Origin: Promethearchaeota archaeon | GTDB lineage: Archaea > Asgardarchaeota > Thorarchaeia > Thorarchaeales > Thorarchaeaceae | DNA: 64,000 nucleotides | Assembly: GCA_027031765.1 (NCBI GenBank) | Contig: JALVPN010000165.1 | Span: 7,993-71,992 of the forward strand | Direction of reading: 5' to 3' | Part shown: positions 1-64,000 of the stretch, one piece after another | How positions within the stretch are numbered: the first letter of the stretch is position 1 | Layout: each line of letters opens with the position of its first letter | The notes under the pieces: model-generated | What the model saw: only the letters and a program-made list of their open reading frames with translations | Databases searched by the model: none | Told to the model about the DNA's origin: nothing | Program-made: the position numbers and the translations under genes

Positions 1-101
1 GTGCACTCTCAGTAGGTGTGGTACCCACAATGGCCCGCTGTGGCAATCGGCGCAATCGCTACCCTTTTTATCGTGGAGTGGGCCGGCAGCAGTGACCTGC
101 G

Positions 102-629
102 TTGCAGCTAGAGTGGCTATTCGGTTCATCATGGTGGATTGTCGGGATTATTGTCCTGCTGCTGTACGTGTGGAGCGTCACGAGAGACCACGACCGGACA
201 GTGCGTGCACTGAAGAGGTCTGTGCGTTTTGTGGTCAAGTCGCTCCCGTTGTTCTTCCTTGCAGTGCTCCTGATTGGGTTCATGAAGGAGATTCTGCTAC
301 CAAATGACCAGGCAATCCTTGATGCGTTTGGCAGTGCTGGCACCGGCATCTTCTGGGCCACACTGCTGGGCTTCCTGCTGCCCGGCCCACGGTATGCAAT
401 ATACCCACTTGCTGAAGTGATGTTGGCTGCCGGTGCCAGTATCGGTGCTGTGATGGCCCTCATTGCAAGTCAGCAGCTGATTGACGTGCCAGAGGGCTGT
501 TTTATTGAGATAAAGTACCTAGGTCCCAAGTTCTTTGCAGCCCGCTTGGTAATCGCCATTCTGACAACTCTTGCAGCAGCCTGTCTGGCCATAGTGGTGC
601 ATTCCATCGTCCCCTTGTGGCCCCCGTAG
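102..629 (+). CDS. Predicted permease (DUF318/YraQ-like), first of two tandem paralogous halves
   Basis: Multi-TM protein with motif 'LLPGPRYAIYPLAEVMLAAGASIGAVMAL'. It is paralogous to the downstream ORF ('MTPGPIYSIFPIVWVL...'). The two genes overlap by 13 nt. Confidence 0.55.
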   Translation: MQLEWLFGSSWWIVGIIVLLLYVWSVTRDHDRTVRALKRSVRFVVKSLPLFFLAVLLIGFMKEILLPNDQAILDAFGSAGTGIFWATLLGFLLPGPRYAIYPLAEVMLAAGASIGAVMALIASQQLIDVPEGCFIEIKYLGPKFFAARLVIAILTTLAAACLAIVVHSIVPLWPP

Positions 630-1264
630 TGCGAAGAGGTGGTGTGCTATATATGGGTGACACAGAGGTGGTCCCAACAGCAGAGCCGTACCCTGAGGGG
701 GACGGGCGTTCACGTGCGCGGAAAGTGCTGGATGTCGTGATGGTGGAGGGCACACTCTTCGTGCTACTGCTAATATTCTTCGTGTGGGTTCTCGTCACAC
801 TGCCGGACAGGATTGGTGCGGCCATCGACTTTTCCGTGCAGAACCTCATCGAAACAATCCCAATATTCGTTGTGGCCAGTCTGCTGGCCGGCTGGGTTGA
901 CGCCTGGGTCGATAAGGACATCGTGACCCGCTTCTTTCATGAGCGCAACCTTTTCCGTAGCCTTGTCGTAATCTCAGTCCTCGGTATTATGACGCCCGGC
1001 CCAATATACTCGATTTTCCCAATCGTGTGGGTGCTCAGGAAAAAGGGGATCGGGTCGCACTACCTAATTGCCTATCTCACGGGGCAGACGCTCATGGGCC
1101 CGATGCGGGTGCCCCTTGAACTCTACTATCTCGGTGTCCCATTCTTCATCTTTAGGGTGTTCTCCTCAATACTCATGGGCGTGTTCGCAGGTCTGTGCAC
1201 ATACCCGATTAGACGACACCTTGACCGTTCCCTCGATGAAGTGACCGCAGAGTTTGAGCGCTGA
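617..1264 (+). CDS. Predicted permease (DUF318/YraQ-like), second paralogous half
   Basis: Multi-TM protein sharing the GP(x)Y..FP/PL motif with the upstream ORF. It is translationally coupled to it by an overlap. Confidence 0.55.
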   Translation: MAPVVRRGGVLYMGDTEVVPTAEPYPEGDGRSRARKVLDVVMVEGTLFVLLLIFFVWVLVTLPDRIGAAIDFSVQNLIETIPIFVVASLLAGWVDAWVDKDIVTRFFHERNLFRSLVVISVLGIMTPGPIYSIFPIVWVLRKKGIGSHYLIAYLTGQTLMGPMRVPLELYYLGVPFFIFRVFSSILMGVFAGLCTYPIRRHLDRSLDEVTAEFER

Positions 1265-1448
1265 GTGGCCGTCCTCGCCATCGTGTTGGATGGGACTAAC
1301 AGGTCCTTCACCCTACAAGGTCAAACACACTGCATACCCTTCCTGTGTATCCCCGTTTCCCCTGTGCAGACTCGTTACACAATCCTTTTAACTGAGCTCA
1401 AGCCGTTACCGACTCAGCTTCATCAACCTACTGAGGTAGTGGACACAA

Positions 1449-1814
1449 ATGGGCAGAGAAAAAGCCATCGGTGCGCTAATCTTCATTGTCGGACTTCTCA
1501 TCTTACTCTACTACACCTGGGGTCTGTTGATACTCGTCATAATTGCTCCAGGCCTCCGCCAGGTCGTGGAGAGCATTTTCGGTGCGGGCACCATCTTGGC
1601 CAGTATCTTCGCCCCGAGCTGGGAATTGTTGGTAATACTGCCAATCTGGTTAGCTGTCTTGGTGATCTGTGTGATTGGCATGTGGATTGGGTACACCATG
1701 CTGACGACCCCATCCATTGAAACGCCTGATGATGTCCAGTTCGACCACGAAGAATTGGAGGCCAAGACCACTGAAGAGCCCCCTGCTAGTGGGGAGTCCG
1801 AGTCATCCGAGTAG
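1449..1814 (+). CDS. Small membrane protein with acidic C-terminal tail
   Basis: Three predicted TM helices followed by a Glu/Asp-rich tail. A GAGGT motif lies about 8 nt upstream of the ATG. Confidence 0.45.
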   Translation: MGREKAIGALIFIVGLLILLYYTWGLLILVIIAPGLRQVVESIFGAGTILASIFAPSWELLVILPIWLAVLVICVIGMWIGYTMLTTPSIETPDDVQFDHEELEAKTTEEPPASGESESSE

Positions 1815-2049
1815 GACAACACCCAAACGACACTGCCCCGGGGCTCAGTATGCTGGTAGGTGCGTGGGCCGCCGGGGTGCCCCCCCCATCATGGGTCTAT
1901 CCACCGACCCCTGCAGACCATGGGCAGTCCCACAGGAGCACCAAGCTTGCAAAGTGGTGAAGGACTAGCATCTGCTGGGGTCTCTGTAGTGTATGCTGGC
2001 CCTGCGCACGATATTGATACAACACCCGCAAATATGGTTGCATGAAACA

Positions 2050-2610
2050 ATGCCACTGTTCAAACGCAGGCACCGGAAGGAGTACCGCGAAGCTGTCAGA
2101 CTGATTCGCGATGGCCGTCCAGACCGTGCAGTGCCGCTCCTCAGGGCGCTCTTACAGAGAGAGCCTGATAGCGTTGATACACTGGTCGCCCTTGCGGTCG
2201 CCCTCCTCGAGAGCAGTCCCGCCCCGTCCATGGCGAACCCCTCAACGCAGGAGGCCCTCGCCCTCCTGGACAGTGCAGCCTCACTGGCTCCCGATGACCC
2301 CACGCCGCTCTTCAACAAGGGCGTGTGTTACCGCAAAATGGGCCGTCTGGAGGACGCCCTCGATACATTCTCCGCAGTACTAGGTATCGACCGGCGTAAT
2401 GCACTTGCTACACTGCACATGGCCGAGATATGCTACGAGCTGGGCCGTTGGGAGGAAGCAGTCGAGTACGCACGCGTTGCCCTCATCCGTGACCCCGGTT
2501 TTGAGGAGGCCCTACACTGGGTGCCCGATGCTATGCGTAGAGCCGGGATGCTGTCTGCGGAGTCGGGCAGTGTCGACAGCGAGTCCAATGATGAGGGCGC
2601 CGAGCAGTGA
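2050..2610 (+). CDS. TPR-repeat protein
   Basis: Repeated 34-aa TPR-like helices ('ALALLDSAASLAPDDPTPLFNKGVCYRKMGRLEDAL'). The start is ambiguous; the ORF opens at 1993. Confidence 0.5.
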   Translation: MPLFKRRHRKEYREAVRLIRDGRPDRAVPLLRALLQREPDSVDTLVALAVALLESSPAPSMANPSTQEALALLDSAASLAPDDPTPLFNKGVCYRKMGRLEDALDTFSAVLGIDRRNALATLHMAEICYELGRWEEAVEYARVALIRDPGFEEALHWVPDAMRRAGMLSAESGSVDSESNDEGAEQ

Positions 2611-2926
2611 CCAGTCCTTACAGCTAGTCGTCCGGGATCCGGCCCTGTGCGACCCGCCATGATTTGGGGGGATCCCAGTCCATCTGTCACGAAGAACTGC
2701 CATGAGACGGCCGGTGGGCCCTGCCACTGCCAGTCGATGCTCTGGAATCGGGCCTGTTGCCTATGTCTGGTGTATAGTGCCACTCTCGCTGGGCAGTCAT
2801 TACCATACTGCCGTCAATACCGTCGGGTCGCAACTCTTAAATTGGTTTCATCTGCCCTCCACTCTGTTCCGTTGACGTTAGCGAGTCGTCTGGTGATACA
2901 GTACTATGTCATCCCGAGGAGAACCA

Positions 2927-3316
2927 ATGTATCGCGGCTACAAGCTTGACGAGCTGGCACGGATGAGTATGGACGAACTGATCGAACTGCTGCCGTCCAG
3001 GAGGCGCCGCACCCTCAAGCGTGGACTATCTCCCCGTCAGAAGAAGCTCCTTGCAAAGATGCGTCACGCACGCAAGATGCTCCGCAAGGGCAAGGAGGTC
3101 GTGGTGCGCACTCACGTCCGTGACATGCCGATTCTCCCCGAGATGATAGACCTGCATGTTGCAGTCTACAATGGAAAGGAGTTTGTGCGTTTCAAGATCA
3201 CCCCCGACATGATTGGTGAGGTCCTGGGCTCCATGAGCTCACCGATAAGGCCCGTCAAACACGGCAGTCCGGGCATCGGTGCCACAAAGAGCAGCCAGTA
3301 TGTGCCGCTCAAGTAG
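2927..3316 (+). CDS. rps19: 30S ribosomal protein uS19 (S19p/S15e), archaeal type
   Basis: 'MYRGYKLDEL...LPSRRRRTLKRGLSPRQKKLL...HVRDMPILPEMI...VYNGKEF...KPVKHGSPGIGATKSSQYVPLK' is a canonical archaeal uS19. A GAGGAG SD sits 5 nt before the ATG at 2927. Confidence 0.85.
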   Translation: MYRGYKLDELARMSMDELIELLPSRRRRTLKRGLSPRQKKLLAKMRHARKMLRKGKEVVVRTHVRDMPILPEMIDLHVAVYNGKEFVRFKITPDMIGEVLGSMSSPIRPVKHGSPGIGATKSSQYVPLK

Positions 3317-3577
3317 GGCCAGACATGCGGTCTGCCCCTTTGGTGTGCCGCTCCAGACTTTGCCAACTGTCCGTGGTGTCCATGTCCTGCGACAAGTTGC
3401 TCTCCTTGGCCAAATACCAACCCCCAGGCCAACTCTGTCCCTGTGAGCCCGTATGGACGCCTCCCGTTCTGTCTGTGTATGTGGCCGTCATCCAGTGGGC
3501 CTACACCGTTACAAGTACCGCCATATGACCGCGGCCCACATTCTGGGAAACTCCCGGCACGGGTGGTGGCTGGCTGG

Positions 3578-4519
3578 TCACAGTACGACCTGCCGGTCCT
3601 CTGCCGTTTCCATGTTATGTCGTGCGGCCTCAAGTGTCGGGTCAAGTTCCAGTGCCCTTGCATAGCACTCCATGGCCCGCTTGATCTCCCCACGTTCCCT
3701 GTACACGACGCCTAGGTTGTTCCAGCCATGTGGGTCGTAGGGTGCCACTTCAACATATCTCTCCAGATACATGAGGGCCTCTTGCCACCTCCCGACCATC
3801 CAGAGTGCAGTCCCGTACCTGAACAGTATGTACGGCTGGTCGTCACTTATTGAGAGGCTCGTCTCATAGAACTCAAGTGCCCTCTTGTAGTTGCCACCCT
3901 CGTAACAGAGGTGTCCCACTGTGTTGAGAGCACCTATTGACTCGGGGTGCCCCTCGATTGCCATGTTGAGGCTCAGGCACGCTGCGTTGAACCGTGACAG
4001 CTTGGCCTGGCAGATACCTCTCATCTCCCACGCCTCGTACAGGTTCTCGTCCTCCTCCACAAGTACCTGAGTAACTTTCAGGACGGTCTCACAGTCCTCA
4101 TGTGCAAAGGCTGCCCTTGCAATCTCAAGCAGCACCTCAGGTTCTCGTCCTCCCCTCTCAATATAGTCCTGCACTGTCCTGCGCGCCTCACCCTGCATCC
4201 CGAGACGCATCTCTACCAGTCCGCGACGTGCAAGTGCGCTGGTACAGCTCTGTCCACCCCTCTCGGCCTCACTGTAGCACTGATGTGCCTTTGGGTACTT
4301 GCCCTGCTCTTCATACACCCTCCCCAGCAAGAACCATGCACGGGTACAGGTGCTGTCCTTTTCGAGGGCCTCCTTCAGGGGCGCCTCGGCTGCCGCGACT
4401 TCTCCAAAGCTCAGGTACCGTTCGCCACGCGTGCACAACGCCTCAACTGTCTTGTCTACCGACTCCTGCATCTCACATCCGTCCAGTCGGTTCCTCTGGT
4501 CGGTCTGCACAGGCACCAC
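3578..4519 (-). CDS. TPR-repeat protein
   Basis: Multiple TPR units ('AWFLLGRVYEEQGKYPKAHQCYSEA', 'ALNTVGHLCYEGGNYKRALEFYETSL', 'GWNNLGVVYRERGEIKRAMECYARALELDP'). Confidence 0.65.
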   Translation of the reverse strand: MVPVQTDQRNRLDGCEMQESVDKTVEALCTRGERYLSFGEVAAAEAPLKEALEKDSTCTRAWFLLGRVYEEQGKYPKAHQCYSEAERGGQSCTSALARRGLVEMRLGMQGEARRTVQDYIERGGREPEVLLEIARAAFAHEDCETVLKVTQVLVEEDENLYEAWEMRGICQAKLSRFNAACLSLNMAIEGHPESIGALNTVGHLCYEGGNYKRALEFYETSLSISDDQPYILFRYGTALWMVGRWQEALMYLERYVEVAPYDPHGWNNLGVVYRERGEIKRAMECYARALELDPTLEAARHNMETAEDRQVVL

Positions 4520-4949
4520 CCTGCCCGCATCTGTTCAGACAGTCCGTCAACACTACGGTGTCCGTGCTGTTGACAGCGCGGCGCCCTGTGCCTGACCTGC
4601 AACCCGGTACATCCCGCCTGTTCCCTCCTCTGGCATAGCCCCTCAATTGCCCACAGCCGGTCAGTCGTGCCGTCAGTGCATGGGCCCCTCGTGGCGCTCG
4701 TGGGCCCCGGACGCCAGCCCACAACGTACAACTTGTGCAGTCCTTCCAGTGTGAAGAATACCATGTGTCCCGCACGCGATGCTATAACTGTTGTCCACAC
4801 GGATTGGGATTGGGGTCAATGCACCTGCTCCTGTGCCGGCACCGCCGGCCGGTCACCGACTGCATGTGCCCTATCACTAAGACCCCTATGACCGACCCCG
4901 TCCAATGACAGGCACCGTGTGTACTCAGCACTAGGTCGTGGACGCAACG

Positions 4950-5405
4950 TCACAGGTCAAGTCTGATGGTCTCCCAGCGGACCCGTCCCGCCTCTACTGC
5001 CTCCTTGATCATGCGCTCTGTCCTGCTGAGCCTTGCGCGCCCGGTCTTGACATCTGCAAGGACAACTGTGATTGGCCTGTCAGTATGGCTGTCCTTTGCG
5101 GATGTGTAACCGTCAAAGATGACATAGTCGACGGGGTTACCAATGAACCTTGCGTCAGCCGCCTCATACCGGAACACATCCCTCAGTAGTGGTACTATCT
5201 GCTCTGCAATCTTCCCCTTCAGGACGTGCCTGCTCTTATCGACCGCATCCTTCCTGATCCTCTCCTCCTCCTCAAACATGAGCCTCCTGAACTCCTCCTC
5301 CACATGTGCAATGCGGCTCTTCAGCCGTTCCCTCATGACAATGAGCACGAACACCGCGACCATGAGGCCAATCAGGAGCCCGATTGCTACGTCTTGGAGT
5401 GCCAT
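4950..5405 (-). CDS. Membrane-anchored Holliday-junction-resolvase-like (Hjc-fold, COG4741-type) protein
   Basis: N-terminal TM helix, then a coiled-coil, then an Hjc-like core ('GNPVDYVIFDGY...ITVVLADVKTGRARLSRTERMIKEA'). Confidence 0.55.
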   Translation of the reverse strand: MALQDVAIGLLIGLMVAVFVLIVMRERLKSRIAHVEEEFRRLMFEEEERIRKDAVDKSRHVLKGKIAEQIVPLLRDVFRYEAADARFIGNPVDYVIFDGYTSAKDSHTDRPITVVLADVKTGRARLSRTERMIKEAVEAGRVRWETIRLDL

Positions 5406-5456
5406 GAGCCCCCACTCGTAGCAGTCAGATATAACCCCCAGTAGTACATCCGTATT

Positions 5457-5960
5457 GTGGTGCAGCCCAAGGGGTGCATGGCATTTCCGGAAAGGCTATC
5501 TTGGGTACTGCAAGGTACTACTTTCAGCACTCGTGCGGAGCGCGAGACCACGGTGAAGACCCAGACGAAGGTCATCTGCATCGGTGCTGTCCTGCTCATA
5601 GTCCTGTCAGGCACTATCATAATGGCGGCATTTGATGACCGCGAGGGCCCGTACATATACGAGGTCGACATACTGCCGACTGAACCCTCTGACGGTGACA
5701 CGGTCTCTGTAGTGATATACTGCATTGACTCATCGGGTGTTGCCAGTGCCGAGTTGCACAGTACGCTGGACGGCCAGGAGTGGGACATCCATCAGATGCG
5801 CTTCTATACCTGTCTGTGTATAGCTGGTGGACGCTGGGTCGCACAGTTCGGCCCGGTCTCCTACAACGACTCCCCTCAGTTCTTTGTGCGCGCCTTCGAC
5901 AAGTCGCCGGCACGGAACTATGCGGACACACAGGTCTTCACCATACAGGTCTCCTCCTAA
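5457..5960 (+). CDS. Hypothetical membrane-anchored protein
   Basis: Single TM ('VICIGAVLLIVLSGTIIMAAF') followed by a roughly 110-aa beta-rich domain. It is divergent from the Hjc-like gene. Confidence 0.35.
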   Translation: MVQPKGCMAFPERLSWVLQGTTFSTRAERETTVKTQTKVICIGAVLLIVLSGTIIMAAFDDREGPYIYEVDILPTEPSDGDTVSVVIYCIDSSGVASAELHSTLDGQEWDIHQMRFYTCLCIAGGRWVAQFGPVSYNDSPQFFVRAFDKSPARNYADTQVFTIQVSS

Positions 5961-6038
5961 GGCGGGACATCTGGTGCACGAGTGTGTGGGCAAAGGCCCA
6001 CGGAACGACAGACTGGTCAATAGGAGAGTGCCACAAGA

Positions 6039-6233
6039 GTGGAGCTAAGCCGTGACAGTGCCCTGTACCTCGCCCTCATGGTGCTGGGAGTCCTCGTAGC
6101 AATTGCGCCATGGACATTTGCGCCCGTCTGTGCAGTTGAGATGCGCTGCTGGACAACACGAGACGTCGAGACCGTACTCGGTCTTGTTATTGCTGTCGTC
6201 TCGCTGTATGGCCTGTTCAAGGGCCTGGAATGA
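6039..6233 (+). CDS. Small two-TM membrane protein
   Basis: 64-aa ORF with two hydrophobic helices. Low confidence. Confidence 0.3.
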   Translation: MELSRDSALYLALMVLGVLVAIAPWTFAPVCAVEMRCWTTRDVETVLGLVIAVVSLYGLFKGLE

Positions 6234-6279
6234 CTGGGTCATCATCGAGGGGGCCGAGTTGAACAGACAACAGCGACAG

Positions 6280-6714
6280 ATGTTACAGGTCGTACTGGTG
6301 ATACTGGGCTGTTTTGGGATCTATGTGTATACTGCACTGCAACCAGTCACTCACGTATGCGCCTGGACCGGCCTTGAGATAGTCGGCCGCGGTGGTCATG
6401 AAGTTGTCTTCTCCTTTGAGAACGGCTCGGTGCGCTACTATGCTTGTATCAACGTGTCAGTGCTTGCTTTCAGACATCTTGTGGCCACTCACGAGGTTGA
6501 CCGGCTCGTGATAATCAAGGTGCGGTGCGTCGAGTGTGGGATGGTGATGGGGTGGGACGACCCAATGGTCGTGTGGATCTATCAGCCCGAATACCTGTGC
6601 CCTACGACCAGTACGCCCACGATTGTTGCAGCCTGCAGGGGCCTCTGCGAACAGCACTTCCTCGAACGGTATGGTGGCACTGTGGTACCGTGCCCCTACG
6701 TCTGGCCAGAATGA
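6280..6714 (+). CDS. Hypothetical protein with N-terminal TM and Cys-rich (CxxC) region
   Basis: 'MLQVVLVILGCFGIYVYTAL' TM, then 'CVECG...C...C' motifs. The start was chosen at an internal Met of the ORF that opens at 6103. Confidence 0.3.
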   Translation: MLQVVLVILGCFGIYVYTALQPVTHVCAWTGLEIVGRGGHEVVFSFENGSVRYYACINVSVLAFRHLVATHEVDRLVIIKVRCVECGMVMGWDDPMVVWIYQPEYLCPTTSTPTIVAACRGLCEQHFLERYGGTVVPCPYVWPE

Positions 6715-6715
6715 G

Positions 6716-7130
6716 GTGGCACACCATGAAAGGGCGTGGTATCCTCCTCTCCCTCCTGCTCCTCTCCATTGTCGTGGACCTGACAGTCCTGGTATTCGTG
6801 GGCCACATCGGGCAGACAGTGTCATGGCCACTCGGTGACCTTGGGCCCGCAGTGATGCAGGACTCGTACTCTGTACGCTCGCCTGCTCTTGAGCTGCCGT
6901 CTGGCATGCTGGGCGACATCCCCGGTGGCTACCCGGTGTACACCGGAGTACCCCTCTACACCCCCGTCCTGCCGTGCCCGGGCTGGCCCTCCGCATCATT
7001 GGGGCTCCCCGGGCTGGCCCGTCCAGTCGACCACACTGCCCTGTTGGCTGCTGTCCTGATTGCCATTGTGCCAGTCGTTGTCCTCGTTGTCCTAGGGAGG
7101 CATAGTTATGGGTATTCGAAGACACGTTAA
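6716..7130 (+). CDS. Small secreted/membrane protein (signal peptide plus C-terminal TM)
   Basis: 'MRWHTMKGRGILLSLLLLSIVV' signal-like N-terminus and a hydrophobic C-terminus ('LLAAVLIAIVPVVVLVVL'). It lies immediately upstream of the ABC permease and overlaps an antisense ORF, so it is uncertain. Confidence 0.25.
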
Positions 7131-8325
7131 CCTTGGCAGCTACGCGCTTGGCAATGTACTCAAGTATGGTCCTAGGAGCGCCGTGCTGGTCCTGGCGCTG
7201 ATGTTCTCCACTGCCCTCCTCTGCTCGACCGAGTTCATCCACGAGGGGGTCACTGTCGACATCTATGCCTCGGCCAGCGAGTCACCCGACATAGTCGTCC
7301 AGCGCTTGGAGGCAGGCCGTCAGGCCCTTGTCCCGCAGCAGTGGGTCAAGAATGCGAGTGTTGTCCGTGGGGTCCGCCTCGTCACACCAAGGGTCTGGGG
7401 GTACGTTGACATCGGTGGTGGTCGGCTGGTGACCGTAATGGGTGTGAACGCCTCTGTCTATGGGCTGGCCTTCGGGGCTGTCGGCACAGATGTGCTCGAC
7501 GGTGGCAGGTTCATCCAGCCGGACGACCGGGGCAAGATTGTGGTCGGACAGGGGATTGTCGACCTCATGCAGAACGCATACTCACCGGTCACAATTGGGG
7601 TGGGCTCCTCCCTCGGGATAGTGGCCTACAACGGTACCACTATGGAGTTTGAGGTCGTGGGGGTGTTCTCATCACAGGCCCGGGTCTTCAGCAACGACCT
7701 CATAGTGACCGACCTCCAGAGTGCGAGGGACCTGTTCGGTCTCCTGAACGCTTCGGGCTTCACAGACCTGGCCGTCTGGACCGAGTACCACGAGGACATC
7801 AACGACGTCGCCTTCCGTCTGGACACCCGGCTCGCAGGCTCCCGTGTACTCACTCGTGATGCCATCCGCGACCTGCAACTCAAGGCCTACGGCGGCCGCG
7901 CAGGGGCAGTCGCACTGGTGTGGGCGACCAGCCTTGCGAGCATAGTACTCGTCGCCTTCATGGCATCAAGCGCAGCCTCTGACGAGGCCCGGCGAGAAGT
8001 GGGCCTCTTGAAGGCCCTGGGCTACGACACTGTTGATGTGATTGAGATCCGGATGTTTGAGGCTACAGTCATCAGCCTGTTCGGTGCCAGTCTTGGTGTA
8101 TCGGCTGCAGTGTTCTTTGACTTCGTCCTCGGCGCACCGGGACTTGCTCTCTTCCTCCTTGGATGGAGCATCCCACTGCTCAATAACGGCATACCTCTCG
8201 CAGTGTCTGCACAGACCATATTCACAGCATACGTGGTCGCTATCACCCCGGTCATTGTTGCAACAGTGGTGCCCGCATGGAGGAACGCAATCACAGAGCC
8301 TGACACTGTGCTCAGGGGGGTGTGA
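7108..8325 (+). CDS. ABC transporter permease, FtsX/MacB-like
   Basis: N-terminal TM, a large extracytoplasmic domain, then a C-terminal FtsX-like 3-TM bundle ('ASSAASDEARREVGLLKALGYDTVDVIEIRMFEA'). Confidence 0.8.
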   Translation: MGIRRHVNLGSYALGNVLKYGPRSAVLVLALMFSTALLCSTEFIHEGVTVDIYASASESPDIVVQRLEAGRQALVPQQWVKNASVVRGVRLVTPRVWGYVDIGGGRLVTVMGVNASVYGLAFGAVGTDVLDGGRFIQPDDRGKIVVGQGIVDLMQNAYSPVTIGVGSSLGIVAYNGTTMEFEVVGVFSSQARVFSNDLIVTDLQSARDLFGLLNASGFTDLAVWTEYHEDINDVAFRLDTRLAGSRVLTRDAIRDLQLKAYGGRAGAVALVWATSLASIVLVAFMASSAASDEARREVGLLKALGYDTVDVIEIRMFEATVISLFGASLGVSAAVFFDFVLGAPGLALFLLGWSIPLLNNGIPLAVSAQTIFTAYVVAITPVIVATVVPAWRNAITEPDTVLRGV

Positions 8326-8329
8326 TGTC

Positions 8330-9016
8330 TTGCCCACCACCATACATGTTGAGGGCGTCTGGAAAGTGTATGGGGCCGGCACCCCGCGTGAAGTTGTCGC
8401 AGTGAGGGACGTGTCGCTCAAGGCCGGGCCCGGCAGGGTCACTGCTCTCGGTGGCCCCAGCGGCTCCGGGAAGACCACGCTCCTGTGCATCATGGGCCTC
8501 CTGACACGTCCGACACGTGGTCGGGTCTTCATTGATGGCACCGACCTGACTGGCGTGTCCGAGGTCTTCAGGACGCGGGTGCGTCGCCAGAAGATTGGTT
8601 TCGTGTTCCAGGCCCAGTACCTCCTCCCACAACTCACTGCCGTGGAGAACGTGGCACTGCCGCTCCTGTGCACTGACATCTCACGTGCCGAGGCCGAAGA
8701 GTTGGCTGAAGAGCGTCTCACAGAACTCGGTCTCGGGCACCGACTGCACTTCAGGGTCGCGGAGCTGAGCGGCGGCGAGCAGCAGCGTGTGAGCATTGCC
8801 CGGTCGCTCATTAGAGGGCCCGAGGTGCTGATTGCTGATGAGCCCAGCAGTTCCATAGACGCAAGACAGACCGCAGACCTCTTGGCAGTGCTGCGTGGCA
8901 TGGTCGACAGCAGGGGTCTGGCCGTCATTGTGGCGTCCCATGACCCGCGCGTACTCGACTGGGCCGACCATGTCTACTGGCTGCGTGATGGCCGGGTCGT
9001 TGAGGCAGGTCAGTGA
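8330..9016 (+). CDS. ABC transporter ATP-binding protein (MacB/LolD-like)
   Basis: Walker A 'GPSGSGKTTLL', signature 'LSGGEQQRVSIARSL', Walker B 'LIADEPSSSID'. The probable TTG start is at 8330, just after the permease stop. Confidence 0.85.
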   Translation: MPTTIHVEGVWKVYGAGTPREVVAVRDVSLKAGPGRVTALGGPSGSGKTTLLCIMGLLTRPTRGRVFIDGTDLTGVSEVFRTRVRRQKIGFVFQAQYLLPQLTAVENVALPLLCTDISRAEAEELAEERLTELGLGHRLHFRVAELSGGEQQRVSIARSLIRGPEVLIADEPSSSIDARQTADLLAVLRGMVDSRGLAVIVASHDPRVLDWADHVYWLRDGRVVEAGQ

Positions 9017-9026
9017 CAGGCCCCCC

Positions 9027-10007
9027 TCACAGGGCCACTATGCTGTGTGACACCATGCTCGTCATACTGAAGATGAGTGCGACTGATGCCACCTTCCTGA
9101 GTACCGAACGCGTTGCATCTATGTCTGCCACTTCAAGTCCATAGCGCAACCAGATGCTCTCAAGGCCCACTCTCCAGCCGGTGGCAGCCACTCCGACCCA
9201 GAGGAGTGCGGAGAAGAGTGCGGTGTCTGGATACTCCTGGAACAGACAGTACGGGCAGTGGTGTGTTGGGAGCCCCAGTAGCAGCGGTGCATATGTGTCA
9301 TGTAGCGCGACTAGGTACAGGAGGCCACTCACAGACGTGAGCACAAGGGCCAAGAGCCTGTGTGACGGTCTCAGGGTGTCCACCCACTGGAATGCTGCTA
9401 GGACAACTGCCGTCACGATGGCCGCCACGAGGACTACTGCACCCCACTCTGGGCCAAGCACCGCGGACGGTGAGAATGGCGGGTCCACATCGTAGATGCT
9501 GGAGCAACAGGGTGCATATACGGGCGCCACAGATGCTATGAACAGGATGTCCGCAGAGGCATCAGCAAGCACCATTGGGAACAACACTACGAGCGACGAC
9601 CGGACAAGCCAGCGTAGTAGGGGCATCCTCGGTTGACCCCGGTTGGACAGCTCGACGACCAGCCACATCCCGTAGGCGAACGGCAGGGTCAGCTTGAGGA
9701 TTAGTGCAAGGGACGAGTACGGGTTGCCCACATTGACGACACCGTACGCACACATTGCCCCGGGGCAATACGGCACCAGCGACTGGAGCGTCCAGAAGAA
9801 GACTGGCACAACGAGTAGTCGTGTCGTCAACAGTACCACACCTATCAGTCCGAGCAGGTAGTACTTCTGTTCGGCTGGGACTGTTACCTCCATTCCATCG
9901 TCCATCTCTTCAAGGATGGACACGGCGGTCACTGCACCGTACAGCCCCAGTAGGACTGACAGCAGTCCCACAACGAGCACTATTATTGTGGTAACCGTGA
10001 CAATCAT
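9027..10007 (-). CDS. Polytopic membrane protein with conserved Cys pairs (CPGAMC, CPYC)
   Basis: About 9 predicted TM helices with paired cysteines. It may be a thiol-oxidoreductase-like membrane protein, but the family is not recognised. Confidence 0.45.
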   Translation of the reverse strand: MIVTVTTIIVLVVGLLSVLLGLYGAVTAVSILEEMDDGMEVTVPAEQKYYLLGLIGVVLLTTRLLVVPVFFWTLQSLVPYCPGAMCAYGVVNVGNPYSSLALILKLTLPFAYGMWLVVELSNRGQPRMPLLRWLVRSSLVVLFPMVLADASADILFIASVAPVYAPCCSSIYDVDPPFSPSAVLGPEWGAVVLVAAIVTAVVLAAFQWVDTLRPSHRLLALVLTSVSGLLYLVALHDTYAPLLLGLPTHHCPYCLFQEYPDTALFSALLWVGVAATGWRVGLESIWLRYGLEVADIDATRSVLRKVASVALIFSMTSMVSHSIVAL

Positions 10008-10071
10008 GCTGGCCCCACCTTGTACTCCTCATCGGAAGCCCTATTTGTGGTCATCGCTACCGGGAACGACT

Positions 10072-11118
10072 ATGTTGCCGGATCAGTTTCGTATCCTCAG
10101 TGAGCTATGTTCCATCGCTGGCCCCGTAGGACATGAGGGCCCTGTCCAGCAGCGTCTGGCCGAACTGCTGAGGCCATACTGCTCCACTGTCACACAGGAC
10201 CCGATTGGCAACCTCCGTGCGACAATCGAGGGCACCGGAGAACACTACGCACTCGTTGCACATGCGGACGAGGTCGGCTTCCTTGTGAGTATCATTGATG
10301 AGCGCGGTTTCCTCAGGGTCAAGTGGAACACAAACAATCATCTGCCAGACATCCGCCTCCTGCCCGGACAACGTGTGGACATCCTCACATCCAAGGGCAG
10401 CGTCCCCGGCTGTTTCTGCGTAAAGACCGCCCACATAGCCGGTCCCGAAGGGAAGGCCCGTCTGCCATTGTACCATGAGGTCTTCCTCGACATCGGGGCC
10501 CGTTCGCGGCTGGCGGCACAGGCGATGGGTGTCAGGGTTGGTGACCCGGCCGTCTTCTCCACCAGTCTTGAGCGTCTGGGCGACTACCTCTGTGGCAAGG
10601 CAATCGATGACCGGGTCGGCCTGACAGTGGCCGTAGAAGTGGCCAGTCGTCTCCACTCGCTCGCAGAGTCTGAGAGGCCCAGCGTGACGATTATCAGTAC
10701 GGTGATGGAGGAGATTGGTGCAAGAGGTGCTGCCGCGGTGGCAAGAGACCTTGATGTGGACGCCGTCATTGTCCTTGAAATCGGGCCGGCAGATGACTAT
10801 CCTGGCACACTGGGCGAGGCTGGTGTCATGCTCGGAAAGGGTCCGGTTGTGGTCATAAAGGACTCTCAGACCCACTACTCACACGCACTTGACCAGCGCC
10901 TGTTCGAGGCTGCAGAGGAGCTCAGGATCTCAGTCCAACGTGCAGTCTATCACAACTATGCAACTGATGGTTTTCAGATGATGTCCAATGGGCTCCCTGC
11001 TGCTGTGGTGGGTGTCCCATGCCGGTACTCACACAGTAGTTTCGAGACCATCAGCCCAATGGACCTCTACGAAGTGGTGAAACTAGTCCACGGTTTCCTC
11101 AGCAGGGGGGCCACCTGA
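10072..11118 (+). CDS. M42 family metallo-aminopeptidase (TET/FrvX-like)
   Basis: 'LSELCSIAGPVGHEGPV', 'ALVAHADEVGF', 'GKAIDDRVG', 'EEIGARGAA', 'YHNYATDG' follow the M42 glutamyl-aminopeptidase pattern. Confidence 0.8.
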   Translation: MLPDQFRILSELCSIAGPVGHEGPVQQRLAELLRPYCSTVTQDPIGNLRATIEGTGEHYALVAHADEVGFLVSIIDERGFLRVKWNTNNHLPDIRLLPGQRVDILTSKGSVPGCFCVKTAHIAGPEGKARLPLYHEVFLDIGARSRLAAQAMGVRVGDPAVFSTSLERLGDYLCGKAIDDRVGLTVAVEVASRLHSLAESERPSVTIISTVMEEIGARGAAAVARDLDVDAVIVLEIGPADDYPGTLGEAGVMLGKGPVVVIKDSQTHYSHALDQRLFEAAEELRISVQRAVYHNYATDGFQMMSNGLPAAVVGVPCRYSHSSFETISPMDLYEVVKLVHGFLSRGAT

Positions 11119-11514
11119 CTGTGACCCCTCCCTCATGGCGACCGGCTCCACTATGACGGTCATCCCCTCTCGTGATGTCACGACGACCTTGCTCCCCTCT
11201 GGGATCTCACCCGTCAGGCAACGTGCATTCCAGATCTCGCCCCTGGTGCGTATCTTGCCCGACTTCGGTGTCACTGTCCTGACCACTCGCCCCTGCGACC
11301 CGACTACGTCATAGATGACACTGCCACCCTCTTGGAGGGTCGGGTATACAATGTAGTACTTGGCAATGACGAACAGCGGCGTCCCAATTGCGGCCAGTAG
11401 CAGGGCCCAGACCAGCAGGTCTGGTAGGAAGTACCATACGGCAATCACTGCAAAGACAACAAACACTACTTCATCTATTGTTATGATTATGAACTTGGCT
11501 CTCGGCGAGACCAT
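11083..11514 (-). CDS. NfeD-like membrane protein with C-terminal OB-fold
   Basis: Two N-terminal TM helices, then 'GRVVRTVTPKSGKIRTRGEIWNARCLTGEIPEGSKVVVTSREGMTVIVEPV' (short NfeD/YuaF-type beta-barrel). It overlaps the 3' end of the peptidase gene convergently. Confidence 0.5.
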   Translation of the reverse strand: MVSPRAKFIIITIDEVVFVVFAVIAVWYFLPDLLVWALLLAAIGTPLFVIAKYYIVYPTLQEGGSVIYDVVGSQGRVVRTVTPKSGKIRTRGEIWNARCLTGEIPEGSKVVVTSREGMTVIVEPVAMREGSQSGGPPAEETVD

Positions 11515-11644
11515 CTAGCACCACATCTACTCCTTTTGAGTACAGTCATACAAACAGATGATAACCTTTTGCTGTGATGTGTCCGTAGCGGAAATGGTGC
11601 GCCTTATCTGTGCAACCCCCGCAGCCATTCGCCGGTGCTGCTAG

Positions 11645-12748
11645 ATGAGAACCGAGACCATTCAGACCATGGCTGGAGCTGCTGTCCTCTCGACATTCAC
11701 CTACATCCCACTATTGGTCAAAGGCCTCCTTGGTGGCAGTGAGCTCATTGTTACAGTCTTGACCGGCACGTATGCAACTGCATCTTTTGTCGGGAGCTAC
11801 CTATTCGGCCGTGCAGGTGACATCTACGGACGACGACTGACACTCCGTCTCGGCCTGCTGTTCGCCGCACTCAGCTTCGCCCTGCTGTACTTGGTCGACT
11901 CTATGGAGGTACTGTTCCTTGTCCGCGCACTGAACGGTTTCACTGTTGGGATGTACCCCGGTGCCCTTGCTGCGTATGCTTACGAGTCGAAGATGAAGAT
12001 GGGCCGGTTCGCATCGTTTGGTTCCCTGGGCTGGGGCGTGGGCACACTCATTGCGGGCTATGCCGCCTCATTTGAGCTGCGTCTGGCCTTTGTCATTGCA
12101 TCCCTCTTCTTCTGCTTGGCGTTCTTGAGTTCCCTCACCTTGCCGCCAATCGACCGCGTACGTGTGAAGGTGCCGCTCTTCCCGGTAGAGACCATGCGTC
12201 GGAACCTCCCGGTCTACATTGCAGTGCTGATACGTCACAGTAGCGCCCATGCGCTCTGGACGCTGTGGCCCCTGTTCCTCGTTTCCCTCGGCGCCGATGA
12301 GTTTGCCGTCGGCATCATCCAGGCCACAAATTCCATCTCGCAGTTCTTCTTCATGATCCTCATCACGGACAAGTATGACTGCCACAGTCTGATACAGACC
12401 GGGCTCGGTACAACCGCAGTCGCGTTCACGTACTTCCTCGTCGTGGCACTCTACTTTGACTGGGTCCAGCTCCTGCCCTCTCAACTCCTCCTTGGCTTCG
12501 CGTGGTCTTGCCTGTATGTGGGTGCACTCAAGTATGTCACTCAGAACAATGTGGAACGGGCCACAGCATCGGGTCTGTTGACGTCAATCATGTCTGTATC
12601 TGGAGTCATTGGCCCGGTCATCGCCGCCGTCCTCTACTCATTGTGGCCCGGTTATGTCCTCATCATCCTCTACGGTACGGTGATGTCCCTCGTTGCAATG
12701 GTGGTGTTTGGACGCAGTGACAGGGGGCCCATCGATGCTGAGGCCTGA
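11645..12748 (+). CDS. MFS transporter
   Basis: 12-TM profile. MFS motif 'GRAGDIYGRR' lies between TM2 and TM3. Confidence 0.75.
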   Translation: MRTETIQTMAGAAVLSTFTYIPLLVKGLLGGSELIVTVLTGTYATASFVGSYLFGRAGDIYGRRLTLRLGLLFAALSFALLYLVDSMEVLFLVRALNGFTVGMYPGALAAYAYESKMKMGRFASFGSLGWGVGTLIAGYAASFELRLAFVIASLFFCLAFLSSLTLPPIDRVRVKVPLFPVETMRRNLPVYIAVLIRHSSAHALWTLWPLFLVSLGADEFAVGIIQATNSISQFFFMILITDKYDCHSLIQTGLGTTAVAFTYFLVVALYFDWVQLLPSQLLLGFAWSCLYVGALKYVTQNNVERATASGLLTSIMSVSGVIGPVIAAVLYSLWPGYVLIILYGTVMSLVAMVVFGRSDRGPIDAEA

Positions 12749-12777
12749 ACCCCTGCACCCACCATCTGGTCACATAT

Positions 12778-13491
12778 TCAGCCCCTCTTGGCCCTCACAA
12801 GCCAGTAGTCCATGTCGTCATCACCGTGGCCCGAGACCGTTGGTCCGACATCCACCTCTGCAAACCGGCCTTGGAACAGGGCCCGTATCTCATCCTCTGT
12901 GAAGCTGTACGGTTGACTGTTGGATGATGGACAACGTGGCCCGCGCACTATCCCCACATACGTGCCGCCACTGACCAGCAGGTCCGCCATCCTGTCTAGA
13001 TACGGGGTGCGTACTTGTGGCGGCAGCGTCTGTAGGAACGACCGCTCAAACACGTAGTCGAACGATGCCTCCGGGACTTCCAGCTCGAAGATGACGTCCC
13101 CTATCAGTGCATGGATGGAGAGCCCCATCTCATCTGCTCTCCTCACGATGATGGCAATGGCCTCTGGACATATGTCCGCTACGGTGACGTCAAAGCCCCT
13201 CTGGGCCAGGAACAGCGCGTTGTGGCCGAGTCCCGGCCCCGGCTCGAACACTCTTCCCGTGGGCATTTTCCTGCTGTCGACCAGACGCACAAGGGCCGGG
13301 TGTGGTACTGCGGTGTCCCATGGTGTCTGTCCTGTCCTGTACGCAATGGCGTTCGCCCGGCGGACAAGGCACGTATAGTGTGCCTCGCCCTGTGCCCCAG
13401 TCATTGACCGGGTCCAGCTGTCCGCCCTGACCGGCGGGGGTCCACTGTCCAGCGGCCGCCCGCAGATTGCGCACCGTTCCTCTTCTCCCAT
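12778..13491 (-). CDS. Class I SAM-dependent methyltransferase (TPMT-like) with N-terminal Cys-rich extension
   Basis: 'VFEPGPGLGHNALFLAQRGFDVTVADI' (motif I), 'DYVFERSFLQTLPP'. N-terminal 'CAICGRPLD' Cys pair. Confidence 0.7.
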   Translation of the reverse strand: MGEEERCAICGRPLDSGPPPVRADSWTRSMTGAQGEAHYTCLVRRANAIAYRTGQTPWDTAVPHPALVRLVDSRKMPTGRVFEPGPGLGHNALFLAQRGFDVTVADICPEAIAIIVRRADEMGLSIHALIGDVIFELEVPEASFDYVFERSFLQTLPPQVRTPYLDRMADLLVSGGTYVGIVRGPRCPSSNSQPYSFTEDEIRALFQGRFAEVDVGPTVSGHGDDDMDYWLVRAKRG

Positions 13492-13723
13492 CGCATCTCA
13501 TCATCGTACCACCGTCGCACATCCCTGATGACTCTTGCGACTCACTGGAGAGCCATGCTGTTCCCAAATGTCCGGAGTAGTGTCCTTGTCTGGCGACACC
13601 ATAGCATACTCGTCTACATGTCGCGCGGTTGTCGGCAGGTGCCCGAAATACGTGCCGTGTGAGGACCGGAGCCGTAGGTCATGATGTCCTAGGACACGCC
13701 AGACGGGCAACTTAAGACGCCGT

Positions 13724-14557
13724 GTGGTTCTACTTGGTACGGTGCACTGCTTGAGCCAACAGTACGACATCCTCAGGTGCCCCCGCTGTCGTCGGGGCCT
13801 ACAAGCAACTGCTACCATCTCGACAGGCCAGGGCCCGGATCTCTCGCTTGTGTGTGAGCGTGGTCACACGTGGCCCGTTGAAGATGGAATCCCTCTGCTG
13901 GTACACCCGCCTGCCAGTGAGGAGGACATGAAGTGGATTGATGAGTACGACTCGTCGGCCAAGGACTACGACCGGCTAGTGAAACTGTACGATGACTGGC
14001 TGGGGATAGACATGATGCACGAGCGCGAACAGTTCGCCGACTACATACCTGCCGAAGGCGTCGTCCGCATGCTTGACGTGAGCACTGGCACTGCTGCAAA
14101 CTTCGAGGCAATCGTACACCGCCTCGGCGCGGCAGCATGTACCCGTCTCGACCTGCATGGGGTCGACCTATCGATGGGCATGTTGAGAGTGGCCAGAGAG
14201 AAGATGCGTTCCTTGGGCCTTGACTGTCTGCTTGTCCAGGCAAATGTGTACAACCTCCCATACCCGGATGACCAGTTCGATGTGGTCCTGCACAGTGGTG
14301 GGATGAACACGTTCTCTAACATCGCAGCAGCACTGGAAGAAATGCTCAGGTTGGTGCGGCCGGAAGGCACAGTCGTGGTGGTCGATGAGGGCCTCTCGCC
14401 ACGGGTGCGTGCCTCTGAACGTGGCCGCGAGGTCATCGAAACGAACAACCTCTTTGCATCGCGGCCCCCGCTTGAGCACCTGCCCTCAAAGGCGCGTGAT
14501 GTCAAGGTCGACTACATAATGAACGAGACCTTCTACAGGGTGGTCTTCCGGAAGTGA
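13724..14557 (+). CDS. Trm112-like zinc-ribbon fused to class I SAM-dependent methyltransferase (type 11)
   Basis: N-terminal 'LRCPRCRRGL...CERGHTWPVEDGIPLL' (Trm112-like). MTase motifs 'VRMLDVSTGTAAN' and 'FDVVLHSGGMN'. Confidence 0.7.
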   Translation: MVLLGTVHCLSQQYDILRCPRCRRGLQATATISTGQGPDLSLVCERGHTWPVEDGIPLLVHPPASEEDMKWIDEYDSSAKDYDRLVKLYDDWLGIDMMHEREQFADYIPAEGVVRMLDVSTGTAANFEAIVHRLGAAACTRLDLHGVDLSMGMLRVAREKMRSLGLDCLLVQANVYNLPYPDDQFDVVLHSGGMNTFSNIAAALEEMLRLVRPEGTVVVVDEGLSPRVRASERGREVIETNNLFASRPPLEHLPSKARDVKVDYIMNETFYRVVFRK

Positions 14558-14569
14558 CGGGTCATAGTG

Positions 14570-16189
14570 TCAGGCGCCCCACATACCTCCCCCACATACC
14601 TCCCTGTACAGGGCGGTCAGTCGTTTCGCCACTGACTGCCAGGAGTAGTGCTCCTCTACAGCAGTCCTCAGTGACTGTCTGACACCACTGATGCGGGACA
14701 GTTGGATGGCGCCCACAATCCTGCCGGCAATCTCATGGATGCGCCCCTCCGGCTCCCGGCGGAACCTCAGCCCTCCTTCTTGGATGTGATCCCCTTCCCG
14801 TTCAAGCACCACTGCACTGTCACGTAGTCCCGAGAAGTCTGTCACAAGGGGGACCACACCACACGCAGCTGCCTCTAGTGTCACGAGCCCGAAGGACTCA
14901 GGCACCAGCGACGGGAAGACGGCGACATCCGCACACGGGAGCAGATGGCGCAGCAATGAGTGGTCCATGAAGCCTGTGAAGCATATCCGTGCCCCATGTA
15001 CCGGCTGCAGCCCGGTGGTGCCCCTGTCACGCAGCCAGCTGTAAGCAGCAGCGAACATCTCTGGAGTCCCGAGCTGGGTCACAGCTGTGTCCAACAGTGG
15101 CCCTATCATTTCCCATTTTCCCCGTTCCCAGCACCATGCCAGCGCCTCCAGCCATTCCCTCAAGGGCCCTGCCCCCACAACAATCAGCTGGGCCGGTACT
15201 GTTTCAGTGAGTTCCATGAAGGCAAGCACGAGGTCGTGTGGCCCCTTGCCCGGGATCAGTCGGCCCACGAACATGACCACTGGCTGGCCCCAGTCGAGCC
15301 GGTCAAGCTTGGCCATGGTGTCCTCATCTGGACTCTTCTGGCTGTATGCTGTTGCCAGGTCAAAGACCGTCGGGGGGACTTCTCTCCTGCGTGCCCACTC
15401 GGAGAACCGGGTGGTCATGCGGCTGGCATGAGCGGCACTGCGTCCACCCGTATACTCACCGAGTAGTGTACCGAGCTCCCCGGGTGTTCCCCCACACCTG
15501 CCTCCAGAGTGCGGTCTGAACAGTCCAGTGTCAACTCCAAGTGGGACTTCGACCACCTTCTCATCCAGTCTGGGTAGCGCCTCTTTGAAGACTGATACCA
15601 CACGGTCTCTGAAGTAGCGGTTCCCGACTACCACCCTTGTTGCTGCACCCAGTCCCACCACTGCATACTCGAACAGTTTCGTATCTCTCTCGACCGCATA
15701 CACCAGACCACTGCCATGCAGAGTCACTAAATATGGGACCCCGGTTTCTTCCATGACGCGCCGGGCCACTACTGGCATCATGATGGCATGGTTTGCATGG
15801 AGCACATCGAATGGGTCGGCCTTGTGGACTGCACACACAGCCCCCACATTCCTCCTGATGTAGCGCTCTATCTCTCCAATCGACATCCTTGTGAACTCGA
15901 CCACATGGCGGAATGCAGGGTATATGTCCGGTACGAACACGGGCAGGGTGTTCCCAATGTCCGGGATGTTGATGGTGACACCATGGTCATGGCACATGCT
16001 GTCGTCCAGAGCACCGTCCTCCCCCACCCTCCGTACCCGGGCCACAAATGGTAGTTTACAGGCGTCGGAGTCCTGACAGAAGACATCGACATGGTGCTCC
16101 TGTGCCCAGATATGCCTGACGACGTTCTGTGTGTATATGTTGCTCCCGGAGCCCTTGAGGAGCCAGCCGTGTAGGATACCAATGTGCAT
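14570..16189 (-). CDS. GT4-family glycosyltransferase
   Basis: 'FVGRLIPGKGPHDLVLAF' and 'LVPESFGLVTLEAAACGVVPLVTDFSGL' match the GT-B/GT4 C-terminal domain motifs. Confidence 0.75.
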   Translation of the reverse strand: MHIGILHGWLLKGSGSNIYTQNVVRHIWAQEHHVDVFCQDSDACKLPFVARVRRVGEDGALDDSMCHDHGVTINIPDIGNTLPVFVPDIYPAFRHVVEFTRMSIGEIERYIRRNVGAVCAVHKADPFDVLHANHAIMMPVVARRVMEETGVPYLVTLHGSGLVYAVERDTKLFEYAVVGLGAATRVVVGNRYFRDRVVSVFKEALPRLDEKVVEVPLGVDTGLFRPHSGGRCGGTPGELGTLLGEYTGGRSAAHASRMTTRFSEWARRREVPPTVFDLATAYSQKSPDEDTMAKLDRLDWGQPVVMFVGRLIPGKGPHDLVLAFMELTETVPAQLIVVGAGPLREWLEALAWCWERGKWEMIGPLLDTAVTQLGTPEMFAAAYSWLRDRGTTGLQPVHGARICFTGFMDHSLLRHLLPCADVAVFPSLVPESFGLVTLEAAACGVVPLVTDFSGLRDSAVVLEREGDHIQEGGLRFRREPEGRIHEIAGRIVGAIQLSRISGVRQSLRTAVEEHYSWQSVAKRLTALYREVCGGGMWGA

Positions 16190-16250
16190 GATGTGTTGGC
16201 CGTGTCATATCAGGCTCATTAATCTTGGGCGACCGTGTGATACCGGATTA

Positions 16251-16259
16251 GAAAAAAAA
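16251..16259 (-). terminator. Oligo-T tract (T9 on minus strand), a candidate archaeal intrinsic terminator
   Basis: A9 on the plus strand equals T9 on the coding strand. It sits about 85 nt downstream of the surface-protein stop codon and upstream of the GT4 gene. Confidence 0.4.
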
Positions 16260-16343
16260 AGAGGATGGGAAGGCCTAGGCCTCCCCAGCCTGTCGTGGTT
16301 GTTGGGTGCTGTTGGTGTGCCAATGCAGTGCAGACAGGGCTTT

Positions 16344-18287
16344 CTAGCCTCGTCTGTATGTGGTACGGATACGGACGGCCACTAGGGCTATTGCAACAAT
16401 GCCCACGACCCCAAGTATCACTGAAGCGTACACAATCCCGGAAACGCGTCCGCTGACCTGACCTGGTGGCACTCCCGGGTAGACCTTGAATACCGGGTCA
16501 TGCGTGATGGAGTACCCGTCCCACTTGGAGTAGCAGGAACAGTAGTAGAACGCGGACCAGCAGTCTGTCTGGCCCATGGTACCTGCTGCGAACTCCAGAC
16601 CGCCGAGGCTGACGGGCCCCATCTCGTATATCATGCCTGGTATGATGGCGGTGCCGACATCATATGTCCCACCATCACGGCCCCAGACATATGTCCCACC
16701 AAACTTGATTACTGACAGCAGGTCGTCGTCCCCGGTGTCGCTGACCTCAAGGACACCCTCCGGTGCTGTCCTGCTCATATCGACTTCGGCATCTGTTGGG
16801 ATCTCGGTCCCATCCGTGAGGCCTACCCTGTAGTCATATGATGCTACGGAGGTCCAATAGTCAATGGTGAGTCCGAGCCCTGCGAGCTCGGGCAACATTG
16901 CACCTGTGCCAGGCTCCGTAAAGTCCCCTACATGCTGGTCAATCTTGAGGACTGCAGCGTCATCCGTTGTACCGAAGCGGTAGACCATGGCTAGGCTCTC
17001 GACAGACACATCGATGCCGCTGTCCTCCTCCGGGTCTACCATCCCCTCTCCCATTGAGAGTCCGGGACCATAGTAGATATCCGGCAGGAGTGCGACCTGT
17101 CCCTCTCTGTCATCGATGAGCCGTCCCTCGATGTCTGTGACCTCAACGCTCCACTCGATTTGGTTGTCATCGTTGATGTGTGGTGTGACGACGTCTCCCA
17201 AGCTCGCCCCGGTGGTGTAGAACCCGTACACTCTCTCTGAGGCTGACTCGTTGACCACTTGGTATTTCCAGTCAGTCACACCGTCATCGTCGTAGTCCAC
17301 GTCGACATCAGAGTACACAATGTCCATGATCCCGTTGTTGTTCGTGTCATTGAACACGGACAGGCCAGTGAAGTAGTGCTCCATCTGGTGGGTCTGGTTG
17401 TTGTCCACGTACATCTCCAGTACATCATACCCGTAGGTCACGTACGTGTAGTTGTAGTCGTATCTCCCTTCTTGGGTGAGCTCCCCGGCCCACTGGTACT
17501 CCTCTGCCAGCTGGATGTCCTCCGGATTCTCTATGAGGTTCATCTCCATGTCGTACCATGTGCAGTTGATGTAGTAGTTGCCGGAAGTCCGTGTGGACAT
17601 GAAATAGAAGTCACTCACGATGACTACTTCGTCCCCTGACAGTGCATCTGGATTTGGTGACCAGTACACCGTCCACACATCCGTAATGTTCGGCTGGCTG
17701 GCAAGCCAACTCATGTATGACCCGTCGGGGTCAAGGAGAACTGTCACCTGCAATGTGGCGAAGTCCCAAGCGGTGTGCCAGCTCTCAGTGTAGTTCATCT
17801 CAATCCAGTATGCATTGCCGTCGGCATCTTCAACATAGTAGATGATCAACGGCTCCATGAGACCATTCGTCAGTTTGGCCCAGTCGTCCCAATAGGCGTC
17901 GGTACTGTTCTCCCAAGGCCAGGTCTCGTTGTTCCAGGGCCAGGTCTCGTTGTTCCAGGGCCAGGTCTCGTTGCCCCAGTTCTCCCATGTGCTATTATCG
18001 GCTGGGTGGTATCCTCCTGCTGGGGACGATCCCGATGTCTCGTTGTTGTATTGCGGCATGACCACTTCGGGAGACCAGACAAACTGGTAGTCGTTAGAAT
18101 ACGACTCGTTCCACCAGGTGGTGGCAACATAGACCCCTGGCTGCATCTCCACGAACGGCTCAACAACCTGTGCTGCTGCATATGGTCGCGTCTGGGCGAC
18201 CGCCATTCGCGGCGTCACGGCGATGACAAACAGTGTTGCCATCACGACCATTGCAGTCAAACGTTGGTTCTTCTTCATTGACAGCAA
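16344..18287 (-). CDS. Secreted surface protein rich in N-glycosylation sequons, with C-terminal TM anchor and W-rich repeats
   Basis: Signal peptide 'MKKNQRLTAMVVMATLFVIAVTPRMAVA'. More than 20 N-x-S/T sequons. Three copies of 'NNETWPW'. C-terminal TM plus basic tail 'IALVAVRIRTTYRRG'. Confidence 0.7.
   Translation of the reverse strand: MLSMKKNQRLTAMVVMATLFVIAVTPRMAVAQTRPYAAAQVVEPFVEMQPGVYVATTWWNESYSNDYQFVWSPEVVMPQYNNETSGSSPAGGYHPADNSTWENWGNETWPWNNETWPWNNETWPWENSTDAYWDDWAKLTNGLMEPLIIYYVEDADGNAYWIEMNYTESWHTAWDFATLQVTVLLDPDGSYMSWLASQPNITDVWTVYWSPNPDALSGDEVVIVSDFYFMSTRTSGNYYINCTWYDMEMNLIENPEDIQLAEEYQWAGELTQEGRYDYNYTYVTYGYDVLEMYVDNNQTHQMEHYFTGLSVFNDTNNNGIMDIVYSDVDVDYDDDGVTDWKYQVVNESASERVYGFYTTGASLGDVVTPHINDDNQIEWSVEVTDIEGRLIDDREGQVALLPDIYYGPGLSMGEGMVDPEEDSGIDVSVESLAMVYRFGTTDDAAVLKIDQHVGDFTEPGTGAMLPELAGLGLTIDYWTSVASYDYRVGLTDGTEIPTDAEVDMSRTAPEGVLEVSDTGDDDLLSVIKFGGTYVWGRDGGTYDVGTAIIPGMIYEMGPVSLGGLEFAAGTMGQTDCWSAFYYCSCYSKWDGYSITHDPVFKVYPGVPPGQVSGRVSGIVYASVILGVVGIVAIALVAVRIRTTYRRG
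17918..17982. repeat. 21-bp tandem repeat, about 3 copies
   Basis: 'gccaggtctcgttgttccagg' is repeated head-to-tail. It encodes NNETWPW units of the surface protein. Confidence 0.7.
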
Positions 18288-18475
18288 TTTGCATCACCTG
18301 AACTCTCTTGTCCAGTGATATCTCTCTCCGTCTCAGATGGTAATGAGTACTATCTGTGAACCGTTCATGACGTCCCTGTCAGCGGAGTTATGCTCCATAC
18401 AGTTGCTGTTTCCGGAGATTTCACCGTTCATGACGGTTCATTGATGGCGGATAATGGTGTATCGGCGACGTATGG

Positions 18476-18970
18476 CTACCTTACGACCCGCTGCACCAGT
18501 GTTACGATTCTCGTCCGTCCACTGACCTCTCGGGTGATAAGCGACTTCCTCTCGAGCGCTCCGAGCGTAACACTGAGGGTGGACTTGCTGAGTCCCGTGG
18601 TGCGTCTGAGTTCGTCCTGTGTCATCTGTCCCCCATTCTCTTCGAGCCTGTTGATGACACGGCGCTCAGTTGGTGTCAACGTCACAATCACGACCTCCCT
18701 GTCGTTGGGGGTTTCTGTCTGTCTGTCGTTATCGTACAGTGCGACCTCCAGCTGTGCAACTCTCCTGTGGAGCTGCACTATGATGAGGACCGCGACATTG
18801 ACCACCAGCACAAGGGCTATGACTAACGCGATGGTCGTCGCAAAGAATGCGACCTCCCTTGCTATCTGACGTGCCTCTACCCACACCCACGCTGCCAGGC
18901 CAAGTGTCACTGCTGAAACAATGACCAAGGCGAGGTCTAGGCGGCTGGTCGGTGGCTCTGTGCCTGGCAT
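18476..18970 (-). CDS. Membrane-anchored winged-helix transcriptional regulator
   Basis: Two N-terminal TM helices, a coiled-coil, and a C-terminal wHTH ('RVINRLEENGGQMTQDELRRTTGLSKSTLSVTLGALERKSLITRE'). The start was chosen at the internal Met 'MPGTEPP'. Confidence 0.5.
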   Translation of the reverse strand: MPGTEPPTSRLDLALVIVSAVTLGLAAWVWVEARQIAREVAFFATTIALVIALVLVVNVAVLIIVQLHRRVAQLEVALYDNDRQTETPNDREVVIVTLTPTERRVINRLEENGGQMTQDELRRTTGLSKSTLSVTLGALERKSLITREVSGRTRIVTLVQRVVR

Positions 18971-19106
18971 CTCTATTACATCCTTATACACCGGCACACA
19001 TCTGTCTTTTAGTGTTTTGCTGGGCCGGACAGTGTCGTACGCTGCTGATACGTGTGTCACAAGACATGTCGGAGGTGGTCGCGGCCACCACCCATGCGAT
19101 GCCCCC

Positions 19107-20435
19107 TCAGTCGTCCCGGGTGTTCAGTCCTCCCGCCCTATCATCTGGTGTATCCAGTGTCCTGTCCACATTGTGGTGCTCCTGTGGCAGGTCATATAGG
19201 ACAATCTCGTGGGGCAGGAACAGCGTTTCCTCAGTATCTGGGAGCTCATTTGCAGCCTTGAGACTGTGCTTCACAGCCAGTGGCCCGATGAGTTCGAGCA
19301 CCATCGTCGATACGGCGACAACTCCCAAGACGAGCCCCCCAATCTCTGCAGCCCTGCCACCTAGCGTGACGAACTGCTCCTCTATAATGAACGACAGTCC
19401 CAGCGCCACACCGGCCTGGCATAGCAGACAAGTGCCAAGATACTTCCTCACGGCTGGCATGTCGCCCACGAGGGTTGCGCCTGCTCGCGTACCCACATAC
19501 TTCGCCAGTGTGCGCCCACCAAGGTAGAGGGCTGCAGTGACAAGGATTAGGACCAATGTGGTGGCTGTCGTCAACAGGTGGGCCATCCGGGCACCTACAA
19601 GTACGAAGAATACCATCACTACCGGTGACATTATCTTCTCCAGCATCACCGGCACCTGCTCCTTGTCCTCGTCAATGTACCTCCCGACCACGAAGCCGAA
19701 CACCATCGCAGCAAAGATGTCACTGAACTCGAAGAGCTGCACCACCCCTATCAGTAGGAGCACCATGCCAAGTTCGAGTTCAAGGAGTCGCCCCCTGTCG
19801 GCCTCACGGTTCACCGGTATCAGGAACAGGAGGCCAAAGACAATGCCTATCGCTGCCGAGCCGAGTATTTTTAGCACGGGCGTCAGCAACGCCGACATCA
19901 GATCCGTCGTCGTCGGCGAGTAGACCCAGAGCGCGTAGGATATCGCCGCGTTTGTCAGTATCACTGCCGCGACATCGTCAGCTGCTAGGACAAACATCAG
20001 TGATGAGGTCACCGGCCCCTCACAGTCGCACTCCCAGACAACATCTGCAGTGGCAGCCGGGGCCGTGGCACTTGCGACTGAGCCGAAGAGGACTGCCCAG
20101 TGCCACTCTGCCGTGATGATGTACGTCAGTACCGAGACCAGTGCGAAGGCTGCAGTGGCCTCGAACACAACTATGACTGCAAGTTTCTTAGTGCGCCCCT
20201 TGATCTTCTCGCTCTTCAGTTCATGGCCAATATTGTATCCGATAAGTCCAAGGGCAAGGGCCACAAAGATACGCAGGCTCTGGACCCACTCCTGCGTGAG
20301 CAGCCCCGTCAGGCTCAGCACAATGCCCGCAAGCATGAACCCCAGTGTCTGTGGTATGCCAGCCCTCTTCAATATGTGCGCGCCAATGAATGCAAGCACT
20401 ATTGATGCGCCTAAGACAAGCAGCGGTGACTCCAC
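19107..20435 (-). CDS. Cation:proton antiporter (CPA family Na+/H+ exchanger)
   Basis: 12-13 TM protein. 'LGFMLAGIVLS' and 'GLEL' segments are typical of Na_H_Exchanger family transporters. Confidence 0.8.
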   Translation of the reverse strand: MESPLLVLGASIVLAFIGAHILKRAGIPQTLGFMLAGIVLSLTGLLTQEWVQSLRIFVALALGLIGYNIGHELKSEKIKGRTKKLAVIVVFEATAAFALVSVLTYIITAEWHWAVLFGSVASATAPAATADVVWECDCEGPVTSSLMFVLAADDVAAVILTNAAISYALWVYSPTTTDLMSALLTPVLKILGSAAIGIVFGLLFLIPVNREADRGRLLELELGMVLLLIGVVQLFEFSDIFAAMVFGFVVGRYIDEDKEQVPVMLEKIMSPVVMVFFVLVGARMAHLLTTATTLVLILVTAALYLGGRTLAKYVGTRAGATLVGDMPAVRKYLGTCLLCQAGVALGLSFIIEEQFVTLGGRAAEIGGLVLGVVAVSTMVLELIGPLAVKHSLKAANELPDTEETLFLPHEIVLYDLPQEHHNVDRTLDTPDDRAGGLNTRDD

Positions 20436-20573
20436 TTACCTGACCCCATCTTTTGTATCGACACCCATCTGATAGAACCGCCCCCTTAATACCTTCCCCT
20501 ACACGTGCAATGAACAACACATATAACTGTTGGCAGCACAGTACTGGATGACATACAGTATTGGGTGATAAAT

Positions 20574-20951
20574 ATGGACACGCGACAGGTGGAGGAAGAA
20601 GTCGTGCGCTGGTCGAAGGAAATCAAGCGTGGTGCCGCCGAACTGGCAATCCTGGCAGTCCTCAGTCAGGGCCCCAGCTACGGTTACGAGGTCGTCAAGC
20701 GCCTGCGCCAGCATGCTGGCGAGTTCCTCGCCTTGGAGCAGGGCACCGTGTACCCCCTACTCCGACGGCTCGAAGGCAAGCGGGGCCTGCTCAACAGTGA
20801 GTGGAACTATGACGACCCCACGAGACCCAAGAAGTACTACTCCATCACGGAGGCCGGACGTCATGCACTCCACAGCATGTCCCGACTATGGGCCACCTTG
20901 GCTGCTGAGATGAGTAACATCTTGGAGGTCTGTACAGATGGACCGGACTGA
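20574..20951 (+). CDS. PadR-family transcriptional regulator
   Basis: 'LAILAVLSQGPSYGYEVVKRLRQHAGEFLALEQGTVYPLLRRLEGKRGLL...KKYYSITEAGR' is a canonical PadR wHTH. Confidence 0.8.
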   Translation: MDTRQVEEEVVRWSKEIKRGAAELAILAVLSQGPSYGYEVVKRLRQHAGEFLALEQGTVYPLLRRLEGKRGLLNSEWNYDDPTRPKKYYSITEAGRHALHSMSRLWATLAAEMSNILEVCTDGPD

Positions 20952-21987
20952 AGACCTCATCTGGGACTATCTCGAACGTGTACGGATCTACCTGCCAATC
21001 GGCAGTGATGACCTGCTCAGGGAGATCCGCACCCACCTGCTTGAGGCTGCGGAGGACATTGGAAGGGGTCAGGTCACGCCTGGCGCGGTCATGTTGGCAA
21101 TCGAACAGCTCGGTGACCCCAAGACCGTTGCCAACGAGTATGCTGGTACTGGCCGTACAAAGGGCCCGGTCCCTGTAGAACTGGTCACCCCTCTTGTGCG
21201 GTCTGTCCTGGTGGTCGCTGGTATCGGTGTGGGTCTGATTACTGCGTCGCTGCTCGTTGGCCCTGCAATCGCGGCCGCGCTTGGTGAGGCACAGGGCATT
21301 GCAGTGTCAGTCCTCACAAGTGTCGCACTTGGGTTGTGCATGCTCGTGGCCCTTGTCATTGGAGTACATGTCCTTGAGTCAAAGGGTCTACCCACTGAGA
21401 AGACCGTACTCGACATGGTCCTGGATGTTGGCACTGGCCCCTTCCAGCCGCCGTCCAGGTTGTCGGCATCAGTTGCCACGGTGATGTTGGGCATCGGGGC
21501 TATACTTGTCGTGCACCCGTCGGTGATGCCACTCTATTCCGCCGAGTTCAGAGTGTTCGTCCCGGCCATAGCGGTACTGCTGCTGCTGGCTGCAGTGCTG
21601 TCCCTCGCATTGACGGCGTTTGGGGAGAACAACTTGCTGCTCGTCGTGAATGTTGTCTTGAGTGCTGTGTGGATATGGCTTGTCTCCCAGCTGGTCTACA
21701 CAGGCTGGCCCACTACATACGCGTGGGCCTGTGAGGACGGTGGCTGTCACCTCGTCAGTATCAGTGAAGTCCTAGCGGAGAACCCGCCCCTTGGCACAGT
21801 CCTCGATGTCATCTGGCTTGCTGCCCTCTTCCTCGTGGTAGTGCTCTCGGTCTGGGAGACCAATGTCGCTATCTCAAAGGTGGTCTACTACCTGCACATT
21901 GGTCGGGGCCTATGGTGGACCGGTACGTGGGGATGTTCGTGGCTGCTGGCATGGATTGCACGTCGGCGGGGGCTCCCGCCACCATGA
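20938..21987 (+). CDS. DUF1700/HAAS-domain membrane protein partnered with PadR
   Basis: N-terminal 'DLIWDYLERVRIYLP...LLREIRTHLLEAAEDIG...AIEQLGDPKTVANEY' (HTH-associated alpha-helical signalling domain), followed by about 6 TM helices. It overlaps the PadR stop. Confidence 0.6.
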   Translation: MDRTEDLIWDYLERVRIYLPIGSDDLLREIRTHLLEAAEDIGRGQVTPGAVMLAIEQLGDPKTVANEYAGTGRTKGPVPVELVTPLVRSVLVVAGIGVGLITASLLVGPAIAAALGEAQGIAVSVLTSVALGLCMLVALVIGVHVLESKGLPTEKTVLDMVLDVGTGPFQPPSRLSASVATVMLGIGAILVVHPSVMPLYSAEFRVFVPAIAVLLLLAAVLSLALTAFGENNLLLVVNVVLSAVWIWLVSQLVYTGWPTTYAWACEDGGCHLVSISEVLAENPPLGTVLDVIWLAALFLVVVLSVWETNVAISKVVYYLHIGRGLWWTGTWGCSWLLAWIARRRGLPPP

Positions 21988-22078
21988 CGGTCCAGTCCTC
22001 ACGGTTCCCGTCCACTCCCGCCGTAGTCCAGTCGGCCCAGTCCACCCCGTGGTCTTGAGAGGTGCAGGAGGGGGTGCC

Positions 22079-22759
22079 CTAGGACCCGTCACTCTCTGGG
22101 GCCCTTCCTGCACCATACACACAGAGGTCGTTCAAGAAGCAGGAGCTACAGTGTGGTGACCTGGCCCTGCAGGTGCTCCTACCGTGCCGGACAAGGTTAT
22201 GGTTCAGGTGGTATATGCACCTCTCGTCCAGTATCGACTCCAGCAGCGTATGCGCCCGCTCCCTGCTGGTGCCCTCGGGGATGAGCCCCAGTCGTCTGGT
22301 CACCCTCCACACATGCGTATCAACAGGGAGTGCTGGCCTGCCGAAAGAGAACAGCAGTACGATTGCTGCGGTCTTTGGCCCGACGCCATGGAGTGACATC
22401 AGCCAGCGCCGTGCCTCCTGCAGCGGCATCTCTCGCAGGTGCTCCAGCTCCAGTCCGCCAGTCCGTTCTCTAATCTCACGGAGCGCACGTCTTATCCTCT
22501 TGGCCTTGACCGCGCTCAGCCCCCCACTGCTTATTGTCGTGGCGAGCTGTGCCTCGTCGGCATCCGCCACATCCTCCCAGTCTGGGTACCGTGCTCTCAG
22601 TCTATCATATGCCCTCCGGGCCAAGACATCAGTGGTGTTCTGACTGAGGATGGTAAGTACCAGCTCGGCCACCGGCTCTAGTCTGCGCGTCGTTATTGTC
22701 TCGCCGTAGTGTTCCCGTAGTCGTCTGCAGACCTCCTGTGCAGTTGACTTGACGTTCAT
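22079..22759 (-). CDS. nth: Endonuclease III-like DNA glycosylase (HhH-GPD, 4Fe-4S)
   Basis: 'LTILSQNTTD', HhH 'LMSLHGVGPKTAAIVL', catalytic 'VDTHVWRV', and an FCL cluster 'CRARSPHCSSCFLNDLC'. Confidence 0.8.
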   Translation of the reverse strand: MNVKSTAQEVCRRLREHYGETITTRRLEPVAELVLTILSQNTTDVLARRAYDRLRARYPDWEDVADADEAQLATTISSGGLSAVKAKRIRRALREIRERTGGLELEHLREMPLQEARRWLMSLHGVGPKTAAIVLLFSFGRPALPVDTHVWRVTRRLGLIPEGTSRERAHTLLESILDERCIYHLNHNLVRHGRSTCRARSPHCSSCFLNDLCVYGAGRAPESDGS

Positions 22760-22842
22760 GTCTTGACACCAGCACGTCAGACCACTGGTCGGACGCGGCC
22801 CATTCAGAAGACTCATCAATAGTCTGCGTCCAACAGTGTAGT

Positions 22843-23286
22843 ATGGACGAGCCACATGTTATTGTAGTCTACGAAAGCACACGTGGGCGCACCAAGGCAA
22901 TGGCTGAGGCCATCTGCGCGGGTGTGACCGGGGAAGGTGTGGTCTGCCGGATGCTCACTGCGACCGAGTTGAACGACATTGGGGGTGCATGCGGGCTGGC
23001 GGTGGGGTCTTCCACGCGCATGAAGCGGCCCTTGCCGGGAATCCGTACACTCCTGTCACGACTGCCGACGCTTGACGGGCTCCCTGCTGCTGCCTTCGGC
23101 TCATACGGGTGGAGTGGTGAGGCGCCTGATGAGATTGCACGGCTGCTCGCCGAGCGTGGTGCAGTCCTACTTGATGAATCGCCGGTGAAAGCAAAGGACT
23201 ACCCATCTGAGGATGCGCTTGAACGCTGTCGTGACCTGGGCCGTGCGCTCGCTGTGCGGTGTACCTCTACCGGAACGACACCATAG
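22843..23286 (+). CDS. Flavodoxin-like protein
   Basis: 'VIVVYESTRGRTKAMAEAI' (FMN phosphate loop) and 'AAFGSYGWSGEA'. Confidence 0.6.
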   Translation: MDEPHVIVVYESTRGRTKAMAEAICAGVTGEGVVCRMLTATELNDIGGACGLAVGSSTRMKRPLPGIRTLLSRLPTLDGLPAAAFGSYGWSGEAPDEIARLLAERGAVLLDESPVKAKDYPSEDALERCRDLGRALAVRCTSTGTTP

Positions 23287-23332
23287 AGTACCACGTATAT
23301 GTGGAGTTTCCCGGACTACGGGGTTGAGGGCC

Positions 23333-25249
23333 GTGGGTCACATTGCAAGGCTGACAGGCTATGCTCTACGTCACAAGGCCCACTTTGCTGGTTTCATGAG
23401 TGCCGCCGCGGTGGCAACAGTCTTCAACCTACTCACCCCACTGGTCCTCGTCCGTATCATCGACACGGTGGTCCCCAGTCAGAAGCTTGCCCTCATAGTC
23501 CCACACGCCCTGCTCTATCTCGCCCTGATTGTCGGCTATGCACTGTTCGACTTTGTCCAGCGCTACCTCAGTGCACTGATGGCACAACATGTGATCTTTG
23601 AACTGAGGGCCGAGCTGTACGAGTCGCTCATGTCGAAGGACCTGGCCTTCTACGATGAGAACGAGACCGGCCAGCTCTTGGCCCGCGTCACAACTGACGT
23701 GACGACGATGCGCCAGTTCCTACTATGGGGCTACCGCGTGATATTCACCGGCGCTGTGACACTGGTGGGGACGTACTATGTGATGTTCACACTGAGCCCA
23801 CGACTGACCATGTGGATGCTACTGGTGCTGCCCGCGCTCGGCTATGTGATTTATGCCTTTGCCAAGCGGGTGCGCCCGGTCTTCTTTGCGGCAAGAGACC
23901 AGTATGGACGGCTCAGCGCGGTCTTGCAGGAGAACATAACTGGGATGAAGATTGTCCAGTCATACTCAACACTTGAACATGAGAGCAAGAGGGTCGAGCA
24001 AGAGAACCGCAAGTACCTTGACCTGATTGTTGAGGCAAACAGGCTGGCGAACTTCTATTCTCCCCTGTTGATAACGGTGCTCGGGGTTGCGACTGGCGCA
24101 CTGGTGTACGTTGGGGGCCTGCTGTATAGCTTCGGTGACCTTTCCGCTGGCGAGTTCGTGGGCTTCGTCAGTCTTGTCGCAATGCTGGTGCTCCCCGCGC
24201 GGTTCCTGACCTGGGGTGTCGGTATGTACCAGCGCGCATCCGCTGCTGCAGAACGCACCTTCTACATCTTGGACGCCCGCGATGAGATAATGGACCCCCC
24301 TGACCCGGTACCTGTTGAACGTCTTGAGGGTCATGTTACATTCCAGCACGTGTTCTTCTCCTACCGGGGGGACAACTACATCCTCCGTGACATCAACCTT
24401 GATGTCAGGCCCGGGCAGGTGGTCGCACTCCTCGGTGGTACTGGCTCTGGCAAGACAAGCCTGGTGAACCTCATCCCTCGCTTCTACGATGTTGACCCCG
24501 ACCCTACTGTCACAGTGCGTGGGAGGACGTACCGAGTGGACAGACACGGCCGGGTCAGGATTGGTGACACTGAGTACCGCGTAGAGGACGGGACGCTCAC
24601 TATTGATGGCGAGTCCTTCACGGTCCAGCCACCGGGGGCCCTCTTGATTGATAGTGTCGATGTGCGCCGCTACTCGCTCGACGACTTGCGCCGCAACATC
24701 GGGATGGTGCACCAGGACCCGTTCCTGTTCTCAGCATCAATCAGGGAGAACATTGCATTTGCAAGACCGGACGCACCCATGGATGAGGTCATTGCTGCGG
24801 CCAGGGCCGCCATGATCCACGACTTCATAGTGTCCCTCCCAGGGGGCTACGACACAGTTGTCGGTGAACGTGGTGTCACCCTCAGCGGCGGCCAGCGACA
24901 GCGCATTGCCATCGCGCGTGCCCTCCTTGCAGACCCACGAATCCTCATTCTCGATGACTCTACAAGCTCCGTTGATGCAAGGACGGAGCTGGAGATACAA
25001 CGTGCACTGGAGAACGTGATGCGTGGGCGTACTACTTTCATTATCACGCATCGTCTGAGCACAATCCGTGGTGCCGACCTGATTGTCATGATGGAGCGTG
25101 GACGTATTGTTGAGGTGGGTACCCATGAGGAACTGATGGCCCGGGGCGGCCTGTATGCCGACCTATATGCCACGCTCGACGTGATGCGTGAAGAGGCGCG
25201 ACGACTGACCGCTGGCCAGACCGCTGGGCTGGGGGGTGGTACACAGTGA
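23333..25249 (+). CDS. ABC exporter (TMD-NBD half-transporter), subunit with degenerate Walker B and an NBD insertion
   Basis: 6-TM domain then NBD: Walker A 'GGTGSGKTS', signature 'LSGGQRQRIAIARAL', Walker B 'ILILDDSTSS' (D replaces the catalytic E). A roughly 45-aa insertion follows 'RFYDVD'. The probable GTG start is at 23333. Confidence 0.8.
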   Translation: MGHIARLTGYALRHKAHFAGFMSAAAVATVFNLLTPLVLVRIIDTVVPSQKLALIVPHALLYLALIVGYALFDFVQRYLSALMAQHVIFELRAELYESLMSKDLAFYDENETGQLLARVTTDVTTMRQFLLWGYRVIFTGAVTLVGTYYVMFTLSPRLTMWMLLVLPALGYVIYAFAKRVRPVFFAARDQYGRLSAVLQENITGMKIVQSYSTLEHESKRVEQENRKYLDLIVEANRLANFYSPLLITVLGVATGALVYVGGLLYSFGDLSAGEFVGFVSLVAMLVLPARFLTWGVGMYQRASAAAERTFYILDARDEIMDPPDPVPVERLEGHVTFQHVFFSYRGDNYILRDINLDVRPGQVVALLGGTGSGKTSLVNLIPRFYDVDPDPTVTVRGRTYRVDRHGRVRIGDTEYRVEDGTLTIDGESFTVQPPGALLIDSVDVRRYSLDDLRRNIGMVHQDPFLFSASIRENIAFARPDAPMDEVIAAARAAMIHDFIVSLPGGYDTVVGERGVTLSGGQRQRIAIARALLADPRILILDDSTSSVDARTELEIQRALENVMRGRTTFIITHRLSTIRGADLIVMMERGRIVEVGTHEELMARGGLYADLYATLDVMREEARRLTAGQTAGLGGGTQ

Positions 25250-27042
25250 GCCATCACGTTGGTGACGATGAGGAGCGTACCTACGAGTACAGTGACAGCG
25301 CACTGCTAGGACGGATGGTGCGCTACCTGCTGGAATACCCGCACATAGTGGTGGGAGTGTCCCTCCTTGTGGCAGTCAACATATCCGTCAGTATATTCTC
25401 CCCATTCGTGCTCCGCACCGGTATCGACGACATCTTCCCCACTGGTGACCTGGACGCACTCTCGGTCTGTTCCGTGTTGTACATTCTCTTGCAGGTGGTC
25501 TGGTGGCTATCGAGCTATGGACAGGGATACCTGACCACACTGATGGGCCAGCGGGCCGTCTACCGTATCCGGCAGTCACTCTTCCAGCACCTCCAGTCCC
25601 TCTCACAGGAGTTCTACGACCGTAAGTCCAGCGGACGCGTGATCTCCCGCCTCACCAATGACATCGACCGGATGAGCGAGTTCCTGACCGGGGGGCTCTT
25701 CAACTCGCTCGCACAGATGTTCATCGTGTTCGCGGTCGGCGTCACAATCCTCGTTGTGGACATAGACCTCGCCCTCGTGTCGCTCGCCGTCGTGCCACTG
25801 TTGGCGGTCTCAACACATGTGTTCCGTCAGCGTGCGAGAGAGGCCTACCGACAGACACGCAAGACAATTTCCAGTGTGACCTCAAACCTTGCAGAGAGCA
25901 TCTCGGGTGCAAAGGTGACGAAGAGTTTTGCGCGTGAGCGAGAGAGCCTTGTACGTTTCGCAGAGGTCAACATCAAGGACTACCAGTCGAACGTCAACGC
26001 TGCAAAGGCGACCTCCGTCTTCTTTCCGGCCATCCGCCTCATCGGAGGCCTCGGTGTCGTACTGATACTCTGGGTGGGTGGTACCCGCCTGATTGAGGGC
26101 TCGATCACAGTCGGGACGCTCCTCCTCTTCATCCAGATGAACGCAACGTTCTTCCGGCCAATCGTTGTTCTCACGAGCTTCTACAACACGGTCCAGAGTG
26201 CCTTTGCTGGTGCCGAGAGAGTGTTCGCCATACTCGACACACAGCCCGCTGTCAAGGACAGCCCCGATGCAATTGACCTCCCAGATGACATCAGGGGGCA
26301 CATCCGTTTCAACAACGTGTCGTTCAGGTATGTTGAGAGCACCCCTGTCCTTGTCGACTTCAACCTTGAGATCATGCCGGGCGAGACCGTCGCCCTTGTC
26401 GGTGATACTGGCGCCGGCAAGACCACGGTCATCAGTCTGCTCAACAGGTTCTATGATGTTGACTCGGGCTCGATCGAGATTGACGGCATTGATATCCGTC
26501 GTGTAAAGCAGCGCTCCCTGAGGTCGAAGATTGGCCTTGTCCTCCAAGAACCGTTCCTGTTCAGCGGCACTGTCCTTGACAACGTCCGTTACGGCAGGCC
26601 TGACGCATCATATGAAGAGGTACTTGAGGCTGTTGAGGCAATTGGTGCACGAAGGCTCCTTGAGAGCCTTGAGAACGGCCTCCTCACCGAGGTGGGGGAG
26701 CGTGGGGGTCGTCTGTCTGAGGGAGAACGGCAACTCGTCAGCTTTGCGAGGGCGCTCCTTGCCGACCCGCGCATCCTTGTCCTGGACGAGGCTACGAGTT
26801 CAATCGACATATACACCGAGTACACAATCCAGCGGGGGATGCGTGCCCTCCTCAAGGGGCGCACTGCTGTCGTGGTGGCACACCGCCTCTCGACCATTGT
26901 CAGTGCTGACCGCATCGTGGTCCTTGAGAAGGGCCGGATTGTCGAGATGGGCACGCATCACGAGCTGATGGCCCGCCGTGGGAAGTACCACTCACTATAC
27001 GAGCTCCAGCTACGACCCCGTGCTGCTGGAATCACAACCTGA
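25246..27042 (+). CDS. ABC exporter (TMD-NBD half-transporter), canonical partner subunit
   Basis: Walker A 'GDTGAGKTT', signature 'LSEGERQLVSFARAL', Walker B 'ILVLDEATSS', H-loop 'VVAHRLST'. A 4-nt overlap with the upstream gene suggests a heterodimer. Confidence 0.8.
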   Translation: MSHHVGDDEERTYEYSDSALLGRMVRYLLEYPHIVVGVSLLVAVNISVSIFSPFVLRTGIDDIFPTGDLDALSVCSVLYILLQVVWWLSSYGQGYLTTLMGQRAVYRIRQSLFQHLQSLSQEFYDRKSSGRVISRLTNDIDRMSEFLTGGLFNSLAQMFIVFAVGVTILVVDIDLALVSLAVVPLLAVSTHVFRQRAREAYRQTRKTISSVTSNLAESISGAKVTKSFARERESLVRFAEVNIKDYQSNVNAAKATSVFFPAIRLIGGLGVVLILWVGGTRLIEGSITVGTLLLFIQMNATFFRPIVVLTSFYNTVQSAFAGAERVFAILDTQPAVKDSPDAIDLPDDIRGHIRFNNVSFRYVESTPVLVDFNLEIMPGETVALVGDTGAGKTTVISLLNRFYDVDSGSIEIDGIDIRRVKQRSLRSKIGLVLQEPFLFSGTVLDNVRYGRPDASYEEVLEAVEAIGARRLLESLENGLLTEVGERGGRLSEGERQLVSFARALLADPRILVLDEATSSIDIYTEYTIQRGMRALLKGRTAVVVAHRLSTIVSADRIVVLEKGRIVEMGTHHELMARRGKYHSLYELQLRPRAAGITT

Positions 27043-27179
27043 CACCATGTGTGGTGGCCGTGACGAGCACCGATCACACTCCAGCCATGTATGGCATCCG
27101 ACAGGTCGCGCTGCACGGCACCCGTACCATGTATGTGCGTGCTGTCATGCAGTGGAGCTGTGTCTGGGTGCACGGCCCA

Positions 27180-27974
27180 TCAGTGTCCTCCACAGTGGCC
27201 GCCATGATGGGAGCCGTGGCCATGGTGGTCATGGTGCCCGTGTCGAGTGTCATCGTCGCAACAGGACGACCACGGACGCCACCATGGCACATGACACATC
27301 GCCCTGTGAACTGCATCTGCTGCCAGCGCTATCGAGTCACCTACGGTCCTGCCAATGGTCTGTGCCAGTGGGCCACTGTAGTCCCACCGCATGTGGCAAC
27401 CCCGGCCATGGCCCGTGTCCGTGTGCACAAGCCTGTCCTCGTCTATGTGGACTGCACGTCCCGTGCTCTCGATGTGGACAGTACTGCCATGGATGAACAC
27501 CATCGCATCGTCCTGAATGACCAGTACGACCGTCCCTGCAGGGTCTGACCTGCCTATCAGCACCGCTGCGCCATCAATGCGGGAGGCGCGTTCGGGGTGC
27601 AGGTCGCTGGCATCAACCATCTCACGCACCGCTCTGACGAACGCGTCAACATCAGCGTATCCCAAGGCGGCTGCGTCCCCGCTGGTGGCCCTCTTGGAGT
27701 GGTCACCAGCACTATGATCCTGGATGAACAACAGCTGGATTCCCTGAAGGCTCCCAGCAACAGCACGTCCAACAACTCCCTCGTCAGTCTCAACAAAGGC
27801 ATCCACTGCGAACTTGGCCTGTCCCGCAAAGGCCATGCCCACTGGTGTGCCATCCTGTTCGAGTGGTGTCCATATGCATCCCGGACCGAGCTCTACCAGC
27901 GCCTTCTGGTGCAACACCACCTGTGTCGCCTCGACCACCACATTGACTGTTCCATTTGGTGACAGTGCGTTCAT
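27180..27974 (-). CDS. Hypothetical protein with His-rich C-terminal tail (putative metal-binding)
   Basis: Longest ORF in a region of overlapping frames. The C-terminus is 'HGHHDHHGHGSHHGGHCGGH'. A 4-nt overlap with the upstream ArsR-type gene supports it as real. Confidence 0.4.
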   Translation of the reverse strand: MNALSPNGTVNVVVEATQVVLHQKALVELGPGCIWTPLEQDGTPVGMAFAGQAKFAVDAFVETDEGVVGRAVAGSLQGIQLLFIQDHSAGDHSKRATSGDAAALGYADVDAFVRAVREMVDASDLHPERASRIDGAAVLIGRSDPAGTVVLVIQDDAMVFIHGSTVHIESTGRAVHIDEDRLVHTDTGHGRGCHMRWDYSGPLAQTIGRTVGDSIALAADAVHRAMCHVPWWRPWSSCCDDDTRHGHHDHHGHGSHHGGHCGGH

Positions 27975-28690
27975 TCGCTGTCCTCCTCCTCAAATGCAAT
28001 GTCTATGTCCTCTTCTCCGGCGTCCTCACCCGTGTCCTCCCGTGCCGCAGAGGTGTCGAGTTCCCGCTCCATCCTGCTCGTCAGCCACTGCGCGAGCCGG
28101 TATGCCAGCCTCCCCTCTACAGTCACGTGGTACGTCCCACGCACCTCCCCCTTTATCACATATCCAGCGTCTATGAGCTGGTTGAGGTGGTGCATCAGCG
28201 AGCTGCCAGTCTTGCCGGTCATGTTCTCGAGCTCGTTGAAGGTCTTCCCGCCATCACGGAGGAACTCCAAGATTCGGAGGCGCACCTCGCTCCCCAAGGG
28301 ACTGACGACCCGCGCCACTCGTTCAGGTGGTATGTCCTGGACTCTCCTGCGTCGGCTCCCGTGCCTCTTTGTCCTCACCAGCAGATGTGGTGCCCTTATT
28401 GTCACACCGGCACTGCTCAAGGAACGCCGTATCTGCTCTCCCAGCCCGTCGAGCATCTCGTCGAGGCTCTCGGTCAGTCCTGACAGGTCGATATGTACTG
28501 CATGTGTTTCCATCCTTGGCCTGCGCCCGTAGGACCTGCGGTAGCGTGCACGGATCTCCTCAATCTCCTCGAGCTCTCTCTTGAGCTGCTCCTTCAGGCG
28601 ACGCACCTCTTCGAGCTCTCTTCTCATCTCTTCCGCGTCATCGGCCATCTCTTCACCACTGTAGCCACTTACAGCTGTAATACTGTACAT
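27971..28690 (-). CDS. ArsR-family winged-helix regulator with N-terminal coiled-coil
   Basis: 'VRLRILEFLRDGGKTFNELENMTGKTGSSLMHHLNQLIDAGYVIKGE' is the ArsR/SmtB HTH. The N-terminus has an acidic coiled-coil. The start is uncertain (28690 or 28648). Confidence 0.6.
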   Translation of the reverse strand: MYSITAVSGYSGEEMADDAEEMRRELEEVRRLKEQLKRELEEIEEIRARYRRSYGRRPRMETHAVHIDLSGLTESLDEMLDGLGEQIRRSLSSAGVTIRAPHLLVRTKRHGSRRRRVQDIPPERVARVVSPLGSEVRLRILEFLRDGGKTFNELENMTGKTGSSLMHHLNQLIDAGYVIKGEVRGTYHVTVEGRLAYRLAQWLTSRMERELDTSAAREDTGEDAGEEDIDIAFEEEDSE

Positions 28691-28746
28691 TTTTACATAT
28701 AAGTCCAGCTGTCCCGGTGCGCGGGCACTACACTGTCCTTGGGGGT

Positions 28747-29193
28747 TCAGAGATGTCCTGTTGCCCTGTGTTGCGTTGCGACCTCGACAAGTCGAGTGAT
28801 GAAGCCACCGGCCATGCCGGCGACGAGCCACACGAGATAGGCCCTCACTGTCGTGCCTGTCATCGGCGTCCATCCTGTGAGTTGCCAGAGTGTCGACCAT
28901 ACAACAGTGTCTAGGAGCACGGCAAGTGTCATGTATGCAGTCCCCAGAATGACGCCCTTCATTACAGGGCATATCCTGGACCTGAGGTCGCACCCGGACC
29001 CGAAGAGCCGTCCAGAGATGACCCCGGTTGCCAGTATGAGTACTACTGCGGTTGAAACGGGCCATGCATACTGTGTGTTGCCTGTGCTCACTGCAAGGAA
29101 CACTGCAATGGTCGTGGTCACGTAAACGACAGCAAAGTCACTCAGTGCTTGCAGCCACAACGGTCGTCCTGTCCACCACATCTCTTTGTCCAT
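28747..29193 (-). CDS. Hypothetical 4-TM membrane protein
   Basis: Hydrophobic profile. It is first in an apparent three-gene minus-strand cluster. Confidence 0.45.
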   Translation of the reverse strand: MDKEMWWTGRPLWLQALSDFAVVYVTTTIAVFLAVSTGNTQYAWPVSTAVVLILATGVISGRLFGSGCDLRSRICPVMKGVILGTAYMTLAVLLDTVVWSTLWQLTGWTPMTGTTVRAYLVWLVAGMAGGFITRLVEVATQHRATGHL

Positions 29194-29305
29194 TCAGCCT
29201 ATGTGGCCGCCGACGTATATCTACCGGTAGCGGCGGTACCACCCTGATGCATGCACCGCAGTATGTTGTTCATGGGGTGCCCGCTCTTTCCCGCTATGAT
29301 ACGCG

Positions 29306-29320
29306 ATAATGTAAAATAAT
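29306..29320 (+). promoter_or_regulatory. Putative TATA box (TAAAATAAT) about 25 nt upstream of the GTPase start
   Basis: An AT-rich hexamer in an otherwise GC-rich intergenic region. The spacing is consistent with a leaderless or short-leader archaeal promoter. Confidence 0.3.
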
Positions 29321-29341
29321 CGTGGCCGTGTACCTTGACAT

Positions 29342-29872
29342 ATGATGAGCTCCGACAGCAAGCAGTTCATTGTCCTCGTTGCCGGAGAGGGTGGCGTTGG
29401 GAAGAGCACCCTGATCAAGTACCTTCTGGAGGGTGTGTACATACCACAACGCCTTACGGTCGGCCTCAACGTAGAGACCTACACCCTCACCATTGACGGC
29501 CCGGAGTACCATCTCACAATCAGGGATGCTGGTGGCGAGGAGCGCTTCCGGTTCATGATGCCGATGTGGACGCGCGGTGCAAAGGGCGCACTGCTCGTGT
29601 TCGACCTGGGACGTTATCACACCTTCCTGCACCTGCCGGACTGGCTGGAGCTGATGCGTGACTCGCTGGCACCCAGTAGGATTCTGCTCGTCGGTGCCAA
29701 GTGCGATATCGGTGACGACCGTGAGGTGGACACGAGCGAGGCACATGATATTGTCGGCCGGTATGGGCTGGCTGGGTATGTCGAGACCAGCTCCATGATG
29801 GGGATTGGTGTCCGTGACGCATTCGAGATGCTCGTAAGGCGGATAGCCGCATCAGAGGGCCCCCCATCTTGA
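29342..29872 (+). CDS. Ras-superfamily small GTPase (Rab/Arf-like)
   Basis: G1 'GEGGVGKST', switch I Thr ('NVETYT'), G3 'DAGGEERF', G4 'GAKCD', G5 'ETSSM'. The 176-aa size is typical. Confidence 0.8.
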   Translation: MMSSDSKQFIVLVAGEGGVGKSTLIKYLLEGVYIPQRLTVGLNVETYTLTIDGPEYHLTIRDAGGEERFRFMMPMWTRGAKGALLVFDLGRYHTFLHLPDWLELMRDSLAPSRILLVGAKCDIGDDREVDTSEAHDIVGRYGLAGYVETSSMMGIGVRDAFEMLVRRIAASEGPPS

Positions 29873-29930
29873 GCCGTGGCTATGCTGGGCAATATGGTCA
29901 CTACAATGGAGCCGGACAGGTGCGTGGACG

Positions 29931-30182
29931 ATGAGCGAGTTGAAGACAATCCGTGTGTTCTGCAAGAGGTGTGGTGAGTGGTATGAGGAGTCAGTTGACA
30001 TGTCTGTTCTCTCGCAGTCGCATACGGGTGTGGTGTCGCTGGCCTTCGACCACGGTGACCATGTCCTGACGGTGTTCCTCGACTCTGACCTGTCAGTACG
30101 CGGCGAGTCGGTCGCAGACAAGGTCAAGGACGACAATCATGAGCCCACAAGAAAGGCCCTGGACTACTTTGACAGGTATTAG
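29931..30182 (+). CDS. Small CxxC protein downstream of the GTPase (possible GTPase partner)
   Basis: 'IRVFCKRCGEWY...TGVVSLAFDHGDHVLTVFLDSDLSV'. The beta-strand pattern is reminiscent of a Roadblock/LC7-like fold, but it is short. Confidence 0.35.
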   Translation: MSELKTIRVFCKRCGEWYEESVDMSVLSQSHTGVVSLAFDHGDHVLTVFLDSDLSVRGESVADKVKDDNHEPTRKALDYFDRY

Positions 30183-30909
30183 TGAAGACAAGGTGATTGA
30201 AGTGATGCAGGAATGGCTTTCCGTAATGTCCATTGACATAGTTTCGAACTATGTGGCAATTGTTGTCTGCACTTGGACGGCGCTTGTAATCGCAAGGCGT
30301 TGGCGTTCGGATAGGGATCCGCTCACGGCCTCGTTGGCCGTGGCGTTTGTACTGCAGTCTGCTGGCCTACTTGCCTCAATATTGTCCGAGGTGCTCCTAC
30401 GTCTGTCTGGTGACCACTATGCGGCTGGCATGTGGAGTCTCGTGTTTGTGGTCTCCTTCCTGTTGTCATTCCCTCCAGTAGCCTACTTCCATGCGGGCCT
30501 GTTCCACCCGCGCAACAAGTGGTACGTCCCAGTTGTGTCTTTTCTCTCTGGCTCTGGCGTTGCCCTCGCGACCACAGCTCCCGACTACTACAGCCCGCCG
30601 GCATCAGTACACGCCATCTTCCTCGCTGTCCTGCTCCTCGTATACCCGCCCATCGCCGTGAGCTGCATGAGGCTCGCGCCACTTGCCAGCAAGCGGCTTA
30701 CCCGGGTGAAATTCTGGACGGTCAGTGTATGGGCAGTGGCCCACTCTGCCGCGTACGTCCTGCTGGGCATACCTGAGATCTTCACGATTGCCGGAGTCGT
30801 TGTGGTCTCACTGTATGCAGGCAGTGCACTTGCACTCACGGCATCATATCTCACAGCCTATCTCGGATGGGTCATGCCCTCGTGGTTCCGGGCCCGCTTC
30901 AACAAGTGA
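30139..30909 (+). CDS. Seven-TM membrane protein
   Basis: Seven predicted TM helices. The start may be an internal Met at about 30205. Confidence 0.55.
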   Translation: MSPQERPWTTLTGISEDKVIEVMQEWLSVMSIDIVSNYVAIVVCTWTALVIARRWRSDRDPLTASLAVAFVLQSAGLLASILSEVLLRLSGDHYAAGMWSLVFVVSFLLSFPPVAYFHAGLFHPRNKWYVPVVSFLSGSGVALATTAPDYYSPPASVHAIFLAVLLLVYPPIAVSCMRLAPLASKRLTRVKFWTVSVWAVAHSAAYVLLGIPEIFTIAGVVVVSLYAGSALALTASYLTAYLGWVMPSWFRARFNK

Positions 30910-30961
30910 CGGGAGCACTCCGCATCACTCGTCCGGCCTTGGAGCTGGCACTCCCACGTCA

Positions 30962-32218
30962 CTATCTCTTCCGTCCGCGTCTGCGTCCCCCCATCCCTGG
31001 TGTTCGCCTATGCCGGCGCATGAGCCGTTCCTCTCTCTTCCTCTCCCGTGCTGCCTTCTCCTGACGAGAACAGTTAATCCTTGCAGCGCGCCCCAGTCCC
31101 ATGACGCGTGCCGCGTCCTCCTCGTCACCCCGCTGCCTGTAGAGCTTCCTGGCCCGTTCCCACGCCTCTGCAGCACCACAGAAATCGCTCAGTCGTGCGA
31201 GGGCATGTCCGAGTGCATCGAAGACATCAGGGTCCTTGCGCGTGATACTACTGAGCCGCTCCCAGATGGCTGCCGCCTCTGCCCAGTCCTGCAACTCCAT
31301 GTAGGTGGCCCCCAGGTATCGCAGGGCCGTGACATTCTTCTTGTTGCGGACAAGGGCCCGTTTGAAGTGTACGACCGCCTCTTCCAAGTTCCCTGCACCG
31401 TGCTCCACGCGGCCCATTGTGACCTCAATGGTGGCATCCTCAGGGTCTATCTCTGCAGCCCTCCTGAGCGCCTTCATAGCGGCCCGGTAGCGTTCCGCCC
31501 GCCTGTTCACCTCTCCAAGCGTCAGCCATACCTGTTTCGAGTCGGGTGCAGCCTTTGTTGCCGCTTCTGCGGTCTTGACGGCGTCCCGCCAGCGCTCCAT
31601 CAGTGTGAGGACAATCGCCTTGTGGAGCATCGCTGGCACTAGGCCCGGGTCGAGTCCGAGGGCCTTGTCAAAGGAGCTGACCGCGTCGGCCAGTCTGCCA
31701 CGGCCCGTATGGATCTCACCAATCCGCAGCCAGAGCATGGGGCTGTCACCACGCCTCCTCACGAGCTCCTGCAGGCACTCCAGCTCCTCATCAGTCCGGC
31801 CAAGCACTTTCAGAGCTGCTGCCCGGTCTACAAGTATGTCCGTATTGTCCGGCGAAAGCCTGAGTGCAGTGGTGAACTCGTCGAGTGCGTGGGCTGCCCT
31901 GTCAGGCCCGAGGGCCAAGAGGATCCGCCCCCTGTTGACATGCGCCTCCACAAGGGACGGGTCCAGTCGTACTGCCTGGTCAAGGCATCGCAGCGCCTCG
32001 CCGTAGTCACCACTCTCTGCAAGGAGAACTGCCTTGGCATTCCACGCCCTTGCATCTTTGGGGTGCTCTCTGAGGTGCTGTTCCAGAGTACTAAGTCTGT
32101 CTTCTGTGGGGCTCAATACGGGTCGGTGTGTGCACCGGGACTGGGCATATGAAGGTTGAGTTGCCCCCGGGCACACGGCACTCAGAAGTACTAAAAGGTG
32201 TGGTGACACGGGGCACAA
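30962..32218 (-). CDS. TPR-repeat protein with basic C-terminal tail
   Basis: At least 8 TPR units ('AWNAKAVLLAESGDYGEALRCLDQAVRLDP', ...). The C-terminus is 'RKREERLMRRHRRTPGMGGRRRGRKR'. Confidence 0.65.
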   Translation of the reverse strand: MCPVSPHLLVLLSAVCPGATQPSYAQSRCTHRPVLSPTEDRLSTLEQHLREHPKDARAWNAKAVLLAESGDYGEALRCLDQAVRLDPSLVEAHVNRGRILLALGPDRAAHALDEFTTALRLSPDNTDILVDRAAALKVLGRTDEELECLQELVRRRGDSPMLWLRIGEIHTGRGRLADAVSSFDKALGLDPGLVPAMLHKAIVLTLMERWRDAVKTAEAATKAAPDSKQVWLTLGEVNRRAERYRAAMKALRRAAEIDPEDATIEVTMGRVEHGAGNLEEAVVHFKRALVRNKKNVTALRYLGATYMELQDWAEAAAIWERLSSITRKDPDVFDALGHALARLSDFCGAAEAWERARKLYRQRGDEEDAARVMGLGRAARINCSRQEKAARERKREERLMRRHRRTPGMGGRRRGRKR

Positions 32219-32219
32219 G

Positions 32220-32954
32220 ATGAATCACGCCTCCTCCCGTCTACTGACACTCGCGACCGTACTGTTCGTGACAGCTGTGTCCCCCGTCCTTGCGCAGGGC
32301 CCCTCACTGTACTGGGCCATCAGTGTGGGTGATGAGTTCACATTTGTCCTCCAGCGGAAGTACGTCGACCCCATGTTTGAGGAGCGGTTGGACGAGTTCG
32401 CACCCTTTGTGACGCGTCTGGATGAGGGGCAGAAGGTCATTGCACATGTTGACGGCCTGGCCGAAATCCCCTCCAATATCTCAGAGCCCTCTCAGGTGCC
32501 CAAGTCCAATTGTAGCCTCATCAGGGTCAACGACTCTGAGGTGATTGCCCATAACCTGACACTCATTGCCATCCCTATCGGCACTTGGGACTTGGCACAT
32601 GGCGCTACCGGGAACAGCTCGGACGACGGGAATGACAGGCTCACATTTGCGACGACCGAGTCTGAAACGGAGTGGCAGACCCTGCTCACGGGGGACTTCT
32701 GGGTCTTCCTCCTCCACATCACGTTCCGGATGGACACCACATACTCAAAACTCGACGGTGTGCTGAACAGCATTGGTGTCCAGGTCGAGATGAGCGGGAA
32801 CGACTTCCTGGATGTACGTTTCACCCGCTACAGCCCCGGTGTACCGACTACCCTGCCGGCGGATGTGCAGCTCCTGACAGTCGCCATTGTTGGGGTTGCG
32901 GCAGTGGTCGTCCTGTCCGCCGGGCTGTTCCTGTACCGCCGCAGGGCCGGATGA
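32220..32954 (+). CDS. Secreted protein with C-terminal TM anchor (paralog 1)
   Basis: Signal peptide 'MNHASSRLLTLATVLFVTAVSPVLAQG', N-x-S/T sequons, C-terminal TM plus 'YRRRAG'. Confidence 0.55.
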   Translation: MNHASSRLLTLATVLFVTAVSPVLAQGPSLYWAISVGDEFTFVLQRKYVDPMFEERLDEFAPFVTRLDEGQKVIAHVDGLAEIPSNISEPSQVPKSNCSLIRVNDSEVIAHNLTLIAIPIGTWDLAHGATGNSSDDGNDRLTFATTESETEWQTLLTGDFWVFLLHITFRMDTTYSKLDGVLNSIGVQVEMSGNDFLDVRFTRYSPGVPTTLPADVQLLTVAIVGVAAVVVLSAGLFLYRRRAG

Positions 32955-33018
32955 GGGCATGCACAGCTTTTTCTTGTCGTTTGTACTGAGTCCCGTTCCA
33001 GACTCCCGGGGTGATCCG

Positions 33019-33765
33019 ATGCGTTTGTTCCGTCTTGTGTGGGCACCCATCCTGCTCATGCTCCTCATGTTGCCTGTGCAGCAGGCCTGCTCCCAGACCC
33101 CTCACTCACTGCACTGGGGCGTGTCTGCAGGTCAGGAGCAGAGGTACGTGCTGCAACGCAAGTTTGCCGACCGCGAGGTCATACCATACCTGGCCTCATT
33201 CATCCCCGTTGTCAGTGTGATTGATGAAGGGCAGACCTTTACAGTCAGGTTCACCTCGTTCGACAACATCCCACCGTCCTTCAACGCCATTAACGGTACT
33301 CCACGCGCATATTGCAATGTCATCCGTGAGAATGACACTCAGACCGTGCTGCGCAATGTCACCGGTTTTGCAGTGCCCTGTGGGGACTGGGAGTATCTCG
33401 AGCACGCCCTGAACCTCACCGACCAGCCCGGCATCACGCTGATTAACGAGTCCGACACCTGGGGCTACATCGCATCCGGTGCTCATCCCGCGAGTCCGGA
33501 GATTTCCATATACAATGAGGTGCGGTTCGACAAGTCCAACGGCACACTGGTGTTCCTGCGCTGGCGCTTCACAGGTGCCGGGACAACCCTTACGGACATT
33601 GTGATTGCGCGCTGGTACCCCGGCATCCCCACAGTCCTCCCCATGGGCATTGACCTCGCCCCTATCATCCTTGGCGTCATAGGGATTTCACTTGCAGCAG
33701 TCTGTGGTGTGCTGGCATACCGTGGGTTCAGGAGACCCTCATTGATGGAACGGCTCGGACGGTAA
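33019..33765 (+). CDS. Secreted protein with C-terminal TM anchor (paralog 2)
   Basis: Signal peptide 'MRLFRLVWAPILLMLLMLPVQQA'. It shares 'HWGVSAGQE..YVLQRKF', 'IDEGQ', 'WYPGIPTVLP' with the upstream gene. Confidence 0.55.
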   Translation: MRLFRLVWAPILLMLLMLPVQQACSQTPHSLHWGVSAGQEQRYVLQRKFADREVIPYLASFIPVVSVIDEGQTFTVRFTSFDNIPPSFNAINGTPRAYCNVIRENDTQTVLRNVTGFAVPCGDWEYLEHALNLTDQPGITLINESDTWGYIASGAHPASPEISIYNEVRFDKSNGTLVFLRWRFTGAGTTLTDIVIARWYPGIPTVLPMGIDLAPIILGVIGISLAAVCGVLAYRGFRRPSLMERLGR

Positions 33766-33869
33766 TGCTGTTGTTGTCAGGGTGTGGTTGTAGGTGTCGT
33801 CCTCGTTCCACCCGGAACAGCTCGGACGGTAGTGCTGTTGTCATTGTCGACCACAGGAGGTGATAAGAG

Positions 33870-34211
33870 ATGAGTCCGGTCGCTGATGCGCGCAGGGTGG
33901 AGTGTCGTGAGGGCAGCTCGGAGGTGCACCTCTCTGTAGGCGAGTACTTCTACTTCGAGTTCGGCCGTCACTGTTCCGTAGGCGAGGACACAGAGTTCTC
34001 CATCTTGGACCCGGACATTGTGGTACTGGTAAGGACAGAGGTCGAGTACCTCCATCCCGAGCGCCTGGGTACTGGGATCATAGGGGCGGACGAAGAGCGT
34101 GGCAGGTGGTACTTCAGGGCCGTCCGCCAGGGCACGACCAAGGTGGTGTTCCGCTACCTCTTTCGGGGCGATGTTGACTTTGAGTGCACCCTCCATGTCC
34201 ATGTCCACTAG
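33870..34211 (+). CDS. Small beta-rich protein, possibly a chagasin-like (I42) peptidase inhibitor
   Basis: Strong SD 'GGAGGTGA' 8 nt before the ATG. A 113-aa all-beta-like sequence with 'GADEERGRWYFRAVRQGTTKVVFRY'. The family assignment is tentative. Confidence 0.5.
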   Translation: MSPVADARRVECREGSSEVHLSVGEYFYFEFGRHCSVGEDTEFSILDPDIVVLVRTEVEYLHPERLGTGIIGADEERGRWYFRAVRQGTTKVVFRYLFRGDVDFECTLHVHVH

Positions 34212-34311
34212 CGGCTGTCACCTGCCCTCCCAGCGGTCAACCATCATCAATGAGCCAGTGGGAGCGGGTTAGTTCTCCGTCCCGCGTGTACGTAGCTGGC
34301 TGCTGTGGATG

Positions 34312-34863
34312 CTACTTCTTGATACCGTAGTAGGTATACATGTCAACAGGAAGCCCCGCGAGCTTGAGGTACACCCATAGCTGCATCTTGTGCATTGCCA
34401 TGTGGGTGATTATCTCAGGGAAATAGTCGCCCCAACTCTTCTCGGCTCCAGTCTCATAGAAGGGCCGGAGATTCTCCTTGAGGAACTCGGTATCTGACAT
34501 CTTGCTGAAGTAGTCAATGACATGCTTCACGCCGTCATCGAAGACCTTCAGCATGCCGTTCACATCCTCGCTCCGAAGGCCACTCTCCATCTCTTGTGCC
34601 TGTTCGGGAGTTGCAACCTCACTCGTGTAGACAGCCGTGTCCATGCGGGGGATTTGTGCGAGATGGTTGGCCACCTCAATCAGACTTCGCATTCCATCAG
34701 CAGGGCAGAAGTTCAAGTCTGCGTCCGCTGCCGTCGCTAGAACAAACCTTGCCTGTTGTGCCTCATGCCTGAACGCTCTCAGGAAGGTTTCTACGAGCTC
34801 ACTCACCGCTTCACCTCCAGTCAGTCCGGCCGGGCCACTCAAATCGCCACTGCCGACCGGCAT
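34312..34863 (-). CDS. DinB/YfiT-like four-helix-bundle protein
   Basis: 'HLAQIPRMDT', 'HMAMHKMQLWVYLKLAGLPV', with the His spacing typical of the DinB_2 superfamily. Confidence 0.5.
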   Translation of the reverse strand: MPVGSGDLSGPAGLTGGEAVSELVETFLRAFRHEAQQARFVLATAADADLNFCPADGMRSLIEVANHLAQIPRMDTAVYTSEVATPEQAQEMESGLRSEDVNGMLKVFDDGVKHVIDYFSKMSDTEFLKENLRPFYETGAEKSWGDYFPEIITHMAMHKMQLWVYLKLAGLPVDMYTYYGIKK

Positions 34864-35042
34864 ACGGGGTTCTATTAGCTGGTCGGGCTAGAAAAGACGT
34901 TGGGTGTGAGCAGCAATGTGTATGCACAGTCCGGAAACCATGGAAATCCACGCAGCGCTGCCTCTACCCCTCCTCAACAATACACGCTTTCTCACGGCAC
35001 AAGTCCTCGCTGTGGCAGCAGTTTCATGCGATACTGACAGTA

Positions 35043-35873
35043 ATGTTCCGTGAGAACCAAGAGTTCCCATTCACTTTATCACTCTCAACAAGACTGCTAG
35101 GGCGGGCATCGACATTGAACCAAGGGCGAAAGGGCATCAACTACGACCGCATAGCGGAGGTCTACGATCAGACTCGTTCAGGGAACCTGGAGATGGTACG
35201 CCTAATCATCGACGGCGCCCCGCTCACTGCCGGGGCCCTCGTATTGGATGTGGGTTGTGGCACGGGGAACAACACCATCTTGTTTGCTGGGCGAACGGAC
35301 GCCAGGGTGGTGGGAGTCGACATCTCAGCAGGCATGATAAAGAGAGCACGGGAGAAGTCAGCAGGACTTGCACTGGTCCAGGGGAACGCAGAGAGCCTGC
35401 CGTTCAGAGGGGGTGTCTTTGACCTCTCATTCATGACTGAGGTGATACATCTTCTTGACCATCCCTTCAATGTTCTGTCCCAGGTCTATCGAGTGCTTGC
35501 CCCTGGTGGAAGACTGTGCATCGTGACCCAGTCGCATGAACAGATTGACCGGCGAATGACATCTAGGTTCTTTCCTGCAAGTGCAGAGATTGACAAGCAG
35601 AGGTTCCCGCCTGTGCCTGAGCTCTGCGAGATGCTCCAGCGCATTGGCTTCTCGGGTGTAGAATCACAGACATACAAGTTCCCGGAGCAGAGGATTGGAA
35701 AGGAGTTCCTTCAGACCGTGAGGAAGAGGGGGTTCTCAATGCTCCACAAGATTGGACGACAGGCCTACGAGAAGGGGGTTCGTGAACTCGAACAGGTTCT
35801 GTCAGAGGGCACCATCCTCACGTACGTGCCCGAATACACATTCGTGTGGGCCCAACGAGAGCAGCGTCGATAA
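35043..35873 (+). CDS. Class I SAM-dependent methyltransferase (type 11)
   Basis: 'VLDVGCGTGNNTILFA' (motif I) and 'PGGRLCIVT'. Confidence 0.7.
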   Translation: MFRENQEFPFTLSLSTRLLGRASTLNQGRKGINYDRIAEVYDQTRSGNLEMVRLIIDGAPLTAGALVLDVGCGTGNNTILFAGRTDARVVGVDISAGMIKRAREKSAGLALVQGNAESLPFRGGVFDLSFMTEVIHLLDHPFNVLSQVYRVLAPGGRLCIVTQSHEQIDRRMTSRFFPASAEIDKQRFPPVPELCEMLQRIGFSGVESQTYKFPEQRIGKEFLQTVRKRGFSMLHKIGRQAYEKGVRELEQVLSEGTILTYVPEYTFVWAQREQRR

Positions 35874-36233
35874 CCCGTACTACCCGGGCCTTGAAGATAT
35901 GAGGGGCCCCGGTCCCCACTGTGCAGGCTCGTAGAGTCAATGCTAGATCCTTCCATGGGAGGTTTCCAACCCTTGAAGCCACGGTATGCCAGAAAGCCAC
36001 AGACTACAGCAAGGCACACTCCCTGCTCGGCACGCCCCTGACATGCACGGTGAGATACGTTTCCCGTCGTCAACGTCGGTCAGTCGGTCGGCTACAGTCG
36101 CCCTCGTGGGTGAGTGGCCCGTCCCCTGCTAGGTGTTGTCGCGACGTGGTCTGGATGCACCATGTGCTGTGTATGTGCAAAAATAGTTGGCAGCTGCGCC
36201 GCAGAGGCCAGTCCCCTGAGGCGCATTTGCCAG

Positions 36234-36986
36234 TTACCTGCAACGTTCACGCAGCAGGTCTCTTATCTCTCTCAGCACAACGAGTACCTCGTTGTCCACC
36301 GCGCCGGTGCTCTGTCCGGCCGGTCTCTCGGCGGGTGGCACAAGCTCGGTGGTCGTCACATAGGGGTGTGTTATCTTCCGGAGTTCCCGGAGGATGAAGT
36401 CACGCACCTCCATGTAGTATGGGATTCCCTCAATGTTCTCCTCAGGACGTGCCCCTGCCTGGGCGCCGCCAGAGTACCCTGCAGTCTGTATCTCGACACA
36501 GCCGATGCCGAACATCCTGTCGAACGGCCCGGCCCGCGAACTGATGTTCGTAATCGTCCTGAAGGGGACGTGCTTCTCTGTGATGTTGATAATCCCCTTC
36601 CGGACATAGATCTCCGGCATGGTCTCGCCTGTTTCACTCCTCACACTGTACTCAATCGAGTTGACGTACAGTGGCACTGCAATCACACCCGGGACTAGCC
36701 ACACAGCATGGACGACCCAGACTATGAGGTTTGCCAGCACGAAGTAGTCGGCGATGTACTGCCAGTACTCCATGACAGTCAGCCCATTGTCCATCGCGGC
36801 CCCGTAGGCAATCCCCATCCATGCAAGGATGAGTATCGTCCACGTGACCACCGCGGCAGAGGCCATCTGAAACCACAGCTTGTTCCTGAATGCCTTGGTA
36901 GGTCTGAAGACCTTACCACTCGCAATCTTCTCCATTGGAGGTCGGATTACCTTCTCTTCAGTCTTGGTACCCACCTTCCCTCTCAT
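36234..36986 (-). CDS. Membrane protein with bacterial-type PH domain (YdbS/YdbT-like, bPH_2)
   Basis: Two TM helices, then 'IEYSVRSETGETMPEIYVRKGIINITEKHVPFRTITNISSRAGPFDRMFGIGCVEIQTAG'. Confidence 0.6.
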   Translation of the reverse strand: MRGKVGTKTEEKVIRPPMEKIASGKVFRPTKAFRNKLWFQMASAAVVTWTILILAWMGIAYGAAMDNGLTVMEYWQYIADYFVLANLIVWVVHAVWLVPGVIAVPLYVNSIEYSVRSETGETMPEIYVRKGIINITEKHVPFRTITNISSRAGPFDRMFGIGCVEIQTAGYSGGAQAGARPEENIEGIPYYMEVRDFILRELRKITHPYVTTTELVPPAERPAGQSTGAVDNEVLVVLREIRDLLRERCR

Positions 36987-37545
36987 CCCCTTTCTTCCGT
37001 CTCTTGTAACGAGGAATCTCCTTTGCGGCCAGCCTGTAGAAGATCACGGTCGACTGTCGGGTCATCGGCAGTCCGGCCTGGTCTTCCCGGAGAGTAATAC
37101 CGTACTCCTCCATTATCTTGTCGAGGACATCACGGCACTCGCTCTCCTTCGGGCACTCGGCACACAACTTACCTGCGTACGAGTGGTGAGTGTACCACAC
37201 TACGACCTGTTGCAGTGTGAATACGATGTAGACCTGGGACGCAGTCTGGTAGTCGAAGCCAATGAGGAGCCCGTTGTAGTCCTGGATGCTCTCTACATCA
37301 AGCCTGTGGCTCTCAGCATGTTGTGTAAGTGTCTTCCTGATCTTCTCCCTGGCCCTGTTCAGCACCCTTGACACGTACGCTCCATCGTTGAACTGGAGCT
37401 GCTTTGACGGTGGCTGCCCCATCAGCTCTGCAACGTATGGCGGTATTGTGGCTGGTCTCGAGTACTTCTCGGCAATCTCACTGGTCGAGAGTCCGTGTTG
37501 GAACTCCCACCAGACGACTGCTTCATGTAACGACAGGACTGTCAT
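36958..37545 (-). CDS. Hypothetical protein with N-terminal HTH-like segment and CxxC-x4-C
   Basis: 'GLSTSEIAEKYSRPATIPPYV' and 'CAECPKESEC'. Confidence 0.4.
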   Translation of the reverse strand: MTVLSLHEAVVWWEFQHGLSTSEIAEKYSRPATIPPYVAELMGQPPSKQLQFNDGAYVSRVLNRAREKIRKTLTQHAESHRLDVESIQDYNGLLIGFDYQTASQVYIVFTLQQVVVWYTHHSYAGKLCAECPKESECRDVLDKIMEEYGITLREDQAGLPMTRQSTVIFYRLAAKEIPRYKRRKKGDEREGGYQD

Positions 37546-37814
37546 TGGCGATTCCTCGTCACCTCTTCACACATAGACTCCCCACATTCACTAATAAATC
37601 TTTACCCTGTGGCGGTAAACATTTGTGTCCGACTCACGTGTCACCGCCACCCTCCGTGCTATCTTGGACATGTTCCAGAGAACCGCGCCCACAGGCCGTC
37701 TGGCAGGCTCGGGAGTGGGTGTTGTTCGCCCCGTCCTGTACCCGTCTGTTCCGGTGCCGTGTGCGAAAAACTCTTATTCAATGTTTACAAATATCTGGTA
37801 AACATTTTGGAGTC

Positions 37815-38591
37815 ATGACTATGGACTCGGCCTCCTATGTTGTTGAAACGGACAGACTGAACAAAGTGTTTGATGGTATACACGCAGTCAGAGACCTCGA
37901 CCTCCGTGTGTCATCTGGTGGACGTTTTGGCCTGCTTGGTCCCAACGGTGCTGGCAAGACGACTACTGTACGCATGTTGTCAGGCCTACTACTGCCCACG
38001 AGCGGGAACGCCAGGGTCTGTGGGCTTGACATCTACAAGCAGCGCGACGAGGTCAAGGCGGTCACAGGTCTCCTCCCTGAGACCCCCGGCCTATACTCCA
38101 AACTCACCGCCGTGGAGTTCCTGGAGTTCATAGGCTCTCTAAATGGGATGAGTGGCGAGATCCTGAGGAAACGGATTGACCGGCTCCTTTCAGTCCTCGG
38201 CCTCGAAGACCGTCAGGACGACCTCCTTGAGTCGTACTCTTCAGGGATGAAGCAGAAGGTGCTGGTCGCATCGACAATCCTCCATGAGCCGAGGCTCGTG
38301 TTCCTCGACGAGCCCACCGCACGCCTCGACCCGGCAGCCAGCGTGCTTGTCAAGGACCTGATCCTCGCGCTGTCGGAGGACACTGGTACGAGCTTCTTCA
38401 TCTGCACCCACATGACCTCATTTGCAGAGGATGTGTGTGACACCATCGGGGTCTTGAACAATGGGGAGCTCGTGACGGTGGGCCCGCCACAAGAGATCAT
38501 AGAGTCTACCGGCTCGGAAGACCTTGAAGAGGCATACCTGAAGATAGTCGGTGGTAAGGTCGACCGCGAGTCGCTGCTGGACTGGAGGTAG
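37815..38591 (+). CDS. ABC-2 type transporter ATP-binding protein
   Basis: Walker A 'GPNGAGKTTTV', signature 'YSSGMKQKVLVA', Walker B 'VFLDEPTARLD'. Confidence 0.85.
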   Translation: MTMDSASYVVETDRLNKVFDGIHAVRDLDLRVSSGGRFGLLGPNGAGKTTTVRMLSGLLLPTSGNARVCGLDIYKQRDEVKAVTGLLPETPGLYSKLTAVEFLEFIGSLNGMSGEILRKRIDRLLSVLGLEDRQDDLLESYSSGMKQKVLVASTILHEPRLVFLDEPTARLDPAASVLVKDLILALSEDTGTSFFICTHMTSFAEDVCDTIGVLNNGELVTVGPPQEIIESTGSEDLEEAYLKIVGGKVDRESLLDWR

Positions 38592-38597
38592 CGGACT

Positions 38598-40274
38598 GTG
38601 CCACGCAACTGGCTGCACATTGCACGGGCCGAGTTCTATGTCCTGACTGCAAGCCTGCGTCCACACCGACTGCGTGCCGTCGTCATGCTATACGCAATCG
38701 GAGTCCTGTGGGCGGTCTGGGCTGCACCGGCAGTCACTGAGTGGTTTCTCAGCAGCATCGTCCCCCTGGACCAGTTGCGCCCACTGCTGATAGTCCTGGT
38801 ACCCGGGCTCATCCGGTCTGCCGTTGTTGTGGTGTGGTTGATGCTGTTCCTGTTCCCACTGTCCTATGCGCTCCAGGAGATTAAGGTGGGACAATGGGAG
38901 ATCCTCCTCTCGAACAACGTGCGCACACGCGACATACTGCTGGGTACGTTCCTGGGCATGACCCCCGTATATGGGTTCGTCACACTCGTCCTCGCCCCCC
39001 TGCTCGTCGCACCGGTCGTTGTCATATTTGATGTCAGCCCATTGGGGTCCATACTGATGTATACACTGCTGTTCGCATCGGCGCTCCTCGCAATATGGCT
39101 GTCCAACTTTGTGATTGCGGTGGTACAGTCCAAGCTTGGTGACTCTCCACGTGGCAATGACCTTGCAAAGGCCCTCGCCCTGGTGGTCGCACTCGTTGCA
39201 CTCGGGCCATTCTATGGCCTGATGTATTTCGCGCCGGCGATGTCCGAAGTCCTCAGTATGGATGTGTTCTTGGTGTTGCCGTTCTCGTGGATGGCCGACC
39301 TGCTGACATGGGTTGCCATCTCCTTCAGTGGTGCGACCATCGCCGCCCCCCAGATGACGGCAATCCGCAGTGTCCTCGTCCTGGAGCCTGCTGTGCTCGC
39401 AGTCCTCTCTGGTGCGTTCTTTGTCCTCTGCATTGGAGTGGCACTGGCTGCTGCCGACCGCGTGTTCACAATCAGTGCCGGTGCCAGGACGGAGGTGGTC
39501 ACGACAATACGTGGTGAGAACTTCTTCCTGCGTGGCATCCGACGGCTCTTTGCTGGGCCGTTCGGAGTACTGGTCGTGTGCAGTTTCAAGGACTTCTTCA
39601 GGAAGGCACAGAACCTCTCGAAGGTCTTCTACAGCGTTGTCCTGGCCGTGTTGCTCCCCGTCCTCATGCTCACGACAATGGATGAGGGGCCTAGGCCCGA
39701 CGTCGGTGAGATGGTGATGTTCTTGGGCACACTGTTCACCATGACAGGAGTGGTCCCCTTCGTGGGAGTGTCCTTCCTTGAGAGCCGTGACCAGCTCTGG
39801 ACTATTCAGAGCAGTCCCTCGGGTGCCCAACGTTTTGTCATTGCAAGGCTTGTCACATTCGTACTCACGCTTGTCGTCATCTGTACGGTGCCTGCTGTTG
39901 CTTTCGGCATAATCCTTGGCCTCGGCCCACTCGGTACCCTCGGGATGTACCTGTACATAGTGACCGTTGCATCTGGGGGTGCAATGGTCGCGACCGGGAT
40001 CACGGCAAGGAACCCCGACTACGAGGACACCAAGTCTGCGGCCCATCAGACCAACACAATGCTCTCTATCTTCATCCCCATGATTGCAGTGGTCTTCCCG
40101 CTGCTGCTGATGCTTGTTTCCCTCATAATGGGGGTGGGCGATGAGTTCTTGGCGGCTATTGGACCTGAGAACATCGGCCTCTTCGTGATGCTGTCCGGCT
40201 CGGCATCAGTTGTGGTGACTGGTCTGGTGGTCGTCCTCATTGGGGTCCGGTCTCTCGCGGCCCCTGACAAGTGA
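38598..40274 (+). CDS. ABC-2 type transporter permease (large, multi-TM)
   Basis: About 12 TM helices. It lies immediately downstream of the ABC ATPase. The probable GTG start is at 38598. Confidence 0.65.
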   Translation: MPRNWLHIARAEFYVLTASLRPHRLRAVVMLYAIGVLWAVWAAPAVTEWFLSSIVPLDQLRPLLIVLVPGLIRSAVVVVWLMLFLFPLSYALQEIKVGQWEILLSNNVRTRDILLGTFLGMTPVYGFVTLVLAPLLVAPVVVIFDVSPLGSILMYTLLFASALLAIWLSNFVIAVVQSKLGDSPRGNDLAKALALVVALVALGPFYGLMYFAPAMSEVLSMDVFLVLPFSWMADLLTWVAISFSGATIAAPQMTAIRSVLVLEPAVLAVLSGAFFVLCIGVALAAADRVFTISAGARTEVVTTIRGENFFLRGIRRLFAGPFGVLVVCSFKDFFRKAQNLSKVFYSVVLAVLLPVLMLTTMDEGPRPDVGEMVMFLGTLFTMTGVVPFVGVSFLESRDQLWTIQSSPSGAQRFVIARLVTFVLTLVVICTVPAVAFGIILGLGPLGTLGMYLYIVTVASGGAMVATGITARNPDYEDTKSAAHQTNTMLSIFIPMIAVVFPLLLMLVSLIMGVGDEFLAAIGPENIGLFVMLSGSASVVVTGLVVVLIGVRSLAAPDK

Positions 40275-40462
40275 GGTGTGTCACTGCAAGGTGCATACCA
40301 GACGCAACGGCCAGCATGTCTGGTGGGTGTCCATGGTTCCGGCCCGGCCTTGACTTGACTGGCCAATGACCTCGTCAGCTCGTCCGCCCACACCCGCTGC
40401 TCGCGCTCCCGACAGCCGTGTCCCAAGTGATGGGGGTGGTGTGGGCCGGCAATCCGGCCGTT

Positions 40463-41197
40463 TCAGGCTGTGAGCTGGAACGACCATATGTAGAGGGCCA
40501 TCGCTATGACCGAGATGGCGAGCGCAGCGACCACCTGCCGTGGTCTGGGCACACCCGTGGGTCCTGTGACCCGTGTGCGTCCGTACCGCTCAAAGAAGAA
40601 GTATGCGATGGGCAGTGTGACCAGTGCCGCTGCGAACTGGTCAACTATCCAGTGCTGTCGTACTAACAGCGTCGACAGTATCACTGCCAGTGCAACGGGC
40701 CACGCTAGATACCCGTACTCTCTCCTCGCTCTGGACAACGAGTACGCTGCAAGTAGGGATGTCGAGCCATGCAGACTCGGGAAGCAGTTGACATGGACAT
40801 CGGTCTGGTACAGTAGGGCTATCTGCATCGAGAAGAAGTCGGTGCCTGTGACCGTCCTTGGGGGTCCCTGTACCGGGAACAGCAGGTAGATGGCATACGC
40901 CACGAGGCTCACTAGAACGTATGAGGCCAGCATCGCATTCCGGTACTCACGCTGGACGAATGACAGGTATACATAGCTGAAGAAGATGAACGTGTAGAAC
41001 ACGTACCAGTAGATGATGATTGCCGGGGGTACGAGGGGGATGGCAAGGTCTACAGGTGTGGCCAGGGTCACTGCCGTGTGTAGCATGAGTGACAGTTCTG
41101 CTACTGGCGTGTAGAGCAGTGAAACCCCAAAGATGACCAGTATTGCCATTATCCCTTGCAGCACCCAGAGGTACTGGAAACTTGTCGTGCTCGTCAT
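40463..41197 (-). CDS. PAP2-superfamily membrane phosphatase/phosphotransferase
   Basis: 'CFPSLHGSTS' (PSGH-like) and 'RQHWIVD' (SRxxxxxHxxxD-like) in a 6-TM protein. Confidence 0.6.
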   Translation of the reverse strand: MTSTTSFQYLWVLQGIMAILVIFGVSLLYTPVAELSLMLHTAVTLATPVDLAIPLVPPAIIIYWYVFYTFIFFSYVYLSFVQREYRNAMLASYVLVSLVAYAIYLLFPVQGPPRTVTGTDFFSMQIALLYQTDVHVNCFPSLHGSTSLLAAYSLSRARREYGYLAWPVALAVILSTLLVRQHWIVDQFAAALVTLPIAYFFFERYGRTRVTGPTGVPRPRQVVAALAISVIAMALYIWSFQLTA

Positions 41198-41426
41198 CCC
41201 GTCACCACCACTATTACCTCCTGATATACGTTGCGCAGCACCGCTGGGACGGCCCAGTCCGGGACTCCCATGGCGTCGGTGGAACCAGTCGTCCCTGTGG
41301 TGTGCACCAGGTCGGGTTGTGTGGTCGTAGGTGCCGGGTATGAGTTCAATTCGAATTATCTATAAGGCAGCCACATTGTAGCCGTGCCGTCCACGCGGAC
41401 TATACGCAAGGGTGAGGTTACCCAGA

Positions 41427-42668
41427 ATGGATTTCCAAGAGTCAGAGGAAGAAAAGATGTTCCGCGAGGCCGTACGCGAGTTCGCCCAGCGATACGTTGC
41501 ACCGGCCTGGCAGGAATACGACCGCTCACATGAGATCCCGCGCGACCTGATCAAGAAGATGGCGGACATGCAACTGTGGGCCCCTACTGTGTCCGAGGAG
41601 TACGGCGGCGCCGGAATCTCCATGACCATGGCCTGTATTGCCGCGGAGGAGCTCGCTAGGGCCGACCTCTCCATCGCACTACCGGTCATGTACCTCGTTG
41701 AGGCCTCCTGGGCGTTAATATTCGACCTGTACGGCACTCATGAGGCCAAGAGTGAGATACTCCCCAGAGTCACCAAGGGCGACCTCTTCTTCGGCATCGC
41801 CACCACCGAGCCCACCGGTGGCTCCGACCTCGTCAACTCGACCAAGACAACAATCAAGCCAAAGGGTGACAACTTTGTCGTGAACGGCGAGAAGGTCTAC
41901 ATCAGTGGCGTCCGGGAGTCTGAGAAGTACGGCGGTGTCTACTGGACACTCGCAAAGGAAGACCCCAAGGGCGACCACAAGGCATTCACAGCCTTCATCC
42001 TGCCCCTCAACCTGGGCGACGGCCTGCACCCCGGCATCACCACCACGCTCTTCGAGGACATGGGACGCATGGGGGTCTCAACAGGTGGCTTCAATATCGA
42101 GGATGTGGAAATCCCCCCGCACTACATAATCGGTGAGCGCAACCGCGGCTTCTACTATGCAATGGAAGGCTTCTCAGCTGCAAGGGTGCTCATTGGTGCG
42201 ACGTGCCTTGGCTCCGCAGAGGGCGCCTTCCAGATTGGCGTCGACTACGTCAAGCAGCGGAAGCAGTTCGGCAGACCACTCGCGTCCTTCGAGGGGATCA
42301 TGTTCGAGGCTGTCCAGTCATGGATGGCCCTTGAGGCCGACAAGAACCTCGTGTACAAGGCTGCCTGGATGATGGACCAGCACTACCGTGAGAAGAACCC
42401 CAGTATCTCCAAACTCGACATCGCAAAGTACACCGCAGCAGCCAAGTACAGGACACCGCACGATGCCCTCGATATCATCACACGGGCCATGACCTGGCAC
42501 GGTGCCTTCGGCTATACGAAGGAGTGCCCACTTGAGGCCGCATACCGCGGCGTCCGCTCCTACACCATCGGGGCCGAGGGCGGTGCTCACATCCAGCTCA
42601 TTGTCATGGGCCGCGAGATTTTCGGCAAAGAATACCTGCCCTATCGACAGAAGGGGCAGTTCGACTAG
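41427..42668 (+). CDS. Acyl-CoA dehydrogenase
   Basis: 'GIATTEPTGGSDL', 'VVNGEKVYISG', C-terminal 'YTIGAEGGAHIQ' (catalytic Glu region). Confidence 0.85.
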   Translation: MDFQESEEEKMFREAVREFAQRYVAPAWQEYDRSHEIPRDLIKKMADMQLWAPTVSEEYGGAGISMTMACIAAEELARADLSIALPVMYLVEASWALIFDLYGTHEAKSEILPRVTKGDLFFGIATTEPTGGSDLVNSTKTTIKPKGDNFVVNGEKVYISGVRESEKYGGVYWTLAKEDPKGDHKAFTAFILPLNLGDGLHPGITTTLFEDMGRMGVSTGGFNIEDVEIPPHYIIGERNRGFYYAMEGFSAARVLIGATCLGSAEGAFQIGVDYVKQRKQFGRPLASFEGIMFEAVQSWMALEADKNLVYKAAWMMDQHYREKNPSISKLDIAKYTAAAKYRTPHDALDIITRAMTWHGAFGYTKECPLEAAYRGVRSYTIGAEGGAHIQLIVMGREIFGKEYLPYRQKGQFD

Positions 42669-43386
42669 TTCCAGAACGGCCAGAGAGAGGACTACTCCTC
42701 TCTCCTCCCGTTTCTTGTAGATTGCGTCTGCTACTTGGTTACGCGCACGGCGGAACAACATTCCAGGAGTGAACAGTTTTGTGGACGGCTCTCTCACTAC
42801 GCTGCCACTAATGTCCCTGCCCGCGAATGCTGTGTACAAGGTGAACCTCCCACTCAATGCTCCCGAATTCTTGGGCTCACCTCCTTGTGAATCCACAAGA
42901 TGAACAAGAGTTCTCTTGGTGTACATTCTCTAGACTTGGCAACCTGAAACAATGGACTATGTTCGATTTCAAGGCTGAGTCTGCGTACTTCATGTACACA
43001 CCCCATTGGTAGGATTCGATATAATGCCGGGCAATTCAGGGTCTACTGGAAGAAGAACTGGTTGAGCGAGTATATGGTGTCTGAAATGAGGCTTGGGCGT
43101 TGCGTCTGCCCAGACTTCGACATGCAATCCGCCCGTCGTTTCCCCAACTAAGACAAGTAGCCGATATCAACCGCACCAATTCGGAAAAGAATGATTGGGC
43201 TAGGAGCCGCACATGTAGACCCAACCGAAATCCGAACTCAGTTTTCTGAGACTTGGCCTTTTGGATGATGGTAGATGTGCGTTTCACTGTTTTTGAGCAG
43301 ACGAAAGTCCTAAATCTGCTTGCGGAACAGGCCCACTGTGCTCCAATCATGAATTTGCACCCCAATATGGAGGGGATTCTCCTACA

Positions 43387-44994
43387 ATGAGAATTCGCGG
43401 AATCGAGGTATCTAATTTCAGGAGTCTCGTGCACTTCGCAATGAAGGATATCGGGAATTTCAACATTCTCGTCGGCCGGAACGGTGCTGGGAAATCCAAC
43501 ATTCTGGATGCAATTGATGTCTTTCTCACAAGTCTGAAACGATATCCGCAGTTTCAAGATGTGCCAGACAGTTGCTGGACAAGGCAGAGTGATTCATCTG
43601 AAATTTCGTTCTCATTTGAACTTGAGTTCACCAATGAAGAGATTGAGGTTCCTACTGACGCTGGGGAAAACAATGGTTCACCATCAACTCATAGCGTGGT
43701 CATTTCTAGAACCTTGCGTCGAGAACAAAAAGAGTGGAGTCTTCGAACCCTCAGCATCAACGACCAGCCGCTGGTGAAGGATTACCAAGAGCTTGATAGT
43801 AGCGATTCTGCTACAGTAGCGGAAGTCCTAAAGCAGATTGCTGGTGCAGTTTCGAAATCATACAGGCTACTTGGGTTCTCTAGGTTTGTCGCGCCTCAAG
43901 CCTCGACGCCCGGACAACGAGTCCCGGCGATTCCCGCGAACGTTATCAAAGGGATCATCTCACTGGAAACTGCGGAAACCTCTGAAGCAGACAATCAGTC
44001 ATACGAGTTGGAAGAGCAGTTCGAAAGAATGAGTGGTGATACGCTTGCGGTTACTGCCACCTCCATTCGCGTTCGAGAGGGACAAACAAGGATTCCTCTT
44101 GAACTTCTCGGGGTCGGGATTCAGACCACTTTGGGTATGGTACACGACCTCCTGAATCCAACTGGAGTAATTCTCATTGAAGAACCTGAGATTCACCTGC
44201 ATGCCGGTCTTCAACGACAGGTTCTTGAAAGACTGAAGGAAGTTAGTGAGAGGTGTCAAGTTTTCATTACAACGCACTCAACAATATTCTTGGATGAATG
44301 CGAATACGGCTCACTCTGGCATGTCAGAAAGACCGGTGGAGTCACGACCGCAACCCGTGTGGAAGGGCTCGATGACTTGAGAAGCATTGTCCTTGGCCTT
44401 GGCATACGGCCTAGTGATGTACTAGCGGCGAACAGCATACTACTCGTTGAAGGCCTCACCGAGAAGATTGTAATCCCCTTTTGGGCGCGCCTTGTGGGGA
44501 AGAGGTTTGAGCCTCCAAAGGTAAACATTGTTCAAATGGGTGGTGTTGGAACGGGACGCTACCATCTTCATCTTTGGAAACAGATGGTAAGTGCCTTCAA
44601 GATTCCATTTTTCATACTGCTGGACGGTGACGAGGCTGCTAGACGCGAAGCAAAGAAGTTGGAAGAAGAACATGGCGTAAATCCAAGGATGATTTACACT
44701 CTGAAGAAGGAATCAATCGAAGACTACTATCCTGATGACTTGACTATTGAGTGTCTTGAGAACATGCTTTCGCTTCCCCCAGACCAACAGCCGAGCTTGC
44801 ACGAAGAGCTACCTTCCTCAGGCAGAGCACGGCACATTGACAAGTTTATCAAGGGGCACAAGCCCAAATCTGGGCCGAACTGGAAAGTACAACTGGCCAA
44901 ATGTATGGTAGAAAAGATGAGGGCTGAGCACTTGGATGATGAAATCAGGGAACTGATACTACAAATTGATGATGTACTTGGCCAGTCATCGTAA
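43387..44994 (+). CDS. OLD-family nuclease (ABC-type ATPase + C-terminal TOPRIM)
   Basis: Walker A 'GRNGAGKSN', Walker B 'ILIEEPEIHLH', 'TTHS'. The C-terminus has 'ILLVEGLTEKIV' and 'LLDGDEA', the TOPRIM Glu and DxD motifs. It sits in a lower-GC island. Confidence 0.75.
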   Translation: MRIRGIEVSNFRSLVHFAMKDIGNFNILVGRNGAGKSNILDAIDVFLTSLKRYPQFQDVPDSCWTRQSDSSEISFSFELEFTNEEIEVPTDAGENNGSPSTHSVVISRTLRREQKEWSLRTLSINDQPLVKDYQELDSSDSATVAEVLKQIAGAVSKSYRLLGFSRFVAPQASTPGQRVPAIPANVIKGIISLETAETSEADNQSYELEEQFERMSGDTLAVTATSIRVREGQTRIPLELLGVGIQTTLGMVHDLLNPTGVILIEEPEIHLHAGLQRQVLERLKEVSERCQVFITTHSTIFLDECEYGSLWHVRKTGGVTTATRVEGLDDLRSIVLGLGIRPSDVLAANSILLVEGLTEKIVIPFWARLVGKRFEPPKVNIVQMGGVGTGRYHLHLWKQMVSAFKIPFFILLDGDEAARREAKKLEEEHGVNPRMIYTLKKESIEDYYPDDLTIECLENMLSLPPDQQPSLHEELPSSGRARHIDKFIKGHKPKSGPNWKVQLAKCMVEKMRAEHLDDEIRELILQIDDVLGQSS

Positions 44995-45503
44995 CCACTG
45001 GGTTTCCTACAATCTATGCCAAGAGTCGAACCGGATTCCAACGGCCTCCACTCGGTTCAAATGTTAGGGCACGCGCGTATCAACTTGGGAGAGCACCGAC
45101 CACCAAGTTCGGTGTTGAGTGTTGCAAAGAGAACACAGTTTGGGACGGTACAAGCCTACTCAAACCTACTCGTACCGGGTTCCTAAATGTCCAGGCCTAG
45201 GCGTGGAGTCCGTCCGAACCAGTGAACAGCTGTTTCCACTTGTTGTGTTCTGTCGTTGTCCGGCTCATTATGCGATTGCCAATGCAGCCTAGCGGCGGCC
45301 CTGAGATTCCCCGACGCACGGCCCCATTGCCTTAGGTGGATTGGTTCTGTTGGGCACATGCATGTGCCCTTGCCCTCTTGGTCATTCTACGGAGAAACAT
45401 GCATCAACACTTGCTACCCGGTCGCACTTCTGGTTTTGTTCATTGTTCCCAGCTGAACGGAACAAGACCATTCATGGTGGAGTTTCAGAGCCATAGCAGT
45501 GAA

Positions 45504-47261
45504 TCACTTCCAGCGCTTCCTTGCGTACTCAACAATCTTCCTTAGGTCATCGATGCCAGTCGTTCTAGCCCCTTCTCTGATATACAGAATCTTCTTCTGT
45601 TTCTTCAGCATCAAGACCGGTTCATCTGCCGGTCTTACGTCAACACGACAGATTTCTTTGTCGTCAACTTGTGGAAACGTGGTGCGGAAAAACTGTCGGA
45701 ACATACCTTGGACTTGGCTGTTGAACTTCTGAGTCAAGGATCTGTCAAAGGTATCGGAGCTTGGTTCGTGATGAAAGCAGGAGTAGTCTCGCTCTAGGCC
45801 AAGTATCTCCCCGTCATTCCCGACTCCGATAAGGAGTACACCGCCATCCGAGTTCATGAATGCGCAGATTGTCTTTATCACGGGGTCGTATAATTCACTA
45901 TTCTTCCCTTGGAGATTGTAGTCCCACAACATCGATGACTTGAACTCGATGAACTGGGACTCCCCCATCTCTATCAACTCCTCGACAGTGGCCCGTTGGA
46001 CTCTCTCAAGTGATGGTGCCCTTGGCCTTGTGTAGAGGTACAGTGCCGCGCATAGCACGGCAAGTGCCACGCTCCACTCGATGACGCGGTAGACAACCAT
46101 TTGCAGCCTGGTTGTGGGCAAGAATGACTTGGGCACTCTGATAATGTATCCGTTCGTCGTTCCAAGATATAGATGGCCACGATCGTATCCCGGAATGAGG
46201 ATTGACTCAAGAACTTCAGGATACCGGCCCATTGTGAGCTCTTCCCTGCTAATCATTGGAGTGACTGACTGGGCATTGTCATCCAAGTCGATGTATGCAA
46301 GTCCCAATGCTGTGACCACATACAACCGCTTGAGGTCTACATCGATGTCAATAGCGTTCACAACTCTCGATGGCAATCCGTCATCACTCGTCAGGCGAGA
46401 ACGAACTAACGTTGCGCTAGTTCCGTTCTCGTCGAAGATGAATAGTCCCTCATTTGTCCCTATGTAGATTCTATGGGTGAGTTGGTAGTAGTCTATGCAA
46501 CTGACACTTAGAGGGTTCCCTACATCGTCTTGGATATGGCTGAAGTTCACGCCGGTTCTCAGATTGAAGAACGCAAAACCCCTGCCTGTGCCAGCAAGAA
46601 GGCAGTCACCACGCACTTTGAGCGACCGTACATTGTTTGAGGGCAGACCATTCTCAGTTGTGATGTTTCGGGTTTGATACGTGGATGGAGCGTACTCAAC
46701 AACCCCGATCTGCTCGCTTCCAAGGTACAATACGGTGTCTGATCCATTACGGAATGTTTCAATGTCCCGAAACTCTACGTCCTCTCCTATGTTTGGGATT
46801 CGGATGGGATCGAATACTACTCGCTGGTTCTCATAGGACCAGTGCATCCAATAGGCTCCTCCATCTGGTCCATCCGTGACCACGTAGCTTAGCCATCTAT
46901 CCCATGTTGTTCCCATATCGTATACTCTGCTGCCACCTGTTGCACTGTCAACTGAATGAGGCCCAGATACAGAGTTGTTAGAGAGGTTGACATAGTAGAG
47001 ACCGCCTATTCCGTTGAAGGCTATCATAGACTCGGCAGCATCGAGGAATATCATTGGCCTGATGCTGTACCCCGGGAAACCATTATCTACATGTGTCCAC
47101 TGCAGGTCCTCAGAGGCTGGCTGAACAAGCCATCGGTCAACACTGGCCGTAGCAGGGAATACCACCATGAATACTATCACAAGCCTGAGGAATCGCTTGT
47201 CAGACCTTAGTTCTCCGAGTTTCGCAAACACTCCTCCTTGTGCTTTTGTTCTGCCCATCAT
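45504..47261 (-). CDS. Membrane receptor: extracellular Reg_prop beta-propeller, TM, cytoplasmic AlbA_2/Schlafen-like domain
   Basis: N-terminal signal anchor. Sequon-rich repeats carry 'ENGLPSNNVRSL' and 'SDDGLPSRVVNAI' (Reg_prop). A TM helix follows, then 'ESQFIEFKSS...ICAFMNSDGGVLLIGVGNDGEILG' (AlbA_2/PF04326-like). Confidence 0.65.
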   Translation of the reverse strand: MMGRTKAQGGVFAKLGELRSDKRFLRLVIVFMVVFPATASVDRWLVQPASEDLQWTHVDNGFPGYSIRPMIFLDAAESMIAFNGIGGLYYVNLSNNSVSGPHSVDSATGGSRVYDMGTTWDRWLSYVVTDGPDGGAYWMHWSYENQRVVFDPIRIPNIGEDVEFRDIETFRNGSDTVLYLGSEQIGVVEYAPSTYQTRNITTENGLPSNNVRSLKVRGDCLLAGTGRGFAFFNLRTGVNFSHIQDDVGNPLSVSCIDYYQLTHRIYIGTNEGLFIFDENGTSATLVRSRLTSDDGLPSRVVNAIDIDVDLKRLYVVTALGLAYIDLDDNAQSVTPMISREELTMGRYPEVLESILIPGYDRGHLYLGTTNGYIIRVPKSFLPTTRLQMVVYRVIEWSVALAVLCAALYLYTRPRAPSLERVQRATVEELIEMGESQFIEFKSSMLWDYNLQGKNSELYDPVIKTICAFMNSDGGVLLIGVGNDGEILGLERDYSCFHHEPSSDTFDRSLTQKFNSQVQGMFRQFFRTTFPQVDDKEICRVDVRPADEPVLMLKKQKKILYIREGARTTGIDDLRKIVEYARKRWK

Positions 47262-48160
47262 ACAGCCCCCAGAAACCATAGAACAGCATAGGTTGCATTT
47301 ATCGTGGCATGTAGAGCCCATGGTTGTGTCAGGTTCTCAGACAAAAGCCACACCATACCCAGCAGAATCCCTAGCCCAAACCTCGTTATGAACGCCGCAA
47401 GAACCGAACCTACCGGATCGAAGATATTACCAACGTACTGGGCGTTAGTGAACAGATGACAAACCGCAAAGAGAGAAGAAGCTAGCAACAGCCCTATGGG
47501 CTTGCTCCGGAATCTCTCGGACAGGCGCTGTTGGACTATAGCCCTGTTGACCAGCTCCTCGACAAATCCAATAATGACCCCTCCGTAGACCACTAGTCCC
47601 ATGAGCCCGACTAATCGCTCAGGGCTGGCAAGGGTTGGGAATTGGTCAATGACCGGCAACAATCGAATTCCAAAGGATATCATGATTACTACCAGCAGGA
47701 AGATAGGCAGGCTACTGGTCCTCCAAGGTTCTCCACCTCGGATTCCCAGTGATTCCAATGAGTAGCCAAAACCACGCCAGAAGATCACGGCAATCGCCAG
47801 ACCTGTAAGGAGAATGGCAATGCTGGCAGAAAGGATGTCAAGGCTTGGAAAGAAACTGAAGAACCACCATCCAACATCGAGATAGATCACTAAAGCGAGT
47901 ACTGCCTCTTCAATAGGGTTTCTAGACAGCTTCTCAGGTCGCTTCAGGTGCTGGCTGTGACTCCACAGAAGTGCGCTGCATCCAATGACATTCAATGCCC
48001 CAAGCACGACAATGTATGATTCAGAATACATGATTGCATATGCCAAACTCGAGGATGTCACCAGAGCCGCCAAGAGAATGATCGCCTTGATATCGCGAGG
48101 GTTCAGTTGAGTTTGTTGCTCCTCTGCCACCTTCGTCACCCCTGCTGGGTGACCCCCCAT
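47258..48160 (-). CDS. CPBP-family intramembrane metalloprotease (CAAX protease/Abi-like)
   Basis: Motif 1 'GFVEELVNRAIV', motif 'FAVCHLF', terminal 'HATINA'. An ATGA-type 4-nt overlap with the downstream receptor gene indicates an operon. Confidence 0.7.
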   Translation of the reverse strand: MGGHPAGVTKVAEEQQTQLNPRDIKAIILLAALVTSSSLAYAIMYSESYIVVLGALNVIGCSALLWSHSQHLKRPEKLSRNPIEEAVLALVIYLDVGWWFFSFFPSLDILSASIAILLTGLAIAVIFWRGFGYSLESLGIRGGEPWRTSSLPIFLLVVIMISFGIRLLPVIDQFPTLASPERLVGLMGLVVYGGVIIGFVEELVNRAIVQQRLSERFRSKPIGLLLASSLFAVCHLFTNAQYVGNIFDPVGSVLAAFITRFGLGILLGMVWLLSENLTQPWALHATINATYAVLWFLGAV

Positions 48161-48275
48161 CTCCCCAAAGAAAAAGCTTGTGCGTCTGAAGCAGCACCAT
48201 ACAGCTCTCGAGTTGGTGGTCTGGCGAGTCTTCCCGTGCAAAGGACTCAAATACTAAGGCAGCTTAGTACTAATC

Positions 48276-49637
48276 ATGATTAGTAAATTCATCGACCGTG
48301 ACGCCGAGCTCTCTCTGCTTGAAAAGGAGTGGAGGGGGCATGGTGGGAAGCTCTTGGTCCTGTACGGTCGAAGGCGGGTTGGCAAGACCAGACTCCTAGC
48401 TGAGTTCGTCCAAGGAAAGGATGGCGTGTTCTATATTGCGAGCGACTCATCACCGCAAGTCCAGATTGAAGAGCTCAAGACGAGAGTTGCGGACTTCCTC
48501 AACGATGCGTTGCTGAGAGACCTTGAACTCAAGAACTGGGAGCAGTTCTTTGAGTATCTTACGAGGAATCTGCCGTCCAAGAGGTTCTATCTCATACTGG
48601 ATGAGTTCTCCTATCTTGTCAAGAGCGATCGGACGATTATCAGTGTTTTGCAAAGGGTATGGGACAGAGTCTTGTCAAATTCCAAGGTCTTCTTGGTACT
48701 GTGTGGATCGGTAATGGGCCTAATGAGGGATGAGGTGCTCTCCTCGGCATCTCCTCTGTATGGTCGGCGAACAAGGGACATCCTACTGAGGGACTTGCCA
48801 TTCAAGCACGCAAGAGAGTTTGTTTCCTTCCCGTTTGCGGAGGCAATGCAGCTGTACTTTGCAGTTGGCGGCGTACCGGAGTATCTGCAGAAGGCATCAG
48901 AGTACCACAGCATGAATGAGTTTCTCAGCCGGGAGTTCTTCAGCACCACGGGATACTTCTATCGCGAGCCGTATTTCATAGTGTCACAGGAGTTCAGGGA
49001 GCTGAGAATCTACTTCTCGATTCTCAATGCTATTGCCACCGGGAGAACACGCCCGACCGACATAGCCAACTTTGTGGGGATTAACGCCCGAAGCGTATAT
49101 CCGTACCTGGAGGGGCTCATTCGGATGGACTTTGTCAAGCGGGAGATACCCGTTCTTGGGAGCCCCAAGCGAGGCGTCTACCGGATCAAGGACTCCCTCC
49201 TTGACTTTTGGTTCGGCTTTGTCTTTGGCCATCGGGATGAGATTGAGCGGGGCTCACTGAACCTAGACAACCTGGATCTGTCAGCCTACTATGGGAGGCG
49301 ATTCGAGGAGTTCGTGAGGAGTGAGGTCGTCCACCTGCTGTTCAACTACACCAAGATGGGACGATGGTGGCATCGTGGTGAGGAGATCGACATTGTTGCG
49401 GTGAACGACTCTGCCAATGAGATACTCTTCTGTGAGTGCAAGTGGAGCGACCTCAAGAAGAGGGAGGCCGAGCAACTCATTCAGGGCTTGCAGCAAAAGG
49501 CGAGGCTCGTGAGCTGGGGCACGGAATCAAGGGTGGAGAGATTTGGCGTGGTCGCACGTAGAGTGCGGGGAAAGGAGGGCCTCCGAAGTCAGGGCTATGT
49601 CGTGTACGATCTGCAGGACATCAAGAGTGTGCTGTAA
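48276..49637 (+). CDS. Archaeal ATPase (Arch_ATPase AAA+ with DUF234 C-terminal domain)
   Basis: 'FIDRDAELSLLEKEW...LLVLYGRRRVGKTRLL' and 'YLILDEFSYL'. The C-terminal region resembles DUF234. Confidence 0.75.
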   Translation: MISKFIDRDAELSLLEKEWRGHGGKLLVLYGRRRVGKTRLLAEFVQGKDGVFYIASDSSPQVQIEELKTRVADFLNDALLRDLELKNWEQFFEYLTRNLPSKRFYLILDEFSYLVKSDRTIISVLQRVWDRVLSNSKVFLVLCGSVMGLMRDEVLSSASPLYGRRTRDILLRDLPFKHAREFVSFPFAEAMQLYFAVGGVPEYLQKASEYHSMNEFLSREFFSTTGYFYREPYFIVSQEFRELRIYFSILNAIATGRTRPTDIANFVGINARSVYPYLEGLIRMDFVKREIPVLGSPKRGVYRIKDSLLDFWFGFVFGHRDEIERGSLNLDNLDLSAYYGRRFEEFVRSEVVHLLFNYTKMGRWWHRGEEIDIVAVNDSANEILFCECKWSDLKKREAEQLIQGLQQKARLVSWGTESRVERFGVVARRVRGKEGLRSQGYVVYDLQDIKSVL

Positions 49638-51622
49638 CCATTGACCCATCACGTTTCGGGAGGATGCGTTTCACGCATGGCCTATGCTCCCCGCTATCCG
49701 CAAGAACATACAGTATCACCCCCTATCCTCACTGTTGAGCTGCACAACACGCATTGGGGCAAGTGACCTCAGTCCACATGGCGGTGAGATTGAGAATCGG
49801 GAGCTACGCCTCCAGAATTGTTTCTGAGAGTCGTGGCAAGTCCTTCAACTTTGACAAGCGTTGAATTGCCGAGTCCGACCTCCACACAGTTGAAGTGGAA
49901 CACAATGGTCAGTCTTGGTATCTGCAGGTATGTCTTCCGGTGGGCTCGTCGCTTGATGGATATGTTCGTCTTCTCAAGCCACCTATCACTACTGGTCCAA
50001 TCCAACAGATTCTGACGAAGTCTATGAAGGTCAATCCAGTGAGTGGTTCACGAACACTCTACATTTGCGAGATTCGAGTCTGCAGCACAGATGCTCAAGG
50101 CAGAGTCCACTGTCACCAAGTGAAGTTCAGTGAGCCGTATCCCCCCACTTTGAGCCTCCTGTTGCCGGCTATGGTACAACATGGGGATGGTTCACCCTGC
50201 CGCTACTGACGTGTGGTCTTCCCGCGTGTCCAGAAAACCAGTATGCGGCCACACAGTACACACTAGGTGGGGTCACCGCCTGCGACGCGCGACACGGGCC
50301 ATAGGCCCCAGATATACCCGCTCACTCCACCCGGCCACCGGTGTGACCGTCCTCCGTGCCTCCAACAAACATATCCAACACCACTACCATGGTCACACCT
50401 CCTGCAAGACCGTTGTCCATAATACGCTCCACTACCATGTTAAGACTCTCGTACGGGGGCTCGTGGGCGTCCACTGGGGCTGGTAGGCCAGAACCGACAC
50501 GGATGCGCAACAGGGGGCGAAGCACAGACAGAAGAGCACTCAGACCAAGTGCCACGTGGGCGCTCTGCCTCGCCCTTGCTACTGTGTGACCACACAGGCG
50601 GGTAGATGGTGGATTGGTGTCAAGTGGCTGTTTCACCTCGGATCCCGGACTGGATTGTCGAGTGGAGCGCCCCCAGTGGGCCCCTCCCTGTGCGCCCATC
50701 CGCTCGCCCAGGCCGAGGCCGGGCTCTCGCCCTCACAGACACGCAAGCCAGTCATGTATGTCGCCCAGATGAGCAGCAGCGCACCATACTCCTCCGCACC
50801 GATAACCCGCAACCGGTCGCCCGCACTCCGCAGCACCCGAACCGCCCCCTCCAGCACCGCTACCGCACCGGCATGGTCACCACTCTCCCACTGACCGGGT
50901 CGTGTGCCAGCCTCCCAAGCCTCACCTCGAACCGCTTCAGTTTTCTCAGAGTCTCCATGAAACGCTCGTGATTGCAGAATCTTCTACGCTCCTGTTCTGT
51001 TGGCGTTTCACCCTGGTATGGCATGCAATCGTAAACGTATGTCCTCAGACGTTCAAAGCCTTCACACACCGCTTCAGAGAACTTCACGAAATCGATACGC
51101 GGCTCATTGAAACAGTGCTTGAGAACCTTCGCAAAAAAACCCCAAATCTATCATGACTGCTGCCCGGTCCAACCGCTGTTGTCCTCTAATGATATCTGAC
51201 CGCCGCCCTCTCGAACGACAGCACGAATTTTCTGTGGCGCGTTGTTGGCGCCCTGACTTAAAGGTCATTGCTGCTGAGTATCTGACGAATTCATTGCTGA
51301 CACACATGGCTCCGGACTGTGCTGCTGACGGTTGTCCATCATGTCAGTCACAGGGGCAGTCTGCATCATGTCTGGCTGTGGGAACTATGCATCTGTGGTC
51401 TCAAACCTGAGATGCACCGTTCCCCCACAGTACGGACACTCAGCGCTTGTTGGCCCCGTCCACCGAACAGTCTTGGTACTGATCTTGGCGCAACAACTTG
51501 TGCAGTATGCCGGGATGTGTGGTATCACAATCATTGGCTCTCTGCCCTTGGCAGGGGTCACGGTCCTACTCCTCACGCCCCTCGCTCTCGACTCTCTTCT
51601 TCGTCCGCCGCAGCCCATTGTC

Positions 51623-52606
51623 CTATCGGTCTGACGCGAGCCGCCGCTTCGCGATGACCGCCACAAAGACGATGGCACCCGCTGCTACGACAGTTCCTGC
51701 AGTGACGGGACCAAGCATTGGGTTGGTGATCTCACTAGTGTTGTTTGCTGTCGTTGTGTCTGTTGTTTCGGTCGATGTTGTGGTGCTGTTCGTGGTCACA
51801 GTGTCCCATATGGACTGCTGGAGAATGAAGAGCAGCGTCCCATTTGACGTATAGTGAAAGTATGTCGGCCAAGCCTGTATGCTCTCATGATCCTGTGCTG
51901 TGAGGTTGAATGCTGCAACGGACCATGTTGGCCTCAAGAGCATCTCCTTTGTGTAGAAAGGTGCCTTGTATATGCAGAACATGGTCGCCGACTCCGTCGG
52001 GTCAGTGAGATACTCTGGGTCCGCACCCGGATAGTACATCGGATAGCCCGGAAGTGGTCTGTGAGTGGTCGGACTGATGAGCACCAGTGAACGAATCCTT
52101 GCCTCGGCCAATGTAGTCCTGAGAACCTCTACGTGAGAGCACTCCAGATCATCCAGTGTGACTGTCTGGGTCCTGACCACTCTCCTAGTCAGGGTCCCAT
52201 TGTCTTGAGAACAGCGGTACGTCACGATCAGTTCGATGAAGTACGTCTGATTGAAGCCCCATACAAACAAGGGATGTTCTCCAGGCAGAGAGTAGCCTGC
52301 AATCTCAAAACCCGAGCTCAAGTGGGAGAGTGGCCGAACTGCATCAACAAGTGACTGGTTGGTCATCAGGTCTGGTACTCTCTCTTCCATCATTTCCGTC
52401 ACATTAACTACTTCGTACTCATACGACGCTCCGTCTATGGTGATATTGAGCGAGGCTGAAGGCCCCACTTCTGCTGTGTCACAGTATGTGCCATCAACTG
52501 TATGCATTGACTCCGAAGCGACGGGATACGGCAGAATGGTGGTTAAGGTCAACACCAGAGCAAACATGAGTGCAATAGCCCATTGTCTGTACACGTACAC
52601 TCGCAT
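51623..52606 (-). CDS. Secreted Thr-rich surface protein with C-terminal TM anchor (copy 2)
   Basis: Signal peptide. It shares 'TIDGASYEYEVVNVTEMMEERVPDLMTNQSLVDAVRPLS' with the 53110-54105 gene. A Thr-rich linker precedes the C-terminal TM plus 'KRRLASDR'. Confidence 0.55.
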   Translation of the reverse strand: MRVYVYRQWAIALMFALVLTLTTILPYPVASESMHTVDGTYCDTAEVGPSASLNITIDGASYEYEVVNVTEMMEERVPDLMTNQSLVDAVRPLSHLSSGFEIAGYSLPGEHPLFVWGFNQTYFIELIVTYRCSQDNGTLTRRVVRTQTVTLDDLECSHVEVLRTTLAEARIRSLVLISPTTHRPLPGYPMYYPGADPEYLTDPTESATMFCIYKAPFYTKEMLLRPTWSVAAFNLTAQDHESIQAWPTYFHYTSNGTLLFILQQSIWDTVTTNSTTTSTETTDTTTANNTSEITNPMLGPVTAGTVVAAGAIVFVAVIAKRRLASDR

Positions 52607-52612
52607 ATCCTC

Positions 52613-53017
52613 CTAGTACCGGTTTGGCCCTACGTAGGCCACCATGTGCCTGACATCGCCGCCGTACCTGGGGTGGACGGGGTTGTACTGAGATGGGAGA
52701 AGAAGCCCGTCTGTGGGATCCTTGTCGTATGGGGAGTTGGATTGACCGTCGAGGCCATCGTCAAGGCAAGACCATATCTGGAAGAACCTGTAGCCAAAGT
52801 TCACACGGTAGTATGCTGTCTGGTTCCAGAGGTGAAGCGTGGGATCCGCGTGGATCCATGTCCACTCTGAGCCATCATGCTGTTCCCACGTATTCCAGAA
52901 CCAATCAAACTCCTGCGGGTCGTATGAGTCCCAGCCCCACAAGGTGAGAGAACTCAACCAGTTGCTGTCCAGCACTGTCTTCGTCTTTCTCTCCACGTTT
53001 ATCTGAATGGCGGTCAC
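52613..53017 (-). CDS. Truncated paralog (C-terminal domain only) of the transglutaminase-like protein
   Basis: The 134-aa ORF is about 75% identical to the last ~110 aa of the 54112-55599 protein ('FDWFWN.WEQHDGSE.TWIHADPTLHLWNQTAYYRVNFGYRFFQIWSCLDD'). It lacks the catalytic core. It may be a pseudogene fragment or a free-standing domain. Confidence 0.4.
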   Translation of the reverse strand: MTAIQINVERKTKTVLDSNWLSSLTLWGWDSYDPQEFDWFWNTWEQHDGSEWTWIHADPTLHLWNQTAYYRVNFGYRFFQIWSCLDDGLDGQSNSPYDKDPTDGLLLPSQYNPVHPRYGGDVRHMVAYVGPNRY

Positions 53018-53109
53018 TTCACACCGCTCCTATACCACAATGCACAGTTGTGTTCGCCAGTGGACTCACCTGACATTGCGTGGCCTATGAGTGCAATGGT
53101 ACTGCAGCG

Positions 53110-54105
53110 TCATGAGTTTCCTCGCCTCGACCTTGCCAGTATTGCGACTGCCATGAAGGTGACGGCCACTGAAACAGTTCCTACAATGACGGGATTAGGC
53201 AATGGGTTGACAATCTCACTAGTGTTGTTTGCTGTTGTTCTGTCTGTTGTTTCGGTTGATGTTGTGGTATCACTTGTTGTTGTGGTACAATTCGTGACTG
53301 GTGGGCAGAGTGGAATCTGTTCAAGGATAAGGAGTAACGTTCCGTTTGATGTATAGATGAAGAGTACTGGCCAAGCTCTTGTGTTGTTGTCTAGTGGTGC
53401 CGTGAGGTTGTAAGCCATGACAAACCATGTCGGTTCAAGAAACATCTCCTTTGTGAAGAAGGACGCCCTGTACATGCAGGCCCAACCCCACTCACTCGGG
53501 TCGGTGAGGTTCCCTGGGTCACGGCCGAGCTCGTAGAGTGGGTAGCCTGGAAGAGGTCTGTGAGTGATTGGACTGACGAGCTCTAGCGAACGATTCCTTG
53601 CCTCGACCAATGTAGTCCTGAGAATCTCTATGTGAGAGCACTCTAAATCATCCAGCGTGATTGTCTGGATTCCAACCACTCTCCGTACAAAGCTCCCGTT
53701 GTCTTCGGAACAGCGGTACGTTACTACCAGCTCGATGAAGTCTGTCTGATTGAACCCCCATACGGAGATGGTGTGTTCACCTGGCCAGTAGTAGCCCGTA
53801 CCTGCAAAGCCAGAACTCATGCCTGAGAGTGGCCGAACTGCATCAACAAGTGACTGGTTGGTCATCAGGTCTGGTACTCTCTCTTCCATCATTTCCGTCA
53901 CATTAACTACTTCGTACTCATACACTGTTCCGTTTATGGTGATGTTGAGCGAGGGCGAAATGCCCGTGTCTGCCTCGCCACTCTCCTTGCCACCGCTTGT
54001 TGGGGGTGAATCTGGGGCAACGGGATATGGTGAAACGGCAGCCAATGCCAATAGTAGAGTAACCATGAGCACCGCAACCGGGTATCTGAGTATGTACATT
54101 AACAC
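53110..54105 (-). CDS. Secreted Thr-rich surface protein with C-terminal TM anchor (copy 1)
   Basis: Signal peptide 'MLMYILRYPVAVLMVTLLLALAAVSP'. Many sequons, 'TTTSDTTTSTETTDRTTANNTSE', C-terminal TM plus 'RSRRGNS'. Confidence 0.55.
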   Translation of the reverse strand: MLMYILRYPVAVLMVTLLLALAAVSPYPVAPDSPPTSGGKESGEADTGISPSLNITINGTVYEYEVVNVTEMMEERVPDLMTNQSLVDAVRPLSGMSSGFAGTGYYWPGEHTISVWGFNQTDFIELVVTYRCSEDNGSFVRRVVGIQTITLDDLECSHIEILRTTLVEARNRSLELVSPITHRPLPGYPLYELGRDPGNLTDPSEWGWACMYRASFFTKEMFLEPTWFVMAYNLTAPLDNNTRAWPVLFIYTSNGTLLLILEQIPLCPPVTNCTTTTSDTTTSTETTDRTTANNTSEIVNPLPNPVIVGTVSVAVTFMAVAILARSRRGNS

Positions 54106-54111
54106 ATCCTC

Positions 54112-55599
54112 CTAGTACTGGTTTGGTCCTGCGTAGTCTATTGTGTACTTGACATCCCCTCCATACTTGGGGTAGAGCGAGTTGTAGTGATATGGGAGGA
54201 GAAGCCCATCTGTGGGATCCTTGTCGTAGGCGGAAACAGATGGGTCGTTGAGTTTGTCGTCGAGGCAAGACCATATCTGGAAGAACCTGTAGCCAAAGTT
54301 CACACGGTAGTATGCTGTCTGGTTCCAGAGGTGAAGCGTAGGATCCGCGTGGATCCATGTCAACTCTGAGCCATCATGCTGTTCCCACATATTCCAGAAC
54401 CAATCAAACTTCTGCGGGTCATCTGGATCCCAGTCCCACGAGGTGTACGGGTTCTGGTATTCGAGTTCCCAGACTCTCCATGCGTCAACACGGGAGTACT
54501 GTTGCGCATTCTCATGCCACAACAGGCAGTTCTCCCACCATTGGTTCACAACGCTCCATATCTCACACCACGCGTGGGAGCTGGCTCTCACGTCTGTACC
54601 AAACATCTGTCGAGCCGGTATCCCCATTGACCTCAGCAATGAGATCTCCATATTCGATATTTCATCGCACATTCCCTCCCATCCTTCAGATATGATTCTC
54701 AAGTCCGACATTGAACACTCTGTCCGGTAAGCTGGCGTACCACTGCGAATCATCTTGTGATCTACGCAATACGTCATAATGACTGCTGCCCCACTGACAT
54801 AAGGCACACGATAGTCGTCAAGAAGATTTGCTGCGGCCCACCTAATGTTCCAGTCATCGCTGTGGAACAGGGCATACTGGTCTGGAATACCGAATCCATC
54901 GATGCTCCTGAGGCCCTCCCAGTAGTAGTCTGAATTGTTCGAGGCCTGCGACATGACATCCGCTGGTGGGGGAGTTGGCAGGTCGCTCGAACCAAAGGTC
55001 TGCACGAAATTGTATCCAAAGTCCTTGTAGAACACTGCAGCACCAACGCGCGCCACACCTCTCTTCACACCCACCGATGTCAGTGGAACCGTCACCTTCA
55101 GGTCCTTGGAACCGTAACCGTGTATGACACGCATTGAACCTGACACCGAGAACTCCTCTCTGTAGACCTCACGGGTTTCAAGGTCATACCCCTCGAACGT
55201 TACTGGGTAGGTTCCGGGTCTGTCACTGTCGGTCACACACTGGAACCTTATTGTCAGAGTCTTGCCTCTAGTCCAGACACTCGGCACTGTTACCCAGAAG
55301 TAGACCTCATGAAATCCCCTCGTGTTCGCATTATCGATGAGTCCGGCGCTTCTCAAGCGGGTGATAATCTCCTTGAAGCCCGGCATGGGGGCGGTCTTAG
55401 TATGCACGCGACGCAGGTCGACTCCCATGGACGCAAGGATGTCCTCGGGGACATTTGTCGCGACAAGGCATGGTCCAAGATCCTCATCAAGGAACACGGA
55501 TGGCGCCTCTCTCAGTGGTCTTGTTGTCCCTCTCGGGACCGGACAATCAGACGAACCGGCAAGAGGCACTACCTCTTGGGGGGGGGAGTGCATGAGCAT
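54112..55599 (-). CDS. Transglutaminase-like cysteine protease superfamily protein; N-terminus apparently frameshifted
   Basis: 'EGMCDEISNMEISLLRSMGIPARQMFGTDVRASSHAWCEIW' is the transglutaminase-core Cys...His arrangement. A signal-peptide-like segment is encoded in another frame just upstream, across a G9 tract. Confidence 0.65.
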   Translation of the reverse strand: MLMHSPPQEVVPLAGSSDCPVPRGTTRPLREAPSVFLDEDLGPCLVATNVPEDILASMGVDLRRVHTKTAPMPGFKEIITRLRSAGLIDNANTRGFHEVYFWVTVPSVWTRGKTLTIRFQCVTDSDRPGTYPVTFEGYDLETREVYREEFSVSGSMRVIHGYGSKDLKVTVPLTSVGVKRGVARVGAAVFYKDFGYNFVQTFGSSDLPTPPPADVMSQASNNSDYYWEGLRSIDGFGIPDQYALFHSDDWNIRWAAANLLDDYRVPYVSGAAVIMTYCVDHKMIRSGTPAYRTECSMSDLRIISEGWEGMCDEISNMEISLLRSMGIPARQMFGTDVRASSHAWCEIWSVVNQWWENCLLWHENAQQYSRVDAWRVWELEYQNPYTSWDWDPDDPQKFDWFWNMWEQHDGSELTWIHADPTLHLWNQTAYYRVNFGYRFFQIWSCLDDKLNDPSVSAYDKDPTDGLLLPYHYNSLYPKYGGDVKYTIDYAGPNQY

Positions 55600-55789
55600 C
55601 AGGACTGCTCAGTGCAGGCATCCCGGCAAAGCTAGAAACCACGAAGACACAGGTCACCACACAGGTGACCAGATACCGTTTGACAAGCATCCTACTCACG
55701 ATCTCACCGACAGAGTATTGCTGACAGAGCATATAAGAGTTCTGTGGCCAGAGCAGGAGATGGGGCCGACTGGTTCTCTCTGTTGGCAC
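55547..55789 (-). other. Out-of-frame N-terminal exon-like ORF encoding a signal peptide; likely 5' part of the transglutaminase-like gene
   Basis: 'MLVKRYLVTCVVTCVFVVSSFAGMPALS' is signal-peptide-like. It overlaps the 54112-55599 ORF across the homopolymer G9 at 55578-55586. Removing one G fuses the frames. Confidence 0.45.
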
Positions 55790-55941
55790 TCTCGGGACTC
55801 AACGCTTATCATATCTAGGCGTCTGGTGGTTCATTTTCCCTCACTGGCCTCTTCGGTCCGGACACTCTCTCCGTGGGCGGACTGACTGCGCCACCACAAG
55901 TCTTAATGATATGCCAGAGGATCGTGGTGACGGTGTCCAGC

Positions 55942-56406
55942 ATGAGAACCAAGTCGAGATACCCTGAGGTCATCGAATATCATGCCACATCAGACTGGGA
56001 TGGCAAGACTGGTGGCACAGCCACTGTGGGCGAGGGACGCACGATTGTCTACGACACACCGACGACCTACGGTGGGAACGGTCAGGGAATCTGTCCTGAC
56101 GAGATGTTTGTGGCTGCCATGCTCGGGTGTCTCAACAACACGTTCTTGGACTTCCAGCGCCGCTTTGAACTCGAACTAATCTCCATGAGGCTTGAGGGAA
56201 AGGCAGTGGCGCGGTTTGACAGTGAGGGTTATACAGTCACCGGGTTGCAGGTGCGCGACGAGGTTGTTGTGGAATAGGGTGGACTTGAAGTCGCCGAGCG
56301 GTGCGTTCAGCTGATGAAGAAGTACTGCCACCTGTCGCGCACGATCAAGGGCTGCCTCCCGTTTGAGTTCGATGTCAAGGTGCGCGAGGTCAAGCAGGAG
56401 TCTTGA
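55942..56406 (+). pseudogene. OsmC/Ohr-family protein interrupted by an in-frame TAG
   Basis: 'GGNGQGICPDEMFVAAMLGC' is the OsmC core. After TAG at 56275-56277 the same frame continues 'GGLEVAERCVQLMKKYCHLSRTIKGCLPFEFDVKVREV', matching the OsmC C-terminal 'KYCP.S..LKG' segment. Confidence 0.55.
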
Positions 56407-56701
56407 TCCTCAGTTCGTCCATCAGTTCAAGTATCTTCTCCATGTACCGTGTCATGTTCGTCCAGTAGGCCCCCTGAAAGTATACTGCATTGCATCTCTC
56501 GCAGAGCCAGAACACATCATAGTGTTTGTAGGTCTGTTCGAACACGAGATCCTTGACCCTTCTCCGTTCGTCACCCCGGAGTTCCACAAGCTCGCCATTG
56601 CACTTGGAACATCTCGCCCTTGACTCGTCTATCACCGGTTCTATCCCGAACTCCATGAACACCTTCGCCACGCCCTCATCTACACTTCCCCTCACAAGCA
56701 T
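56390..56701 (-). CDS. Mut7-C-like zinc-ribbon domain protein (probably truncated)
   Basis: 'CSKCNGEL...YDVFWLCERCNAVYFQGAYW' matches the C-terminal zinc ribbon of Mut7-C/DUF82 proteins. The N-terminal PIN-like half is absent. Confidence 0.4.
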   Translation of the reverse strand: MLVRGSVDEGVAKVFMEFGIEPVIDESRARCSKCNGELVELRGDERRRVKDLVFEQTYKHYDVFWLCERCNAVYFQGAYWTNMTRYMEKILELMDELRIKTPA

Positions 56702-57587
56702 GGCTGGAACACCGCTGATCGTGCTCTCTATCTCCAGCTGACTCACGAATGCTTGCAACTAGGTCCTCCCGCCCCCATGTCCTGCCCCTAAGCTCTCCAA
56801 GCGCTCGTCGCAACAAGCTTCTCTGTTTTACTGCATTCATGGGAATCTTGAGTATCGAGAAGTAGTCTCTGGTTGCAAAGCTGTTGCATCTGAGCCTGAG
56901 TGGCCAAATGCCATCGTTGCCACCCCGATTCACAGAGAACACGACAGCACGGTCTCCGAGATCCTCCTGCATCGCCACGTATTCGTCATGGGGATCCACA
57001 ATCACAATGGCAGCGCCGAGTTCCAACATCCGAGACGTAATGACTGCCACCGTGTTGCCCTTCCCACCACCTGTAAGCGACAATACTGCAAGATGCCTTG
57101 TAACAAGCTTTCCCACATCAAGTTTCACTCTTACGCCCTCATGTCCCATCAAACTTCCAATCTCGATATGACCCACCGAAAAGATCCTGCTCAGCAGTCC
57201 TGATGATGCTCTTGTAACCCTTGCTCTAGGCCGTGGCGAGAACCTAGGTGACACAATCTTGCCGTCTTCATCGATGTAGCCCACAACCTGTGCCTTGGCT
57301 GTAAGGACTTCGCCATCATGCAGGTCGCTGATACTAAGAAGAGTGGCGAACTCCTCTGGCCCCGTCAGGATTGACTCCGGCATGTTGAGGTTGACAAGTC
57401 CTATGTCTGTGACACGGGCCAACACTGGGTCGGTGACGTTTCGATTTGCGTATGTAATTGCCAAGTAGTCCCCCAGTCTGAGGGGATTACTCTCAGCAGT
57501 GGCTGCATCAAGTCTGACAACTACCTCCCTAGGTGTTGTGGTTCCCAAGAGGTTTCCTATCACGTGCTCCTTCGTCACTATATACAA
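56676..57587 (-). pseudogene. HerA/DUF87-like ATPase, N-terminal fragment only
   Basis: HAS-barrel-like N-terminus ('VVGYIDEDGKIVSPRF'), Walker A 'LTGGGKGNT', 'IVIVDPHDEYV'. The protein then ends after about 300 aa, with no Walker B or C-terminal domains. Confidence 0.45.
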
Positions 57588-57590
57588 CTC

Positions 57591-57899
57591 CTATCCGAAT
57601 CTCTCTCCCCTTTGCGTCCGCAGAATCACTCTTGCCGCCCTCATATCCATTCCAGCTACCTTTGCACGTATCTGGTCTATTCGTCGCTTTGCCTCTGCCT
57701 TGCTAATCGTGGCGCGTTTGTGCACTACATGAGAGTATGTGAAGTATCCATTCATGTCATGTGCTAGCACGAGGAATCTCTCAATCTTCTCGAGCTGGTC
57801 TGCTTGCAGCCTGGGAAAGTCAACGGCAAATGGCTGACCATGTGGTTTCAAGATTCCAAAGACCCTGCAGGCCTCACCAATCAGGCGTTGTACTGTCAT
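57591..57899 (-). CDS. Hypothetical small protein
   Basis: 102-aa ORF between the HerA fragment and the nuclease-like gene. No recognisable motif. Confidence 0.3.
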   Translation of the reverse strand: MTVQRLIGEACRVFGILKPHGQPFAVDFPRLQADQLEKIERFLVLAHDMNGYFTYSHVVHKRATISKAEAKRRIDQIRAKVAGMDMRAARVILRTQRGERFG

Positions 57900-58213
57900 C
57901 GACGCATCATGTGTTGCATAACGACGTTTTCCTTCGTGTCAATACGGCACTTGTGACGCTTCTTGATTACCACAATCACGACAAAGCACAATGACGATTG
58001 CCGCTCCTATGTAGAGCCACGGAATGGCCTGCTCTGTTGTTCATCCCCTTGTGAGACTACACGGATCTGTGTTTCGTTCCACCTATGGAGGACTATTCCT
58101 GCTGATGCGGACAACCAGCCATCTGTCTGTCCTGCTAGCCAAGGAGTACCCTCGACCCCGGTCTGGTGTGCAACTGCAGGACAGGACAGGACATGACTGG
58201 CTGTTCATCAGGA

Positions 58214-59155
58214 TTAGACAATCTCATGAATGGACCTGAACTCGTCATTGCTTTTCCAGCCGAGGTTCAGTGGGACTTCTAGGTCTCTTCGCAGCCGCTC
58301 CACGTATCTCAAGTCTTGCTTTTCCGGTCTTCTGTCGAGGACAATCAACCACCGGTCGTATGGTTCGCGTCCGGGGTAGAAGTTGTACTCAAAGACCTGC
58401 CCCATCGCCTCACGGATTGAACGTGTGACGCTCAAGCCGTACACGACTTTGAGTTCTGCCATGTGTGTTGTGCTGTCAGTCCTGAAAGCAACATCAATGC
58501 GGTTGTGTTCTAACCGGATGTCCTCTGCTCCCCGCTCCACCAGCCAGTCATAGAGACTGTTTGCGAGTCTACGGTGCCTCGGCTCGATTATCTTCATCAG
58601 TGCTGGAGTCACTCTCGTATAGTCCGACTCTGAGAGGTACTCATGAGTTCTAGGTCTCAGTGAGAACAGGCGGTCAATGTCTGGAATCCTGTCTGCCTTC
58701 CTGAGCTTGAACCTGAACACGCGTTGCCTCTCGCCATTCGGCATTCTGCGGGATGACTCGAAGTCCCTCTCGATACCTGTGATCCGCCAGATACCTTCGA
58801 ACCTCCATGGGTCGCCCTTCCTCTCACCTTTGAACTTCACAAACAGGTACACTGGGAACTCTTGGTAGTCCACCATGATCCTGTTGCCATAGCTCAGTCT
58901 CTGGTGCCCTTTTTCCGGGAGCCCGTCGCCTATGTAGTAGAACTGGTCGCTTCCTGGCTCGTACTCGTCGTCGTACAGTGCCTTAGCAAGGTTCATCTTG
59001 ATGAGGATGGCCTCCGGACTGTCCCTTGGTGCCAGCACTATCCCCCGCTGGAAGTTGCCCCCTGGCCTAGGCTCATACCCTGCAGCCAGTGCCATCTCGC
59101 TGTAATCGTAGCGTTCGCCCTCAATGAAGCCTCTCAGTTCCAACTTGGCCATCAC
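58214..59155 (-). CDS. Putative restriction endonuclease (N-terminal recognition domain + C-terminal PD-(D/E)xK)
   Basis: The C-terminal 'RIDVAF...THMAELKVVYG' fits the D...ExK nuclease motif. It is divergently arranged with an adjacent DNA methyltransferase. Confidence 0.5.
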   Translation of the reverse strand: MMAKLELRGFIEGERYDYSEMALAAGYEPRPGGNFQRGIVLAPRDSPEAILIKMNLAKALYDDEYEPGSDQFYYIGDGLPEKGHQRLSYGNRIMVDYQEFPVYLFVKFKGERKGDPWRFEGIWRITGIERDFESSRRMPNGERQRVFRFKLRKADRIPDIDRLFSLRPRTHEYLSESDYTRVTPALMKIIEPRHRRLANSLYDWLVERGAEDIRLEHNRIDVAFRTDSTTHMAELKVVYGLSVTRSIREAMGQVFEYNFYPGREPYDRWLIVLDRRPEKQDLRYVERLRRDLEVPLNLGWKSNDEFRSIHEIV

Positions 59156-59392
59156 CCCTTCTATAACTACTAGTAATGTGCTGCTGTGATATGAATCAAT
59201 CCTTGATATCGTCCCCAGTGCGTTTCGATGAACACTGCATTAGTTTCGGTCTTGGTCGCAGTACAGTTCCCACAAGATGACCGACCATGCCGGCTGGGTC
59301 AGTCCGGCAAGTGCAGGGAGGTTTCACCGGGGCCCAGCACTGTCCTGTCGAGTGTGCTGACCCGTTAGGACGGTACCAACTGCAAGAGTGAA

Positions 59393-60421
59393 ATGCAGGT
59401 GGACTCCTCTTACACCCGGACAAAGCCCAATACTTGCAAAAGATGTGTGGATGAAATGGTTCCGGAGCCGCAGGAGAGGTCGAGACGACGGTACATCCCG
59501 CACCTTGCGGCGTCCCGTTTCCGGCCTACAGAGGACTGGACGCACAGTGAGGCGCGAGACGCATTCTTAGCTGCCCGGTTCGACATTGATGTGGACACCG
59601 TGCACTATGAGGACTGCATCGAGGGCATGGAGCGCCTGCCGGACGGGTGTATTGATGTTGTGATTGCTGACCCGCCGTTTGGGATTTCATTCAGCGGGAA
59701 AGAGTCCCTGTACAACCGGGACTCAGGGCTGGTCGTCGATGGCTACCATGAGGTCGAACGGGACTATGCCGAGTTCACGGTCGAGTGGGTCAGCAAGCTA
59801 CCCCGGCTCCTCAAGGAAACGGGTTCGGCATGGATATTCAGCGGATGGACGAACCTGCGTGATGTGCTCAATGCTGTTGCGTTGAGTGGCCTCACTACGG
59901 TCAACCACATCATCTGGAAGTATCAGTTCGGGGTGTTCACACGCCGGAAGTTCGTGACGAGCCACTATCACCTGCTCTTCCTTGTCAAGGATCCGAAGCG
60001 CTACTACTTCAACAAGATACAGCACTATCCCCTCGATGTCTGGGAGATAAAGCGGACATACATGCGCGGCCAGGTCAAGAACGGGACGAAACTGCCCGAG
60101 CAACTCGTGATGCGCTGCATAGACTTCACATCACGCCCGGGAGACCTGGTACTTGACCCGTTCATGGGCAATGGTACCACTGCTGTGGCATGCAAGGGCT
60201 CCTTCAGACATTTCATCGGGTTTGAGATTAACCCGAACATGAGGGGGATTATAGAGTCGAACCTCTCCCTGATTGGGCCTGGCGACCTGTACGTCCCATA
60301 CTCGGCACGGAGTGACCCCCTTGTTGACAGTGCTAAGAAGAAGTTCTTTGAACCGGAGGGCCCGCACCGGGACCGCAAGGGCGACCAGTCATCCATAGAA
60401 CACTGGACAGGCCCTGATTGA
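59393..60421 (+). CDS. DNA methyltransferase, beta-class (N4-C/N6-A family, PF01555-like)
   Basis: Motif IV 'VVIADPPFG' precedes motif I 'VLDPFMGNGTTAVA' (the beta permutation). The start is uncertain and may be an internal Met. Confidence 0.8.
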   Translation: MQVDSSYTRTKPNTCKRCVDEMVPEPQERSRRRYIPHLAASRFRPTEDWTHSEARDAFLAARFDIDVDTVHYEDCIEGMERLPDGCIDVVIADPPFGISFSGKESLYNRDSGLVVDGYHEVERDYAEFTVEWVSKLPRLLKETGSAWIFSGWTNLRDVLNAVALSGLTTVNHIIWKYQFGVFTRRKFVTSHYHLLFLVKDPKRYYFNKIQHYPLDVWEIKRTYMRGQVKNGTKLPEQLVMRCIDFTSRPGDLVLDPFMGNGTTAVACKGSFRHFIGFEINPNMRGIIESNLSLIGPGDLYVPYSARSDPLVDSAKKKFFEPEGPHRDRKGDQSSIEHWTGPD

Positions 60422-60749
60422 CACGGGCCCGGCACCACGGCCACACTACGGTACCACGTTGTTGTCTCTCAGTCCATGGTCGTCCGCCCGGATTGACAGG
60501 ACATGGCACTCGGGGTGACCTCTCACTCCCGACCCCACACAAGGCCTATTGCGTCACTGTGTGACGCCGCATAGTGGTCGCTGGGCATGGTCTCTTCTAA
60601 GGGTTGCACTGTCGAGTCCCTGACATCGCTGTAACCATCAGTGGCCCGCTCTCGGGTCGCCCCCCTGGATACCCGTGATTCTGGTACGGGGGAACAGGGC
60701 CCATCAATGGTTCTGCTCCCGAGTACCAACTGTGCTCTTGGTGTCTTTC

Positions 60750-61001
60750 CTACTCCCTGCGGCTCTTGGTCTGTTCGTAGGCCTCCCAGCTCTCGGCGGC
60801 GGTGGAGTGCCCACGTGACCTGAGCTCTGTAAGGACATGCTCGCGTATTGCTGGGCTCTCGATGACATCTTCCTTTCTGGCCTCGAGGGATGCAGCAATC
60901 TCGCGGGCAATCTCATATGGTGCACCAGCCCTTACGGCACTGACGACTATCTTCTCTGGCATGAAGGGCTCCATTGAGCCATTTCTTTTCTTTACCCGCA
61001 T
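60750..61001 (-). CDS. ATP-cone domain protein (stand-alone)
   Basis: 'MRVKKRNGSMEPFMPEKIVVSAVRAG...IAREIAASLEARKEDVIESPAIREHVLTELRSRG' follows the ATP-cone consensus (V.KR.G..E.F...KI). Confidence 0.55.
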   Translation of the reverse strand: MRVKKRNGSMEPFMPEKIVVSAVRAGAPYEIAREIAASLEARKEDVIESPAIREHVLTELRSRGHSTAAESWEAYEQTKSRRE

Positions 61002-61157
61002 GTCTGTTCACCTGTGAAATGAACGTGTTGTATTGGCCCAGAACCACTTAAGGGTTGGCCTTCCATGGTACGGTGAGGTCTCACTCCTACCAGGGTGTCC
61101 CTTGGCCCGCCTCCCGCAGTGTGGATTACTCCCAGCAGACCGGATGACGATGTGGGA

Positions 61158-61622
61158 CTAAATGGGCAGTGTGCGTACCTCTTTCATGCACTTGAACACT
61201 GCAATCGTCTTGGTTCTCCTGACGCCCTCCACATTCCTCAGCTTTCCAATCACGAAGGTCCCCACATCCTCTATGCTCTTGGTCTTCACCTTCAACAGCA
61301 GATCCCAGTCGCCAGCAATTATATAGACCTCGGTGACCTCGGGGAATGCTGCTATCCTCTCGGCAATCGCCTCTTGTGAGAACTCCACACCGCTGAGGTA
61401 CTCCACCGCGACCAGTATTATGGCAGTCGTTGGTAAGCCCAGCTTGTCGTGGTCGAGCGTAGCAATGTAGCCTGTTATCACACCGTCCCTCCTCATTCTC
61501 TTTATCTTGTCATACACCGTCGTTATTGGCATCCCCAGCCTCTTTGCAATGTGCTTGATTGGCTGTCTGCAGTCCTCCTGCAGGATTCTCAACAATGCTA
61601 GGTCGGCCTCGCTGAGCTTCAT
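61158..61622 (-). CDS. Lrp/AsnC-family transcriptional regulator
   Basis: 'LSEADLALLRILQEDCRQPIKHIAKRLGMPITTVYDKIKRMRRDGVI' HTH plus a C-terminal RAM domain. Confidence 0.85.
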   Translation of the reverse strand: MKLSEADLALLRILQEDCRQPIKHIAKRLGMPITTVYDKIKRMRRDGVITGYIATLDHDKLGLPTTAIILVAVEYLSGVEFSQEAIAERIAAFPEVTEVYIIAGDWDLLLKVKTKSIEDVGTFVIGKLRNVEGVRRTKTIAVFKCMKEVRTLPI

Positions 61623-61714
61623 GTGTCCGGAAGAATTACGGAATCGATATGAATCTTAGCATCTGTTATGGAACAATTACATATTATCCGTAGAATATTA
61701 CATGTGCGACCTGA

Positions 61715-62719
61715 GTGCCTGTGCTCTCGGTGTCTGAAATGTCACACGAGACAAGTGAGTTGGACTCCACAGTGCCCCCATTCCTGTCGGTCCGGACCGA
61801 GCGGTCGAGGGCAGTGCTCAGGGTCCAGGACAGGGTCATGGGCGCGGTCAGGAAGTTCTTTGAAGGTGTGAAGTTTTATGAGGTGCGGCCAGCAGTCATC
61901 GGGCCTGTGACAGACCCCGGGATCCGCGGGGCCGGGATTGCTTCGTTCGACTACTATGGTCATCGCTACGTGATCACGAGCAGTATGATCCTCTACAAAC
62001 AGATGCTCATTGCGGCTCTGGTCAGGGTGTTCATCTTCTCACCGTGTGTCCGTCTGGAGAAGGAACGGACAGACCGCCACCTGACAGAGTTCGTGCAGGT
62101 GGACGTTGAGGCAGCGCACCACTCCCGTGATGAGATAATGGACATAGCAGAGGCCCTCCTTGTGCATGTCATCAAGGATGTCCGGAGCAGCTGTCAGGAC
62201 GAGCTCCGCCTTCTCGGTCGTCGTCTCTCAGTACCAAGGACTCCTTTCAGGAAACTGACGTTCGATGATACGGCCGCCTTGGCCGAGGAGCTGGGCTACA
62301 GGGTCGAAGAGGGGACTGAACTACCGTTTGAGGCGGAGGTGGAGCTGTCGTCCCGCTTTGACGGCCCGTTCTGGGTCGTGGGCTATCCGACCAGTGCCCG
62401 GGGCTTCTACTACCGGCTCGACCCCAACAGTCCTGAGAGGCTGCTGGACTTTGACCTGATGTACCCCGAGGGCTTTGGTGAGGCGGCCTCCGGTGGTGAG
62501 CGTGAGTTCGAATATGACCGGGTCGTCAGGAGGTTGGCCGGTCAAGGCCTTGACAGCAGCCGGTTCAAGTGGTATCTCGACATGCTCAGGGTGGGGGTGC
62601 CACCATCTGCAGGGTTTGGTATTGGACTGGAGCGTCTGACAAGGTACATCTGTGGGCTCGACGACATTCGTGAGGCAACGCCGTTCCCCGCCGTACCCGG
62701 CACCACCCTGTACCCGTAG
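61715..62719 (+). CDS. Class II aaRS-like catalytic core without anticodon-binding domain (archaeal AsnA-type asparagine synthetase candidate)
   Basis: Class II motifs: 'VFIFSPCVRLE' (motif 2 region), 'GFGEAASGGEREFEYD', 'GFGIGLERLTRYI' (motif 3). The 334-aa protein lacks an N-terminal OB domain. Confidence 0.6.
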   Translation: MPVLSVSEMSHETSELDSTVPPFLSVRTERSRAVLRVQDRVMGAVRKFFEGVKFYEVRPAVIGPVTDPGIRGAGIASFDYYGHRYVITSSMILYKQMLIAALVRVFIFSPCVRLEKERTDRHLTEFVQVDVEAAHHSRDEIMDIAEALLVHVIKDVRSSCQDELRLLGRRLSVPRTPFRKLTFDDTAALAEELGYRVEEGTELPFEAEVELSSRFDGPFWVVGYPTSARGFYYRLDPNSPERLLDFDLMYPEGFGEAASGGEREFEYDRVVRRLAGQGLDSSRFKWYLDMLRVGVPPSAGFGIGLERLTRYICGLDDIREATPFPAVPGTTLYP

Positions 62720-62806
62720 TCGCCAGCCCTTCAGTCCCCGGTGCAGACTGCACCCTCGGCTGAGCACGGTACCCTTGACAGAGGGTATCTGGTACCGGGG
62801 CCCTTA

Positions 62807-63772
62807 TCATGACGCAGATGCTACCCCCCTAGGGGCTCCCAATGTCCCCTGTACGATCTGGTTGGCCATCTGCATTGCTGCCTGTTTCTCCATCGGATAT
62901 GCGAGGAAGTCCCTGAGATGTTCCTCGTCAAACGTTTCCGGCAGGGAGCCGAAGAATATGTGGTTGAGAAGCGGCGACAGTTCACCGCAGTCCTCTCCCC
63001 TCATATACATCACCGGTACCAGCGTCCGGAGTTCCCTGTGCATGCTCTCCACCCACCTCTTGATGGGCTGCGCTGCATCTACAAAGTGCTCCAGTATCAT
63101 GGTTGGGGAGCCGTACTTCTTGGCCTTCAGCTCGAACACGAAGAGGTCACTCCCGACTATTGATATTGCGTCCAGTTCGTAGAGCCTGGTGTAGCCGGTC
63201 TTCGTTTCTTGGAGCAGACAGAAGTTGTTCAGGATCTGGCCGGCTGTCCAGCACCTGCGCAGCCTGTTTATCATTGGTGCCTCGTAGATACACCTGGTAT
63301 TGGCAGCTACGTTGCTGGAGAGCACGTATCTCCTGTTGCCGTCCACATACGTGAAGTGCACGACCCCGGGCTCATCCCCGCGGAACTCGCATCTCCTGTT
63401 GCCGTCCACATACGTGAAGTGCACGACCCCGGGCTCATCCTCACGGGACTTGCCACGTTTCCGACGGCGACCCCTCTTACGAGCTGCCTTCTCGATGGCC
63501 TCGTGAAAATCCGTCAGCTCGGGGACTGGGTGCTGGTCGATTGCGGCCACAAGCATGTCTCTGAGTTCCCTTATGGGTGTTGGTTTCTGTGGCGAGTACA
63601 GCCGACTGTGGACTCTTCCAATGAACTCTGGAGTGAACTTGCTAGCTGGAACGCAGATACGCATATCCCCTTCTTCATATACTACCACATTGCCTGCTAG
63701 GAGCAGGTGCCCAAACCCGTGCTCTGCAAGCAGTGATATGACTCTTGCAGCCACGAACTGTAGGTTTGCCAT
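62807..63772 (-). CDS. Hypothetical protein with possible PD-(D/E)xK-like motif and an internal 21-aa tandem duplication
   Basis: 'GSDLFVFELKAK' (D...ExK-like). The duplicated 'DEPGVVHFTYVDGNRR' segment follows a basic stretch 'KRGRRRKRGK'. Confidence 0.4.
   Translation of the reverse strand: MANLQFVAARVISLLAEHGFGHLLLAGNVVVYEEGDMRICVPASKFTPEFIGRVHSRLYSPQKPTPIRELRDMLVAAIDQHPVPELTDFHEAIEKAARKRGRRRKRGKSREDEPGVVHFTYVDGNRRCEFRGDEPGVVHFTYVDGNRRYVLSSNVAANTRCIYEAPMINRLRRCWTAGQILNNFCLLQETKTGYTRLYELDAISIVGSDLFVFELKAKKYGSPTMILEHFVDAAQPIKRWVESMHRELRTLVPVMYMRGEDCGELSPLLNHIFFGSLPETFDEEHLRDFLAYPMEKQAAMQMANQIVQGTLGAPRGVASAS
63328..63453. repeat. 63-bp tandem direct repeat (2 copies) inside a coding region
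   Basis: 'atctcctgttgccgtccacatacgtgaagtgcacgaccccgggctcatcc' occurs at 63328 and again at 63391, with divergence only at the unit ends. Confidence 0.75.
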
Positions 63773-64000
63773 TTACTCCACCTCCAGTTCCACATCTCTA
63801 TGTCCTGCATCTGGACAAATAAGCGTTTCCTGAACGTCCTAGCAGAGCGTTGCAGGGCCGACCGACTGGTCTCTCTGTGCCCCGCCATGTGCGTCCAGAA
63901 TTGCCACTCCCGAGTCTACAGCAGCGTGACCTCTGGGTGGTTATTGCCCACGACACATTGGACCTACAGCTGCAACTACAGAGTGATGCCAGTTGTCGGA

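Follow-up and report, generated by a model that had tools for sequence, protein, structure and literature searches.

A stand-alone OLD-family nuclease, most likely antiviral, in a compositionally foreign island of a Thorarchaeota archaeon

What does an OLD-family nuclease do in an Asgard archaeon when no partner gene stands beside it? The question is raised by a gene at positions 43387..44994 (plus strand) of the window, the whole stretch of 64,000 nucleotides analysed here, which comes from an Asgard archaeon of the Candidatus Thorarchaeota, as judged from orthologues of the flanking acyl-CoA dehydrogenase. The gene is an uninterrupted open reading frame with an ATG start and encodes 535 aa, the coordinates including the stop codon. 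Because the N-terminal alignment with homologues begins at residue 1, we take the annotated start to be right; a GGAGG lies 12 nt 5' of the ATG. An antisense ORF of 173 aa (43036..43557) that overlaps the start has no Pfam match and was taken as spurious. We infer that the gene encodes an intact stand-alone OLD enzyme, horizontally acquired in a variable defence island, and that its most likely role is that of an antiviral nuclease working as a single gene; to this function the defence-island context is circumstantial.

Membership in a known family is plain. The gene encodes an intact ABC-type ATPase joined to an OLD-type TOPRIM nuclease in one chain. Pfam finds AAA_15 (4.3e-28) and AAA_21 (4.5e-24), with SMC_N also matched, and finds OLD-like_TOPRIM (PF20469) at aa 348-415 with 41.2 bits against a cutoff of 23.2. 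The PADLOC models for GajA and Old match at 1e-32 to 1e-30, with GajA models on top. In a profile search of the PDB the best match is 6p74, the Thermus scotoductus enzyme TsOLD (1.5e-34), and a Foldseek search with the full-length model (pLDDT 81) returns 6p74 first (1.2e-17) and GajA next. The NCBIfam model of the retron Eco8 effector reaches 76 bits against its cutoff of 250. The original prediction, which had read the gene as an ABC ATPase fused to TOPRIM in the manner of OLD nucleases, thus stands on Pfam, PADLOC, PDB profile and fold searches alike; it had proposed HMM and PADLOC comparisons and had named the lack of any TOPRIM or OLD HMM match as evidence against itself, and such a match is present. 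The five motif strings that it quoted all occur in the protein, far beyond chance, and are conserved across 98 relatives. The closest protein relatives, from uncultured metagenome contigs, share only 51% and 39% identity.

The ATPase domain spans aa 1-325 (43387..44361, plus strand) and has an insert between Walker A and Walker B. Walker A is GRNGAGKSN (aa 29-37, with G30-S37) and Walker B is ILIEEPEIHLH (aa 262-272, with E265/E266); between them lies the signature G242-x-G244-x-Q246, and they are completed by H272 of the D-loop and by T296-H297-S298 of the H-loop (TTHS, aa 295-298). Counted over the 98 relatives, as are all conservation figures given here, the ATPase motif residues are conserved in at least 90%, and K36, E265/E266, H272 and H297 are each kept in at least 94 of 98. 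In the profile alignment these four positions correspond to K34, E276, H283 and H310, the ATPase residues of TsOLD (PMC7049728). The linker and TOPRIM core follow at aa 326-442 (44362..44712, plus strand), with PF20469 inside them. Here the string ILLVEGLTEK (aa 351-360) holds E355, for metal A, and E359, the putative metal B acid, and LLDGDEA (aa 411-417) holds the DxD pair D413-G-D415; aligned to 6p74, E355 falls on E377, E359 on D381 and D413/D415 on D431/D433. E355 is kept in 94/98 relatives, an acid at position 359 in 98/98 and D413 in 95/98. Because D415, the second Asp of the DxD, is kept in only 45/98, metal A chemistry may differ in the relatives.

The chain ends in a helical domain (aa 443-535; 44713..44991, plus strand) that a fold match and a profile alignment assign to the class 2 type. 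It opens with S443-I-E445, a putative S/T-x-E of the metal B site lying inside the motif IEDYYP, and carries W499-K500, of which K500 is the putative catalytic lysine. E445 is conserved in 95/98 relatives, W499 in 93/98 and K500 in 89/98; the position 7 residues after E445 is L452, and a Lys stands there in only 15/98. A model of the C-terminal region (pLDDT 88) superposes over its whole length on 6njw, 6njx, 6njv and 6nk8 with a TMq of 0.66-0.67 and an rmsd of ~4 A, against a TMq of 0.43 for TsOLD (6p74). Likewise, a C-terminal profile built from 26 sequences ranks 6njv and 6nk8 above 6p74 in the PDB; a single-sequence phmmer search of the PDB with the C-terminal half was too weak (E ~0.6). 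In the profile alignment, which is locally of weak statistical standing, the W-K pair falls on K190 of the 6nk8 chain, that is, K562 of BpOLD. From E445 to K500 there are 55 residues, compared with the 54 that separate E508 and K562 in BpOLD (PMC6755086). Conservation, spacing, the weak local alignment and the match of the whole domain fold together point to putative roles for S443/E445 and K500. We conclude from the models that a TOPRIM followed by a helical domain, as in class 2, is present, with the lysine assigned putatively. The features that mark TsOLD, the archetype of class 1, namely no helical domain and a basic residue at about +7 after the metal-B Glu, are not found here; these features rest on one structure and lie outside the class definition, which is based on context. 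The class-2-type C-terminal region had escaped the original prediction, as had the Asgard origin of the DNA.

On the one hand, TsOLD of class 1 is the nearest match for the protein as a whole and for its ATPase half; on the other hand, the C-terminal region is of class 2 type. Such mixed anatomy shows that OLD classes drawn from gene context and types drawn from structure do not coincide neatly. It is possible, and we offer it tentatively, that the protein belongs to a distinct stand-alone OLD lineage, in which a compact TsOLD-like ATPase is joined to a class 2 TOPRIM/helical nuclease, free of helicase and working as a single-gene antiviral in Asgard archaea, possibly kin to a eukaryotic cluster. 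The candidate lineage comprises ~155 clusters at 50% identity and bears the signature motifs I/L-E-D-Y-Y-P and W-K. If this were true, the helical domain and its lysine would predate the partnership with GajB or be independent of it. One eukaryotic OLD-like cluster has been linked to Promethearchaeota (2026 preprint); for the best 120 matches of the OLD protein, none of the listed names is that of a eukaryote.

How far does the gene stand alone? On its 5' side a non-coding spacer of 718 bp (42669..43386) runs from the stop of a core acyl-CoA dehydrogenase (ACAD) gene to the OLD start and forms the left edge of a foreign block; it holds short ORFs only, and no homologues of these were found in the flanks of relatives. 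On the 3' side a spacer of 509 bp (44995..45503) separates the OLD gene from a convergent SLFN/AlbA_2 gene and contains an 18-nt perfect palindrome, GGGCACATGCATGTGCCC, at 45352-45369. No neighbour is co-oriented. An Rfam search of both spacers gave no match, retron ncRNA included, and their RNA folds are not significant (z = -1.4 for the 718-bp and z = -1.0 for the 509-bp spacer). A Pfam scan of the island found no UvrD or reverse-transcriptase domain, and no UvrD, PcrA or Rep domain was found among the scanned long ORFs of the window. In the relatives the surroundings of the OLD gene vary, and include an LRR-MBL protein, flanking histidine kinase/response regulator genes, integrases, Cas6 with PLD, and a GHKL ATPase; in the loci examined no helicase adjoins it. 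No partner gene is thus adjacent or conserved across relatives. The adjacency that marks class 2 is lacking, the 3' neighbour being the convergent SLFN/AlbA_2 gene and the island being free of helicase domains, as is the retron context of class 3, with neither an RT domain nor an Rfam retron match. With neither a helicase nor a reverse transcriptase nor a split TOPRIM partner beside it, the gene is class 1 (stand-alone) by context. The isolated setting bears out the earlier class 1 reading, and the scans of flanks and island agree with its statement that no UvrD-like helicase is adjacent.

The gene is also foreign in composition. Its GC is 0.479 and its GC3 0.485, compared with a core GC of 0.580 +/- 0.016 and a core-gene GC3 of 0.63-0.78. 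Tetranucleotide distance from the core reaches z = 10 at 43-45 kb and stays at z >= 5.6 out to 50 kb. That gene and 5' flank are lower in GC than the core, as first proposed, is thus confirmed by the GC, GC3 and tetranucleotide calculations; the flank, given as ~680 bp, is indeed low in GC (0.496), and its length is 718 bp. The atypical block runs past 50 kb to ~59-60.4 kb in two sub-blocks, making an island of ~17 kb, a multi-system extent that the original prediction had not noticed. The rest of the island (45504..60421) is given as context, and we claim no cooperation with the OLD gene. It encodes a CPBP protease and a TM SLFN_AlbA_2 protein (45504-48250, minus strand), an ATPase_2-DUF234/PDC-S27 protein (48276-49637, plus strand), tandem paralogues without assigned function, a transglutaminase-like protein, Mut7-C, a short HerA/DUF87 protein, an SRA/ScoMcrA-like protein and an N6/N4 DNA methylase (59393-60421, plus strand). 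PDC-S27, HerA, the SRA-like protein and the methylase, a type II enzyme, are genes of defence type. In three related Thorarchaeota lineages the slot 3' of the orthologous ACAD gene contains no OLD gene; a 92% relative has ParE and VapBC modules there, and an 83% relative has PD-(D/E)XK and PLD proteins. A conserved core-genome context in relatives, which would have spoken against horizontal acquisition, was looked for and not found; foreign composition, patchy homologues of at most 51% identity and a slot that differs among relatives all favour the acquisition that had been suggested. A search for island boundaries and signs of integration gave no tRNA gene, no Rfam match and no convincing repeats, direct or inverted, on the flanks, and none of the annotated ORFs is an integrase. 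In a second assembly of the same population (GCA_029855965.1) a contig break falls inside the OLD gene, at 44414, and hence members of the population may differ in whether they carry the gene, or carry it whole.

Does an archaeal OLD defend at all? We know of no archaeal stand-alone OLD with a demonstrated function, and none that has been shown to defend. Cran1 of the Sulfolobales (class 5), the only archaeal OLD studied, nicks DNA and has a non-defence, cell-cycle role, and antiviral protection by it was not detectable (PMC12796447). A housekeeping enzyme of this kind, a nickase-ATPase of chromatin or the cell cycle, is accordingly one reading of the present gene; we consider it improbable. 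Vertical inheritance within the Sulfolobales and a conserved operon shared with a membrane protein are what define class 5, and neither is found for the gene described here, which is compositionally foreign, missing from the same slot in relatives, represented by patchy homologues (<=51% identity), and placed among genes of defence type with no co-oriented neighbour.

Little probability likewise attaches to the view that the gene is an orphaned part of Gabija, a class 2 GajA-type protein whose GajB was lost or is encoded elsewhere and which would be inactive or incomplete alone. The top PADLOC models are those of GajA, the fold of the C-terminal region is that of class 2, helical domain and lysine included, and in one relative (P0010) a UvrD helicase lies two genes downstream of the OLD gene. 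However, neither the island nor those long ORFs of the window that were scanned hold a UvrD/PcrA/Rep domain, and TsOLD, of class 1, is the nearest match both of the entire protein and of its ATPase half. At 535 aa the chain is short for class 2, and the catalytic motifs are all intact. Because stand-alone contexts recur in at least 10 relatives, a lineage that works without helicase is favoured over recent loss.

Very unlikely, in our estimate, is a multi-gene system formed with island neighbours, its partners being the convergent CPBP and SLFN/AlbA_2 genes, or else some small gene or RNA that has escaped recognition in the spacers. In its favour are the long non-coding spacers on either side, of 718 and 509 bp. 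In some relatives a partner is tightly linked: an LRR-MBL gene follows P0003 after 10 nt, and in L021 a GHKL ATPase gene follows after 4 nt. Every OLD class from 2 to 4, moreover, acts together with partners (PMC10568477). Against this, the neighbours of the gene are convergent or separated, tblastn found none of the relatives' partner genes in the window, and the spacers show neither an Rfam match nor a conserved ORF, and their RNA folding is not significant. A fused PARIS-like (AriA-AriB) protein, offered earlier as an alternative, is effectively refuted: PADLOC AriA models do match the ATPase region (7.7e-30), but such ABC ATPases all cross-match, while the TOPRIM half alone matches only GajA and Old models, with no AriB, among the best 25 of 30 PADLOC matches, the full protein matches PF20469 and has no Pfam match to an AriB-type TOPRIM family, AriA stands far below OLD and GajA (1e-9 versus 1.5e-34 for TsOLD in the PDB profile search), and in its fold the C-terminal region goes with those of class 2 OLDs.

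We return to the preferred reading, a single-gene antiviral nuclease. To our knowledge, P2 Old and Vc OLD are the only class 1 OLDs demonstrated to defend, and archaea have no RecBCD; because of this lack, the RecBCD-linked trigger of P2 OLD is impossible here. By analogy with characterised OLDs, the enzyme would dimerise through the insert of its ATPase domain, and ATP binding and hydrolysis would gate the nuclease. Cleavage would use two metals: E355/D413/D415 would bind metal A and E359/S443/E445 would bind metal B, and K500 of the helical domain may stabilise the transition state. Upon sensing infection, the enzyme would nick or degrade viral DNA, as do TsOLD, BpOLD and Vibrio Vc OLD, or alternatively might cut tRNA, as does P2 OLD; in either case virus replication would be blocked. 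That class 1 OLDs are able to defend alone is known for Vc OLD (PMC12392090) and P2 OLD (PMC12445682). Stand-alone OLDs are rare, class 1 occurring in 0.45% of genomes according to a cited DefenseFinder figure, and a horizontally acquired Asgard copy is a reasonable candidate for asking whether archaeal class 1 OLDs defend. The gene described here is still of an expected kind, in a setting of an expected kind.

Set beside known systems, the protein resembles class 1 (TsOLD 6P74, P2 Old and Vibrio cholerae Vc OLD) as a single gene with ATPase and TOPRIM in a chain of ~530 aa, and shares with TsOLD the variant ATPase motifs (Walker B Glu, D-loop His, H-loop His). Unlike the protein here, TsOLD has no helical domain and carries its basic catalytic residue, R487, 7 residues past the metal-B Glu, as P2 Old does with K550 at +7, whereas our protein has L452 there and W499-K500 instead; its identity to class 1 OLDs is only ~17%, and its host is an Asgard archaeon. 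With the class 2 OLDs of Burkholderia pseudomallei (6NK8) and Xanthomonas campestris (6NJV/W/X) it shares a C-terminal region that superposes, yet it is shorter than class 2 enzymes and Bacillus cereus GajA, and its ATPase half is nearer to TsOLD. Like Cran1 and class 5 of the Sulfolobales, it is an archaeal OLD-family ATPase with TOPRIM; Cran1, however, is essential, passes on by vertical inheritance and shares its operon with the gene of a membrane protein (PMC12796447), while the gene here is foreign, patchy and unaccompanied. Among Asgard archaea, OLDs of Heimdall- and Lokiarchaeota are labelled Class 1, Class 2 and U4 in Dataset EV1 of PMC12796447; a search of the dataset with the C-terminal motif, over sequences that reach to ~400 aa, gave no match. 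In the class 1 Asgard OLDs of that dataset, Walker A and Walker B lie much farther apart than in the protein here, ~350 aa as read from the sequence of a Heimdallarchaeota entry compared with ~230 aa.

The gene at 43387-44994 (+) is one uninterrupted open reading frame that begins with ATG and encodes 535 aa; the start codon is right, because the first residues align to the N-termini of homologues. All five motif strings quoted in the original prediction, which had called an OLD-family nuclease (ABC ATPase plus TOPRIM), lie where it placed them, and the TOPRIM domain is matched by the OLD-specific model PF20469 at 41.2 bits over aa 348-415 (gathering cutoff 23.2). Pfam also matches AAA_15 (4.3e-28), AAA_21 (4.5e-24) and SMC_N, the GajA and Old models of PADLOC match at 1e-32 to 1e-30, and NCBIfam gives sub-threshold matches only, to retron Eco8, PtuA and MADS3 effectors. 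These family scans put OLD membership beyond chance. When a profile built from 12 relatives was run against every PDB sequence, the class 1 OLD of Thermus scotoductus (TsOLD, 6P74) came first, at 1.5e-34, ahead of GajA (about 5e-18); retron Ec83/Eco8, PtuA and AriA were weaker still. Foldseek of an AlphaFold model of the whole protein (mean pLDDT 81.3) returns the same order, 6P74 (1.2e-17) followed by GajA chains. Searched exhaustively with phmmer, 1.84 billion representatives yield 20,298 proteins at E <= 1e-3 and 155 at E <= 1e-30, the closest at 40% identity; a word-indexed search adds one further relative, 51% identical, on a 2.5-kb metagenome contig. By sequence, the protein belongs to a modest subfamily, within which it is divergent. 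In a homologue from another Thorarchaeota MAG (L007:9185-11137; 36% identity across the C-terminal two thirds), the reading frame is interrupted by a stop codon just before Walker B, which marks either a pseudogene or an error in the sequence.

Conservation was counted across 98 aligned members of the subfamily, with catalytic positions taken from TsOLD (PMC7049728). Walker A K36 is present in 94 of 94 non-gap sequences, Walker B E265 and E266 (TsOLD E276) in 95 and 97 of the 98, and the D-loop H272 (TsOLD H283), H-loop H297 (TsOLD H310) and metal A E355 (TsOLD E377) in 94/98 each. The metal B acid E359 (TsOLD D381) is D or E in 98/98, and both D413, the first Asp of DxD (TsOLD D431), and E445, the metal B Glu presumably equivalent to TsOLD E480, are found in 95/98. 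The second Asp, D415 (TsOLD D433), is kept in 45/98; many relatives have G, H, N or S there, Asp is retained in our protein, and its two closest relatives, P0002 and P0003, have D-G-D too.

The C-terminal region departs from class 1 enzymes. TsOLD and P2 Old have a basic catalytic residue, R487 and K550 respectively, 7 residues past the metal B Glu (PMC7049728), whereas here this position is L452 and only 15/98 relatives have Lys. A W499-K500 pair is about 90% conserved among the 98 relatives. The profile of the C-terminal half ranks class 2 regions first in the PDB (Xcc 6NJV 9.6e-8, Bp 6NK8 2.5e-7; TsOLD 5.4e-5), and in a weak second stretch W-K aligns to 6NK8 chain residue K190, which is K562 because chain E28 is E400. 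K562, on helix alpha5H, serves as catalytic lysine in class 2 (PMC6755086); it lies 54 residues past E508 in Bp, and K500 lies 55 past E445. We infer that K500 is a putative catalytic lysine equivalent to that of class 2. Modelled on its own, aa 326-535 (pLDDT 88, pTM 0.85) superposes on the class 2 Xcc and Bp C-terminal regions along the full length of these (TMq 0.66-0.67, TMt 0.68-0.70, rmsd 3.5-4.2 A), whereas against TsOLD it reaches only TMq 0.43 at rmsd 8.5 A. By its predicted fold, the C-terminal region is of class 2 type.

The gene opens an island of foreign composition that extends to about 60.4 kb. Against a native baseline of GC 0.580 +/- 0.016 (forty-one 2-kb windows over the upstream 42.7 kb), GC drops within ~150 bp past the stop, at 42668, of the acyl-CoA dehydrogenase gene (ACAD). 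The low GC predicted for the OLD gene holds (GC 0.479; GC3 0.485 versus 0.63-0.78 in core genes), and it is the most atypical gene of the window. Measured against the core, tetranucleotide distance peaks at z = 10 at 43-45 kb and remains z >= 5.6 as far as 50 kb; the profile is near-native at 49-52 kb and rises again to z 3-5 at 52-59 kb, so the block of ~17 kb is probably composite. Within it, GC spikes to 0.60-0.67 at 50300-50900, where there are small ORFs only (67-125 aa), without Pfam or Rfam match. Searches for a tRNA, Rfam family or att-like repeat associated with the island found none.

ACAD orthologues at 80-92% identity all carry the name Candidatus Thorarchaeota, which identifies the host as an Asgard archaeon, and we compared their neighbourhoods in three related lineages (L090-L095). 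After ACAD, the 92% relative has a ParE toxin pair and a VapBC pair and then CoA transferases; the 83% relative has unknown genes, a PD-(D/E)XK protein and a PLD protein at this place; and two other contigs stop shortly past ACAD. Since relatives hold other cargo, none of the neighbourhoods compared has an OLD gene downstream of ACAD, and DNA similarity to the window ends at the ACAD stop codon, the slot is a hotspot for variable accessory or defence cargo. A conserved core context in relatives, which by the original prediction would argue against acquisition, was looked for and not found. A second assembly of this population, GCA_029855965.1, matches 44414-59637 at 100% identity; its contig JAGSHO010000102.1 ends at 44414, inside the OLD gene, a break that may stem from variation between strains at the edge of the island. 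The main rival to defence, a Cran1-like housekeeping role, is opposed by both distribution and composition. Assignment to class 5 (Cran1) likewise fails, the gene being absent from the ACAD slot in related lineages.

The division of OLDs into classes rests on gene context (PMC10568477, PMC6755086). The OLD gene here has neither a helicase nor a reverse transcriptase nor a split-off TOPRIM gene next to it: upstream, a 718-bp spacer separates it from a core gene, and downstream, a 509-bp spacer separates it from the convergent SLFN/AlbA_2 gene. Because no such partner is adjacent and the neighbours are core or convergent, the gene is class 1 by definition, and these flanks bear out the predicted lack of a helicase and the class 1 reading. 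It is thus class 1 by context, with a class-2-type nuclease module. Neither spacer holds a conserved ORF, Rfam match or significant RNA fold; the 509-bp one contains a perfect 18-nt palindrome, GGGCACATGCATGTGCCC, at 45352-45369. Relatives of the gene occupy unrelated contexts, none with an adjacent helicase. Some have closely linked partners of another type: an 879-aa LRR plus metallo-beta-lactamase protein (L001:2572-5211) begins 10 nt after P0003, a 39% identical homologue, and a 650-aa GHKL (HATPase_c_3) protein (L021:11849-13801) begins 4 nt after an OLD of Haloarchaeobius. Class 3 (retron) does not apply, the Eco8 effector match being sub-threshold in NCBIfam, and the suggested fused PARIS-like protein is rejected by Pfam, the PDB profile ranking of AriA and the 25 PADLOC matches listed (of 30) for the TOPRIM half.

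Beyond the OLD gene, the island encodes a CPBP/Rce1-like intramembrane protease (47258-48250) whose gene shares 64 nt with that of a 605-aa membrane protein (45504-47321). This membrane protein has a C-terminal Schlafen AlbA_2 domain (SLFN_AlbA_2) and a large N-terminal region without Pfam match; the pair (45504-48250, -) looks like an operon and matched no PADLOC model. The protein at 48276-49637 (+), archaeal ATPase_2 with winged helix and DUF234, matches the PADLOC candidate system PDC-S27 (5.6e-43) and occurs identically in Logan and ENA assemblies. Two tandem unknown paralogues (51623-54105, -), at 51623-52606 (327 aa) and 53110-54105 (331 aa), share ~78% nucleotide identity over ~1.29 kb, have no Pfam match and adjoin a transglutaminase-like gene (54112-55599, -). 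Mut7-C and an unusually short, 303-aa HerA/DUF87 ATPase (56390-57587, -), an SRA/ScoMcrA-like protein (58214-59155, -) and a type II-like N6/N4 DNA methylase (59393-60421, +) may form a defence module, of modification-dependent restriction or of another kind.

The evidence computed here, namely intact motifs, the fold, a solitary gene context, a foreign composition and the defence neighbourhood, best supports a predicted stand-alone, ATP-gated, two-metal TOPRIM nuclease directed against viruses or other mobile DNA. By analogy with characterised homologues, the protein would dimerise, ATP would control its nuclease, and the substrate would be DNA or tRNA: TsOLD, BpOLD and Vc OLD (PMC12392090) nick or degrade DNA, and P2 Old (PMC12445682) cleaves the tRNA anticodon stem. 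Archaeal OLD homologues, Asgard ones included, are already catalogued (PMC12796447), and in bacteria a defence role of class 1 OLDs is established. The mix of class 1 context and class 2 structure is a modest point of interest that may define a recognisable subfamily, and this mixed anatomy fits the published nesting of class 2 within class 1 diversity.

Follow-up and report, generated by a model that had tools for sequence, protein, structure and literature searches.

Prokaryotic Schlafens (pSlfn) have been established by experiment as sensor-fused tRNases in phage defence (PMC13056530, PMC13462974), and AlbA_2 domains are significantly associated with defence loci (PMC12680541). According to the main texts of the two Schlafen surveys, phage-triggered tRNase activity was shown only in 2026 and every characterised sensor is intracellular. 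The sensors described there are cytoplasmic Ig-like, DUF262, HisKinase-like, Csx15/CARF-like, NACHT and pAgo parts, and these main texts mention neither a membrane-spanning or extracellular sensor nor a protease partner. Propellers located outside the membrane are found in the Bacteroides HTCS sensors (BT4663, BT3049), where an extracytoplasmic Reg_prop-type propeller, a transmembrane (TM) helix and a cytoplasmic output are combined. HTCS sensors carry two propellers and a Y_Y_Y domain, their output is of the kinase/receiver/AraC type and they are devoted to bacterial nutrient sensing. In regulated intramembrane proteolysis (PrsW/RasP acting on RsiW; Notch), an extracellular cue leads to proteolysis in the membrane and to the release of an active cytoplasmic domain. 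As regards the CPBP proteases, the myxosortase MrtX is known to cleave beside the TM helix of the single-pass receptor TraA; it requires an invariant Cys and has dozens of unlinked substrates that end just after the TM helix (PMC11980579). Multi-pass CPBP/Abi proteins are also tied to membrane sensors, as passages of PMC5854430 and PMC3578759 describe SpdC controlling WalK and Abx1 interacting with CovS.

The two-gene locus described here shares features with each of these systems. It lies in a window of 64,000 nucleotides, i.e., the whole stretch of Promethearchaeota archaeon DNA that was analysed, and consists of a CPBP gene followed by a receptor gene (Table 1). Like RorSlfn5 and EcoSlfn7 (main text of PMC13056530) and the CRISPR-associated Cash (main text of PMC13462974), the receptor has a single AlbA_2/Schlafen nuclease domain with the Ex4(E/D)xK motif, and it resembles the pSlfn proteins of these texts in its variable fused sensor, in coupling sensing to an effector and in being associated with defence genes. 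In contrast to those proteins, it carries the Schlafen domain at the C-terminal end, after a TM helix, and its gene is coupled to that of a CPBP protease. HTCS sensors have two propellers and are bacterial; the present receptor has one propeller, belongs to an archaeon, uses a nuclease as its output and has a protease as partner. The likeness to MrtX and TraA lies in a CPBP glutamic intramembrane protease associated with a single-pass surface receptor; here, however, the pair is one-to-one and adjacent, an invariant Cys is lacking and a large catalytic domain follows the TM helix. The partners of SpdC and Abx1, as far as the passages cited above describe them, are histidine kinases and do not form a translationally coupled pair with them. 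By analogy with RsiW and Notch, the domain released here would be a nuclease and not a transcription factor or an anti-sigma factor. The initial annotation had not recognised the architecture as a described one, and it is indeed absent from the main texts of the 2026 Schlafen surveys. Compared with those texts, the membrane receptor and its CPBP partner constitute a new variant, in which a known prokaryotic Schlafen defence enzyme is wired differently.

Table 1. Coordinates of the CPBP-receptor gene pair and of its features in the window.
Feature	Position	Strand	Remarks
Gene of the predicted CPBP/Rce1-like glutamic intramembrane protease	47258..48160	-	300 aa from ATG 48160; PF02517
Receptor gene	45504..47261	-	585 aa; signal segment, beta-propeller ectodomain, TM helix, cytoplasmic Schlafen/AlbA_2 domain
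ATGA stop/start overlap of the two genes	47258..47261	-	Read from sequence
CPBP motif 1, EExxxR (E201, E202, R206)	47543..47560	-	Codons read directly; invariant in 8 partner CPBPs
CPBP motif 2, FxxxH (F231, A232, H235)	47456..47470	-	Invariant in 8 partner CPBPs
CPBP motif 3, HxxxN (H284, N288)	47297..47311	-	Invariant in 8 partner CPBPs
Receptor N-terminal hydrophobic segment, residues ~23-46	47136..47195 (residues 23-42)	-	Hydropathy, alignments
Extracellular beta-propeller, residues about 45-380, Reg_prop-related	46122..47129	-	~Seven blade units; 6 sequons
TM helix, residues 388-411, then basic cluster T-R-P-R	46029..46100	-	Hydropathy; AF2 helix 384-411
Cytoplasmic Schlafen/AlbA_2 domain, residues 434-568	45558..45962	-	PF04326
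Predicted catalytic Ex4ExK motif ESQFIEFK (E434, E439, K441)	45939..45962	-	Aligned with ESASIEFK in 5yd0 (rat Slfn13)

The 4-nt overlap of the two minus-strand genes, already annotated, was seen again in the sequence together with both open reading frames. The letters at the junction (...GCT GTA TGA TGG GC...) form an ATGA through which the two genes are predicted to be translationally coupled. A longer CPBP product could start at TTG 48250; the public calls are of 290 aa for this gene and 584 aa for the receptor. At the other loci, the CPBP and receptor genes, as called or from reading of the open reading frames, lie on the same strand and are separated by 3-61 nt, except at L008, where the gap is of about 216 nt as called and the start is probably truncated. 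The upstream gene had been assigned to the CPBP family by its motifs, all three of which are present, and it matches the Rce1-like PF02517 model above threshold (E = 6.1e-14, 52.5 bits vs a cutoff of 22.4; Pfam). With about 7-8 hydrophobic segments by hydropathy, it codes for a multi-pass membrane protein. As the query of a word-indexed homologue search, this CPBP matched only itself; the partner CPBPs were taken from the receptor loci and then modelled as their own HMM. Pairwise identity among the eight is 23-37%, and the three catalytic motifs are still invariant. The protein is an intramembrane protease with intact catalytic motifs, for which proteolysis is predicted.

Two hydrophobic segments were found in the receptor by hydropathy (residues 23-46 and 388-411), both with basic residues on the cytoplasmic side. 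In the family, the basic motif (D/N)(K/R)(K/R)F(L/M)(R/Q) is conserved ahead of the first segment, and P..A-T-A-S comes after it. A hydrophobic N-terminal segment is thus present where a signal anchor had been proposed; in its order of KRFLR, hydrophobic stretch and P..ATA|S, it resembles a cleavable Sec signal peptide no less than an anchor, and cleavage at this site is conjectural. The second segment, which the AF2 model also renders as a helix, is the single TM helix expected before the cytoplasmic domain. A conserved V-P motif precedes it and a basic cluster follows; in the family alignment, its N-terminal half is rich in small residues and it finishes with W-x-W-Y. The ectodomain contains 6 N-x-S/T sequons where shuffled sequences would give 2.9 (P about 0.05), and the tail contains 0. 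With an enrichment of about two-fold, the "many" of the initial annotation was an overstatement. One sequon column is common to 13/15 family members.

The ectodomain has a beta-propeller fold, roughly seven-bladed, with blade units centred near residues 84, 131, 181, 224, 268, 317 and 367. The Reg_prop repeats read in it by eye were retrieved at the level of the family, profile and fold, but not by Pfam in the window protein itself, in which PF07494 gave no match even at E<=1. Direct Pfam assignment was hence dropped in favour of the indirect evidence. Reg_prop was matched at E<=1 in 6/10 family members (best 1.8e-5; Pfam). A profile built from four ectodomain sequences reached proteins with strong Reg_prop repeats at E 1e-47 to 1e-32, whose own Reg_prop E values are, for instance, 6.5e-37 (P0040) and 6.3e-26 (P0052), and the top 10 Foldseek matches of the propeller were all BT4663. 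The Bacteroides HTCS sensors are also within reach of the profile search. By this indirect route of profile search, family-level matches and Foldseek ranking, the propeller is Reg_prop-related. We know of no established ligand class for single Reg_prop propellers.

The cytoplasmic domain had been called AlbA_2/Schlafen-like, in agreement with a PF04326 (SLFN_AlbA_2) match well above threshold (E = 2.2e-18, 67.3 bits vs a cutoff of 25.3; Pfam) covering residues 434-568. Weak, direct structure-sequence matches to SLFN12, rat Slfn13 and SLFN11 were also obtained. The Ex4ExK motif is retained in this protein and, according to the alignment, in 9/9 AlbA_2-tailed family members; the ESASIEFK of 5yd0 with which it aligns is taken by us to hold E205/E210 of rat Slfn13. 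The aspartate of the 5yd0 GVDD, presumably the third acidic residue of the active site (rat Slfn13 D248, SLFN11 D252), is replaced in the window protein by N482, with D483 adjacent; most homologues have D in this column and P0045 has no acidic residue there. In the main texts, Ex4(E/D)xK is defined as the catalytic motif by PMC13056530, and Ex4ExK likewise by PMC13462974. On this sequence basis, the cytoplasmic part is a Schlafen-type nuclease domain with an intact Ex4ExK, and RNA cleavage is predicted. Its closest AlbA_2 relatives include receptors with bPH_2 membrane domains, and a weak dCache-like match was found among them in P0025 only. Cache domains are typical signalling sensors.

The receptor family is rare and tiny (about a dozen clusters at 50% identity), all its members come from metagenome assemblies, and those with a name are Asgard archaea (Thorarchaeota, Lokiarchaeota). 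As found so far, the two-gene module occurs almost only in Asgard-type archaea. Two metagenome scans returned no family member, the first giving no confirmed relative and the second only three distant propeller matches, and one viral-contig scan returned no family member either. A CPBP gene lies directly beside the tailed receptor, on the same strand, in 8/9 informative loci, over protein identities of 26-48% and with unrelated flanking genes, which bears out a pairing conserved in other genomes. At L009 the gene order is reversed and the CPBP gene is still adjacent on the same strand. Moreover, CPBP identities and receptor identities, compared pair by pair, rise and fall together (r = 0.65). 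With the partner-CPBP HMM, this protein class was found beside tailed receptors only: it detected no gene in the four loci (L039-L042) of two tail-less relatives, nor at the more distant propeller-only matches (L015-L038). The Schlafen-tailed P0038 (L012) has no CPBP neighbour; a 238-aa gene downstream of it was considered as a divergent CPBP and rejected after domain searches and the partner-CPBP HMM.

In three members (P0035, P0037 and P0036), the Schlafen domain behind the same ectodomain and TM helix gives way to an unrelated tail of about 170 aa, and the two such loci that were fetched (P0035 and P0037) both keep the CPBP neighbour. Because swapped-tail members keep the CPBP gene and tail-less relatives are without it, the protease tracks the tailed receptor and not the Schlafen domain. 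Tail swapping of this kind is what one would predict for a sensor whose effectors can be exchanged. The alternative tail (P0035/P0037/P0182) gave nothing in Pfam (up to E = 10) or PHROGs (up to E = 0.01), one sub-threshold chance match in NCBIfam and chance-level matches in a PDB sequence search (best E 0.086); its AF2 model is poor (pLDDT 44.6). Its pattern Y-x-W-x-D-K-Y...H-D-R-W-L-I-S-E gives an impression of an HKD/PLD-like nuclease, which we do not count as evidence.

The pair had been placed between an OLD nuclease and an ATPase in a low-GC island, and this setting was recovered. An AAA_15 protein with an OLD-like TOPRIM (43387-44994) and an ATPase_2 + DUF234 protein (48276-49637) flank it (Pfam), and over the stretch from about 42.7 to 49 kb the GC content is 0.46-0.52, down from 0.57-0.61. 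Neither flanking gene recurs beside the pair in other loci, and both were rejected as parts of the system. Because no tRNA, no convincing flanking direct repeats and no Rfam match were found, the low-GC stretch is not callable as an integrated element. In PADLOC-DB 2.0, matches were given by neighbours only (GajA/Old/AriA-like, PDC-S27); the CPBP matched no families and the receptor only pAgo at chance level (E 0.027). A PDC-M23/Hachiman-like pair lies directly downstream of the module at L013, and no recognisable defence neighbours were seen at L001, L005, L009 and L011. Since most homologous loci are without such neighbours, the link to defence islands is a partial one.

From the identities of the domains, the logic of the topology, the conserved catalytic residues, the co-diverging pairing and the exchanged tails, we read the pair as a conflict module that joins sensor and effector across the membrane and in which the Schlafen RNase is gated, probably through cleavage by the CPBP; we give this reading about an even chance. 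The receptor would be a single-pass surface protein with a glycosylated, roughly seven-bladed propeller outside and a pSlfn nuclease domain in the cytoplasm. The propeller would detect a cue outside the cell or on its surface, for example a virion, a change of the envelope or of a glycan, or a competitor. The CPBP would then act on the TM/juxtamembrane part shared by the receptors, most likely by cleavage, leaving the cytoplasmic domain free or able to oligomerise, and the Schlafen domain would cut tRNA or another RNA, with a growth arrest resembling abortive infection. We infer a defence system from what the domains are and from surroundings that are defence-like in part; the ligand, the cut in the receptor, the RNA attacked and the role in defence are inferred as well. 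A bolder and unlikely version makes the pair an Asgard transmembrane innate-immune receptor, in which recognition of a virus or a foreign surface pattern by the propeller and then regulated intramembrane proteolysis by the dedicated CPBP would release or activate the Schlafen tRNase or, in sister proteins, another effector.

The pairing and co-divergence would fit binding as well as cleavage. The CPBP could be a non-cleaving accessory partner that binds the receptor TM helix and tunes or restrains signalling, for which SpdC and WalK, or Abx1 and CovS, offer precedents in the passages cited above (PMC5854430, PMC3578759) and for which a helix rich in G/A/S in most members would suit helix-helix packing. 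This reading is nevertheless unlikely: the three catalytic motifs are invariant at 23-37% identity in eight CPBPs, and catalysis appears to be under selection, since some of these motifs should have been lost in a partner with a structural role alone. Regulation by SpdC and Abx1 is regarded as non-proteolytic. An ordinary environmental receptor, whose propeller senses a nutrient or glycan and whose AlbA_2 domain is a tethered or released nucleic-acid-binding regulator of expression, is rather unlikely. The best structural matches, glycan-sensing HTCS ectodomains, would agree with it, as would the AlbA_2 relatives with bPH_2 or weak dCache-like (P0025) parts and the several loci without defence neighbours. 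However, Ex4ExK is strictly kept, an HTH or other output domain is missing, an unrelated tail is swapped in among close relatives, and a rare, patchy family in a low-GC island beside an OLD nuclease is unlike a housekeeping sensor.

Cleavage could also serve the maturation or sorting of a surface protein, a myxosortase-like CPBP clipping the receptor anchor and shedding or re-anchoring the glycosylated propeller, with the cytoplasmic domain as an incidental or quality-control tag. The V-P motif, TM helix and basic cluster do resemble a tripartite sorting signal, TraA is cut by MrtX at its C-terminal anchor (PMC11980579), and the CPBP weakly matches the MrtS, MrtJ and Mrt_core models (NCBIfam). 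The Mrt scores are, however, 17.6-21.9 bits vs cutoffs of 75-130, and the TM helix is not preceded by the invariant Cys that MrtX cleavage needs. Sorting signals end soon after the TM helix, whereas a conserved 170-aa catalytic domain follows here. The tail-less relatives, which most resemble sorting substrates, are without a CPBP neighbour, and sortase-type enzymes have many substrates and not one adjacent gene. We consider this explanation quite improbable. Finally, annotation as bacteriocin self-immunity proteins ("Abi/CAAX immunity") is widespread among CPBP proteins. PMC11529989 mentions an example from an Asgard mobile element. A bacteriocin or toxin immunity protein co-transcribed by chance with an unrelated membrane protein is nonetheless highly improbable, since the pairing outlasts sequence divergence and an inversion of gene order, which is unexpected of a chance neighbour, and no bacteriocin or toxin gene was seen in any locus.

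If the sensor-effector reading is true, outside-in sensing and proteolytic gating would be added to the control of Schlafen effectors. The pair would also point to a specific candidate substrate of a prokaryotic CPBP protease; to our knowledge, very few substrates are known in this very large family. The exchangeable cytoplasmic tail represents a natural experiment in which sensor and effector functions are separated. The occurrence of the family in Thor- and Lokiarchaeota bears on where eukaryotic Schlafen and Rce1 biology came from, direct ancestry being no part of the claim. Should the innate-receptor version be true, a Toll/Notch-like outside-in immune logic would be built in Asgards, the closest known prokaryotic relatives of eukaryotes, from the Rce1 and Schlafen families that eukaryotes also use. 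In that case, the bacterial bPH-TM-Schlafen proteins and those with an extracytoplasmic, tentatively dCache-like, domain before TM and Schlafen parts would belong to an unrecognised class of surface-sensing Schlafen receptors.

Pfam searches placed the upstream of the two overlapping genes in the CPBP family of intramembrane proteases, with all catalytic motifs present, and the C-terminal domain of the downstream product, a beta-propeller membrane receptor, in the SLFN_AlbA_2 family, as the initial annotation had proposed (Table). The 4-nt overlap that it had noted between these minus-strand genes was read in the sequence as an ATGA tetranucleotide, which indicates that the genes are translationally coupled. 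Public gene calls on the same DNA used slightly different starts, giving 290 aa for the CPBP protein and 584 aa for the receptor. Only three full-length receptor homologues were found in an index of 5.8 billion proteins (46, 44, and 33% identity). An exhaustive profile search added P0035-P0039, P0044, P0045, and P0047, together with two tail-less relatives, and one further member, from Thorarchaeota (locus L014), came from a genome scan. The named sources of the family are Candidatus Thorarchaeota (L014) and Candidatus Lokiarchaeota (P0037, MBD3157488.1), and locus L001 carries an archaeal TBP gene; the window, too, probably comes from an Asgard archaeon.

A same-strand CPBP gene immediately adjoins the receptor gene in the window (minus strand) and at loci L001-3 (P0002), L004/L013 (P0003), L005 (P0004), L008 (P0035), L009 (P0037, CPBP gene downstream), L011 (P0045), and L014. 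The conserved pairing in other genomes that had been anticipated was thus observed, with L012 (P0038), which has no CPBP neighbour, as the exception; L010 is cut at the gene start and is uninformative in this respect. An HMM of the partner CPBPs gave E 1e-112 or better in paired loci (6.5e-75 for the truncated L008 copy), and the remaining 30-odd loci, among them all four from the two tail-less relatives, gave no match. The catalytic motifs of the CPBPs do not vary, and the pairwise identities of CPBPs and receptors co-vary (r = 0.65, the points being non-independent). Because the genes flanking the pair vary from locus to locus, the conserved unit is the CPBP-receptor pair, and the OLD nuclease and ATPase of the window were rejected as members of the system. 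The partner CPBPs also carry an N-terminal N-P-(I/L/V)-E-E motif outside the canonical CPBP domain, in which all seven full-length proteins share the P and the second E, the eighth (L008) being truncated there.

Two hydrophobic segments were detected in the receptor by hydropathy (residues 23-46 and 388-411). The first has a conserved basic motif, (D/N)(K/R)(K/R)F(L/M)(R/Q), in front of it and ends in P..A-T-A-S; it reads as either a Sec signal peptide or a signal anchor. This segment and its basic motif, together with the basic cluster directly after the second segment, put residues ~45-385 on the extracellular side and the Schlafen domain in the cytoplasm in the predicted topology. The distribution of N-glycosylation-type sequons agrees with this topology, with six in the extracellular part, where shuffled sequences give 2.9 on average, and zero in the intracellular part; one sequon column is common to 13 of 15 relatives. 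An AlphaFold2 model computed from a 4-sequence alignment (mean pLDDT 73, and 80-91 across residues 160-380) was all-beta over residues 54-377; a long helix (384-411) comes next, and then an alpha/beta domain. In a Foldseek comparison with the PDB, the best 10 matches were all to the periplasmic sensor of BT4663, a Bacteroides hybrid two-component system (E ~1e-11), and BT3049 was also among the matches. The blade motif G-x(2-3)-G-hydrophobic recurs at residues 84, 131, 224, 268, and 367 which, with two weaker copies judged by eye near residues 181 and 317, would give seven blade units spaced by 43-50 residues. The initial annotation had assigned these repeats to Reg_prop. The 24-residue Pfam model did not match the window receptor even at E<=1, but weak matches were obtained in six of ten family ectodomains (best 1.8e-5). 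Moreover, when a profile built from four ectodomains was searched exhaustively with HMMER, 9258 proteins were returned at E<=1e-3, headed by about a dozen family members and followed by 900-1400-aa proteins, each matched in many stretches; two of these were checked, and both match Reg_prop strongly (E 6.5e-37 and 6.3e-26). Since the profile search and the family matches are all consistent, the ectodomain is called Reg_prop-related rather than a Pfam-threshold member, so that the assignment stands on profile, family, and fold evidence and fails as a direct Pfam match.

In the cytoplasmic tail, the ESQFIEFK stretch of the receptor (E434, E439, K441) aligns with ESASIEFK of the rat Slfn13 structure 5yd0, the aligned residues of which we take to be the catalytic E205 and E210 (rat Slfn13 numbering). 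N482 of the window receptor, with D483 beside it, is aligned with the latter D of GVDD in 5yd0, presumably D248, which would be the third acidic residue of the catalytic site; in most relatives this position is D. The stretch fits the Ex4(E/D)xK signature, and Ex4ExK is kept in all nine Schlafen-tailed family members. In two studies from 2026, prokaryotic Schlafen tRNases are described as having Ex4(E/D)xK for their catalytic centre (PMC13056530; PMC13462974, E17/D22/K24). An unrelated tail of ~170 aa was found in P0035, P0037, and the fragment P0036, which have the ectodomain and TM helix in common with the family; the P0036 ectodomain is nearest to that of the Schlafen-tailed P0004. This alternative tail shows the pattern Y-x-W-x-D-K-Y... 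and H-(D/Q)-R-x-(L/V)-(I/L)-x-E, and has a free-standing homologue (P0182). Searches of Pfam, PHROGs, NCBIfam, and PDB sequences gave it no significant match, and its AF2 model was too poor for use (pLDDT 44.6). As a CPBP gene is still the neighbour of P0035 and of P0037, the CPBP accompanies the tailed receptor chassis, whichever tail it carries. The same pattern is known from conflict systems with exchangeable effectors.

Features of the window and of related loci.
Feature	Location	Strand	Remarks
CPBP gene	47258-48160	minus	PF02517 Rce1-like/CPBP, E 6.1e-14
Receptor gene	45504-47261	minus	PF04326 SLFN_AlbA_2, E 2.2e-18, residues 434-568
ATGA tetranucleotide	47258-47261	minus	CPBP stop codon and receptor ATG combined
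N-P-(I/L/V)-E-E	47918-47932		CPBP residues 77-81, also given as N81-P82-x-E84-E85; shared by partner CPBPs
OLD-family ATPase-TOPRIM nuclease	43387-44994		flanks pair; PADLOC models GajA, Old, AriA matched
ATPase_2 + DUF234 protein	48276-49637		flanks pair; PADLOC candidate PDC-S27, E 5.6e-43
GT4 glycosyltransferase	14570-16189	minus	C-terminal part also matches 'GT4-conflict' PF20706, E 7e-9
Sequon-rich surface proteins, paralogous (327 and 331 aa)	51623-52606, 53110-54105	minus
134-aa ORF between surface-protein genes	52613-53017	minus
Transglutaminase-core protein adjoining surface-protein genes	54112-55599	minus
HerA/DUF87, Mut7-C, N6/N4 methylase set	56676-57587, 59393-60421; L006 1-869	minus, plus;
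Alternative-tail receptor P0035	L008 770-2452
Alternative-tail receptor P0037	L009 5250-7019
PDC-M23A/B pair (Hachiman-like HamB helicase + 257-aa partner)	L013 3724-7636		E 1e-40 and 3e-255

Regarding the genomic context, the location of the pair between an OLD nuclease and an ATPase in a low-GC stretch, already noticed at the outset, was recovered: both neighbours were found, and GC drops from 0.57-0.61 to 0.46-0.52 over ~42.7-49 kb. No tRNA, flanking direct repeats, or Rfam element was found by which a mobile element could be delimited. PADLOC has no model for the CPBP or the receptor. At L013, an uncultured archaeon contig, a PDC-M23A/B pair lies immediately downstream of the CPBP-receptor pair, and the loci beyond the window and L013 showed no recognisable defence neighbours; the defence-island signal is real but partial. 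According to published work, AlbA_2 domains of bacteria show a significant association with defence loci in every clade tested (PMC12680541). Elsewhere in the window, a lower-GC region (51-60 kb) contains a HerA/DUF87 ATPase, a small Mut7-C (PIN-like) protein, and an N6/N4 DNA methylase, which are further defence-type genes near the pair. The two paralogous surface proteins have Thr-rich stalks and C-terminal anchors, and Pfam returned nothing for the copy checked (51623-52606). The ~2 kb at 49640-51620 has no ORF >125 aa and a GC of up to 0.63, above genome background; Rfam gave nothing at gathering score and, at E<=1, a single match of chance level (lncRNA family, E 0.79, 51520-51613). Overlapping imperfect palindromes (TACTAAGGCAGCTTAGTACTAATCATGATTAGTA) at 48252-48285, in the short stretch that separates the divergent CPBP and ATPase_2/DUF234 genes, run into the start of the latter and may be an operator; the ATPase_2/DUF234 protein has a winged-helix region (TrmB, HTH_45, and IclR matches, all sub-threshold). 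A perfect 18-nt palindrome, GGGCACATGCATGTGCCC, lies at 45352-45369, within the 510 bp that separate the convergent OLD and receptor genes, where GC is locally 0.54, above that of the surrounding genes.

Taken together, what the initial annotation observed is confirmed, its interpretation is supported as far as architecture and conserved pairing go, and we read the pair as a putative transmembrane sensor-effector module. The domain assignments, the reasoning on topology, the conserved residues, the pairing, and the exchange of tails are established by the analysis. The propeller would sense an extracellular cue, the CPBP partner would act on the TM/juxtamembrane region shared by the receptors, and the Schlafen domain would then turn into an active RNase, stopping growth. 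Cleavage of the receptor by the CPBP is suggested by the invariant CPBP active site, the one-to-one coupling, and the precedent of myxosortase, which has the TraA receptor as a substrate and cuts it next to the TM helix (PMC11980579). Likewise, activation of the Schlafen domain by release or oligomerisation is suggested by the filament-, dimer-, or hexamer-dependent activity described for Cash (CRISPR-associated Schlafen), SLFN11, and the defence protein RorSlfn5 (PMC13462974; PMC13056530).

Alternatively, the CPBP may gate the receptor non-proteolytically, for which SpdC/WalK and Abx1/CovS offer parallels. It might also shed the ectodomain in a sortase-like manner, but Mrt models scored far under cutoff and the receptors have no invariant Cys, which argues against shedding. 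The other rivals concern function, the receptor being a signalling receptor with a non-defence role or the CPBP being a bacteriocin immunity protein. For the sensor-effector module, a defence function and proteolytic gating are plausible.

The effector part of the receptor is a member of the established prokaryotic Schlafen (pSlfn) kind. In the main texts of the pSlfn surveys consulted, the cytoplasmic sensors and partner systems named include HisKinase-like, HTH, Ig-like, DUF262, Csx15, NACHT, pAgo, methyltransferase, and BREX or restriction-modification associations, and membrane-spanning or membrane-anchored Schlafens are absent (PMC13056530, PMC13462974). The words membrane, transmembrane, and propeller are all absent from the main text of PMC13056530; in that of PMC13462974, "transmembrane" is absent, the one "membrane" passage seen stands in a reference title, and "protease" refers only to other CRISPR effectors or laboratory reagents. 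What we rate as new here is the combination of a Schlafen effector with extracellular sensing, tethering to the membrane, and an intramembrane protease of its own. The AlbA_2 proteins most closely related to the receptor tail (P0005-P0007, P0009, P0011, P0012, P0025) are membrane proteins of other designs, all of which keep Ex4ExK: either two TM segments with bPH_2 and a C-terminal AlbA_2, or a TM segment, an extracytoplasmic domain of ~290 aa (weak dCache-like match, P0025 only), a second TM segment, and AlbA_2, with one named source for the second design, a Bacteroidota MAG (P0011). No CPBP neighbour was found at the P0005 locus (L007). No published description of "extracytoplasmic sensor - TM - Schlafen" receptors was found, and the existence of these membrane relatives hints that such surface-sensing Schlafen receptors may form a wider class.

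Follow-up and report, generated by a model that had tools for sequence, protein, structure and literature searches.

A nine-nucleotide poly-C tract at the frame break between a predicted signal peptide and a transglutaminase-like enzyme gene of a Thorarchaeota genome: probably a recent slippage mutation

A homopolymer in the window (the whole 64-kb stretch of Thorarchaeota DNA that was analysed) lies where a short open reading frame with a signal-peptide-like N terminus gives way, in another frame, to a long open reading frame for a transglutaminase-like protein. The question raised by this locus is whether the break is a sequencing or assembly error, a genuine pseudogene mutation, or one state of a slippage-prone, phase-variable tract that controls secretion of the enzyme, the three readings that a preliminary description of this DNA had placed side by side. 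The features at the break are:

55547 to 55690, minus strand: upstream open reading frame of 47 codons, from ATG 55690-55688 to TGA 55549-55547
55578 to 55586, minus strand: C9 homopolymer, the frame-change site, encoding Pro-Pro(-Pro) in the linker past the signal peptide
54112 to 55599, minus strand: transglutaminase-like open reading frame of 495 codons (Pfam PF01841)

Sequence and frame mapping placed the run at the frame switch, as had been described: positions 55578-55586 hold exactly nine G on the plus strand. Read on the coding (minus) strand, this is C9 at codons 35-38 of the precursor, with the length of the tract setting the reading frame. The upstream frame reads MLVKRYLVTCVVTCVFVVSSFAGMPALSSPDAHALPPPRGSASCRFV* and is closed by the TGA at 55549-55547, and the downstream (enzyme) frame is open only past the TGA at 55611-55609. 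Therefore, the frame change is confined to the 59 nt from 55608 to 55550, and the C9 tract falls within this interval. When other tract lengths were modelled, C8 gave a fused protein of 525 aa and C11 one of 526 aa, which bears out the earlier proposal that the loss of one G or the gain of two would yield a single secreted protein; C6, C7, C9, and C10 gave stubs of 39-47 aa (the OFF state). Peptides across the frame-restored junction would include ALPPQEVVPLAG or ALPPPQEVVPLAG, and ALPPQEVVPL or ALPPPQEVVPL.

No other G/C run in the window is as long as the C9 tract. Homopolymers elsewhere in coding sequence (38 long open reading frames, 42.8 kb) reach at most 6 nt, and the remaining long runs are all intergenic (C8 at 1880-1887, A9 at 16252-16260, and A7 at 51133). 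A third-order Markov model gives an expectation of 0.41 runs of at least 9 nt per 64 kb, and two were observed; this number was also reached by 6 of 100 simulations, so a long run alone is unremarkable. There are three runs of at least 8 nt in the 64 kb, and simple arithmetic puts the chance of one falling in this 59-nt interval at ~0.002-0.003. A CCC-CCC pair occurs only at the tract among the 40 Pro-Pro pairs, and CCC accounts for 26% of the Pro codons.

The upstream span of 55547-55789 given previously stands as a mechanical open reading frame from a GTG, but the likely start is the ATG at 55690-55688, which provides a homologue-like M-L-V-K-R plus hydrophobic N terminus. From this start the product has the parts of a Sec-type signal peptide (judged without a dedicated predictor): a basic n-region MLVKR, the hydrophobic h-region YLVTCVVTCVFVVSSFAG, and a small-x-small c-region that ends in AHA; next comes PRGSASCRFV, a tail that is out of frame. 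Over a span of 15 residues, Kyte-Doolittle hydropathy peaked at 2.44, within the range of 2.19-3.23 for the homologues, whereas the 495-aa open reading frame alone peaked at 0.99. The signal-peptide-like character assigned to this N terminus was thus upheld. Upstream of the ATG there is one further element:

55731 to 55736, minus strand: TTATAT hexamer, 41 nt upstream of ATG 55690, read from the sequence

This hexamer is a possible archaeal TATA box; it lies in a 180-nt divergent intergenic region that the upstream open reading frame has in common with an OsmC-like gene (55873-56277, plus strand). In the public annotation, a 97-aa antisense open reading frame covers the signal-peptide region.

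The 495-codon open reading frame matched Pfam Transglut_core PF01841 over residues 271-355 with 36.3 bits, above the gathering score of 23 (E=7.5e-9), and so it is transglutaminase-like, as had been proposed; the same Pfam entry is precomputed for 8 of 8 homologues. The catalytic triad is present in order as Cys311 (54669-54667), His342 (54576-54574), and Asp419 (54345-54343), in a region that aligns with yeast PNGase 1x3w. In the family alignment, the His is invariant, the Cys is found in every homologue that covers the segment, and in one homologue the Asp has a conservative substitution by Glu. Copies from this genome have a Trp-rich insertion of ~57 residues between the His and the Asp. 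We looked for further degenerative lesions (stops, deletions, and lost catalytic residues) and found none, so that apart from the frame break the enzyme is undamaged, with 495 codons open and the triad complete. The public gene calls start the enzyme at GTG 55497-55495 (461 aa). Neither the enzyme nor the neighbouring glycoprotein had a match in NCBIfam, and an AlphaFold2 model of the enzyme from a shallow alignment was poor (mean pLDDT 48, pTM 0.37).

The homologue comparison suggested in the preliminary description supports its preference for a fused form. An in-frame basic n-region and hydrophobic h-region, that is, an N-terminal signal or anchor, was found in ~20 of the 27 homologues inspected (6 of the 7 that an initial protein search gave, 2 at related loci, and 12 of 18 chosen from a profile search), and the remaining ones, which have no N-terminal signal, look 5′-truncated. 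Full-length homologues have the N-terminal signal or anchor segment, a variable linker, and then a conserved 'P.VF.D..LG.C..STNIP' block, which is present in the window's gene too. The split arrangement was absent from the homologues compared, the full-length ones all being in frame and free of the tract. In the homologous genes of a related archaeon no run exceeds 6 nt, with at most 4-5 in the first 330 nt. These comparisons indicate that the predicted native form is fused, consisting of a signal peptide, a variable Pro-rich linker, a beta-rich N-domain, and the catalytic core.

The family is rare (17 clusters at E<=1e-30 among 1.84 billion representatives), and the closest homologue has only 41% identity. 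The related-loci search, run with a 6-sequence alignment over GTDB representative genomes and JGI metagenomes, yielded only two paralogues, both from one other archaeal MAG, and did not recover the window's own species from either collection.

The reproducibility of the tract was evaluated in other assemblies. Scaffold_495 (43,758 bp) of ENA assembly ERZ23491057, which derives from BioSample SAMN10217873, was 100.000% identical to the window over 11,194 bp, with no gaps, and carries the identical C9 (18187-18195 of the retrieved locus, L008). ERZ23491057 is broken at ~43.43 kb of the window, where the window's own 84,924-bp contig is continuous, and therefore it is a different assembly. A look-up of the V-start translation found the identical 461-aa truncated gene call on three contigs, the third of which is probably the window's own; the tract itself was read in the window and in scaffold_495 only. 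Alignments of ~41 kb between the window and four other contigs had 0 gaps and 2 mismatches. These alignments include several C6/G6 runs, still with no indel disagreement, and the other long genes in the window have full-length Pfam matches. No tract-length polymorphism was seen in this material (two readable assemblies, both C9, and three contigs with the same truncated product), and neither the C8 or C11 fused protein nor the product of any other tract length was present among ~15 billion proteins. The break in the reading frame is unlikely to be an accident of the assembler; the window and ERZ23491057 may derive from the same reads. Of the three readings in the preliminary description, assembly error has become less likely, given the C9 in a second assembly and the three truncated calls, and a pseudogene or an off-phase, both compatible with these data, is the more probable.

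The genes that follow the enzyme on the same strand are:

53110 to 54105, minus strand: downstream co-oriented gene (public call of 329 aa from ATG 54099)
52613 to 53017, minus strand: remnant of a second enzyme copy, 134 codons, the last 110 residues 76% identical to the C terminus of the full gene
51623 to 52606, minus strand: paralogue of the glycoprotein gene, 62% amino acid identity

Numerous N-x-S/T sequons and a Thr-rich stalk characterise the product of the 53110-54105 gene, which also has a signal peptide and, at its C terminus, a membrane anchor. A GGAGGA lies directly past the enzyme stop codon, and therefore this gene and the enzyme are probably co-transcribed. The remnant keeps the Asp motif WIHADPT, with the Cys and His regions missing, and together with the 51623-52606 paralogue it makes up the second unit of a ~1.5-kb tandem duplication. 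Potential surface proteins with predicted signal peptides had been noted in the window, and the two paralogues at 53110-54105 and 51623-52606 are such proteins, with C-terminal membrane anchors in addition. The enzyme gene is in a lower-GC accessory region beside defence-type genes, and truncated genes (HerA and Mut7-C) are found nearby. We considered and rejected the absence of this lower-GC region from other assemblies, in which three contigs end at ~43.43 kb, because the ENA assembly has the region on another scaffold, and what ends these contigs is a break in the assembly. Family members seen in genomic context adjoin surface-protein genes in Asgard and related archaea.

We regard as probable a genuine, recent slipped-strand insertion of +1 nt that uncouples secretion from the enzyme and leaves a young pseudogene or an off state. 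As part of this explanation as a whole, and with the same good confidence, the product of the locus is predicted to be an enzyme with the transglutaminase fold and a Cys-His-Asp triad, located outside the cytoplasm and belonging to a small family found mostly in archaea. The dominant genotype of the sampled Thorarchaeota population would have one extra C in the linker tract (C8 to C9), which most likely arose by replication slippage. Translation from ATG 55690 would stop after 47 codons, and the enzyme open reading frame, which has no signal peptide of its own, would give no secreted enzyme and at most a signal-less form made from an internal codon. The lesion appears to be recent and in principle reversible, because nothing else in the open reading frame or the triad is damaged and runs of 9 nt are hypermutable by nature. 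On this view, the gene would be a young pseudogene within an accessory region, or else it would be in the off position of what amounts to an on/off tract. As in a pseudogene, the frameshift disconnects the signal peptide from the enzyme, and the homologues are continuous; if this is a pseudogene, it is a very young one. The intact 495-codon open reading frame would be equally expected from an artefact, a programmed event, or an off-phase. The mutation is probably real, recent, reversible in principle, and of an ordinary kind, with the gene in this genome probably switched off or dying. A plain mutation leaves the unusually stable hairpin right after the run, described below, unexplained.

One alternative is a selected phase-variable (contingency) locus, a sub-case of the slippage explanation in which the tract is adaptive and stochastic C8/C9/C10 switching toggles enzyme secretion within a surface-protein cassette. 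We consider it unlikely. In its favour, the run has 9 nt compared with a maximum of 6 in the other 42.8 kb of coding sequence, the only CCC-CCC pair is located there, and the enzyme is extracytoplasmic, its gene probably sharing a transcript with that of a glycosylated surface protein within an accessory region that is duplicated, lower in GC, and next to defence-type genes; furthermore, 5′-biased homopolymers have been documented as reversible inactivation switches in prokaryotes (PMC2831843, PMC3315296). However, the tract was C9 in both readable assemblies and no ON form was among the 15 billion proteins, the genes of the related archaeon have only short runs, no second coding tract of this kind exists in the 64 kb examined, and, at the observed frequency of CCC among Pro codons, chance could produce one C8 through CTC-CCC-CCC-CAA.

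Another alternative, of about the same standing, is a sequencing or assembly artefact; the tract would then really be C8, and an intact gene would give a normally secreted enzyme. Homopolymers are classic sites of indel errors, the open reading frame is otherwise perfect, and the C8 fused protein fits the architecture of the family; even so, this explanation is improbable in view of the C9 found again in another assembly with a different pattern of contig breaks, the three contigs with the same truncated product, and the lack of indel disagreement over ~41 kb. In addition, no other broken gene in the window coincides with a homopolymer. Noisy long-read assembly as the cause was rejected, because no indel separates the assemblies and the rest of the genes are intact. 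The evidence argues against such an assembly and against a random consensus error, and leaves a systematic read error shared by the assemblies as the possible form of artefact.

A further alternative is programmed recoding, in which C9 is functional and either some of the ribosomes shift by +1 or -2 on CCC-CCC-CCA or RNA polymerase slips, with a hairpin as the stimulator. The structure in question is:

55499 to 55573, minus strand: predicted RNA hairpin, starting a few nt 3′ of the run

The first paired base is 4 nt after the run, and the main stem begins at ~8 nt. The 5′ arm holds the 0-frame stop TGA, the 3′ arm holds an SD-like GAGAGAGG (55513-55506), and the GTG start at 55497-55495 is just 3′ of the stem. 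The 85 nt past the run fold to -34.0 kcal/mol, which was equalled in only 1.8% of 555 sense-strand coding windows, and a 141-nt fold had z=-2.19 and was matched by 4 of 200 shuffles, a modest statistic for a window chosen after the fact. Three consecutive Pro codons, as encoded here, are known ribosome stall sites. The tRNA-Pro can re-pair in both the +1 and -2 frames, which are productive, and the out-of-frame state is the only one recorded. Despite these points, we judge recoding very unlikely: the frameshift is not conserved, with all homologues in frame and without the tract, and there is no rare or stop codon past the shift site (AGA makes up 15% of Arg codons). A classical -1 frameshift was rejected because the C10 frame ends after two codons, and it is only the -1 frameshifting of fucA1 that is established for cellular genes in archaea (PMC8211752).

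Least likely of all, and barely tenable, is a pair of separate genuine genes, one for a small peptide (secreted or in the membrane) made from ATG 55690 and the other for an enzyme that stays in the cytoplasm and is made from ATG 55599 or GTG 55497. The SD-like sequence is 8 nt before GTG 55497, this GTG is the start chosen in the public call and is located at the first conserved block, and termination of the upstream open reading frame inside the hairpin could in principle expose it. However, the family is consistently exported or anchored, no homologue has a split arrangement, and the 19-residue tail past the signal peptide is partly an out-of-frame translation of the linker.

No evidence emerged for selection of a phase-variation locus or for programmed recoding, and a tract that is functional rather than a lesion, be it an Asgard contingency locus switching enzyme secretion or a hairpin-aided +1/-2 recoding site on C9, is unlikely. 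If true, either would rank among the earliest such cases documented for Asgard archaea, and C8/C9/C10 heterogeneity in the reads would make the locus a concrete candidate for phase variation based on simple sequence repeats (SSRs) in an Asgard archaeon. The main significance of a recent slippage mutation here is for annotation, in that the internal GTG start in the public calls makes an enzyme of an exported family look cytoplasmic. The locus also brings to notice a rare, uncharacterised family of predicted secreted transglutaminase-fold enzymes.

Within the PF01841 superfamily, the nearest solved structures by sequence profile are the peptide:N-glycanases 1x3w, 3esw, and 2f4m, together with a microbial protein-glutamine gamma-glutamyltransferase (6g49) and a putative cysteine protease (3isr). 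The enzyme shares the aligned core motifs G-x-C-D-E, H-A-W-x-E, and H-A-D with the superfamily, but its similarity to the solved structures is limited to ~75 residues around the triad (E=1.5e-6), and its beta-rich domain at the N terminus and its 'YDGPNNY' end at the C terminus are specific to its own family.

Both SSR phase variation and frameshifting other than -1 have been barely explored in archaea (PMC11868660, PMC8211752). The archaeal comparison is with fucA1 of Saccharolobus solfataricus, an interrupted gene with a -1 programmed frameshift (PMC8211752). Like fucA1, the window's gene is an archaeal enzyme gene in two overlapping open reading frames that meet at a slippery homopolymer, a stem-loop being predicted downstream and full-length in-frame homologues being known from elsewhere. 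In fucA1, the site is an A/T-rich heptamer, the shift is -1, and the frameshift is conserved among close relatives, whereas in the window's gene the site is poly-C, only a +1 or -2 shift would be productive, and the frameshift is not conserved.

SSR phase variation is well studied in bacterial pathogens and hardly in archaea, and poly-G/C tract switches are found in surface and secreted protein genes of Neisseria, Campylobacter, and Helicobacter. Homopolymer frameshift inactivation has been described at the 5′ poly(A) tract of Listeria inlA (PMC2831843), and homopolymer-tract variants in Mycobacterium tuberculosis (PMC10334774). The locus differs from the bacterial SSR switches in that the host belongs to the Asgard archaea, the tract showed no length polymorphism in the material compared, a single tract is present in the 64 kb of sequence examined, and relatives lack the tract. 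It resembles them in its predicted extracytoplasmic function, in the location of the gene in an accessory region, and in that a change of one base switches the predicted product from full-length and exported to a short stub, or back.

The enzyme gene and the signal-peptide ORF upstream of it meet at a homopolymer of exactly nine G on the forward strand (55578-55586); both are encoded on the minus strand, where the run reads C9. The length of the run is as the preliminary description gave it, whereas the start that it took for the span, GTG 55789 (minus strand), is a mechanical ORF start only. The features concerned are as follows.

55547-55690 (minus): upstream ORF, from ATG 55690-55688 to TGA 55549-55547, reading MLVKRYLVTCVVTCVFVVSSFAGMPALSSPDAHALPPP and then out-of-frame RGSASCRFV
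54112-55599 (minus): transglutaminase-like ORF of 495 codons, in the +1 frame, limited upstream by TGA 55611-55609
54669-54667, 54576-54574 and 54345-54343 (minus): catalytic triad Cys311, His342 and Asp419, placed by the family alignment
53110-54105 (minus): downstream partner with a signal peptide, sequon-rich, Thr-stalked and membrane-anchored

Because it is bounded by TGA 55611-55609 and TGA 55549-55547, the frame transition is confined to 59 nt (55608-55550) that contain the run. When other tract lengths were modelled, C8 gave a single protein of 525 aa and C11 one of 526 aa, bearing out the proposal that deleting one G or adding two restores a single protein, whereas C6, C7, C9 and C10 gave stubs of 39-47 aa.

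The length of the run by itself is statistically unremarkable: a third-order Markov model predicts 0.41 runs of at least 9 nt, the window has two, and 6 of 100 simulations reached that number. What is striking is where the run lies. Within the long ORFs (42.8 kb) it is the sole homopolymer longer than 6 nt, the remaining long runs (C8 at 1880-1887, A9 at 16252-16260 and A7 at 51133) being intergenic, and by our own arithmetic, taking three runs of at least 8 nt per 64 kb, the chance of one falling in the 59-nt interval is about 0.002-0.003. The A9 run (T9 on the minus strand) is flanked by two minus-strand genes and closely follows the 3′ end of a 647-aa ORF, a position expected of an archaeal oligo-T terminator, and the C8 run lies in a G+C-rich spacer ahead of a TPR-like gene at 1993; homopolymer error in reads could usefully be calibrated on both.

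Comparison with homologues indicates that the fused signal peptide and enzyme are the native form. Homologue N-termini consist of a short basic segment, a strongly hydrophobic stretch and a non-conserved linker, followed by a conserved block (P-x-V-F-x-D-x-x-L-G-x-C-x-(V/I)-S-T-N-I-P), the window version of which, APSVFLDEDLGPCLVATNVP, lies 26 codons past the run. Given this shared layout, the run sits inside the variable linker, across which the homologues are in frame, and so it does separate a signal peptide from a mature enzyme, as had been suggested. A 15-residue hydropathy maximum of at least 2.19 was found near the N-terminus of about 20 of 27 inspected homologues; the repaired window protein reached 2.44, in comparison to 0.99 for the 495-aa ORF alone. 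Homologues lacking this feature had non-Met starts or partial hydrophobic segments, which suggests 5′-truncated calls. In practice the annotation needs correcting: the family is an exported one, which the public 461-aa call conceals. Public calling in ENA ERZ23491057 scaffold_495 also includes a 97-aa ORF (window 55592-55885, plus strand) that is antisense to the true signal-peptide region and overlaps the start of an OsmC-like gene; this call is probably spurious, a shadow ORF that hides where the enzyme gene really begins.

The 495-aa ORF matched Pfam Transglut_core PF01841 at 36.3 bits (cut-off 23), and the family profile matched the Cys-His-Asp region of yeast peptide:N-glycanase 1x3w (E=1.5e-6) as well as other transglutaminase-fold proteins. 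In the family alignment the His is invariant, the Cys is present in all homologues covering its segment, and one homologue has Glu in place of the Asp. Members of the family are rare: 8 relatives turned up among 5.8 billion proteins searched by word index, and 17 clusters (E<=1e-30) among 1.84 billion representatives searched in full with a HMMER profile. The sole relative that carries a name belongs to Candidatus Thorarchaeota. Judging by its sequence, the window is of Thorarchaeota origin; its acyl-CoA dehydrogenase shares 92% identity with Thorarchaeota proteins, and all organism-named matches listed (92% to ~78%) were from Thorarchaeota.

Between the catalytic His and Asp there is a Trp-rich insertion of ~57 residues (…NCLLWHENAQQYSRVDAWRVWELEYQNPYTSWDWDPDDPQKFDWFWNMWEQHDGSELT…; 54346-54573, minus strand, residues ~350-414), which is missing in all seven homologues aligned and the C-terminal part of which is common to a remnant copy of the enzyme. 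A related MAG (uncultured archaeon SRP214966_co7_247, JGI Ga0315553) has two homologous enzyme genes, at L003 1548-3446 and L004 6169-9141, encoding proteins of 691 and 682 aa with an additional ~220-residue C-terminal domain. Both genes adjoin very large, repeat-rich surface proteins that are membrane-anchored at the C-terminus, so that a link to cell-surface proteins may be characteristic of the family.

The best-supported explanation for the interruption is replication slippage, by which one C would have been added to a C8 tract (CTC-CCC-CCC-CAA, Leu-Pro-Pro-Gln). The extra C would uncouple the signal peptide from the enzyme, and the secreted form would mostly not be made in the sampled population. 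The lesion appears to be young, because the 495 codons are still open and the triad is intact, and reversible in principle, because a 9-nt run mutates fast.

The enzyme gene lies in a stretch of lower GC (~0.49-0.53 compared to ~0.58 elsewhere) rich in defence-type genes.

43387-44994: OLD-family nuclease
45504-47321: Schlafen/AlbA_2 protein
48276-49637: ATPase_2/DUF234 protein
58214-59155: probably the SRA_ScoMcrA-like protein, from a precomputed Pfam match on the 312-aa scaffold_495 call; the 313-aa window ORF itself had no match when scanned against Pfam
59393-60421: N6/N4 methylase

A ~1.5-kb unit of enzyme gene plus partner is tandemly duplicated here (51623-55599, minus strand; repeat blocks 72-87% identical in nucleotides). 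The second enzyme copy (52613-53017) is a 134-codon C-terminal remnant in which the last 110 residues survive at 76% identity, with WIHADPT kept and the catalytic Cys and His lost; the second partner (51623-52606) is 62% identical to the first. A HerA-like gene (303 aa, within 56390-57587, minus strand) is truncated, its DUF87 match ending at profile position 145 of 220, and overlaps a Mut7-C fragment whose match to its profile starts only at position 65 of 146. This arrangement, likewise present in the ENA assembly, looks like a deletion that joined two gene remnants without a homopolymer. As the region shows decay and turnover, a real loss-of-function mutation would be unsurprising.

The fall in GC spans ~43.4 kb to about 58 kb. 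Three other same-species assemblies (ENA scaffold_336, NCBI GCA_029855965.1 JAGSHO010000283.1 and Logan SRR13622960) all stop in the same 12-bp interval (43,424-43,436), just past the start of the OLD-family nuclease gene, and by coordinate arithmetic scaffold_495 resumes near 44.38 kb. The segment ~43424-44380 may be strain-variable or repeated and border an accessory region of defence type.

The lesion may mark a dying gene or, less probably, C9 may be the off state of a selected contingency locus that switches secretion of the enzyme. A switch is favoured by a 5′ coding tract of outlier length that sets the frame of an exported product. Against it, no tract-length polymorphism was observed in the readable assemblies, the three contigs or ~15 billion proteins, related genes in the other archaeal MAG have runs of at most 6 (4-5 at most in the first 330 nt), and the window has no second tract of the kind. 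If reads were heterogeneous, the locus would be a useful concrete candidate for archaeal phase variation.

That C9 is instead a sequencing or assembly error, including a systematic read-level error if the assemblies share reads, we regard as unlikely. Located via a flanking gene, scaffold_495 (43,758 bp) is 100.000% identical to window 52807-64000 over 11,194 bp with zero gaps and has C9 at the same place; ERZ23491057 is a separate assembly, because it is fragmented differently (scaffold_336 stops at 43,436) from the window's own 84,924-bp contig. The exact 461-aa truncated product, as called from the out-of-frame tract, is on three contigs, whereas exact look-ups in about 15 billion proteins matched neither fused protein (C8 or C11) nor the stubs of other tract lengths. 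Pairwise alignment of the window with four further same-species contigs, ~41 kb in all, shows two mismatches and no indel, and other long window genes have full-length domain matches; the consensus thus has short-read quality. Four lines of evidence thus speak against an assembler accident; the assemblies may share reads.

Programmed recoding on CCC-CCC-CCA, with C9 as the functional genotype, is very improbable. A +1 or -2 shift there would be productive, and an unusually stable predicted RNA hairpin (55499-55573, minus strand), otherwise unexplained, immediately follows the run: the 85 nt past it fold to -34 kcal/mol, a value equalled or bettered by 1.8% of 555 sense-strand coding windows, the hairpin window having been chosen post hoc. 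The 141-nt fold has z=-2.19. Pairing starts 4 nt past the run and the main stem ~8 nt past it; the 5′ arm contains the 0-frame stop, the 3′ arm the SD-like sequence of the internal GTG start, and this publicly annotated GTG is just 3′ of the stem. However, a classical -1 shift is unproductive, hungry codons are absent, and the frameshift is conserved in none of the homologues. Among archaeal cellular genes, -1 frameshifting of fucA1 alone is established (PMC8211752).

The distribution of phase variation across archaea is still to be charted, according to a recent review (PMC11868660). The window locus behaves like the bacterial homopolymer frameshift switches and inactivations (PMC2831843, PMC3315296, PMC10334774) and is similar to archaeal interrupted genes (PMC8211752).
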